A DNA stretch of 51,276 nt from Vermamoeba vermiformis (GCA_045837725.1 JBEWZL010000219.1:248001-299276); one strand, 5' to 3'. Counted from the first letter of the stretch, positions 1 through 51,276 are shown. The notes: a model not told the origin generated them from the sequence alone. Made by a program: numbers and translations.

Positions 1-3000
1 CACTTCTTCGGAGTTATTGATGCTCTCTTCGGCGCTAGATGCTTGATTGTTATTAATATGAGAAGGAGAACCATCAGCGCTCTCCATCTCTTCTTCCTCG
101 TCCAACACGAAATTCTTCGAGTCCGGTTTGGAATCCGTGGAGGATGACATCAATTTGGATTGGCGCTTGTTCCTTATCTATAATAATCGTATTAATTACT
201 ATGGCCTCCGCACAAAAACTGAAAAAACTAAAAGGGTATCGTGGATTTGCGATCACAATGCATCCCGAAGTAAGACTTACTTCTGTTAGCGTAAACAGCA
301 ACGAGAGGCAATGTTTCATCGAGAGCTAATAAGAGTGGAATAGCAGGAGACTCCCAACCGGTCATAGCAACAGAGTACAAGTGGTTCTTGACCTCCACAT
401 CCAGCTGGTTCTGCAGCTCTTCGTCGGTCTTAATCACGCGGAAATCTATCATATATACATTAGTACTCGCAGTCTCTAATAAATATACTCCTTACCAATC
501 TTATTCTTGCGGAACAATCGTTGCAAAATTGACGAAGTTCGGCTGTCCTCGCCTTGTTCAATTTTGATCACGGTCAATCTGGCCTCGCGAGCCTCGACTA
601 TTTTTAGCGCGTAATCCAATGCCAAGTCATCGTGCGTGCCTGATTTGTACACGAAGAGAATGGACTCGATCTTCAATGCACCGGTCAACGAGCGTTGCAA
701 AACAACCGCCACATTGCTCGAGCACTTCGAGATGATCTTGTTCATAGTCTAAAATAATAATGTTATTATAGTTATATTCAATATTAATTTATAATATTCA
801 TACCGTGCCGCGCAGAGTTGTTTTCTTTGTGCCCATCACGATCAGATCCACTCCTCGCTGAACAGCTTCAGTCGCAATATCTTCGCCATAGTTAGAGCTC
901 ATGCGTGATATGATCTATGAATATAACATTGTTAATGCCATTACTCAAAAAGAAAAAAGATCTCGTACCTCAGACACATCCAGTCTCAACATTTTAGCGC
1001 GTTGAGCAGCGGCAATAATAACATCGTCGTTCTTCTTAGCCTATAAAAGCGTTAGGAAGTGTCACTGGAGAGCACGTGGAGCTATGTACCTTGTCAGGGT
1101 TAGATGCCACGACGAGATCTGACGGTCTGTTACTGGCTTCGAACAAACGCGTGATGAACACTTTAGGCGCTGTTTTTTGCTTGTAATTCACGAGTGACCT
1201 AGCAAGAGTACGTTAGATGTTATCACTCTAATGCCTTTTATGTATTACTTACTGTGCCAAGCTGACCATCAGTGGCGCAGTCAGACTGTAGTTCGTGCAA
1301 ACCATAATGTTGATGGCTTCCTCACTGTAGACAATGGATACGTTATATTGACTTGTATTAATATCGAGCAGTCGCTACGTACTTTGGATTCATGAACTGA
1401 GGTGCATTGGACTGGTAAGGATTGCCACCAATGCGGAACACAAGAGCAACGAGCGGCGAGACTAACATGGTGTTGACAAGCACTGTCACGACGAGAATGG
1501 CAAAGAGACGCTCAGTGATGATGTTGTGCGTGATGCCCAAGTTCAATATGATCAAGGCCACGAGACCCTTTGCGCTCATCAAGACGCCAAAGACGGCTGA
1601 CTCAGTCCACGAGAACTTGCCGAGGAATCTAGCGGGCAGACCTTCGCCAACAGCTTTGCTGATAATCGCCGCAAATGTGCACAAAATGACGTAGCCCCAC
1701 ACGGTGCCTGAGTTCAAGAGGCCGAGATGAGTGTTCAGGCCAATGATAGTGAAGAACAACGGCAAGAACACTACGGTCACCAAGTCTTCAATACGCTCGA
1801 CCAATTGGTGCTGTAACAGTGTTAGTACGACGAGCAAATAAGTTGGGGTTAGCACTTACAGGCAAGTTGACAAATCGAGGCACGCAAATGCCAACCAAGA
1901 ACGCGCCAACAATAGCACTCAGACCAATAATTTCAGCGATCCTAAGTAGGTGTTAGTACTGATAATGATGCTAAATAGAGGACAGCACAACGTACCAGGC
2001 CATAGTGAACATGATGGTCATCACGAAGAAAATTGTGGTTTGCGAGTAGACCTCTTGGTGACGTGTTTTACGACCAACAAAGTGCAACAGAAAGCGCACA
2101 GGGAATGCAAGTATCAATGCAAATGCTGCGGGTTTGATTAGTACTGATATTTTCGAATTATTTTGACACGTGTCAAAGTGTCAGTTTTACACGTACCGAT
2201 CAAAGCCAAGAAAATCCAAATAAGACTCAAGAAGCTAGTGGCACCAGAAATGGCCATTGTGAGGGCTAATAAAGGCCAGCCAATCTAAACAAGCGTTAAC
2301 AGGGCGTTAAAAGGTGTCATGAAACTGGCTTACCAGGTCGTCTACAGTCGTGACACCCATGGTGAAAATTCCGAGTCTGACACTCATCAAGCGATATTCT
2401 GAAAGAATTCTTGCTAAGACAGGCAAAGCACTCGTGCCAAAAATGACGCCCAAGAACAAGAAAAATACTCCGCGGTTAGTGTCAGTTTGGACCAGATCAG
2501 GGTCGTAGAGAATGAATGAAAGGCCCAATGCAAACACCAATGGCACGGCAACGCCAATTATAGCTACACCAACAGACGTTTTGATTTGTTCTAAGAAATT
2601 CAACGTTAATATTTTGCGTGCAAGTACGTGTCACGCGGTACCTTTCATCGACTTAATATCGATTTCTAAGCCTACTACAAACATATATAAGATCAAACCA
2701 AGTTGCGCCACGATACTACGTGAATATTATATTAGTTTGAGTATTGTAATTAGTTGATTTAAGGACATTCGTACTTGAGCTTGGGCAATGATTTCTCTGA
2801 AAAAATGGTCTCTGTGAAGCCAGGAATACGTCCTAATACTGTCGGCCCTAATATAATGCCTGCTAATAGTTCTGCGATGACTGTCGGCTCTTTAATTAAC
2901 CTGGACAAAAGTAAGTTAGCCAAATCTACAAGGGTCACAACGATTGAGCGGAAATTGTGGAATTTCAAGATAAATAATAATGAATATACGTGCTATTACA

Positions 3001-3294
3001 TTGTTTCCATGTTTTGTAATTATTTCAATTGTTTTCGTGTTTTGATGCAAGATCAATTACCTAATCAATGCTCCTAATGCTCGCGATAATATCGTAATAA
3101 TTAAAATTTGCAGCAATAACAGTGCGATGTCTGTATTGAATATGTAGCCTCCCTAATGTCATCCGAAAAATAGAAAAATTAGTTTAAAATTACCATAATA
3201 TTATAATATTGCTTGATCATGTCAATATTTAAATTGTATTAATATAGGTCCGGTAATAATTACTTACATTTAAAAAGCCGTCGACACCACCCAT
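1..3294 (-). CDS. Cation/H+ antiporter, CPA2 (KHA1/CHX-like); multi-exon, 3' end probably runs off the window
   Basis: Exon peptides LLLLQILIITILSRALG, EPTVIAELLAGIILGPTVLGRIPGF, SALPVLARILSE, FLPLFFTIIGLNTHLGLL and LMSAKGLVALIILNLG match CHX/KHA1 motifs. A C-terminal USP-like region follows (GTHDDLALDYA). ATG at 3294. Confidence 0.92.
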
Positions 3295-3808
3295 TTCCGA
3301 TCTTTTTTTGTTGTTTCTTTTACGCTCGTGCGTAAATTAATCAGATATTGTGCTATTTACAATTCTATATAAATAAAATATGATTTTACAACCAATTGTC
3401 GATACGTTTTCTGGTATTGGTTTCAAATCTCGGGTGGATCTAAATTAATTTAACGAAATTTGCTTCGTTATTTTGTTGCGCCTCGTGGGCCTAGTTGCTA
3501 CCTCTCGTACACAATACGTCAATCTGTTCCACCTCTTTGATAACCCACAGGCGGTTTCGTACTTGAAAGCGTAAGTTTTTTTCTCGAGATCACCCCCAGC
3601 TTTCTCATTTGAGACCATTCGTTGGTAACGATGTTTTCTTGGATGTACATACTACAATAATGATAACATTATAAAAGAGTGGCACTTAACGTGCCACGAT
3701 GATTTCGTCATTAATTTGAATTTTCCTCCAATAGGCAGTTTTTGTTCCACTTAGTTATTGTACAATATATATCTATCATACACAATAGTCTATATTTATA
3801 ATTAGAAT

Positions 3809-6020
3809 ATGGAAAAGAAGAGCAGAAACTCTTACAAAGGCGATCAGGAACAGAAAGTGGCTGTGTGGACGTCTTATCAGATACCTGGTAATTAATATCG
3901 CACACTGAGAAGTGCTATATGGTTATAAGTTGCAAATTTATCCATATGCGTCCGTTTAGATTGCCCTTAGAATATTCAAATAATATTTTTTATTCTGCTA
4001 ATTAGAAGGAGGGCCTGAAAATCGATATGGACACACCGCTGTAGCTGTAGGCGATATTGTATATTTTATGGGAGGTAAGAATATGCTGTTTCGCAATTTT
4101 CAATATTTCAGAAAACTTTTCTACCCCTTCAGCGATGAACTTCATTATTAAAAATTATTAAATTATTATTTATCATAGGCAAATCGTTTTCCAGTAATAG
4201 ATTTCAAACTCTGATGGATGTTTGGGCGTTTAACACAACGGATCAAACTTGGAAACACATTACAGTTGGTGAAGGCAAAGAAGGACCGCGACATCGCTGG
4301 GGCCACACAGCGACACTCGTGGATGCGACGAGAATATTTGTGTTTGGCGGATTCAATCACGAGTACAACATGAACGACTGTTGGTTGTTTCATTCTGACA
4401 CGTGTCAATGGGAGGAGTGTAAAGGCGCGGGTAAAGTGCCAGCGTTCAGGTACCTCCACATAATTTCCAAATATGGTAATGTCGCATATTAATACTCATT
4501 GGAACACTAGAGCTTATCACTCATCCATGGCGTACAAAAATCACGTGATCATATTCGGTGGCGCGTGTTGTGTGGGCGGTCCTTATCACCACTACAACGA
4601 CATTTACACGTACAATCTCGATGAGGGTGAATGGAGCAAAGTCGCTGCTTCGGTACGCACTGGCAGCACTCGTGACACATGTCATTTTTGTTTCTAACAA
4701 TAGTACTTGTCACCTAGGGCCAACAACCAAGTGGCCGCAGTCAGCATTCAGTGGCACAAGTGGGCAAGTACATGGTCTTGTTCGGCGGGTACAACAGTCG
4801 CAGTGTCTTCTCCGATGTCTACGTGCTAGATTGCGAGTCATTCAAATGGAAACACATCGAGACGAATGGTGCGCGCATACCTGATTACATTGACAGACTC
4901 GAGCCAGTGCCGTTCAGAGTATTTCCGTCGCGACGTGAGGGCGGCATAGTCGGCACTTGCTTCGTGACTTTGGGTGGTGTCGCTGGTACGTTGTTCTATT
5001 GCCATAAAACACAATAGCAAATTCAACATTTCTTATTAAATCATATTAATGTAGCAATGGAAATATTAATATTTTGTTTAGATAAGGCTACGCCTATTGA
5101 AGTATCAGTGCTCGATCTGCGAACAAAGACTTGGCGAGTGTACACCAACAAGGAGTGAGTTTGAGTAACTATATAACTATGATTATTATAGGCGTTAATG
5201 ATTGCATTTAAAGCGAGGAATCACCGTTGAGTCGCACCAATCACGCGTGTGCAATGGTCGGTTACAAACTCTACATGTTCGGTGGATCGGTCAAATCAAA
5301 CGCAATATATTGCTTAGACCTCGTAGATATATTGCTGCCGAATAATATGCAAGTAAGTAGCTATGATGATGGTATTAAAAACTGATTAGTCTTAAAAACT
5401 TATTTGTAGAAAGAGGAGCTTACAATTCTGCGCCAAATGTCCAAAGACATGCGTTTGATGCTAGAAGACGATGAAGATAAGAACGTGTCGTTTATTATCG
5501 AGAATAAGATTATCAAGGCGCACAAGAGCGTACTCAAAGCCAGATCTGAATTCTTTCGCGCCATGTTTGGATCAGGCATGCGCGAGTCTCAGAACTCCGA
5601 AATTCCGCTCCCCGATGCTACATATGATGCCTTCAAAGCTTTGCTAGAATTTTTGTACACAGGCACGTGCTCCATTAGTGACATCCACCTCGCCGAAGAC
5701 ATTTTCATCTGCGCCAATCAGTTTGCGGCATTTCAGTTGAAGGATTATTGCGAACAAGAGCTCATTAGGGCAGTAACGAATATAAGTAACGTCGATTTGT
5801 TGTTACAGTACTTAGAGATGGCGGATGTGTACCAGGTAAGCAGATTTCAATTTTGGATCTAAAGAACTTGCTTTAAAACCTTCCTTTTTAGGCAAAAAAT
5901 TTACAAGAAGTGTGCGTCAATCTATTAGTCAGCAAATATCAAGAAGTTATCGATAGCGAATCGTTTATGGCTCTGAAGGACAGTTTGAAAGATCTGATAA
6001 ACAATGCCATCGATATCTAA
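3809..6020 (+). CDS. Kelch-repeat + C-terminal BTB/POZ protein (LZTR1-like Cullin3 adaptor architecture)
   Basis: Several kelch motifs (RWGHTATLVDATRIFVFGG, RAYHSS..VIIFGG, MVLFGGY). BTB motif IKAHKSVLKARSEFFRAMF..GMRES..EIPLPD. Stop TAA at 6018-6020. Confidence 0.88.
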
Positions 6021-6146
6021 GCCTATTAATACTGTACATATTGTGAATAGGTGTCACGTCGCCATGTCATAGATTATTAATCCTGTAAATAAACGAAAAT
6101 AACTCGTTAGAAAAAAAGTAACTTTATTTCTAGCAACCACAACAAG

Positions 6147-8468
6147 ATGTCAGACACAGAGCACAACGAGCAGCCAGAAGAAGACTTACCGCAAGAGATT
6201 GACGTTGATGATGATGATAATGAGCCTATAGGTAATAAAGACTTTGAATTACTTTTAAAGTAGATTTTGCTCATCTGTCATCAATAGATTTTAATAATTT
6301 ACCGCCCGCGCTTGCAAATTTATTGCAACAAATACAACTTAATCCAGTGGGCCACCAGTATTTTGGCGACGATATGGCTGAAGACGATGAAGATGAAATG
6401 GAAGATCCACTCAAAAAGAGAGATTATTCGAAGCTCTCTACAGCTATATTTGTTGAGCCTACACTTGCTGTACGATACAAAGTTAGAACACGGCATCAAC
6501 ACCATCAATTACTAAATTTGTGCGAATTGACTGGAGGTAAAGGATCTTCTTCTTTCTTATATATATATTATATTCTTGCCGTTATATTTATGGCGCATGT
6601 CATATTACTAAACTCAAATTTACAGTCCAAATATTTATTAGATTTTTTGGGAATGAGCAAATTGTAATTCCTTTTCTTTCAGACGAATCTGGCTTGTATG
6701 TCTATTCTTACGACAAAGGCTTGGACGAAGCAGCATATAGAGCCTCCTTGGAGTCAGGTACCGAGCTACATCAGGACCAAGATCCAGCAGAGCCAGACGG
6801 AGATTATTGGGGAGCTCCACCACTCAGGAAATTTGACTTCAAGACCCAAAAAGTAAGTTGAAAGTATTATATTATTTATTCTAAGTTCTATGAAATTAAT
6901 ATTGCAACGATTTACCAATTACGCATGCTAATAATATTGAATCATTTCGTATTTTTTTAGTTATTCAATGTGCCAGGCATAACGCTTTCAGGCATTTATT
7001 GCATTGCGTCTAAATATGGATATGTTGCTGTTAACAATAGCGGTGTAGTTCAAGTCATTCATGAAGCAACCGGAAAGTACGTAGATCGCCTCGACATTAT
7101 TATAATTATATTTTGAAATGCGGATTGAAAAAATAACTTTAATTACATCGTAGGCTCGTAGAAGGTGATTTTAAATCCTCAGAAAATTATCATCAGACGA
7201 ACAACGTCTTCTTTGGCACGATGAAAAAATCCAACGGCGAGGATCAAGTCGTTTTGTTGGTCTCAAAGAACGGAGGAGAAATTACGAGTAAGAAAATCAA
7301 TATGATACAGTTATATAAGGCAACGTCTAATATCATAATCAGTGTATGATTTGAATGAAGAAGGTGACAGACACATTTCTAGGCTGCGTCAACACATCGA
7401 AGTGAAGTGGAACATTAATCACTCGGCATTTGGTTTCTTCGAATTTGGCAAATACTTGGTATGTAAATAGAGTAGAGCATAATAGTACTATAATACTGAT
7501 GTCGCTGTTGGTAGATTGGTGCGCCAGATTACGCTGAAGGACCAATTATTTATCAAATGGACGATGCCGAACAATTCACGTTAGTGGACACTTTTCTCAC
7601 TTTCCGTAAGTATAGCTGTACAATAATTACGCTATCATAAGGCTTGTTATTAATCTCACTGCTGTCGTTAGCCAAGCAGACCTCAGCGATGATGTGCACG
7701 TGGCAGGCACAAGGACCGCTCTTTGCCATGGCCACCGAGCGCGGCGAATGTGTTGTGTGGCACTTCCCGTCACGTGAGCGCGTCAAAGTACTGTTGAACT
7801 GCGCGTTGAAAGTGAAAGCAATGGAAGAGGAAGAAGCGCGGCAGCAGCGAGGAGAAACAGCGCCCGAACACAAGACGACGATGACGCCAAGTCTGAAAGT
7901 TCATCGGGCTCAGCGGAGTACTGGTCGATGCCGCTGCATCAGTGCGTCAGAATTGCCAAGTTCAATCCGGTCCCGCTGTTCAATTACAGTAAGGCTGCAC
8001 ACGTTAGATTGACGAGCACTGCAATACTAATCATATCATTGTATAGTTCTTGTGTTTGCCGAGTCAAACTACTTTATTCACATTGTTGACACGAGGACAT
8101 GGGACGAACAAATCATTCAAAGTATGTGACTGGCGCTGGATCCAAAAAATCATTTTTTTCGAATTCTTTCTAATCCCTTATTATTATGCACAGCTCCGCA
8201 AGTTATTAACGGTCTTTGTTTCTCATCTGATGGTCGTAAGCTCTATGTTGGTAAGTACACAAATGAATGTTGTTGGATCAATCAGATCTTGATCTAATTT
8301 CCATCTGTAGCTTATGACAACGAAATTGTTGTATATGAATTGATATTGCGCACATCACTGCTCGAAACGTGCTTGCATTATATCAGAGCGAACATCAACA
8401 AGAAAGAAGAGTTTGGTTGGAACTTGGAGGCCTTGCCTTACGATCTTCAATTCAAAATGAACTATTAA
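6147..8468 (+). CDS. WD40-type beta-propeller protein (DUF2415-like) with acidic N-terminus and a C-terminal SOCS/BC-box-like motif
   Basis: Exons read RHQHHQLLNLC, CTWQAQGPLFAMATERGECVVWH, VFAESNYFIHIVDTR and VINGLCFSSDGRKLYV. The protein ends SLLETCLHYIRANI..LEALPYDLQ. Confidence 0.7.
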
Positions 8469-8629
8469 AATTAATTAATTTCTTCGAAATATTAATGCAA
8501 TTCATTTGCAACGAAATAAATCACTTTTTGTGGTATCTTTAAACGATCTAGAATTTGAATTCAGATCCTTTTGGCCGTAATAATCTAAATACTCTTTTAT
8601 CAGCGTTAATTAGTATATTAATGCTCATC

Positions 8630-9587
8630 TTATTGCTTCTTCTTGTTAGTGAGCAATTTGACCATATCAGGACCTTGTTCTTGTTCGAGCTGCAGTTGAT
8701 GCAATCGTTCAACGCGTGAGATGTGAACAACAGCGTGGAGAATAGCCAAGACGGGCACTAAGATCCAAAGTCCTATTCAGCGGTTATATAAGTTAATTGT
8801 CGACAATTGAAAGGCAGATCTTGAAGGTCAGATCCAGATCCGTCAATGGACCGTACCGTTCGGCACGATGAAATTGCCCCAAAACTTCTCGGGGTCATTG
8901 GCCACGACAATAGGCGCCCAGTTGAGCTTATAAGCACCCAAGAAATACAGCGCAGCACCAGCAGCTTGCATGACTGAAACGATGATCTGCACTGCGTAGC
9001 GCCATGATTTGTTTCTGATGATCTAGCGCGTTATAAAATTAAGGAAACGTAATAATATGTTTTAATAGGCGTAAGTGAATATAGAGTTAAATAGGATACG
9101 GCAATCAGCATCAACAAACATAAAGTCGGGTTGACGAATCCAGCCAAGCCTTGAACGGCAATAATAACAGGATCTTCTTTAATATATCGCTCGTCTGTTT
9201 TGGCAAACTCGCGGACTAAATATAAAGTGGATCAGACGGAAGGTTAATAATCTATAACATGTCTAATATTCTAGCTATTGTTTAAAAATCAAACGACGAT
9301 TAAAAAGAGTTTATTTGTTATTAATATATTAAATGGTGCTATTTTTAATTTATTTGGAATTTTTTGTTTAATTAAAAAGATACTGGATCTGTTAATTTTG
9401 TTTAAAAAAGCCCGGTCTCCCGATTAGCGAACAAGCCATAATTATACGTACACGCAGCAGTATACCATTCATTAACGCTCGGATCAGCTAATTCTTTGTG
9501 ATAGAAGAACGGAGTGAGCCCGTTCAGATGGATCAAGAAGCTTACTGCGTAGAAGACGAACAAGAATAAGTTCCAATAAAACGCCAT
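8630..9587 (-). CDS. EXPERA/EBP (emopamil-binding protein, sterol isomerase-like) membrane protein
   Basis: Hydrophobic exons with REFAKTDERYIKEDPVI (compare EY..D.RY...D), WRYAVQIIVSVMQ..GAALYF, FWGNFIVPN and LWIFVP. The C-terminus is basic (KKKQ*). Confidence 0.75.
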
Positions 9588-9963
9588 TGTAGTGCTGTTA
9601 CGTCAATTACGCCTGTATAGAAGAATAGAACAAAAAAAACTTAAAAAAATCACGTGGAGGTCCGGCGAACTAGCGAGAAACCCTGCGTGAGCCAAAGTCC
9701 AACTTTCCTAATATGGTAAAAACAGCAGAATTTGAGCGCCTCTTTGACAGTGAAGGAGAGGAAGAACAACCGGGCAATTAGACGCGCAAGGCCCAAGGCA
9801 ACAAACGACCGGCCAAACAACGCACGAAAGAAGGAGCCGCAGTTCCCTACACACAAGCCAATGACATTTTTGACACTTTTTGACACGCTACTCAAAGTCC
9901 GTTGAACTGATCACGTGTTCATGAATAGAGCCTAGTACAGTCGACTTGGTTTATCGAGTCAAT

Positions 9964-12338
9964 TTACAACACAACGAGCGACATCAATGCGCTGAACACA
10001 ACAACAAAGTACGAGGCAAGTGTGGTGCCAGAGGATTGACTGCAGAACGTTACATTAGTACATTATTTTATACTACTATAGCATCGTACGTACCAATAAC
10101 TCATGTCTGATGTACCAAACACGCGTGCAATGCCACCGGGTGGATCTGGAATCGAAGGGTTGGGCACATCCAGCAGTGATCGACCACAGACGCTGTTAGT
10201 CATTAGTATTAAGTAGCTAATACATTCTATATTAACTCACGTCGTGTTAGAAGCAGTGTTGGTGCGCATGTAGCTACACAACGGATACTAAAACAGATCT
10301 GTTAGAAGACTTTCCTTTTTTGGCCAATAACATTATTCAAAGATTCACTTACATTAGGCATGGCAGGATAATACGTCAAGAACTCCAAACACATCTCGTC
10401 CGTGCTGGCAATAGAGATGCGTGTGGGCTGAGTGCGCTTCGTGCTGTCCCACACACAGTGCGTGTTGATTCTATCGCCGCGCTTCAATGTGATGTCAACA
10501 GGCACGCCGTGTTGATTGGCAAAAGCGAAGTACTCGACACGTGACAAGGGAATCGGCTCTTCGCCCTGACGATGGATCCAACTCCAGCCTGAGCGCCCAA
10601 TCTCGTGCATGTGGAAAAAGTCAGCAAACACTTTGATGTCGTGGTCAAACTGTTGCGTGCATTCGCTCGGACACGTCGTTTCAGCGTGATGATCTGACAC
10701 GCCGGGTGGAATGCTCGGCAAGCGCGTACCACCGTCTCCAATGGTCTATAACTCCGTTAGGAATAGTACTATATTATATAATACTATATGGTCCTTACGA
10801 GGGTGCTGGCGTCGTATTTTCGCAAGTCAGTTGTAATCAACAATTCAATACCACTTGCGTCTGGCACTCCGCTAACCTGCAGATCCGCGTGTCAAAAAAA
10901 TTGAAAAATTTAGTCCTATTGATTTACCTTTTCCGGATTATTATAGTGCATATCAAGCACAAAATAATACGAAGATTTGTTGCTCGATTTGACTCTGAAT
11001 CCTGCTTCGTGCGGCAAAGTCAACGGTCTGCCGCCACGTGCCCAAGTATACAACACAGTGCAGCCTGGATAACCTAACGGCTGTGGATGATTTCTGCCCA
11101 CACATATGTCAGGCGAGGAGTATATTGAAGGAATTGATCGCAATCCATCGACTGGCTCGAAGTCTTGGCACAGATGCAGCAGCATGTGATGAACAAAGTC
11201 TTTAAATTCAATTAGAACTTCGTAGTAACATGATCAATATGCTTACGAGTAGATCTTGGGTCACCAATGAAGTTCATTCGAATTACATGAGCATCAGCGT
11301 CCTAGCAGAAAATTAGAAAATTCGAAAAATGAGTTGGATCGAGCTTTTAAGGTTACCTGCGGCGTTACAAAAGGCATAGCATAGCACATATATGTTGTCT
11401 CTGATGCTGGGATGGTAATGTTTGGCATTAACGCAGAAAGAGTTTGAGAATTTGGAAGCGGCGTGATCCGTTCAATGGGACAGCCCCAAAAGCATAGAGT
11501 AGTTGCTACTCTATTAGTGCCATGATATCCTAATGTCTTAGCATTATTATCACCCCACGCGATGATAATTGCGTTGTCTCCTGCAACAAGAGTGCGATCT
11601 GAAATATCAACGTCAGATCAAAATTCGTAAATATTCCGCAAATTTAATTATTACCTTGATTATCTCGTGCTATGAAATGTCTACTAAGCTCAACATATGT
11701 CTTTCCATCCTTCTCTTCCGCACTGACCAAGATCCAGTCTGCGCAAAAATGAAAAACGCGTTAAGCACTTTCAAATTTGAAAATTTTGCTTATAAATAAT
11801 GTACAACGATATAGTTATGTACCTGAATATGGACAATCGTCCATTAGAGGCGTTGCAAAGGCTGTTGTGTACCGATCTTGGATGTAGTACTCCCCAGTTG
11901 TCGTATTTTTTTGAATAATAGCAACGTCTGCACCAGGCATACTATATAACGAATATATTCAGCAAAAAGTCTCGTTTTAAAGCAGATCTGTCTTAGCTAA
12001 ATCGCTTCGTGAATATACCTTCCAGAACTAAATTCGCCTACATCAAAATTACATTAATATAACAATATAAATTAATAGTGTCGATAATACACACCTATTC
12101 CAAAGCCGATCCAACCCAGAGTTGAAACTGAAAAATCGAAAATTAAATTTTAACTTCGATTTCGATTATTTCGCTAGTTACCTTCTAAACCAATATAAAT
12201 CTGTTGAGTACTTTGTACAGCTTTCCAATACACCTTGTATTGTTCTGCTAATTGATTTGAGTTCGTGTATTGTGAGGGATCAAATCCAAAAATAACCGGC
12301 AAAACCGCCATGAGCAAACATATAGATATTTTATACAT
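9964..12338 (-). CDS. DOMON + copper type II ascorbate-dependent monooxygenase (DBH/MOXD1-like), with signal peptide and hydrophobic C-terminal tail (probable GPI anchor)
   Basis: Signal MYKISICLLMAVLPVIFG. DOMON motifs WVGSAL and GMPGADVAI. Copper-site motifs FVHHMLLHLC, LDMHYNNP, HMHEIG and STDEMC. Confidence 0.9.
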
Positions 12339-12472
12339 ATGCGTATGATATATAATACATTAACTTGTGTTGTTCTAGAAGAAAAGGAAATTGATGAATC
12401 ACAAAAGTACAAAATCTTGCGTTTTCGCAGCGTTTTTAAATTCCGCAGTTTACCGCTCCATTCTGAGGTCTC

Positions 12473-15400
12473 TTATTCATCAGGGAATGACGAGTTGAGT
12501 TTGTTGCATATTTGTTCCATCGATGGGCGATTGTTCGGGTCTGGTTGCCAACAAGACAGCATGATCTCACGAAGAACTGGATCAACGTTTTGAGGAACGG
12601 TTGGATGATATGCCTCGTTCCTATCAATTGTCATGGTTAATTCTGCCTCAATTATTGATCGAATCTCAACGAGTGTTATTCAGCACAGCTAGACTTACTT
12701 GATCTTGACTGCAACTTCGAGTGGATCGATGTCGATATGAGGCTCATTTCGACTCACAATTTCATATACTACATGAGTGTTATTAGCTTCATCTGTCTAC
12801 AACATATGTCTATCGTGTTTAAGTACGTACGAACAATGCCAAATGACCACACATCACTCTTCGTACTGTATTGAAGATCACGCAAGCTTTCAGGTGCCTA
12901 TTTCATGCAGCTGTATCAGTACTTTGTCACATGTAGTATAAGTACTCGAGTCATACCATCCATCTAATGGGTCCATAGTTTGTTCTTGTCTTTCCTTTCT
13001 CAGCCTCACTCTTCAGAACACGTGACATGCCAAAGTCCTGAATACAAATCGTCAGAGACTGCGTTAAAAACGAATCTACCGCGACCACTTACCGAGATCT
13101 TGGGTGTGCCTGATTTGTTCAACTGTCATGTAAATGCATGTTAGTACCTGACACATGAGAATACACGCAAGATGACACGTGATCGACGCGCTCTCAAAAA
13201 GATCATCTTGAAAAGCTTACCAGAACATTTCTCGCAGCAAGATCACGATGAACAATGTTGTTTGAGTGGAGATGATACAGTCCTCGTGCAATACCTTTGA
13301 TCAATGCGACTTTTTGTTGTGGTGTCAAGGTCACATCAGAGTCGAACAAACGATTGTCCAAACTTCCACCTTCACAGAATTCGAGTACAATGCACGGCAG
13401 CTGACCGTCAAGACTCACTCCGAATGTTTGAACGACATTGGGATGTTGTTGAAGACCGCTGAGGTATCGTACATTAGTAGTGTCACAATTGACAAGTCAA
13501 CTGTTAGTTACTTACACAGTGATTCGTGCTTCATCAAAGAACCCATCCATGTCTGTCACTGATGATGACACTTTGATTGCAACTGGTGTGCCTTTCCATT
13601 CGCTTGAAGAGAGTCAATTCCTGTTTCCTAAAGCACATCAAATCGGCACTTACCCAACATAGACTTTGCCGTAGCTACCTGCACCAATCTCTTTCTTGAA
13701 CACCAATGAATTGTATGGAATCTTCAGACGATCGTCAATCGATTCTGAGAGGTGTCAAGGTCAGATCGTGTTGATTTGTAAGCACTCGTGTACGTACCCA
13801 TTGCGATCTCAACACGACTCTTGCCGTGAAGAAGAGAGCCTTTTCTTTTCTTTCTGCGACGAAGAAGCACGAGCAAGATGATCAATCCTGCTGCCACGAC
13901 CACCACAGGAACAACGATGGCTGGTACGAGCACACTGGCTGGAGGTCCTTCAGTTGTAGGCGCATTCCCAATCGAGTCACTCGGTGCATTGAGAGGTGTT
14001 TTAGAGTCAATCGGACTAGCTGGAATTTGACTGAAAGGACTTGACAGGACTTGTGGCGTTGAAAGGAAGCTCAAACAATCACTGCTGCAGTTAGGTTCAC
14101 CATCGCAAACCTCCTATAATACGCGTTAGTTCCGTGACAGCTGTAGCACTTGCTTCACTCACGCGACTATTTTTTATGCCGTCTCCGCAGAAATTGTGAC
14201 GAATTTGCAGCAGTTGCATTACACCGCTTGATTCATCTCGCACTAGCATTGCGAGTAAATTGTTTGCATCCGCGTTGGAAAGAGTGAAAAACACATTGGT
14301 ACCGCTGAAAGTTACGTTGAGTGGGTTACTAGTATTCGTTTTAAGCTGATAGGCTGTAATAGTGTTCCCATCCGTGTCTCTGCTAATCAGTACTGCGGCC
14401 GTGGGATCATTTGCAAGTCTTCCAAGTCCGAGGTTGGATCCGTAAAACTGGTGAGTAAAAAATTCAGCAGCAGTAATTGCTGCCTCTGTAGGGTTCCAAT
14501 CATGGCAATACACGCTCGCCTAATGAATATTATTAAGGCCGTCAGACGATGGCATTCGATAATTGCGTACGCTCAAAGTGAAGCAAACCACGCCGGAAAC
14601 GTTGTTAAACAGTTGACTTGTTACTGCAACACCTGCTTTTGCTAACGTGCTGTATGCCGAAAAATATCCTGTCGTTGAAAGAGTAGTGCCGGTCCAAATA
14701 GCTGAAGGAGTCTCTAACACCACGGAATAGGTGTCTAGTAACAAAAGATCTCGATGTTAAACTTGAGGAATAATATGTTAAACTAGACTTACCAGGAATG
14801 CCATATTGTAGCAAATTCATTCGCGCGATTGAAGTAACACCGGTAAATGGAATGTCCAGATCGATGTCCGAAAACTGCAGCCCGCTGATAGTGCAGCGAA
14901 TTAAAGCCAGCTTGGCGCCATTCTATTATAAAGTTAGTGCTTGAGAAGCTGGGAGTTAACCACCCTTACGTAGTAATACGAGATTCCTACAACCAGGTTC
15001 GACGGATCGTTTGGATCGGCGACAACATTCATTGCGTAAGCTGGGAAAGTAAATATACTAACAAGGTGGCCTTGTGTTGGTACAGGGCTGGTAGGGCTAA
15101 CGTCTGTTACGACATATAACTGGATACGCGTTAGCTAACCTGATCTCTTGCTTTGTAACTCACCAAATAGCTTGAAGAACCCTGTTTGATCGCGTAAAAC
15201 AGATAGCAATTCTTCTCGACTGCTCCCAGAGTAAACAAGTCGGAACTACTGACGGGTTGAGCGAAGGTCAAAGGCAAATCTACAGATCCAAAACCGAAAA
15301 CAAGTCTGTTCAAATTATTAATAATGACATTACTGGTTGCTAATAATAATTCCAACAATTAACTAAAGGGTTACCTAGTATTGCTTGTGCGGTAAGCAAA

Positions 15401-15561
15401 GCAATATTTGCCGTTTTGCGCGGCAACTACAACGCTTTCATTTGAATACGATGGATAACTAATACTATTATTTTTTTCAACGTAAAATTCATCCGTACCT
15501 ACGTAATCCAATCAATAAAAATAATAATCGCAATCAGATCCAAAAATGGAATTCGCAGCAT
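12473..15561 (-). CDS. Receptor tyrosine kinase paralog A (single TM, tyrosine-kinase-type catalytic domain)
   Basis: TM segment VLVPAIVVPVVVVAAGLIILLVLL followed by RRRKKRK. Kinase motifs IGAGSYGKV, VAIK, HRDLAARN, DFG, GPIRWM-APE and KSDVWSFG. A Cys-rich CGDG juxtamembrane motif is present. Start approximate. Confidence 0.88.
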
Positions 15562-15867
15562 TGCTGCATCTGTATCTACTTACTCTGTTGATTACGAACG
15601 AGATTCGCTGAAATCAAAACTATAACCGCAATCCAGATTCCGTGCCACATCCAAGTTGATCTGCCCTTAACTTTGCAAAATACTTTCTCGAGGGCCACTA
15701 TTAGTTGCTACTCATCGATAAATAATAATAAATACACAAAATCTCCAAGCACTAACCAGCTGTCAAGCCATTTCTTGTGTACCTTGTTGCAGGAACATCC
15801 GCTCAGTTTGAATTAAGAGCTTTACTATTAATATTCAATAAGCTGAGCTCAGCTAGGATGTAGCTCC

Positions 15868-17331
15868 TTAGAAAGCAAGTGCAACAACAGCCAAAGCAAC
15901 GCTAGCAGTCAACTTGATGGCGTCAGAAGAGGGGTTGGTAGCCTTAGTGAAGTTAGGGTTGGCAGCAATAACGCTGTCGATTTGGCTTTCGATGGCAGTC
16001 TCGTCCAGATCTTGAGGAGGATTGGTCTTGTCCCACGAGACAGTGATCACGAAGGTAGAATCGCCAGTCTTGTCGACAGTAATGTACATGGCGTCAATGT
16101 TGAGCGTGTTGGCAATGAAGAACTTGATGTCGTCCTCGCTCAAAGTAATGCCAGTGATGGTGATTTCAATGCGGATCTCGAAGCGATCAGATTCGGGCAC
16201 AACTTCAGTACAGTTCTCGCCACGGAAGTAGCCAGGAGCGCAAACAGGGACATCATCGCTGTTGCAACGAGTATTTTCGTCGTCTTCGCAGACAGTACCA
16301 GCGCAGTACGAGCAGCAAGATCCGGACTTTTGAACGCGGTAGTCGTCGTCTTCAGGGCAGTCTCCAGCGAACATAGGGCAAGCAATGGTGTCGCAGTAGT
16401 TATCAGCAACACAAGTCGGGCAGCATTCGTTAGCGAGGACAATAGCTGTCTCGTTTTGAGCGCACGAAATTTCAGGGCAGTCGAGCTCTTCGTCGCACTC
16501 AACGTAGTCGCAAACGGGGCAGCAGCTGTCGTCGTAGATGGTGGGCACCATACCGGCTTCGCATTGAACAGGAGCGCAGTCTACCATCGTGCAGTCAACG
16601 GCGCCGACGCAAATAGTGCAGCAGCCATCGTCAATCTCAACTTGGTTCTCTTTGCAGGGGTACTTAGGGCACACAGCTGCATCACAGAGGTTGTCCGGGA
16701 CACAAGTGGGACAGCAATCATAAGCACCGTAAGACTCAACCATACCATCAGCACAGTCGACTAGTGCATATGGTGATTAGTCGTTGCAATAAATCTGATT
16801 AACCATAGCTCAAGACTTACGCTCAGGGCAGTCGATCGAGTCGCAATCAGGAACACAAACTGGGCAACATTCGCCTGGGAGAACAATGGCACGCTCGTTG
16901 TCAGCGCACATGACAGCGGCACAGTCTACGTTGGAGCAATCAACGTCATCTGTAGTAATTAGGTCAGAAAAATTTAGATTAATTTTTACTAAAAAATTTG
17001 TACCGGCACAATCGCAGGTTGGGCAGCCGTTGTCGTCAAAGGCATATCCACTAGAGCAGTAGACGCTGCAGGCATAAGCGGGGCAGGCTTAAAATAAGTT
17101 AATTAATTTGATCGAAACTAATTTTTTCTGGATTTAATTACCAATAACTTCTTCAGCACAAACGACGTTATCCTCATTGTCGTAGTAAGTAGGTGTGCAT
17201 GAACCAATGGTTACAGCGCAGTAATCGTACACGCAACCTTCGGGAGCAGGCAACGAGCAAGGATCAACGTTGCACGAATTTTGAGCAAAAACAGCAGTGA
17301 AGAACAAGCAAGCAATAATAACCTTCAACAT
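15868..17331 (-). CDS. Secreted, probably GPI-anchored, cysteine-rich repeat protein (VWC-like CCPxC repeats, EGF-like motif)
   Basis: Signal MLKVIIACLFFTAVFA. Repeated C..C....C......CCP.C units and the motif CAPGYFRGENC. C-terminus SSDAIKLTASVALAVVALAF*. Confidence 0.85.
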
Positions 17332-17570
17332 CTTCTGTGGTCTTATGATAAGTAAAGGTAGGTAACTAAAAACTTCCGCAGATCCTACGGTTTTGTTTTG
17401 CTTTCGTCAATCCACAAAAGGAAATCAAACCAAATTTTACTGAAGGGATTCTTCCGAATTACAACAATGCGTTCGATAAGATAAAAATTAATACATACGC
17501 TAGCGCGCACAGCCAAGTTGGATCCGGTTCAAGACAATTTGATCCTTAGGTTAGATAAAGGCTTCTTCTA

Positions 17571-20500
17571 CTATTCATCAGGGAATGACGAGTTGAGTTT
17601 GTTGCATATTTGTTCCATCGATGGGCGATTATTCGGGTCTGGTTGCCAACAAGACAGCATGATCTCGCGAAGAACTGGATCAACGTTTTGAGGAATTGAT
17701 GGATGATACGACTCGTTCCTATTTGGCGGATTTTGTTAACAACAATAAGAAGAAACTATTTAGTGGAAATATTTGACTTACTTGATCTTGACTGCAACTT
17801 CGAGTGGATCGATGTCGATGTGAGGTTCGTGTCGACTCACAATTTCATATACTACATGAGTGCTATTAGCTTCGTCTGTTTACAAAAAATATGTCTATCG
17901 TGTTTAAGTACGTACGAACAATACCAAACGACCACACATCACTCTTCGTGCTGTATTGAAGATCACGCAAGCTTTCAGGTGCCTAGTTCATTCAACTGTG
18001 TCAGCACTTTCTCGCATATAGTACTGTAAGTACTCGAGTCATACCATCCATCTAATGGGTCCATAGTTTGTTCTTGTCTTTCCTTTCTCAGCCTCACTCT
18101 TCAGAACACGTGACATGCCAAAGTCCTGAAAACAACAACAATCGTCAAGATGACTTTACAATCTAATGCTACTACGACCAACTTACGGAGATCTTAGGTG
18201 TTCCTGATTTGTTCAGCTGTTCATATAAATGTCCGTCAGTACGTGACACGTGAGAATGACACTTGAGATGACACGTGTCATCGACGCGCTCTCACTGGAC
18301 ATCTTGAAAAGCTTACCAGAACATTTCTCGCAGCAAGATCACGATGAACAATGTTGTTTGAGTGGAGATGATACAGTCCTCGTGCAATACCTTTGATCAA
18401 CGCGACTTTTTGTTGTGGTGTCAAGGTCACATCAGAGTCGAACAAACGATTGTCCAAACTTCCACCTTCACAGAATTCGAGTACAATGCACGGCAGTTGA
18501 CCGTCAAGACTCACTCCGAATGTTTGAACGACATTGGGATGTTGTTGAAGACCGCTGATGTATCGTACATTAGGAGTGTCGCAATTGTGAATGTTGTCTG
18601 TCAAATACTTACACAGTGATTCGTGCTTCATCAAAGAACCCATCCATGTCTGTCACTGATGATGACACTTTGATTGCGACTGGTGTGCCTTTCCATTCAC
18701 TTAAAGAGAGTCAGAGAAGTACGGTGATTCGTACGAGATAGCGTCGTTCGAGCACTTACCCAACGTAGACCTTGCCGTAACTGCCTGCACCAATCTCTTT
18801 CTTGAATACCAATGACTTGTATGGAATCTTCAGACGATCGTCAATCGATTCTGATAGCAACATCGTTAGTCATGTGCTTTTGTTTACCAAGTCACTTGTC
18901 TGTTGTAACGTTGGTTTGTAAGCACTCGTGTACGTACCCATTGCAATCTCGACACGACTCTTGCCGTGAAGAAGAGAGCCGTTTCTCTTCTTTCTGCGAC
19001 GAAGAAGCACGAGCAAGATGATCAGTCCTGCTGCCACGACCACCACGGGAACAACGATTGCTGGTACGAGCACACTGGCTGAAACTCCAGCTGCTGGTCC
19101 TTCGTGTTGTTGGCGCATTCCCAAGTCGAGTCACTCGGTGCATTGAGAGGTGCTTTAGAGCCAATAGGATTAACTGATGTTGGGGCACCTGTAGGGAGTG
19201 GAATCGTCGATGTTATTGACGTGCAATCGGAAGTACACGAAGGACCGCCGGCAGGACCTTGATCACATTGCTCCTGAAAGCAGCATGTCAACATTATATA
19301 ATTCATACAAGTGTTACTTACGAAGCTGTTAGTGATGTTGTCCCCGCAGTAATCGTGCCGAATTCGAAATAGGTTCATCTCTCCAGCGTTATAGCGGACC
19401 AGCAACGATACTCTGTTGCTCGAATCTGCATTTGTTGCAGCGAAAGACACCGCGCCACTCACTTTAAAAAACGTGTTCGCCGATTCAGCCTGATGGTTTT
19501 GAAATTGCTTTGCAAATAGTGCTGCGCCATCTGTGCCAAAAAGTACGGTGCCGTTGGCATAGCGGAAAAGCAATGCTAGAGCAGGAGATCCGGCTGAAAG
19601 AGGGATATTGACCTGATTACTGTCAATAAGGGAATTGCTGGGAGTCCATTGTTGGCAGAATGTTTGAACCTGGCAATATCATCATTATTATCGGTTGTTT
19701 TTGAATTTTGTCGAAGATGAGACTTACATTTGTACTGTAACACAGCAAGCCCGAAGCACCAGACGCAAAAGATTGACTGGTGATAGAAGCAGCATTCAGT
19801 TACTGCCAATGCGGCGCTTGAAGCAAAGTAATTAACTTTGCTGTAACGGCTGGCTTCCCGCCCAGACTTGAGATCCGTTCTTCAACAGTGCTACTACTGA
19901 GACGTTATCTGCAGTCAAAATTATTATTAGGACGTTGGTATTTAGCGCTCGTCAGTATAAAATTTTACTTAGGAGAGCTCGGATAAATCGCTTACCTTTC
20001 GCGTACTGGAAAAAGTCTAATTGCAATACTTGATTGTTGGTCGTGATTATCGAATTTTGGCTAATGCTCGATATTCTACTGCCTGATGCCTGCAAGGTAT
20101 CATAATTGCACATCTCAAACCTAACATTGCCCTAGAAATCGAGATTAGTCTCAAAAATAATGGTAGTTGCCGCTTACATTCAAAATTAAAGAAAAACCGA
20201 GAACGAAAGCGGTGGGTGCGCTTGAAGATATGACGACGTTCATGGTAAACGGTTCGTCAAAGGTATTCGGAAAATTATCAGGACCGGCGACCGTAGCTCC
20301 CTCAACTACGCTGTAGATCTATAGGGCCTCGGTTAGAACGCACCAATTTACATATTAGCCTTACATTAAAACTGGACCCTAAACCGTCTTTCATCGTATA
20401 AAATAAGATGCATTGATCAGAGAGTGTTGATACCGCGAAAAGTGAGTTGGAGTCGGTAGTCACGAAGCGGATCGTTGGTTGATCGGCTTGTCCGTAGCCA

Positions 20501-20876
20501 AAAGCGAGTCTAAAAATACGCAAATATTAGGTTTAATAAATCATGATCCTATTTCGGAAGTTTACGTGGTCGTTGTGTCAGTGCGGTAGGCAAAACAAAC
20601 TTTGCCTCCTCCCGCATCTGCAATGACGGCGTCGCTCGAAGATTGCGGAAGGGACCCATTGTACGATGTGTCTATAACAAATTGATCGGTAGATGGGCCT
20701 GCAAAGTCACGTCAGTAAAGCAGATTCGACTGACAATCTAGAAACAATTATATAGCATGATTAACGTTAATAATCGATCCTGAATATTGTCACTTACTTG
20801 CGGCACGTATACTGTGAGCAAAAATTATTATTACAAATAGCGCAACACCCCAGATTTCAAAACGTGGAGTGGCCAT
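17571..20876 (-). CDS. Receptor tyrosine kinase paralog B
   Basis: Signal MATPRFEIWGVALFVIIIFAHSIRA. Myxococcus-type Cys repeat YCGDNITN..EQCDQG..CTSDC. TM and kinase exons are nearly identical to paralog A (HRDLAARN, GPIRWM). There is a possible 1-nt frame disturbance around 19120-19130 between ectodomain and TM. Confidence 0.86.
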
Positions 20877-21428
20877 CTCAATTGTTCCCGTGATGCCAAT
20901 GATTTCCGAGCGATATGAATTCTCTAAGTGTGATAGCACATTTATAAACAATGACATAAACTGTTTGTTTATGCTCCTAAACCAGCCTGTCAGATTCATC
21001 AAAATCTTTTTTGTTCTGAAATATCCGAGTAACTTTCTACTTGAACTGCTGGAAACAAATGCCCATTAATGGGAAGGAGGTACCACCTTGGTACGAAAAA
21101 CTTCCAACGGTAAATAATTTATTTAAATTATTTTTAAAATATTTTTCAGTGCTAGACACGTAAAATATTATTCGTCTGAACATACAACGAGCTCGTTGTT
21201 ACCACATTGGCTTAATTGAGAATTGAGTACGTTCTCTGCTTGTTCCACAAAAGATTTAGGTTATTCCACGGATGAAGTGATTCATCAAATGATTCTGTAC
21301 TTCCGCAACTTTTTTCGATTTTCGAAGCATTTTAAGTGTGATTCTTTGGCCCCTGGGGTTGTTGATAACATTAAATGATTTCGGCACGAAGAAAAGTTAT
21401 AACTTCCATTTAGAAATTTTAATCCCAA

Positions 21429-23806
21429 ATGGGCCAACACACGAGCGCACAAACCACCCAATATTTCCTAGAGCCACTCCGAGATGACCGTATTGAGGTC
21501 ATCTTCGAGCACGCTCAGCCAGAGGTGGTGAACAACACCGATCGAGAGATCTACCGCTCTGTGATGAATAATTACAGAACCTTCCTTGGTGCGTTTGAGA
21601 AACCTAACGATCAAAAATACAAGAGAACCTTTGAAGTAAATGGGGACAATACAACTCTGACTGAGTAAGTTATTTTTAGAAGTAAATCTGCCTTAAATTA
21701 GTGCCCACGTCATCATCAAGACTATGGATATTTTAAACTATGATATTCACTTTTGCAAATTATTGGCAGTGATTTAACTTACAAATAGCTGAATTCCAAT
21801 TTTCAGATCGAGTGAAATTTTCTTCGCCAACGGTATTCTACAATGGAACGTTGAATGGAAAAACGGCAAGCTCGCAGTCATGAACGCTGCTGTGCCCAAC
21901 ATGGCCAAGACTCAGCCAACATACAACGTTGAATCATTTGTGCAACGTGGCATCAAGTTCATTCGTCACTTTTACGCCAATGAAGCCACTGAATTCTCTC
22001 AAATGATGTCACCTGCTTTGGCTAAGGTAGTCCCTCCACCTGGTACGTCCTCGCTTTATAATATTTTCATTTAAGGAAGGTTGAACTAACGCAAGACCGG
22101 ACCAAACAGAGGTCCGCAGAATGCTCAATTTGGAAATCGACCGTGCTGAGCTCGGAAAATTCGTAGACGTAAAGCCACGTAACATTCCTAATTTGGAAAC
22201 TATTCCTGGTTAGTGATTTGTCAGACGAATAATCAATCGGATCTAACCCGCTTCTGCACTTTTAGCAACCACTACGGGCAAGACATTTGACATTACGTAC
22301 GAGATCATTCGCGAGAAGGCAATAGGTCTCGGCACGGTGACATTTACCATCGACAAGTTCGAGTCCTCGTTGATGGGCTTCAGCTTCTGCCAACAATTGA
22401 TCCGCTCGCAGATCCATCCTGAACCTGACGAGGGCGTGACACGTACTAAAACAGCGCTGCAACACATGATCAATTTGGAAGCTGAAGAGTACTACGAAGG
22501 TTGCATCAAGTCGTTGCGCAACTTGATTCATCCTGAGATTCTCAAGTGCTACTGGGAGGACGTGTTCACCTACCTCGGTCCACTCGAAGGTACAGACCTA
22601 TGATTATTGTTCGTGTATTATAACGGATTTAACGTACTTTTATAGAGACGCTCGACGAGGCCGTGCAGCGATGTGCCGTTGATATTTCAACCGACGAGAG
22701 TTTGTTGCCCAAGCTCACCACGCACGGCAGCGTCAAGTTCTTGAACAACACGCTCATTTACGACTTTGCTTGGGTGAACTCTGCTCTATTAAGTAAGGCA
22801 CGATAATAAGATCCTTGCATATCTAACCTCTGTCGCAGGTTTCAACTACAGATTCGAGCAAGAAGTCGTGGGCTTCAGTCGCTCTCCAATCATTGTCCCC
22901 GCACAAGCGTATTGGGACAGAACCAAAGAGTGGTTCTTGGACGTGATCCGTTACGACAAGCGCGATATCTTGGCGGCCGAAATGTTACCGGGATTTAGCG
23001 ACGAGCCCAACACTGTCACACAGTACGATGTGATGAAGACCTTGTTGAACGAGAACTGGAACTTTAAGAACCTCAACATCGTTCAATTCGACTTGACCAA
23101 TCCTCAGCCGTTGCCCTCTAATTTCCCAACGCTGATTCAACACCAGTTCACGTACAAGTTTATCATCCGCGACAACGCGCACCACGAGTTTGAGGCACAA
23201 GTTAAATGGCTCGTTGGTCAATTCCGCGCGTTCATTAGCTCGTTCTATATTAACAGAATCAGTACGTAACTAGTACTGTGCTAAATAATGTTCTTACCTT
23301 TTCACTAGATCCGAATCCAGATCACCAAAGCCTCGAGTTTAAAGAAGTCTCCAAGCTGGCCAACATTTTGTTCTCAAGAATAACCGTGGATATTTCGAAC
23401 ATTAGAAACAGCTTCGAGGATGCCAGCGAGTACCGAGTTGTGCTGTCACATTCACGACAAGACATTCGCCAAGTCAACGCACCACTCACATTGTCTGGCG
23501 ACTTGCTGTCAACTGAGAAAGTCTTAGCCTTTGACGTGCTGAACTGGAACTTGATCGACTCCATTACCCTCGACGTCACGAAGATTGTCGGAGGTGCTCC
23601 GGTTATTATGGGTACGTAGCCATGTTGACCCTGTGCTCGGGCTCTAAGCTAACATTTGACCTTAAGGAACGGTTGTTTTGCCTCTTAAAGCCATCATCAC
23701 GGCCAAGATTGACTCTAAGACGATTGCCTTTGAGAAGGAATACACTACTGACGGTCAAAATGCTGTGCCGGTCAAGATCCGCTTCGAGTTTGAATTGAAC
23801 GATTAA
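21429..23806 (+). CDS. Uncharacterised multi-exon protein with an N-myristoylation-like start (MGQHTS) and a possible C-terminal C2-like beta domain
   Basis: Consecutive long, coding-like exons joined by GT-AG introns. C-terminal DSITLDVTK..VIMGTVVLPLKAI resembles C2 strands. Confidence 0.7.
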
Positions 23807-23862
23807 GCAGAGCTGAATCAATAGTGTAGCCAGAACATTAAATGTTTGATTTATGTACGTGC

Positions 23863-25304
23863 TTACTTCAAGCTCCACACGCCGAGATAGCTGTCATAGC
23901 CAAGCACGAGAAAATCAGACTGCACGGACATGCTTGCCAGCGAGCCAACAATAGACGCTTTTTTCGTGACATTGTACGTGCTCGCGTTAAGCACGTTGAT
24001 CTGCCTGCTCGTGCTGTACACTATTTTGGTCTCGTCACAGTGCACAGCTGAAATTTCTCCGGTCCAGGATATGACTTTTTGCGTGAAGACAGGTTTGGGA
24101 GCCAGCCAATTGTACACTTTGAGTTCACTATGATCGTGCGTGCCCATACAACCTGCCACGATCTGTTTGTCCGAATTGAAGTGTACTCGAGAAACGTATG
24201 TTTGTGCGGTATTAATTCGCCCAATCTCCGACCGCATGCGCATATCTCGTGCAACAATGTGCGCGCCAGTTGCGTAGACGCACAGATTCAGTTCAGTATT
24301 GACAGCCAACGAGCGACACGACTCGTACTGGGGTGGAGTTGTTGACTCGAGCAAGGTGCCTGTGTTAATATTCCACAACTGCGAATAGGTCAATATTTGC
24401 ACTGTTTTGTTACAGCCTATCGGACTTACTCTTAGACAACCAGAACGCGTGGCAGTAATGATTTTGTCGTCGTAAAACTTCATGTCAGTGAGGTCATTAG
24501 GATGCGACAGTTCTCTCAACACCGTTTGATTGTCCTTGTCGAACAATAATAAAGGACCTATTCCTCAATTGTCAATTACTGCTCTCTTTCTCAGATGTAA
24601 AGGTGTTACCCTGCGTGGTTCCGACAGCTAGCAACTTCTGATTGACCGCTAATGCTATAGGCACACGATCTGTAAACATGATTAGATTTAATGTTTCTTT
24701 TGATTACAGCATACCGGCTGGAAGGTTGTAGTCGACGATTGGATCGAACTTGCGCTGAGTATTTAAGTGATAGGAGTTTACATGCTTGTATCTGCCGCCA
24801 ACAAATGCCAAACGGTTATCTGCGTCGTATACACAGGCGAGTAGGTGCATGTTGCACTTTGTGGTGCTCGTAAATGATAGATTTACTCTAGGATCCAACC
24901 AATTGGGACTAGATCGATAGCTGATTATAAATATCGTTAATGTAATATTGGTATGGTAGTACAACCACTAATAGGATTATTAAATAGCTAATTCTTATCA
25001 AATTCTCTGATATACAAATTACTTGCCCCCTTACTATTAAGCGTCAATTTAAATCGAGAAAAAAGTATAGTTTACTACATATTTTTACTTACATTTTGAT
25101 GTATATGGATTTCCAGTCAACGGTTGTTGCTCGATCTTGCTCCCCCAAAAATTGAAAATAGTCTCTGATGCACATTGAACGCCACAATTCATTTAATGAG
25201 AGGCCTTCATTTATTATTTTTGACGCTGTTCCAAGATTTAATACTGCTTGCGGTGACAGTTTTAAACAGATGTAGGCAAGCAGATCCAAAGGCAGAAACT
25301 CCAT
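23863..25304 (-). CDS. F-box/WD40 protein
   Basis: N-terminal F-box LPLDLLAYICLKLSPQAVLNLGTASK..LWRSMC, followed by degenerate WD repeats (DMKFYDDKIITATRSGCLR..LWNI; ISAVHCDETKIV). Confidence 0.85.
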
Positions 25305-26942
25305 CGATATTTAAATAATATAATATAATAATATTGTTAAAATAACTAAGAATTTGAGGTACCGCTGTTACAAAAATTATGAAGAAATCATGTCCGGTTA
25401 TTTTCTCTCGTACAGCAGCACAAAAGTACATACGCCGAGATCAAAATTTTGAAGCAGCTCGCCAGCAAAAAGCAATTTATGACTCGCAACCGGTGCCAGT
25501 TTGATTATTATTTCGGTTCCTCAGAACTTAAAATAACCGAGATATCACAAAAATACATTTTGCCGGTTGTGAATCGCATCCTTTGCCTTATCTTCGCTGG
25601 CATTACCGCAAGCTTGTCCAGTTGAATCATTCAATGGACAAAGCCACAATGTAATTTAGACCATATAAATTGCGGCATTGGCAGAAATTTCGGGTGCCGC
25701 GGTACGTACTCCAAAAGTGTTGGCCTGATGCCACATCGTGATAGCTTGTAATGTCCGGCGATTGGTTCGGTTGGATCTTTGACTTGATTGAAGGCCAAAA
25801 AGAAGTAGCTGTCTCGATCCGATTTAATCATCTGAGGCTCCGTGATTTTCGCCGTCGATCAAATACTGAAAATCTACCGGAGTTATCGATTTATCTCTTT
25901 CGAAAGAATTGAAAGTGATGCGTATTGAACCGACTACTTACGCAATATGGGATGAACAAGGTTGATTAACGCGTCAGACATTAATATCTGGTCAGAAGTG
26001 TTGTCGTGTTGGATTACTAGCTCCCTCAAGCAAGCACTGGAGTCGCGTCACCGGTTTACCGAAATGTAGAGGTCCTCATGGCGTCGGTTCGGTACGTCAT
26101 GATGATCCATCCAGGAATGTAGCTAGATGGATGAGTATACTATTGACCGTGTTCGTTGCCCTACAATCGGCGCGTACGGTTGTGCGTACTACTCATTCAC
26201 GAAGAATAGCCGCAGATCAGGAAAAGCTCCATAGGATAGTAGCCGCGTTTTGGCAGTTACGCCGCTTTCAAGGAATGCATCACAAATCTCACGTGAACAG
26301 GATTCTATGTTAAAATTAGGACCTGTACTCACTAATTTCCTATCCTTACAGTTCCGGATTTGTGCACGTTCAGTTCTTAAATTAGAAAAATTTATATTGC
26401 ACGGCTTGGAACGGGTAAAATCAATATTATGATGCAAGATGAGCGATTGGCAGCCTCTTTAATTGGGACAACTTACTTACGCGACAATTTTTCATCTGAA
26501 TCTGACAATGTACTAAATTTAGAAACCGATTACGGAATGGCGAATTATATCTGACTCCTTTAAATACGCGCGAGATAAGGACGAAATCGACAGCCATTGT
26601 TTTTGAATTCAATTCCGAAATAGTGGTTGCCAAAGATCACCCGGTAGAAAATTTTACGCGTGCCAGCAAAACTTCCGTTATCGTTTGGATTTTTAGAAGT
26701 TCCCGAACGAATGGGTTGGGGTTGAAGTCAACTCGCCCAATTAGAAAGATGTCTCTGACGGACGATTTCCTGTCCGTTTGTACGAGGTCATAAATTAGTC
26801 ATGCGAACACAACAATTATTTTGTTTGTTGTCTAGTTTTTGAACACAGGACATAAAAAGCCTCCCGTTTCAAAGCCTTGATAAAACCCTGGTAGTCGAGA
26901 CTCCGGGTTTCACAATTTAAATTATTTTGTATTTATGTTTAA

Positions 26943-29600
26943 ATGGCGACGGAGGTATTCGAACTAATGGCAGATCCCTTACTCAGTGCAGAAAAGGAAC
27001 CAGAGTCCAAAGAAGAAAGCCCTCTTGCTTCTCATGCCTCATCTGAAAGTGAGATAGAATCGAATCCGCCATCCTTGCCTCCTGATGTCTGTATAAAATG
27101 CAAGAAGAGACCCATTAGCTATAAAAAAGCCCATTTGTGCAAGTCATGCTACACGAATCTGCCGAAATACTTGGAGCGAAAGAAGAAGTACTACAACTCG
27201 GATAAGGCGCGAACAAAAAGGCGGTTACAAAGTGCTTTGGATACGTCTCACACCGAAGGTAATGGAGGTACAGTATCAGACCGAACGAAACATGAGCAAT
27301 TTCTAAAGTGTCAAACGCTAATTTTGCAACAAATTAATTCCCGGGATGCGGCCTTCCCTTAACGTTCAATCGATTACTTTTGATTCCGGTCAATCAACAA
27401 TAGGTTTTAAGAATATTTATCTATTTTTTGCGCGCATTAATCTTTCTTTAAACCTATAAAATGCATTCATCCTTTATTGAAACCTTCCCGAATCTAACAT
27501 GTTTCATCGCAATTAGATAGCCACTCACCTCGAACGGGTCGTAGAGGCAATCGTGCACACATGAAAGTCGCGATGACCCTTGATAACCAGCCACAATATC
27601 ACACCAATCCGCATCCATCTGTCACCGGGTTTCAAGGCCCGATTTCAGGCGCACACTTAGACAACATGGAGAGGACATCAAACCACGTTATCATACCTCA
27701 AACTGCTCCTAGCTAGAATGGTTCCGTCTATTTCGCCGTTCCACATACCTCGCGCACCGGACCAGACTTACATCGGCCATGCGTTGCAAGCCTATGCGCA
27801 GACAGTTGGAGCACCCCGTGATTATGCCATGCACTATGGAATGTTCCGGCCACCAACAAACGCCGTTTCATTCGACCCGATGGTCGTATACAAGTACGAA
27901 GGCGCCGCATCTAATCCGTCTTTTATTGCTCCTCCTCACGCCTTAGCAACACCTGTTTATGTACCTAACGGTAAGTACCCCCACAGGGAATATATTTATA
28001 TTCATTTGTGATAAAATTGTTGTCTAACGGTGCACATGTCATTTTAATTTCCCGATTTTTTTTGGATCTGGCACCGGAAAATTCGCGTCGAACAATAATT
28101 TCGCCTCCAGCTCCGTTTTTATTCTTTGCATAGTTAAATTAACGAACTAACTTTATCTAACGTATCATCATGCATAGGTAATCCAGCTCAGATTTGGCAG
28201 AACGCCGATCTTGCTTCAATTCGCCCAAAGGAAAAACCCACGAATGGATGGCATCAAAATTTTATCTCACCCTTATATACGGAACAGTACCGCGTTAGTT
28301 TGATGAACGACGGATTTTTTGTTGCAGATCTGCTTAATCCGAAAGAAATTGAGATGTGCAATGAAGAGTTGAATAGGCTTGGAACTACCAATATAGACTC
28401 TTACTCCAAACGTAAGTTTTCTCAAATAGATTGTATTGCATCGCTTTTTTCGAGATACAACGGAAGGGCAGTTTTTTTTTGTTTTTATGATTATATTCAA
28501 ATTTTAGTACCTACGGGTCGGACAACACTACCCTTCTCGTTCTATCCGTTTAATTCACGAAACAGACCGCGTATTAATGAGTGCGGCAAAATTTATTCGG
28601 ATCTTACCCGAGGACGTTAATCTCCGTTTTGCTAACTATTTTTGGCTTTTATGTAGTTTGGACTGGCTGTTGGAACACGAAGGCTCAGTTCTATATCCGA
28701 ACACATCCCAAGTTATATTCGCTGTTGGCAAGCTGCTATGGCAACTACAAGCTCGTCAGCTACCCTGAGTTCTCCATCCGTCTTCCAGGCGAGATTAAGA
28801 CCGAGAAAGAGTCTAAAAGTGTGTGTTATGCACAGTCTGGCATCGATTACAAGCAACAGTTCTATAAGATCGCGCAAGGACAACCTGTTGATCGTCGGTA
28901 CACTGCCATCATAGCCTTAGCCGATCAGGACCAATTTGGCTTCCATTTACTACCTGGTTCTCAACGCCCCGAGTTCTGGGTCAATTGGGTACGTGCCAAC
29001 GCCGAAGAACTCGACAAAGACAAGGCTGGTGGATGCATCAACATCACCGAATCCAGATTCAAAGAGAGTGAGCAGCTGAAGAGCAAATTCTTGCCTCTTC
29101 CGCTCAAGGCCGGCCAAGTAGTCATATTCGATAGCTTCATGGCTTATGGATTTACACCTGCATCCGACGCAAAGACTCGAAACTTTGTGATGGTCAATCT
29201 CGTGGAATGTGTTGACGATAAGATCAATGCTGGAGAGCTGAAGAATTGCGAAGTCTTTATTACGAACATGTCACGATTGCCTCCTCCAGTCACTTTCCAA
29301 CATCGTGCGCACTCATCCGAACCAAGCACTGCCGAAAACATTTGCTTGACTTACTTAGGCCACGCAATGCTGGGAGATACGCGCTTGTACAATACAGCTG
29401 AAGGCAAGAAGATTTTAGAACGACTGCAATCAGCTGAGAACCTGGATTCTGAGATCAAGCAGCTAACTCACGCTGTATTGGACGAATGGGCCAGATCTCG
29501 CACCGTGCCAGGAGAAAACAATGTAAATTATAATAACAACGAAAACAATAACGAAATTTTGCCTCGTAGAATCAGCATTCAAAGCGTGCTGAATCTATAA
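26943..29600 (+). CDS. Putative regulator: N-terminal CxxC..CxxC zinc finger with basic region, Pro-rich linker, and C-terminal PhyH-like (2OG-Fe dioxygenase fold) domain
   Basis: Zinc finger CIKC..LCKSC. The exon ending at ~27970 splices in frame to 28178 (G-NPAQIW..LMNDGFFVADLL). PhyH-like motifs IRTHPKLY, IALADQDQFGFHLLPGSQ and LPLKAGQVVIFDS. The link between exon 1 and the middle exon is uncertain, so this may be two genes. Confidence 0.6.
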
Positions 29601-29816
29601 CTCGCGGTTGACCTGTAATATAATAAATAATCGAAATGTACTCATATGTCTATTTTCATCATTTAAGCGATTATGATTAGCAACAGAATCATCCTCAAAG
29701 CTAAACAAGCAAGAAAAGTCAGATCGCGTTCAACATGCGCTATTATTTTTCAAGTTCTTTGTCGAATAACAGCATACAATCTCAGTTTTTCGATTATATA
29801 TCATTGGTCAAGTAAA

Positions 29817-31185
29817 ATGGCGAAGCGAGAAGTAACTGTAGCTACGTTCCAAATGAGTTGCTCGTGGGATCGACAAGAAAATATCAAAAAAGCAGAAAAA
29901 TATATTAGACAAGCCGCAGGACAAGGTAAAAATAATAAATATTTGTCTAAACAAGATATTGGATTTTAAAATAGGTTCAAAGCTGAAAAATGATTTTCGT
30001 GTCAATTAAAATGTTCTTTAGAAATCACAAATCCGCGAGTTGCAATCATAATCTGATCGCTGATTGTTAGGCGCACAAATCGTCCTTGTTCAAGAGTTAT
30101 TTGAGACGCCGTACTTTTGCTCTGCTCTCGATCCAGACTACTGCGATTTGGCCACCGAGCTCGAACACAATCCAGCGGTCAACCACTTCAAAAATATTGC
30201 TAAAGAACTCTCGGTCGTACTTCCAATCAGCTTTTTTGAACGGAAAAACAACGCCAAGTAAGCACGCAATGTTAAACATGCTGTAGAGAATCTTTCTGAC
30301 GTTTGGTTCAGGTACAACTCGATTGCGATTATTGACGCCGATGGAACAGTACTTGGAGTATATAGAAAGAGGTATAATAAGACGAATCAAATCGACAACG
30401 CGTTAACATAAAAGGAATCATGACTCACAAAAATGTCCGGATAATTAATAATTACTATTGACAGCCATATCCCCGATGGTCCAGGCTATCAAGAGAAGTT
30501 CTATTTTAATCCAGGCGACACTGGCTTCAAAGTATGGAAGACAAAATACGCCACGATTGGTGTCTTGATCTGCTGGGACCAATGGTTTCCTGAACCCGCC
30601 CGCGCATTAGCCTTGATGGTAATTAATCTATATTTGATACTAATATGGCGTATTTATCAAGATTAATTAGGGTGCTGAATTATTGTTCTATCCCTCAGCT
30701 ATTGGCAGCGAACCAACGGATCCGAACATGGACACGAAGCCTCATTGGCAGCGATGCATGCAAGGTTAGAATATGCCAAGAATCAAGTCTTATTATCGTT
30801 TTATTCGTATTCACATTGTTGATAGGACATTCCGCGTCTTCAATGGTACCTGTCATTGCGTGCAATCGTGTCGGAGTCGAGAAAGTCAAAGAGACCGGTA
30901 CGAGATCCACATCAAGATTAAGCCATGCAGGCTCATATTTATATCGGCCTTAAACTAACAAATATGAAAATATTCACAGAGATTACGTTCTATGGCTCGT
31001 CGTTCATTACGGACCATCAAGGTGAAAAAATCAAAGAGGCCAATCGCACTGACGAACAAGTCTTGGTTGCAACGTTTGATTTGAACGCGCATCAAAAAGC
31101 ACGTGACAGTTGGGGATTGTTCCGCGACAGACGACCGGATCTGTACAAACATTTATTGACGTTGGACGGACAAATCAATAAATAA
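29817..31185 (+). CDS. aguB: N-carbamoylputrescine amidase (nitrilase superfamily, AguB/NLP1-like)
   Basis: QMSCSWD..ENI.KAE, QELFETPYFC, YRK.HIPDGPGYQEKFYFNPGDTGFKVW, ICWDQWFPEPAR and WGLFRDRRPDLY. The E-K-C triad is intact. Confidence 0.93.
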
Positions 31186-31234
31186 GACACTCATAATAAT
31201 AACAAATAGGGTAAGTGTTCACTAAGTCACTATT

Positions 31235-34200
31235 CTACAGCTTGGCGAGCTCTTTCTTCAGCTCGTCAATGACACGCGCGAACTTTGGTTTCATGTCAAG
31301 CGAGGCCTCTTTCATCCACTTCTCGCACTGCTTGATGATCGCGTCTTTTTCGAGCTTGAAGTGCAAGTTGATAACCTCCGCAAATTCTAAAGAACGAGAA
31401 TGAGTTTAGCTATTTATATTTACACAAGCTGGATCTGCTCACCTGCTGGCGGGTTTCTCAACTGTTCAATCATCGCAAATCGGATGTTGGTGTATTGAAT
31501 GTTCTCGTTGTACTCGTGCGACCTCTTGTCACCTTCTTTGGTGCCTCGCTGCGCTTCATAGGACGGCTCGTTGAAGTAAGGTTCTTCGACCATAATCAGG
31601 CCTTGAATCGAGATCAGCACTTGTTGCAAGTTGGACGACACTGCATTCCACTTGGAGCTCGCGTCACCGTGCCACGTGCCCAAGAGCGACAAGCACACTT
31701 TGCCGTCAGTGTACAAGTTAGGATTGAAGCGCGCAGTGCCTATTTTGCACGTGTTAGAACATGTGTCACCGAGTGCTCGTGGTTTACTTACCGTTGCCTG
31801 TGGTGGCCAAGTTGACGAGTGGCGGGTCTTGAGGGTACGTGGCGGGGAAGAAGATGTCAAATACAAAGCATCCCGAGCCATAAGGCGTGCCTTTAGGACC
31901 AGTAATCACCGCTTTCATCACGTCCATACGTTCTTCATCCGTGCGAACAAAGATGGATGAGCCACGGCTGATCGGCAACAACGAATCGAACGAGCCGCAT
32001 TCTTTGGCCAATCGCTGCATCTTCTCTTTCGAACTCGACTGCGAACTGATAATGTTGTTGCTGTAGTGGTGGTTGTACGTGATTTTGTCGCCCTCTTCTT
32101 TTGACATTTGGAAGCTGTCGAAAATCATCGGCTTCAATGTCTCTACGTAAATCTTTTCGAGCTCCATTTCTTTCTCGCGATCAACAACGTCTTCGATTTC
32201 CATTTGATCTGGGACAGGCTCGTTCGTTTGGTTGTCGCTGGGCTGGACGACGGAGTTGACTTTAGCGATCAGTTCACCGAAAAGGTTCAATCCTTCTTCG
32301 CCGACCAAGCGTTCTCGTGAAATAATTTGGAACGCTTTTTGCATGATCTGCGGACTGTATTCCAAGTCTTTGCCGAGAGCAGTCACGAACTCTGGCTCTT
32401 TGGCAAATGACAGCGTCAAAGTTACGATCTTGCGCAACAATTCACGCGGATGGAAGTTGTATTTTTCGGGGTTCTTCACCTTCAAGTTCAACATGCGAGG
32501 GCCGCACAGCTCTTCAAAGAAATGATTGATTGTCGAGACTAACTTGGCCACGACTTCAGGGGACTTAGTGAAGGGCTCAACGAAATCTAAATTTCAAGTG
32601 TTAGTAACTAGCACCCATTGAACTCATTCAACGCTATCCTTGCCTTTGGTAAGGTTCACCAAGAAGTCCAAGATGGAGTTGGCGAGATTCAAGAACGCCT
32701 TGCTGCTGCGCTCTTGGCCCTCGTAATACTGCTCACGCTGCGTGCGTCGTTCAGGCAGTTGTTTGTTCCACTCTTCAACATTGGCCATGGCGACTTGAAG
32801 CTCTTTGATGTCTGCCAAACGACTCAACGAATCGTCCAACAACATGATAGAGTCACTGAAAGTGGTCAGTTAGTGTCAGATGTTATAGTGTGACTCAACT
32901 AGTACGTACCTCAACACGGTGCCCAAGAACTTGTCGGCCTTGAAGAACGGAATGTTCTGATTGACGTCCAATGTCGCTTTGATCACTTTGCGGTACTCTT
33001 GATCGGACCACAGCTGATTCACCAGTGTAGCAATGCTCTTGCGCACGACATACTTGTCGAACTTGTGTCGGTCCACATCGAGACCTTCAACGGCGGAATC
33101 GACGTCACAATACAGCACGAACAGGCCACTGATCAGTGATTGGCGCGAAGTTTTCAAAGCATGTAGTGCGTCACGGAACTGTGATTTGAGAGGCTCCAAT
33201 AGAATGGGTGTACTTAACGGATTGACAAATGTCAGATCTCACACATATTTGTCCCTAAGTACTTGTTACTTACGTGTTGGCAGGCTGCTTGTATCCAAAT
33301 CCAAAGTTCGTTGGAGGAGCAGGGGCCTTTTGATTGCCCAAGAAATTGATCTCGGTCAACAACTCCAAGAATTTCGATCGGATAATGGCGCTGCGGATCA
33401 ACTTTGAGTCACTCACAAAAGTGCTGCAGAACGTGATCATCACGTCCAGCATTTGCGGTGTGAACACATTAGGCTCCGTGCGACCAATAAATGTCAAATA
33501 ATCGATGACATCCTCCACAAAGTACTCGGGCATCGTGGCGAAGATGGCTTCACGCAAGTTTTTGCCCTCTTCAGTGCTCGCGTTCTCGTTGTAAATTTTC
33601 AACATCCAATGCATGAATTGCATACACAGGTCTTAAATAGGGATGATTAGAATGGTTGCGCGATGAGCGAATACTACTTACTGTGCATTAAGGTCATGTA
33701 GTCCGGATGCGTGATGTGAACACAATAACCATCGACGATTAAATAATACAAATTGAGATTTTGCAGCACCTTTTGACCCTCTGGCATATTAGCGTAGAGC
33801 TCGCCATACAAGGCTATTTGTTTTTGCTGTAAATTCTTGGTGTTGATCAGCGCTTGTTGATAACTGTTATACACTCGAACAGCGGGCATTAAACTAAATG
33901 AAATATCTTTTAAGTAACCAAAAATGATGAAAGGATATATTATTTTTTAACTTACCCAACGTGCATAGAAACCAAGGTCAAGAAAAATATTTCGGAGACG
34001 AAAGTGAACTCGCCTTCTTTCAATTTCTGTTCGACGTTGAAATCAAACACCTTTTCAATCTTTGCTAGCTTCGACTTGCTTCCAAATTCCAGTCGCTTCG
34101 AATACGTGCAGTAATAAGGGCTGATCAGACTTTCCTTGCTGAAATTCGTGTCTAAAAATGGCTTGCAAAACTCCAATAGACAGCAGTGCAAGTTCACCAA

Positions 34201-35959
34201 GAAAGCTAAACAATCGTTAATATTAATGTCATTAACCTAGTATTTTTGCTGCTTACGATCTGAGCCATAAAGAGCCAAAGTGTTCAAGTAGAGCGGATCT
34301 GTCGGCGATAGATCTGCCTTGGAATCATTCAATTTGATTGCCGTAGCGAACCTAAACTATGATTAGCAATATACTATCGTAAGGAATTTTGTGGCTACGT
34401 ACCAGTTCAACAGCGAGTTCTTTGCCTTGCCGTTGTCTTTGGCCAAGAAAATCTTCTTCAAATTGTAGTGATTCATTTCCACGACGTTCTTAATCGCTCC
34501 TTGAAGGGACTTTTGCATCAATTTAATTTCGTCTATCGAGGCCTCAGGATATTTGGGGATCTGCGAGAAATATTTCTTTGCGTGGGCTTGACCCATGGTA
34601 TTCATGAAGAAGTATTTCGACTATATTAATATTAGCTTTAAGTTTACGGTACCAAATGCAAATTACCAAAACGGAGTTCTTTTCGAGATCCGATCCAGAC
34701 CAGTTCTTTGACTGTACGATTTCCTCACTAAATTAAAAGGCGTTATAATTATTTCATATAAATAGGGAATACTTACTCAATTAATATGGCGGCCAGATTA
34801 ATAATTTGAGGATAATTCAGCAGACGATTAAGGCGTTGGTAACACACATTCAGTCCAGGCTACAGTCATTCATTATTAGTTCCATATATGGCAATAATAG
34901 CGACAGACTTACGTGAAAAGCATCAAAATCTCGCACTTGAATTTGAACGGCGTAGGTCAGCTCGAAGATTACGACCGAAAAGATTGTGTCGAGTTCCTGC
35001 GATTGACAGTTCTGAATTAAGTCCGCTAACATTGGCTCTGGAAAAGTGTCGAACTTAAATAGCAATTCGGACCTACATGAAGATGGGTAAATGGACCTGT
35101 CATATCGCGCAAGGAAAGGCTTTGAACTTACTTAATCTGATTATTGGAATACAAGCTGTTTTCTTGCGGAGAATTTTGTTCTTGAATTAATAATGTTTTA
35201 AGGCCCTTAATGATTTCTGTTTTAATGTCGACGAGCAGATCTGTCACAAATTTGTTGTCTTTGTATTGGGCTTGAAGTTTGTTCGCACGATCAGTGCAAT
35301 CGACACAATATTGCAGACCACCAGCCGCATAGGGCGATTTTTCAAGAATCATTCGTTGAATGAGAGTGCGGTTCAAACGTGTAATGGGATCAGACCTACG
35401 TTGCGTTAGAAAATTGTTAAAAAATATAGAAAAATACATACACGACAGTTGTTGTCTTGGGCGATGCAGTGACAGGGATGTAATCGACGCCACCTTGCAT
35501 ACAAACGACTTGATGCTCGGAGAAGTATGAAAACGGGATCATTTTGTTGCACAGATCACACGGAATCAAGTCTTCGGCACTGTGAGAATGAATCGTTAAA
35601 CCGTATATCCAGTGGCAGTGCATCCTAAGAAATGACACGAGCAACCGATCTGTGAAATTTCCAGAATTTCAGCGAAATAGTGCGTTCCCCAAAGTGCGTT
35701 TACAACATTAATAGAGGTTGAAAATATTGTTATTAATTTTGTTTGGTGGTATTTCGATTTTTCTGATTTTACCTATCGTCGGATGTTGTGATCGTGGTCT
35801 CGTTCTTGGCCAACCTAAATATTATTTGAGATTACACGCTCTACAATAATTTTAGCAAGCATACTTTGATAAGAAAGTGCATCCATTATCTCCTTGGTTA
35901 ACAGTTACTAAAAATACGGATTTCAGAACGTTATTCTCCACTTCTTCATTGCTCGCCAT
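31235..35959 (-). CDS. Ufd2/UBE4-type E4 core fused to a BIRC6-type ubiquitin-conjugating (E2) domain; no U-box; UBZ-like zinc finger near the N-terminus
   Basis: Ufd2-core motifs [29 protein letters not shown] and [25 protein letters not shown]. In the same exon these run into [23 protein letters not shown], then (after an intron) [20 protein letters not shown] with the catalytic Cys. Zinc finger [14 protein letters not shown]. Confidence 0.88.
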
Positions 35960-36219
35960 TTGGAATAATATATATACAGTATTGTGGTGAATATGACCGA
36001 TAAACTCGAAAGATAACACGATTTTATTAACGAGCTCACAAAGACTTGTTCAACCAGGGCTAACCCAAACAAAGATATTTTTATTCTCGTTGAGTTCTCC
36101 GTTCACTTCACGTCCCACCCGGAAGAGAATCCCATCTTATGGTTGGCGGGCGAGGTTTCTTGGGTTATCCTGTTGGCTCCTGGATCTTAGCGAAATTGTA
36201 TCACCTCAGCTGGCTAACT

Positions 36220-37026
36220 TCAATCTGAGCCAAACTTGTTCTCCGATTGAGCACGAGGACGCAAGTCGGCAATCTTTCGTACGCAATGTTGACCCGTACT
36301 GATAATGATCGTCAACACCCAAATGGACACGCCGACTTGCCACACCATCAATCCATCAGCCGCATTTTTCTGTTAATTAGTCGTTAGCGTAACTATTATA
36401 GTAATAAATGATGGAGCTTCGAAAAGCATACGCAATTGGAACCGGGCGCAGTAAACAGAATAACACCGCCGTAGATAAACCACGCGACCGAAAAGCACCC
36501 GTTCAGAAAGAATATGACCCAAATAGGCACGTACGATTGTTTGCATCTATGTGAAAGTCAATTTTAGCGTTAAATCAAAAGAGAAATCATTCTGGTTCGT
36601 ACTTCGCTTTAAAGGCTAAAGCAATTATTGGCATCAGTAGGATTCCCATGCCAAGGTTGACTGCGCAATTGACTACATTCCACAGAGGTAGCTAAATAAG
36701 ATATTGTAAGCGGAGTACCTACGAAAAGGCAAACGGCAAGGTATGAACGTAATGAGGGGTACTTACGGTGGTGTCTGGTCCATTCGAAGTCTCACACGAA
36801 TAATATCGCAAAAATGTCACTATTTGACCGGTTAAAATAGATCAATATTAATTTCTAGGCGAATGATACTTACGAACGATGCCGATCGTGTGCGGAGGCA
36901 CGTTGCAGCTGAAATAATAGATTACATACACTATAAAATATTAATTAATTTTTATAATTTTGATATGAGGCGCTTACCAGTCAAAAACCGTCTGACGTTG
37001 GTATTTTCCAGCGATTTTTGTTCCAT
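36220..37026 (-). CDS. Small multi-pass membrane protein, function unknown
   Basis: Short exons with GT-AG introns encode hydrophobic segments (PIWVIFFLNGCFSVAWFIYGGVILF; WQVGVSIWVLTIII). Confidence 0.5.
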
Positions 37027-37375
37027 CTAAAAATATTGGTTAGAATGTGCGATTTTGCACTTAATATGGTTCATTGTCTAGTAGTATCAATTAAAAAAAT
37101 TATAGCGTATTTTTGTATGATTTTAGCTTTTGGGAAACTAAATTGATTGAAGATCTGACGGTTACACGAATAAATTTTGCTTACTCCAACGAATTATATT
37201 ATGATTACAAGTCCTACAGTTGCTATGACTTAAATTAAAGTAAAATAATGAATGGGCGCATCGAACCGATGTTTTAAAATCGAACCGTTCAGTGAAAAAA
37301 TGTTGGTGACCGGAAAATTACGGCAATTATTATTATTATACAAATATATACAAACTTTACACTGGTGATTAATTC

Positions 37376-40300
37376 TTACGACTTAATCTTTTTTAATGCT
37401 TGAGACAACGCCCGTTGGTTGATCGGCTTGGCCAAGTACTCATCCATACCGGCAGCCAAGCAGTCCAACGAATCTTGCTCTGAAGCATTGGCGGTGAGCG
37501 CGATGATTGGTACATGCCGCTCATTGTTCTCAATTTTGCGAATTTGTCTCGTAGCTTCGTAACCATCCATCAGCGGCATTTGACTAAATTAGGCGCGGAT
37601 TAATAATCCGAACACGACAATTGACAAAATAATAACGTACCAATCCATGAATACCAAGCTGAATAGATGCTCGTTAAACAATTTCAGGGCCTCCAAACCA
37701 TTCTCAGCCCACAGAACGTTTTTATAGCCTAATTTAGTACTAGATTAATGGAACGCTCTCAATAGTAACGTCATTTTTGGCTCCTTACCTTCTTTCTCTA
37801 ATAGCTTAACGATGACCTTTCTGTTCATGACATTGTCTTCTACCACGAGAATTTTGTCACTTTTCTCGGCGGGCTCAATTTTCTGGGTGTCAGCGTCACA
37901 TTGCATGGCTTGAACAGGAGCCTTATTGAACGCCGACGAGAGGGCCATCTTCAAATTGCAGACGATATAAGGTATTTGTACGAAGTAGACATTTGGCTTC
38001 GTGCTCTGCATCACTTTGGGGTGCGTGGTCAGCACAATGTAGGTCTCTTTGTCTAAGTCGGCATCGCTCATTGCCGAGTAAACTTTCTTCGTGATGAATG
38101 TGGCACATCGACGAGTGTCATTGGCATCGACAATAGTAGCGCCCCACTCGTTCAAGTATCGCTTCAGAGTTGATGTGTGGCAGTTATCTTTCAGCTTGAG
38201 AGCTACGCACATGTCAGCAGGGAGCATAAAGCGTGGGGGTTCTGCGTCGTGGAATGGAATGGACTTCGTCTTGAATGTAAACCAGAAGTTGCTGCCAATA
38301 ATTTCATCATTCTGTTTGACGTTGCAGTGACCAATTTGACCGCCAAGCTTTTCAACCAGTAGCTTTGAGATAGCCAAGCCCAGGCCAGTGCCTCCGTATT
38401 TACGTGAAGAGGATCCGTCGAGTTGCGTGAACGGCTGGAATAATTTTGAAGCCGAGGATTCATCAACACCAATGCCGGTGTCGATCACTTCAATCTTCCA
38501 CACTTGCTCAGTGACGTCAGAACGAACGAGCTCACCTTGAAGTGTAATACTACCCCTGTGGCACCAAGGAAGTTAGTCTTGTCACGAACAATAATAGATA
38601 AAACTTACTTTTTCGTGAATTTGATTGCATTGCCAAGGAGATTAATCATAATCTGCTCGAGCTTCACGCTGTCGCCAATAACCTCTTTATCGAAGCAAGC
38701 AGGCAAGTAGAAGTTCATCTTCAACTTGTTGGCTTCAGCGTGGCTGCTCATCATCATCAAGATATCTTCGATCTTGCTTCTAGGACTGAATCGAACTTCG
38801 TTGACGCCAATCACCGATGCCTCGGACTTGGAGAAGTCCAAGATCTGATTGATTACGTTGAATAGAATGCTGCTTGACTTTTGGATATTAACTACGTAGT
38901 CGTGTTGTTCGGCATTCAAAGCTGTTTGAGATAGCAAGTCGCACAGCCCGAGCACAACGCTTAACTAATGACAGGTTAGTTTACTCGAAGCTAGCAAAAA
39001 ATAAATACTTACCGGAGTGCGAAGTTCGTGTGAAAGGTTGGCCATGAACTGAGATTTTGCTTTGACTGCTGCCAGTGCACGATCTCGTGCTTCAGACAAC
39101 TCGTCGCGCCATCGCTCACGCAAAATGGTGTCAGCAAGCAAGCTGCCAATGTTGTTCAAGATTTGATGGTGACCATCCTCTTTGTCCCTCAGCTCAACCA
39201 AGAGCGCACTAAATCGAAGTCAGATACAACGAGCCACTAACGCGATGATTAGTACTTACCCGATGACCCCATGATCGCTCGAGGACATCAATACGCAATG
39301 TAACATTCCTTGACGGAGTTGATTTGTCTTGGCAGAGATCGTCTCAAGCATCGTCGCCTTGATTTTATCTGTATCGCTCTCGCTAAAGCCAACAGAGCTC
39401 ACCTATCCGTTACGTTAGAATTATTAATCGGAGCACGAGCATTCTTCGTACCAGCTTTACAGCTGTGCCCTCGTTTTCGCTTAGACCCATCGCCACAGCT
39501 CTGAATCTGAATTTGTCTTGCAAGAATTTGGGCACTGAGTCGAAAATCTTGGATGTGGATGAGGAGATGAGCATCTGACCAAGCAAATTGATGCTCGAAA
39601 CCAAAGAGTACAGCTTAAGCGAAGTGATGTCATGATACAACCACAGATGACCTTCGTAAGTATTGTCGATGAAGATCGGAGAGTAATCTCGTTCATAAAT
39701 GGTACCGTCTAAAAATAAAAGTTAACTCCGGATAAATCTGCCCAAAAATAGAAATGCTTACTGGACATCAAAACCTCTTCGCCGTACACGCCCTCTCGGT
39801 TTCGTAATATTTCTTCCACCCGTTTGACCGCATTCTCTCCGTCCACGAAGAGATCTTTTGCTGCGGAAAGGCCATCCGAACAGTCCGAGCCCTATTTGGT
39901 TAATGTTTATAATCATTTCAGAAATTATGCTATGTACTTACTACAAGGTCTACGAATAAAGGGATACCAAAGCACTCTTTGAAGCGGTCATTCGCTACTA
40001 CCACACGACGATCTCGATCTTCAACCACAATGGCGTGGCGAATGCCTATCAAGCACTGAGTAAGTTATCGATATTATTTGATGCTTCATTATTTAAGTAC
40101 CTTCCGTTAAGCAGTTCAATCGGGCCTTCGCGATCCTAGTTTCGTGGAGTAGCTGGGAAACGCCTTGGCTTTTTTCAATCATGCCTTCAATATGATCTCG
40201 GGCTTCTTTTTCCTTATCAATTATCTTCATAGTAACAAGGGAGTTGTACGGAAGATGCTCCGTGGCTGCAAGTTGGACGTAGCGGCACTGAACGTGGTAC

Positions 40301-40743
40301 GAGTCGCGCGGTGGATGTTGTTCCAATTTTAAAATCCCAGAAAATTCTTTACCGTTCTCATACGGGGCATCATCATCTGTTGGTACTTCTTCGCGTCTTA
40401 ATTCTTCGTTTCTGGCGAGCAAATCCGGTAGCCTTTTGTTAAGTAGTGACCGGCTAGAGATGCACTCGAAAGGATTTGAATCAGGGCATACTTGTTTGAT
40501 GAGTAAGTCCTCGGAGAGAAATAGAGTTACGTCGACGGTACTACAAGTGAAATTGTTAGCATTATGGAAATCGTAATAATTTAGTTAAATTAATTAATTG
40601 AAACAACAACTCTACTGGTATTAGTTTTGCGTCATGATATTGCCACGGCATTAATATTGCTATATTTATTGGAAAATATCATGTGTTCATTATTTCCTAT
40701 TACGCCGTACTGGATTGCAGCTGCAGTTTCAAACTCACCTCAT
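37376..40743 (-). CDS. Hybrid sensor histidine kinase (PAS/GAF-like input, HisKA, HATPase, receiver)
   Basis: H-box [13 protein letters not shown]-box [10 protein letters not shown]1 DTGIG and G2 GGTGLGL. Receiver motifs LVVEDN, FMD, MPLMDG, ALTA and KP. 5' start approximate. Confidence 0.92.
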
Positions 40744-41345
40744 TTCGTTTGAAATTCAGTCATGGAACTATAGTCCTCGAGTACTTAAGCAGTGTGCTCG
40801 AAGCAGTTACAGAATAAAGTGAATGGGAGTTGTCAGAAAATAGTTGTGATAAGTTGCGGGGAACGCGACGGAATAATTCAGAACCGATAACCAGAAATCG
40901 TGCGAGATTGCCAAAACTGCCGTTAATGATTAATAAACTTAACGCTGTAGCACTACACTTACGGGCACTACGGCAGAGGAAATGCTATTATGACGCTGCT
41001 GGGAAGACGGATTAGCATCCACAAACCAAACTTAGCCGATGAAACAGACTCGGCGACTGTAGTTGGTGCGATAAAGATTGTAGTCGATGGACAAACACGA
41101 GTGCTCCGACGAGCAAGTTGCTGAACGTGGGTTGGCATCTCACCTGTGATTTGGATTTGGTCGGTTTCTTTGAAGCATTAAATTTATTAAATTTCCCTTC
41201 AATTACAATATGAAGTAGAACTAAGAGGTGCGATAATTAGAGTTTGAATGCCGAATAATAGTCTATTTCAAAATCCAAAACAAAAAAATCTGTAAATTCC
41301 TTTAGCGATGGATACCTAGTAGATTGCCTAATATCGCGCGAATTT

Positions 41346-41394
41346 AATCAGCCAATCACAGCTAAGATTTTTTTTTGGCTGATTGTGATTGGCT
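41346..41394. promoter_or_regulatory. Inverted CCAAT-box cluster in the divergent promoter between the His kinase and ankyrin-CobW genes
   Basis: AATCAGCCAATCACA ... TTGGCTGATT GTGATTGGCT contains 10- and 11-bp inverted matches around CCAAT. Confidence 0.4.
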
Positions 41395-41581
41395 AAAAAC
41401 AAAAAACAAACTACAGCCCTTTGCGTCATCTTGGCTTAGCTTGTTTAAACGTGGGTACTATAGTGTAGCACTAGTTGTGGTCGTGGTATATTGCATTGCA
41501 TTGGCACCGCTAACAAAAATCTTTACCTTGATCCCTGATCGACCCTGATTGACCCTGGTAGAATATTACATTTAAACAAAA

Positions 41582-43736
41582 ATGAGGTAATCTTTTGTAA
41601 TATCAGTAATTAGACAACACTGAGCTTGCCATTCGTAGTATCGTTGAAGCTGCCGAAGTTGGAAATTATGATTTGGTGAAAAAACGCATCTTGTCCGATA
41701 GAAGTCAGCTGCACATAACCAACTCAGTCGTACGTACTCGTTATCTCCTTAATTATTTATTTAACAAATATTAATAGGGATTCTCTGCGTTGCACGAAGG
41801 TAAGCTGGCTAATTGAATCTGCATTAAAGTTCCCCTGGCCTAATTTTTGCTGAAGCTGCACAAGAGGGCCATGAGGATATAGTATTTTTATTATTAAAGC
41901 AAGGAGCTGATCCGAATCTAACGGATTCTGCTGGAGAAAGTCCGCTGCACCTTGCGAGTTACTTCGGGTCAGTGTTTTTTAACTATACGATCTATCGGTA
42001 ATACTCTAATTTAATATTAATATTGCAGTCATGAAGAGATTTGTCTACTGCTTCTTGAGGCAGGCGCAGATCCAAACGCAGTGAATAAAAACCGAGAGAC
42101 TCCTTTGTTCGGTGCCGCAAAGAAGTCGCGAAAAGGTAAGTATTTACTTTCGCATTTATTTAGTTAAACAATGCATAGTCATCGTGCGAATATTGCTCGA
42201 ATGGGGAGCCGATCCGTCCCTTCGCAACAGACATCATAAGAAGCTACCGGGTGATTACGCTACGGACAATGAGGTGGTTCAACTATTGAAAGGTATGAAT
42301 TCCAGACCTTGGAATATCGTGCTGACCGCTTACGCAGATCCCACTTTGCGCGGACTCGTGCCAAAGAAACGTATTCCAGTAACGGTCTTATCTGGCTTTT
42401 TGGGTGCAGGAAAGACCACAACATTGAACGCCTTGCTTCAAAATCAGCAGGGACTGAAGGTAGCAGTGATTGTGAATGACATGAGTGCAGTGAACATCGA
42501 CGAGAGATTGATCACACGTGTCCAAGAGAAGGTCGTAGCGCTGTCTAACGGCTGCATCTGTTGCACACTGCGAGAGGATCTTTTGAAGACCGTCGCTCAA
42601 ATAGCTGATTCGCGCTCGTTTGATTATCTCGTCATCGAGTCCTCTGGTACGTCTTGTTTCAGTTCAATTTTCAATCAAGGCAATTAATCGGACATGCAGG
42701 AATATCTGAGCCTTTGCCGATTGCAGAAACGTTTACGTTTGACGATGAATCTGGCGTGTACTTGAAGCAGAAAGCCAAACTTGATACTTTGGTTACACTA
42801 GTAGATGCCAAACACTTCTTGGAGCAATACAACAGCAAGGAGAGCTTGCAGGAGGTTCAAATGGCTGCTTCGAGCAGTGACACGCGCTGCATTGCAGATT
42901 TACTCATCGAGCAAGGTTAGTTTTCACCTTACCTTTTTCTCGGCGCTAACATTTTACCTGCAGTGGAGTTCGCCAACGTGATTGTGATCAACAAAGCGGA
43001 TCTAGTTTCAGAATCGCAACTTCAACACTTGAAGTCGTTGTTATCGAGCTTGAACCCCGCAGCACGCCTTTTGTCTGCTACATTCGGTTCTGTGCCGCTG
43101 AAGGCTATTCTCAACACAGGTCTCTTTGACTTCAATCGTGCAAGTCAAGCGCCCGGATGGCTGCAAGAGTTACGAGGCACGCACAAACCCGAAACACTCG
43201 AGTTTGGAATTTCGTCATTCGTTTACGAGGTAAGTCTAATAACTACGTAGTTACTAGACTGTATCATATACTAACCCAAGGCTAGGCTACTAAACCGTTC
43301 CATCCTACTAAGCTAAACAAAGCGTTGGTGGGTGGCAAGCTTGAGCGCGTTGTTCGATCAAAGGGATTCGTGTGGCTGGCCAATAGTCCGCAGCACCAAT
43401 GGGTTTGGTCTCATGCAGGTAAGCTCGAACCGGTTCTTTGGTACCTGGTATTTGCTAACGAAGTACTTAGGCAGCGTTTTTCGCTTTGAAAGAGGAGGTC
43501 AGTGGCATCACGATCACGATCACAGCCACACACACGACGAGGATTGTGCACTCGTAGCTAAGAAGCAGTGTTTGGTGTTAATAGGAGTTAACATGGATCA
43601 CGCCTTGGTGAAGCATGTGCTCGAGCAGTGCTTGTGCGACGAAGAACTGCCCAACCTGAGAAGCGAGCCATTTGGTAGTATGGATAAGCTCGTAATTACT
43701 GCTGACGTTATTTCATTATAAGTTGGACCTAATTGA
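41582..43736 (+). CDS. Ankyrin repeats fused to a CobW/COG0523 (ZNG1-like) metallochaperone GTPase
   Basis: Ankyrin exons ([33 protein letters not shown]) splice into [52 protein letters not shown] and RSKGFVWLA, plus a His-rich [10 protein letters not shown] segment. Confidence 0.9.
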
Positions 43737-43977
43737 CGTGTCAATCATGTTTTTTCTTCACACAGTAGATACTACAAAGCAGCAAAGACTAAACGATAAT
43801 TGCCTTTAATTACCGCCGAATATTTGATCATTATTTAGTGCACGCAAGAATTAATTTGTTGGGACTTTCTTGCATTTCGTTCATCTGTGGAGATCGGCAG
43901 CAAAGGTAAAAAACTGACAGTCGATCGCTAACCGTGCCATTAACGTCGATAAATCCTGATTCTCCGTTTACTTCACA

Positions 43978-46310
43978 ATGGTAATCACAATAACAATGAG
44001 GCGTGGTCTTGCATCGTTGTTGTTAATTTTATTTTTGGGCACGCGATCGACTTCGTTCGCCCAATCTTGTCAAACTTTATTTACCTTCGACGATGGTACT
44101 GTACAAGGATGGAATTATGGAACATCTCCAGATTATTCTGCCTCCTTTGCCACGAGCGTAGGAGCCTCGCAGAGTCACGCAACGAGTGGAAGTTATTCGC
44201 TTCAATTAGGCTTCAATAATATGGGTGGCAAACAATACGCTGCTTATTACGTCGAAAATACGGGAGGATGGGCGTTGTCTGCATACCAATCGATCAAATT
44301 CAATTTGGATCTTTCAGAAACAGGTAAATTAAATATTTATTTTCGTTAAAGGACTGTGAGATTAGCCAAATCAATTTTACGATATTTATTATCATACTAT
44401 AGTTTATTTAATGACGCAACTGTTTCGATTAAATAGTCAAATAACTCTTTATCTGCAGATTTGGTCAAGAATGTTAGTGTCGCACTGAGTACGGGTTCCA
44501 GCTGGAATTGGCAAGAAACAAGTCAAGTAACTAGTCTCACGGCAGGTAAGTCTTTCACATTATGCGGCTTCGGGCCTCGAATTCTAATCCTTCGCAGGAT
44601 CCAATTCAATCTCGATTCCAATTTCTTCGATTACTTCCCTCAATGAAGTGCATCGCATCGCTATATTACTGTTCACGACTAGTGGTTCTGGGAGTGCCTT
44701 TGTCGATACCATTCAATTCTGCCCGACAACCTCTTCCCCTCAAGCGTCAGCCCCAACTGGTTCGAACCCCCCTCCTGCTCCCGTGTCTTCTACCAACACG
44801 TGCTCACGATTCGTGGCTGCTTCAGGAACCAAATTTGCCGTGGATGGTTGTTGGATGTACGTCTCAGGCACGAACAACTACTATCTGTCGTACCAAGGCG
44901 ACGCTGCCCTCAACGATTTCATGACTGCCATGAGCTCACTGGGCATGAATGTGTTACGCACTTGGGGATTTATTGACGGCGGATCCACTGATGGTACTAC
45001 GAGGTAAATAGATCACCGTTCTGTCCACGCAGCTAACCAAGGTTTCAGATACAACGTTGATCCTCCTGGGCACAAAAACAACGTCATCTTTCAGTACTGG
45101 AACAATGGTGTCGTGCAGAATACGGGTGTAAATGGCTTGAATAATCTTGACAAAATTCTCGCTGCTGCCGCGACGAAGGGAATCAAAGTCATCATTCCCC
45201 TTGTCAACAACTGGAAAGCATTTGGTGGCATGGATCAATATGGTAATAGCCTTTTGCAGCGTTTTGTAGCCAAATCAGTCTGATTATTATCTTGCAGGTG
45301 TTTGGTTCCAAACCGCAAATTTACACGACCAATTCTACACCAACTCGCAATCACGTCAAGCTTTCAAAAATTATATTTCGGTGCTCGTAAATCGCGTCAA
45401 TTCTGTCAATCAGCGCAAATACTCAGAAGGTACGAATAACGTCAGATACTGATAGGCTAACACAAACACCAGATCCGACAATTTTTGCGTGGGAATTAGC
45501 CAATGAGCCTCGTTGCAAGGGCACTGACTGGCCTGCCTCCTCGAACTGCAACACGAAGATGATCGTCGATTGGGTCAGCGAGATGAGCTCGTACATCAAG
45601 TCCATCGATTCAAACCACATGGTCTCTGTTGGCGATGAAGGTTTCTTTAGCAGGTAATTATTTTAGTGATTCATTCTTAGTTACTAATCAATTCGCAACA
45701 AACAGACAAGGTGTGAGTGACTGGACTTATGATGGCAGTGAAGGTGTGGATTTTGAAGCATTTTTGCGCTTGTCAACAATTGACTTCGGCACTCTCCACT
45801 TGTATCCTGAAGACTGGGGCAAATCATCTGACGAGTCTTGGGCCACTAACTTTATCCTTGATCACATCAACGCAGCCAAAAACATTGGTAAACCAGTCAT
45901 TCTTGAAGAGTATGGTTACAAGGATCAAAGCCAGCGCAATAGAATTTACCAGGACTGGCTGGACGTTGTGTACAACAATGATGGTGCTGGAGACTTGGTG
46001 TGGATGTTGGCTGCTGATGTGAATGGATCTCCTTATCCTGACTATGATCAATTCACAATTTACAAGAATTCAGCTGCTGTGAATGTGATTTCACCACACA
46101 TTGCACGCATGAAGCAAAAGAATACTTGTTTCCAGTGCAGTAAGTGCTTAATTCCTTCCATACTCCATCTAATTCCTGAATCTAGCTCCAGGCAGTGCCA
46201 GTCCCAGTTTGGCCTCTCCCAATCCAACTCAAGCTGGTGTGCCATTGACTGCAAGCTCTGCCTCTCAATTGGTGTCAATATGTTTGCCTTTAGTTTTCCT
46301 GCTTTGTTAG
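43978..46310 (+). CDS. GH5 (subfamily 7-like) endo-beta-1,4-mannanase with N-terminal CBM-like module, P/S/T linker and GPI-type tail
   Basis: Signal peptide, then an [11 protein letters not shown] module. Catalytic-domain motifs [37 protein letters not shown] (acid/base), HLYPEDW and KPVILEEYG (nucleophile). The spliced last exon ends [18 protein letters not shown]. Confidence 0.9.
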
Positions 46311-46458
46311 CTTCAAATAAACAGTGTGCAGGCACAAGATTTGGACAGCAACCAATCACATGGTAGCTGGTAAGAGAGTTGAAGTAATGATTGATAGGGA
46401 CAGTTGGGCATTGGTATTTGGTTGTCACAAGTTCTTTTAGTGAAAATCTGTCCTAAAA

Positions 46459-46480
46459 TTAGGGTTAGGGAGGGTTAGGG
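46459..46480 (+). repeat. Interstitial telomere-like repeat TTAGGG TTAGGG AGGG TTAGGG
   Basis: Read directly from the sequence. Confidence 0.75.
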
Positions 46481-46962
46481 ATCCTCCTGTCACGTGACAC
46501 GATCCCGATCCGCGTTGCTAATTAACGCGTAAGTAAATTTTTTATTTATATTGATAATAGGTCCTAACTACAGTATTAGGGCCAAAGGACAGGTCTTTGC
46601 TCGCCACGGGCGAGCGAAGCGAGCCCGTGCAACAGCACCAAATCGCCGGTCCAGCAAATCAAGCTGCTGGACTGCTAAATCAACGCGAACACGTAATTTT
46701 GAACACGTCGCGAACAGAAGCACAACACAGCAGATTTAAGTAAGTTATTTATTGTCATAATAATATCAATTGCTATATTCAATGCTAGATCGTGTCCCGA
46801 GTGACACGAATCTAGATTTAAAATTCAAGACTTTCGGTTATTTAGCTAACCGAAGTCAAATTACATTATAATAAATTACAATAACTAACATATTAATATT
46901 TTAGGTTCTATTTGATTACTTTTGGCCCTTAATTCAATTTCGAGTCAGATTTGAAAACGTAA

Positions 46963-48151
46963 ATGGCCGGTAAGTGTCGCGATTTTTATTTCATTACTTT
47001 CGCACGAGTATTAACAGTTTTTAACAGAATTTTCTTGCAATTATTGCGAGAAGAAGTTCAGTAAAATCGGAAAGTTGAATTTCCACGTCAAAGACTGCCA
47101 CCCCGAAGACGAGACGAGCAAGAAGTGCCCATTATGCAATAAAACATTTGGTTCTGTCTCAAACAAACTGCGGCACGAGCAAACTGGCTGTCCAAAGGAG
47201 CGGAAGATTGTTTGGATTCCGCCCGAGGATGTGAATAAAGAGAAAATTAATCATCGCCATGTGAACCAACGCAATCAATTGACAGACAACTCTCTCGAAA
47301 TTATTCAAATGTTTAAGCAGTACTTGACAGCTGGCAGTACTTCAACCTTTATGCTCAGTCGCGGCAAACAGCAGCTAGAAAAGTCAAGTGTCGAGTCGTA
47401 TGTCAGTCATTTTCGAGTGTATTTAGCATTTGTTGAGGTAAGGTAACTTATTTTGCTTTACTGTTAGCTAACTTAGCACACAGAGTGCAGAAACTGATCG
47501 CGATGTTATTGATTGCTTCCTTCGCGTTAAAACAATTAAAGACTATGTTCGGCACTTGACGGAATCTGAGTACTGTAAGAAGACAATACTTAACAGATTG
47601 CTTGCTTTGGAGAGGTTCTGTGGATTTGTTGAAGAGAAGATTGACAATCTTGCAGCAACCAATCTCACTTCTCGCAAACGCACCAAGCCATTTGAAAAGA
47701 CAGTTGCAGAGACATTTGAGTGGCTCAGTGCCCAGATTAAAGTGTATCGTCCAATCGCAACAAAAGAAACCTTGGCACGTAACAGCCGTGAGACTTACGA
47801 GCAAGAGGGCCGCTGGATATCTCCTCAAAAGCTATTTTCAAAAGAACAAGAGCTTCGAGAGCATATTAACACCTTGATTAGTCAGTGCGAAGCAAATCCG
47901 GATCGAAGGTACTTTTTGTTTGAAAGGTGGTGTGGTTCTAATTTGTAATACAGACCAACAATGGCAGACATCCAAGCTATCCAACGCTATTTGTTGTTTG
48001 TGTTAGTGGTTCGCAGGCCACCAATGCGAGCTCAGAACTTCCAGCTTTTAATACTCGAGAAAGTTGAAAATCCAAAAGAAGCCAAGCACAATGCAGTTGT
48101 TTTTGAAGGGGAAGAAGTCATTTTGCAGTACAGTGAATACAAAACAAAGGC
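46963..48151 (+). mobile_element. Intron-containing C2H2 zinc finger + tyrosine recombinase-like gene (Crypton-like); C-terminal catalytic half not found in the window
   Basis: Spliced MAEFSCNYCEKKF..HVKDCH and CPLCNKTF..RHEQTGC. Integrase core-binding-like helices FKQYL..KSSVESYVSHFRVYLAF and KKTILNRLLALERFCGF. Catalytic-like RPPMRAQNF (R) and YSEYKTK (K). A GTAAGT donor at 48152 has no nearby acceptor leading to HxxR/Y motifs. Confidence 0.62.
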
Positions 48152-48278
48152 GTAAGTAATGTCAATTTGATAATGTAGATTACTAATTTTATATATACTT
48201 GGGGTTGACGGACGTTTGGGTTATGGAAAAAATACTAAGTCGAATGGCCAACGCATGAAATATCCTCTGGACAACACC

Positions 48279-49165
48279 AGAGGTCGTTACCTCCAAGGCG
48301 ACAACATTGGAGGTCGTTACCTTCAAGGTGAAGACATTTAAAGTCAGGCAGGTTGTTACCTTCAAGGCGACAACGTCCAATGTCAGGGAGGTCGTTACCC
48401 TCAAGGCGACAACGTCCAAAGTTAGGTAGGTCGTTACCTTCAAGGCGACAATGTTGGAGGTTGTTACCCTCAAGGCGACAACGTCCATCGTCAGGGAGGT
48501 TGTTACCTTCAAGGTGACAACGTGAGAGGTCGTTACCTTCAAGTCGACAACGTGAGAGGTCGTTACCTTCAAGGCGACAACGTGAGAGGTCGTTACCTTC
48601 AAGTCGACGACATCCAAAGTCAGGGAGGTCGTTACCTTCAAGGCGACAACGTCCAATGTCAGGGAGGTTGTTACCCTCAAGGCGACAACGTCCAAAGTTA
48701 GGTAGGTCGTTACCTTCAAGGCGACAACGTTGGAGGTTGTTACCCTCAAGGCGACAACGTCCATCATCAGGGAGGTTGTTACCTTCAAGGTGACAACGTG
48801 AGAGGTCGTTACCTTCAAGTCGACGACATCCAAAGTCAGGGAGGTCGTTACCTTCAAGGCGACAACGTGAGAGGTCGTTACCTTCAAGGCGACAACGTGG
48901 GAGGTCGTTACCTTCAAGGCGACAACGTGAGAGGTCGTTACCTTCAAGGCGACGACGTCAGAGGTCATTACCCTCAAGGTGACAATGTCCAAAGCAAGGT
49001 AGGTCATTACCTTCAAGGCGACAATGTCACAGGTTGTTACCCTCAAGGCGACAACATCAGAGGTTGTTACCTTCAAAGCGACAACGTCCAAACCCGGGGA
49101 GGTCGTTACCTTCAAGTCGACAAAGTTTCAGGTTGTTACCCTAAAAGCTACAACCTCAAAGGTCA
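48279..49165. repeat. Tandem array of ~26 units (30 or 39 bp) around a 23-bp imperfect palindrome GTYGTTACCYT-C-AAGGYGACAAC
   Basis: Counted by eye. Core GAGGTCGTTACCTTCAAGGCGACAACGT followed by a 2-nt (GA/TG/CA) or 11-nt (CCAAAGTCAGG-like) linker. Units 3-7 are re-duplicated as units 11-15. Confidence 0.95.
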
Positions 49166-49194
49166 ATACATCAGTGCAACAATTGAGTGAAGAG

Positions 49195-50566
49195 TTACAA
49201 TTTTATTTTGTGTTTGAATTTGTTTGCAATCCTACGACACTTTTTGTTAAATCTACGCTTTAATCTTGCAACCTCTTTGTCGTTGGCTGAGCTCTCATCT
49301 TCGCTTTCAGTGCAGTCATCAGAATAATCAGGAAAAGTAACGCTATTAAACATTAGAAATTGATATCAAATTGGATTATAACACATACTTGCAGAGAACA
49401 TCACAATATGGAACAAACATTGTATCAATATCTTCAGATTCTCTCTTTGGTGCAGCAGACTGGTGGTTGCGTGGCTTTTTGACACGCATCTCGCTAGTTG
49501 ATAACGCCTTTCTTTTGGAATGACTTGCCTCAGACTAGTACAATTAGCAAAGCTACAGAGATGGACATCATACTAACCTTTTGCCAAGCAAAGTAATGAG
49601 ATAGTCCTGGCCCTTGGAGAACTGTCGCCATTTTACGCCAATTTTGCGGCAAATCAACAGACTCGCATGTCGAATAACAAATTTCTTCTTTCCGAGAGAC
49701 CAAAGTAACACTGTACCAGCTTACTGTTGTTTCGCGACAAGCTTGTTGTCGAAATGAAAACAGCATCACAGATCTTAAATCAAGCCATCCAAAGTCCATG
49801 AAATCGACACAGTTCAGTGCCGAGGATGACATATGTAAAAACTGACCAATAAATTCAGTGCTCATGCGTTGAAGAAGGTTACGGTTGTGATCATGCTTTA
49901 AAAATTGTCTAGCATTGATGAATGGACGTATTTCTATAAAAGATGTGAGTCTTTTGTATGCTGCAAATCTGGTGATTACCGAAATAATAATATAGCCGTT
50001 GAAGAATCTCATTGACGAGCAACGGACCAAAACCATTAAATAAGCAAGGATCCAGCAGAGCCTCAAACAAAGTGATTTGTCGCAAGTAATCACTTTGAGT
50101 CGACAAGACAGTTGTAAGGTTTGCGGTAAATAGAGCTGATTCTAAGAGGATGTCAGGGCCATAAACATCCCACACCAGTTCAGGCTGAAAGACCACCACA
50201 GATCTGCCAACCCCTTGATCCACCAACAATAGAGTGTTGCCAGTAACCGTTTTCATTGTTAAAGAGGCTTGCTCTACCACAGCCTGTGCCACACTGTCAT
50301 GAGCAGCAAAAACCAAATAACTGCCCTTAGAAATACACAATCGCAATGCCATTCCCTCATTGAACACGATACCAAGCTCTCTCCCCCGTGTTTTTACCTA
50401 CAAATTGTCAATTATACATGTTTTTCAATTTTTTATTACCGCATACAGTTTGTACAGTTAATTTTACTTGCTGTACAAGAGTAGGTTTAATTTCGCAAAA
50501 TTCTTCTAATTTTATCGACTTTTCTAGCCATTGTTGCAACGAAACGCAGTCCGTGTACTCGAGCAT
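49195..50566 (-). CDS. Fpg/Nei-family (NEIL1-like) DNA glycosylase homologue with non-canonical N-terminus (MLEY instead of MPEG)
   Basis: Spliced motifs RGRELGIVF, YGPDIL, TLFEALLDPCLFNGFGPLLVNEILQRL and (across an intron) FEIRPFINARQFL. These align by eye with NEIL1 RGKEL, RGPCVL, ICEALLDQRFFNGIGNYLRAEILYRL and KIPPFEKARSVL. An acidic/basic tail ends at TAA 49195. Middle splice sites are approximate. Confidence 0.75.
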
Positions 50567-51276
50567 ATTGTAAAACTACTTCACAGCCTAAATAAAACTC
50601 CTTAGATTTTCTATTGTAGCCGTATAATAATTTAACTAATTATTGCTAATTTAAAAAAAAATTCAATTTGCCTGCCCCGTGCTTGACCCCGCGTACTTCG
50701 AGCAACACCGCCTGTCAATTGCTCGTGGTTTGAACGTGCTTAAGGGTGTACGAAATCACAGATCTCGAATAGTTAATTTAATTTAATAAAATTAACAAAT
50801 ATTAGTAAAATAAAGTTATAATACGGCTGTGTGTTATAACTGAAATCGAGAATAATTCATGTGCACTTACGCGATAAGATCGTTATTGCACAATTTTTGG
50901 TTTGTTGTGCACCTAGTCTTTCCATTAAAATAGTAGTAATTATTTAATTTTTTAGTGCTCATTCGAATGAGAATGGCGCCACTAAATTTTAATCCACGGG
51001 TGGGCGGATTAAAATCCGTTTTTCAAACGGGAAATAAACGTTCACGAATGAGCGAACGCGTCCACCGTTTTAGCGGACTATAATAGCACTTACCTTGTGC
51101 TGCTAGCTGCAATTTGGTCGTGTAAAAGCTCGAATTTTGCTCCGATCTAATTTTAGAAAAGCACGTGACCGCCACGTGCTTGTGTCACAGAAATTATTTT
51201 CCGCATTTGTTTCATTCTAATTAACCTTAACGTAGTCAACAACACAGTAGGGCCCAAACGTCCGTCGTGTTATTGT

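Follow-up and report, generated by a model that had tools for sequence, protein, structure and literature searches.

The last 4.8 kb of a 51,276-nucleotide stretch of Vermamoeba vermiformis DNA (the window, below) are, on balance, best explained as a mosaic of two unrelated repeat families, nested or juxtaposed, lying behind a short TTAGGG-like tract. The first part (~46481-48188) would be an incomplete copy of a Crypton-type DNA transposon, encoding a tyrosine recombinase (YR). The second, on the opposite strand, would run from somewhere within 48189-48270 to beyond 51276; it would be a more abundant repeat holding an intact, fast-evolving gene for a NEIL1-like H2TH protein, followed by a minisatellite. 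A sequence-only reading of this DNA had assigned all of these parts to one cargo-carrying YR element, with nested elements as a fallback. It is the fallback that fits the data best.

The left edge of the repeated DNA

The host genes end where the sequence-only reading placed their end, at the stop codon (46308-46310) of an open reading frame with a GH5/Cellulase match. The TTAGGG-type interstitial tract beyond it (46459-46480, plus strand) is short, with its G strand toward the contig end. Here, TRF finds period 6, 4.0 copies and a 77% match; the motif occurs as one exact 12-mer, and at least one match with at most one mismatch arises in 9 of 100 shuffles. The tract sits at or beside the left edge of the repeated DNA, and summed depth in X1, the best DNA run, rises from 175 (46260-46469) to 500 (46470-46679). 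X4, from a related strain, diverges from the window at 46282, within the last host exon. Abundant RNA reads match a short piece immediately 5' of the tract, a piece that presumably resembles small-subunit rRNA.

The hairpins reported after the host genes are also present. They occupy the non-coding 5' region of the YR element (46481-46962, plus strand), which carries several 7-13 bp stems and a CACGTG palindrome, and whose DNA fold (z = -5.49) was equaled in stability by 0 of 100 shuffles. Its open reading frames have no Pfam match. Two RNA runs under the same species label gave 0 reads over 46470-51276; in them, the adjacent host gene had a depth of at most 0.38.

An incomplete tyrosine recombinase gene

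The YR gene (46963-48151) has four exons with GT..AG introns throughout and a spliced product of 346 amino acids, which aligns with intronless homologues free of gaps at the exon joints. Putative exon 1 (46963-46969, plus strand) consists of a putative start ATG and 4 nt, joined in frame from a GT donor at 46970. Exon 2 (47028-47437, plus strand), placed by Pfam and alignment and matched in tblastn by P0016, P0014 and P0020, encodes two zinc fingers and then the start of a SAM-like domain. Exon 3 (47484-47908, plus strand) continues with the SAM-like core-binding domain and linker helices. Exon 4 (47954-48151, plus strand), which ends at a GT donor, opens the catalytic domain and supplies its box I Arg (in RPPMRAQN) and the Lys of YKTK. 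Pfam recognizes the fingers as zf-Di19 (29.6 bits, cut-off 27.5) and zf-C2H2 (E = 5e-4). The spliced gene and its fingers stand as first described, except that, by eye, only the first of the two looks like C2H2 and the second like C2HC.

The catalytic motifs are only partly present. The columns of R322 and K361 are invariant in all seven aligned sequences, the window included, but the catalytic C-terminal half of the protein is absent from the window. The window copy corresponds to about the first two-thirds of the protein, its alignment ending at YKTK, the point where P0013 also ends. By alignment, the box II Arg, the His and the Tyr nucleophile are absent from the window, and tblastn with six homologues shows no YR trace past 48152 (best E 0.09). 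Of the complete catalytic set (Arg I, Lys, His/Arg II, His/Trp, Tyr), the locus encodes only Arg I and Lys. Because nothing more of that set remains and because intron 4 is broken at 48188/48189, the window copy is most likely dead. Across 43 open reading frames and exons (10 + 33), nothing matched an enzyme family, be it a reverse transcriptase, a transposase or any other, at E <= 0.01, the zinc-finger matches of exon 2 aside.

A patchy and rare recombinase lineage

Relatives of the YR gene are few. A phmmer search gave 35 at E <= 1e-3 among 1.84 billion representatives, and full-length members of the lineage number four proteins among 5.8 billion clusters, in a patchy and rare distribution. 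The integrase-like helices that had been noticed in the window are borne out by these relatives: Phage_int_SAM_1 exceeds its Pfam cut-off in 5 of the 14 homologues scanned.

The evidence for a two-domain YR fold comes from the full-length homologue P0020, not from the window copy. Its AlphaFold2 model has pLDDT mostly 85-98 over residues ~20-440. In Foldseek against the PDB, all three matches at E <= 0.001 were Cre (E = 6.9e-4, probability 1.00) and, among the matches listed, every one to rank 42 was a tyrosine recombinase. VIA-align places XerH at Z 13.5 (rmsd 4.4, 271 residues aligned) and Cre at Z 12.8 (268 aligned), with rows 1-28 all YRs and a span of model residues 104-469. The model matches Cre, XerH and the Tn1549 integrase across both domains. 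On the strength of this predicted fold, we conclude that the window gene is a member of a real tyrosine-recombinase lineage.

The five homologues that extend far enough keep the columns of R, K, xxxR, H and Y, equivalence to the residues of Cre being that of the alignment only; in the same alignment, Ser or Gly stands in place of His three positions ahead of the box II Arg. Four full-length relatives add a C-terminal RanBP2-type finger. Pfam's phage-integrase models, like those of DUF3504 and DUF3435, fail to pick up the lineage: DUF3504, DUF3435 and GCR1_C have no match at E <= 10 in P0014, P0020, P0034 and P0016, and DUF3435 has none at E <= 1 in the window exons. The layout of two N-terminal zinc fingers, SAM-like domain and YR, often with a C-terminal RanBP2 finger, was not found described in the available text of PMC3212892, PMC3537659 and PMC3627910, Repbase reports being outside that scope. 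The lineage looks like a new Crypton-type variant.

An intact copy of such a recombinase would, by analogy with Cre, Xer and Cryptons, cut and rejoin DNA via a phosphotyrosine link. The element carrying it would be expected to excise to a circle and then to re-integrate site-specifically, with the zinc fingers adding DNA targeting.

The break at 48188

Other, near-identical copies of the YR gene share the first 37 nt of intron 4 (48152-48188, plus strand) with the window, and the breakpoint lies at 48188|48189. Contigs of these copies in X1 and X4 match as far as 48188 and are then unlike the window; in X1, a loose end of 255 letters begins at this point, and X4 breaks at the same place. Translated by hand, the first 30 loose letters of another copy give the end of an intron and then A-T-Y-G-F-T-K, which fits the YKTA(QQ/TR)YGF of homologues. 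This hand reading of 30 letters suggests that, within the same run, the gene goes on to its next exon in at least one other YR copy.

Read depth changes between the parts. In X1, summed depth is ~175-316 over the host flank, ~350-680 over the YR part (~2-3 times the flank) and 1,200-15,700 over the right part, which from ~48189-48270 onward thus exceeds the flank several-fold to ~70-fold, with the caveat that summed word depth is not copy number. The YR part includes two variants over 47537-47759, an exact one at depth 163 and a second, 10 differences away, at depth 344. Where the second repeat starts is bracketed only to 48189-48270, and the array alone could explain the rise in the bin 48150-48359.

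Because the 48188 break interrupts an intron while the reading frame is otherwise intact, it looks like an insertion. Here, the junction segment (48189-48269) complicates matters. One arm of a perfect 14-nt inverted repeat, the left (48207-48220), falls within it, and 48210-48242 resembles, by eye, the start of exon 5 in the other copy. A clean insertion would not predict this resemblance, which therefore counts against one. Further, because the right junction lies outside the window, the "insertion" could instead be a truncation followed by juxtaposition. Neither element showed a target-site duplication or well-defined ends, and viral and metagenome contigs yielded no related locus.

The Nei-like gene and the minisatellite

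The second repeat contains a gene for a very divergent Nei/NEIL1-like H2TH protein (49195-50566, minus strand), a complete open reading frame for 388 amino acids in five exons (50566-50468, 50397-49980, 49933-49578, 49534-49389 and 49342-49195, stop included) with four GT..AG introns of 43-70 nt. Its summed depth is ~1,500-4,000. The convergent, spliced Fpg/Nei homologue that had been reported is thus present as a five-exon minus-strand gene, and a profile of five family members matches NEIL1 at E = 4.5e-6, aligning the H2TH region with NEIL1 residues 128-186. Yet the Pfam families Fapy_DNA_glyco, H2TH and Neil1-DNA_bind have no match at E <= 1 in the window exons or in any of the five family members. 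Among the profile matches listed, 15 of 18 were NEIL1; the others had E >= 0.62. The ESM Atlas gives 0.94 to Fpg/Nei (Fapy_DNA_glyco, H2TH) clusters, with 173 shared features. Only four close homologues occur in 5.8 billion clusters, and conservation in the family is confined to the H2TH end of exon 2. An AlphaFold2 model of that exon from the 5-row alignment has a mean pLDDT of 39, and searches of the PDB with exons 1 and 3 gave no useful match.

Fpg/Nei glycosylases use an N-terminal Pro (or Val) as their nucleophile after Met removal. At its putative start, the Nei-like model reads Met-Leu-Glu, so the proline nucleophile is missing. Because that proline is absent, the protein probably binds DNA without acting as a glycosylase. 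The literature searches yielded no counterpart to an intact, intron-bearing, multicopy Nei-like gene that lacks the catalytic proline.

Upstream of the gene, a hairpin-rich region (50567-51276, minus strand) runs out to where the contig stops. Within it, at 51253-51266, lies the right arm of the 14-nt inverted repeat, whose arms are the only two perfect copies of that sequence in the window. The DNA fold of the region (z = -3.2) was equaled in stability by 0 of 20 shuffles, and depth drops from 2,717 to 697 toward the contig end.

Between the junction segment and the Nei-like gene lies the minisatellite (48270-49170; TRF), which had been described as some 26 tandem palindromes of 23 bp. The tandem array is there, with 24 motif matches against 0 expected, but it consists of 25 cores of 24 nt at periods of 30 or 39 bp (13 and 11 spacings, respectively), with higher-order units of 69 and 276 bp. 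Palindromy is weak: 8 of 11 arm pairs match, and the fold (z = -1.9) was equaled in 16 of 200 shuffles. Neither the core nor its half-sites occur elsewhere in the YR or Nei parts. Summed depth in the array reaches 15,700, and joints in other copies skip 592-718 nt. Five CpG-linked positions account for 18 of the 35 variant cells, and the variant cells fall 12/13/10 by codon phase, without codon bias. The array looks non-coding and neutral. It would be a length-variable, CpG-decaying minisatellite that belongs to the second repeat, not a set of recombinase sites.

Competing explanations

A subtelomeric history could produce a similar arrangement. Here, the contig end would lie near a chromosome end, the TTAGGG tract would be an old telomere scar, and the YR block, minisatellite and Nei-like family would have been shuffled by end-to-end recombination, with no recent transposition into the intron. 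Subtelomeres typically hold multicopy genes and minisatellites. The G strand of the tract does face the contig end, all DNA distal to it is repeated, the window terminates within repeats, and telomere-like letters stand right at the breakpoints of loose ends (48730 and 49755 in X4, 48263 in X1). The departure of the related strain in the last host exon and the RNA-matched piece just before the tract point the same way. However, the tract is just 22 bp, the window has no terminal telomere array, the YR family is of a transposon type, patchy and rare, and the 48188 break interrupts an intron of a frame that is otherwise intact. A duplicon mosaic is, further, compatible with transposon-derived blocks. 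We regard this account as rather unlikely.

Other alternatives give the inverted repeat or the recombinase a larger role. It is improbable, in our judgment, that the multicopy module of 14-nt inverted repeat, minisatellite and Nei-derived gene is a new eukaryotic mobile element, with a catalytically disabled H2TH glycosylase relative for DNA recognition as its hallmark, moving itself or moved by the zinc-finger YR lineage, and with both families homing to TTAGGG-like tracts. More doubtful still is that the Nei/array module, as a non-autonomous segment in its own right, is worked by the same recombinase family. The 14-nt repeat would then form the sites of the module, which would have entered the YR gene near a look-alike and may invert or excise. 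YRs act on inverted-arm sites, according to the part of PMC3212892 available; the repeat encloses 3.06 kb, with roughly ~0.05 such pairs expected per 5 kb and no further perfect copy in 51 kb, and by eye the left arm looks like the beginning of exon 5 in the uninterrupted copy. Yet matches to the 14-mer with up to three mismatches are at chance level (3 against 2.66 expected), the arms lie ~18 nt inside the 48188 break with flanks unlike each other, and there is only one pair, with no spacer or second arm of the lox/FRT type. The least credible is the single Starship- or Crypton-like element originally proposed, in which the YR would stand at the 5' end, the array would provide sites for binding or recombination and the Nei-like gene would be carried as cargo. 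Its gene order and convergent orientation are as claimed, its YR is real, its array cores have a weak dyad and the host genes stop short of all three parts. Against this, depth differs several-fold to ~40-fold between the YR part and the remainder, other YR copies depart at 48188 into the next exon (by the hand reading), the YR gene lacks its catalytic half, DUF3435 is absent, the core half-sites are confined to the array, and the dyad symmetry falls inside the shuffle range (16/200).

Comparison with known elements

Crypton DNA transposons, reportedly described by Goodwin in 2003, share several features with the YR part of the two-family mosaic. The YR gene has introns, its abundance is low (~2-3 times host depth, two sequence variants), and the visible end has no terminal inverted repeats. 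As in the Cryptons (CryptonF/S/A/I) of Kojima & Jurka 2011 (PMC3212892, in the part available), no other enzyme was seen beside the YR in what the window shows of the element, neither a reverse transcriptase nor a DDE transposase. A further likeness is to CryptonF, whose YR is joined to GCR1_C, since the recombinase here also has an additional DNA-binding domain fused to it. The same text describes short (4-6 bp) direct repeats at both Crypton termini and no TIRs; among the layouts it describes, neither the N-terminal pair of zinc fingers nor the C-terminal RanBP2-type finger (four full-length relatives) appears. The comparison took in DUF3504 (CryptonA) and GCR1_C (CryptonF), CryptonS and CryptonI profiles being outside it, and showed no kinship. 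The Ser/Gly three before the box II Arg, in place of His, and the left end adjoining a TTAGGG tract are further differences.

Starships of the Pezizomycotina likewise have a YR gene near one end reading inward, with other genes downstream (PMC9156397, in the part available). They differ in the DUF3435 "captain" YR (PF11917), which has no signal here, and in size, with 75-195 kb for four named elements in that source against the ~5 kb visible here. The downstream gene in the window comes from a different, more abundant repeat, and neither terminal repeats nor a duplicated target came to light, the right end lying beyond the window.

Retroelements normally lack spliceosomal introns. DIRS1, Ngaro and PAT, like this locus, have a eukaryotic YR whose N-terminal domain is SAM-like; here, however, the 43 open reading frames and exons hold no reverse transcriptase, RNase H or methyltransferase, and the YR gene has at least four spliceosomal introns. 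The Nei-like protein has the H2TH motif in common with NEIL1 and Fpg/Nei proteins (by profile and ESM Atlas), but is multicopy, undetected by Pfam and without the proline nucleophile. It further resembles NEIL1, which has a zincless finger, in that no CxxC zinc finger is seen at its C-terminus.

Implications

The claim of a single integrated new system is best given up. The multicopy Nei-like gene merits attention as the source of a DNA-binding protein carried by a repeat. Few eukaryotic mobile elements are as little known as the DNA transposons driven by a YR. Confirmation of the YR lineage would give the Cryptons another branch and, with it, a candidate site-specific recombinase with built-in zinc-finger targeting.

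The setting of the locus

The stretch is eukaryotic, with genes interrupted by GT..AG introns of 43-70 nt. Its last ordinary gene is an ORF of the GH5/Cellulase type, whose final exon closes with a stop codon at 46308-46310. From there the landscape changes. A TTAGGG-type tract (46459-46480) precedes a hairpin-rich stretch of 480 nt (DNA fold z = -5.5, 0 of 100 shuffles as stable), which is followed on the plus strand by the modeled exons of a gene for a putative tyrosine recombinase, or YR (46963-46969, 47028-47437, 47484-47908 and 47954-48151). Then come a tandem array (about 48270 to 49170), a complete ORF of five exons and 388 aa modeled on the minus strand (50566-49195; here, the Nei-like gene), and, up to the end of the window, another hairpin-rich stretch (710 nt, z = -3.2). 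BLASTN and tblastx of 46301-51276 against the remaining 46 kb of the window found no second copy and no resemblance.

Two smaller features deserve mention. The letters at 46371-46445 resemble what we take to be a segment of the small-subunit rRNA; reads from two RNA-seq runs stack here only at about 46371-46408, as partial matches flanked left and right by long loose ends. Thus, the interval that separates the host gene from the TTAGGG tract seems to contain a short piece of degenerate, rRNA-like sequence. Rfam made no rRNA call over 46250-51276, its one result being a snoRNA-like match that stayed below threshold (19.6 bits; gathering score 50). Far to the left, at 31784-32593 on the minus strand, the last part of a Ufd2P_core domain (E = 1.6e-28) and the first part of a UQ_con ubiquitin-conjugating domain (E = 9e-11) share a single ORF. 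The two domains may be fused, or the frame may run through two adjacent exons.

A gene of the tyrosine recombinase lineage

The sequence-only reading took the entire region for one cargo-carrying element, built from a spliced zinc-finger recombinase, an array of palindromic sites for it, and a NEIL1-like passenger, or else for nested elements. The recombinase is the place to begin.

When its 346-aa product is aligned to full-length homologues that have no introns, no gap falls where the exons meet, and the splice sites are thereby validated. Within the window exons, Pfam recognizes only the fingers (zf-Di19 at 29.6 bits, cut-off 27.5; zf-C2H2 at E = 5e-4). Exon 4 has no match in the PDB, and the matches of the family profile there are dominated by zinc fingers.

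The homologues are more informative. Exhaustive phmmer of exon 3 against 1.84 billion representatives delivered 35 proteins at E <= 1e-3, 20 of these at <= 1e-10 and 2 at <= 1e-30, with many of the matches being exon-sized fragments. The long homologues are P0014 (788 aa), P0020 (710 aa), P0034 (535 aa) and P0016 (439 aa). Phage_int_SAM_1 scores above its curated cut-off in 5 of 14 homologues scanned, and C2H2-type fingers appear at E <= 0.01 in 6 of the 14; in the four long ones, Phage_integrase, DUF3504 and DUF3435 are all absent at E <= 10. Full-length members are few: a word-index search found just four, query included, among 5,474 candidates. Four homologues (P0014, P0020, P0040 and P0041) carry a long disordered tail rich in Ser, Pro and Asn, with a RanBP2-type zinc finger at its end. 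All four are uninterrupted ORFs on contigs of 2.1-3.1 kb, which are possibly transcripts.

One of these, P0020, a homologue and not the window copy, was folded with AlphaFold2 from an alignment of 20 rows. The mean pLDDT of 70 is lowered by the disordered tail; over residues about 20-440 it is mostly 85-98. When the model was compared with the PDB by Foldseek, all three matches at E <= 0.001 were Cre, and every row listed down to rank 42 was a tyrosine recombinase, whether Cre, Tn1549 Int, XerA/D/H or integron integrase; the earliest row of another kind had a probability of 0.08. In VIA-align, rows 1-28 are YRs, with type IB topoisomerases next. For XerH, over model residues 104-469, Z is 13.5 (rmsd 4.4 Å, 271 aligned), and for Cre it is 12.8 (268 aligned), values that helical models can reach by chance; the consistency across the family and the coverage of two domains argue against chance here.

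The residues tell the same story. In an alignment of seven rows that includes the window, every row keeps the Arg of RP(T/P)MR(S/A)QN, and likewise the Lys of YK(T). The five homologues that reach farther have in common S/G-T-I/L-R-K, L-H-D and (K/R/Q)-Y-Y, standing where Arg II, His and the Tyr nucleophile would be expected. Fold matches and motifs together therefore place the gene in a real YR lineage, as had been proposed from the sequence.

An incomplete copy

The copy in the window does not, however, hold the entire gene. Its alignment stops at YKTK, at the GT donor at 48152. P0013, another homologue, stops at the same residue, suggesting that the site of the intron is conserved. With six homologues as queries, tblastn matches 47000-48152 only; beyond this, the best E-value is 0.09. 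What was read as a recombinase gene is a spliced gene of YR lineage, incomplete here, its C-terminal half being undetected past 48152.

Other copies exist. In Logan contigs of X1, the best DNA run under the same organism label, 47537-47759 occurs in two distinct variants, one exact (depth 163), the other with 10 differences (depth 344). A contig from X1 follows the window to 48188 and then continues with 255 letters unlike it; record 13 of X4, a water metagenome holding a related strain, aligns over 371 of its 436 letters and also leaves the window at 48188. Read by hand, the first 30 letters of the X1 loose end open with 10 nt ending in AG, and the last two letters of exon 4 joined to the letters after that AG translate as A-T-Y-G-F-T-K. 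The homologues at this exon 4/5 point have YKTA-QQ/TR-YGF. By this hand reading, at least one other copy therefore keeps its fourth intron whole and runs on into exon 5, and the window copy breaks 10 nt before the splice acceptor of that exon.

A by-eye check at 48188/48189 found no signature of a Helitron, of piggyBac, or of TIRs. Just beyond, 48210-48242 resembles by eye the exon-5 start of the uninterrupted X1 copy (11 of 13 letters, a 10-nt gap, then 6 of 8). The likeness could stem from a site of recombination, from a rearrangement of a more complex kind, or from chance.

Expression offers little help. No RNA runs were listed as matching the stretch. In two raw RNA runs that bear the same species label, with about 1.85 billion letters read from each, 30 and 7 reads mapped to 45000-51276, all in bins before 46470 and none on 46470-51276; this says little, because the host gene itself had a depth of at most 0.38.

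A divergent Nei-like gene

The convergent spliced Nei homologue that had been proposed is borne out. The gene has four GT..AG introns (70, 46, 43 and 46 nt) and an open frame throughout. A profile built from five family sequences matches NEIL1 at E = 4.5e-6 across residues 128-186 of NEIL1, in the H2TH region; of the 18 sequences listed, 15 are NEIL1, the others standing at E >= 0.62. In the ESM Atlas, an exon of the gene falls among Fapy_DNA_glyco and H2TH clusters (score 0.94, 173 features in common), with 9 of the 10 best family-bearing matches in one family or clan. In the family's 139-residue exon, all 33 invariant columns lie in the H2TH half, 23 of these within the last 37 residues.

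The divergence is considerable. Pfam finds no family in the window exons or in the family members, and the single sequence reaches NEIL1 in the PDB at E = 0.66 only. PDB searches with exons 1 and 3 were uninformative, and the AlphaFold2 model of exon 2 has a pLDDT of 39. Only four relatives of similar length were found (92, 56, 60 and 56% identity), and none among longer proteins in 862 candidates. Searches by tblastn of metagenome contigs and viral contigs found no related loci with either the Nei or the YR alignment.

Fpg/Nei enzymes use an N-terminal proline as their nucleophile. As modeled, this protein begins Met-Leu-Glu and has no such proline. We infer that it is probably a DNA-binding relic, not an active glycosylase.

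The tandem array

The array, too, is present, in a form other than the one described. Its unit is a 24-nt core, with 24 matches at up to 3 mismatches (0 expected) and 25 at up to 4, spaced 13 times by 30 bp and 11 times by 39 bp. Joints within the array skip 592, 707 or 718 nt, so that copies with shorter arrays exist.

Two functions for it were considered; the first is rejected, and the second is judged unlikely. As a set of YR sites, the array has too weak a dyad (8 of 11 arm pairs; a fold z of -1.9, equaled in stability by 16 of 200 shuffles), and the half-sites occur nowhere else in the YR or Nei parts. As a coding exon, it has some points in its favor: all 24 spacings are multiples of 3, and the minus-strand frame 48238-48957 matches Pfam Pentapeptide at E = 1.2e-12 (47.5 bits, cut-off 20.2). 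This match is regarded as probably a side effect of the 10-residue period, in which every fifth residue is Leu. The frame has no evident start and no link to the Nei-like gene, whose stop is upstream of the array. Variants fall 12/13/10 over the three codon phases, without bias, and gather at CpG positions, with 18 of 35 variant cells at five CpG-linked positions, a pattern that reads as neutral CpG decay, not coding constraint.

One system or two repeat families

Do these parts belong together? Depth was examined over 45000-51276 in the Logan contigs of X1 and X4, together with the two raw RNA runs. The summed word depth in X1, which is not a copy number, is about 175-316 in the host gene and 350-680 over 46470-48149. 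It then rises to 4,380 in the 48150-48359 bin, and to as much as 15,700 in the array; it stands at about 1,500-4,000 in the Nei-like gene and at 1,224 and then 697 in the last two bins. The contrast between the YR part and the array/Nei part is large, though summed depth is not copy number. The left edge of the second repeat is bracketed between 48189 and about 48270; the array alone could account for the rise in the 48150-48359 bin.

At 48207-48220 and 51253-51266 lie the arms of a perfect 14-nt inverted repeat, which encloses 3.06 kb that include the array and the Nei-like gene. By eye, the left arm together with the following 20 nt is like the exon-5 start of the uninterrupted X1 copy. These are the sole perfect copies of the motif in the window; at up to 3 mismatches it has 3 matches against 2.66 expected, no excess over chance.

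The single integrated system of recombinase, array and glycosylase is left unsupported by this depth contrast and by the divergence of the other YR copies at 48188. The simplest account has two repeat families in its place. One would be a low-abundance YR element of Crypton type, with its left end at or beside the TTAGGG tract and its window copy interrupted or truncated in intron 4. The other would be a more abundant repeat in opposite orientation, bearing the Nei-like gene and the minisatellite.

The main rival takes the region for a mosaic of subtelomeric blocks, a view compatible with two repeat families. The TTAGGG tract points toward the contig end, and telomere-like letters stand at several breakpoints in X4 and X1. 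The X4 contig, moreover, leaves the window already at 46282, within the last host exon, so that the rearranged region may begin there. As to the details, that contig tracks the host gene at about 97% identity, departs 28 nt before the stop codon, and continues with 255 other letters; contigs of X1 and X4 that leave at 48263, 48730 and 49755 continue with telomere-like letters of the TTAGGG or TTAGGC type. Such tracts mark either the boundaries of blocks or the ends of elements.

No paper tying an H2TH/Nei protein to a transposable element was found in the literature searched. Nor did the domain layout of the YR turn up there, in the accessible text of papers including PMC3212892, PMC3537659, PMC3627910 and PMC9156397, a scope that leaves aside Repbase reports and PDF supplements. 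Starships, as far as the accessible text of PMC9156397 describes them, have a DUF3435 captain, target duplications, and lengths of tens to hundreds of kb, and the locus as seen shows none of the three. Cryptons, in the corresponding text of PMC3212892, carry a YR only, keep a low copy number, lack TIRs, may have extra DNA-binding domains, and have terminal direct repeats. The YR part fits on the first four of these features. The YR lineage itself is rare, and goes unrecognized by Pfam's models of the known families of YR elements.
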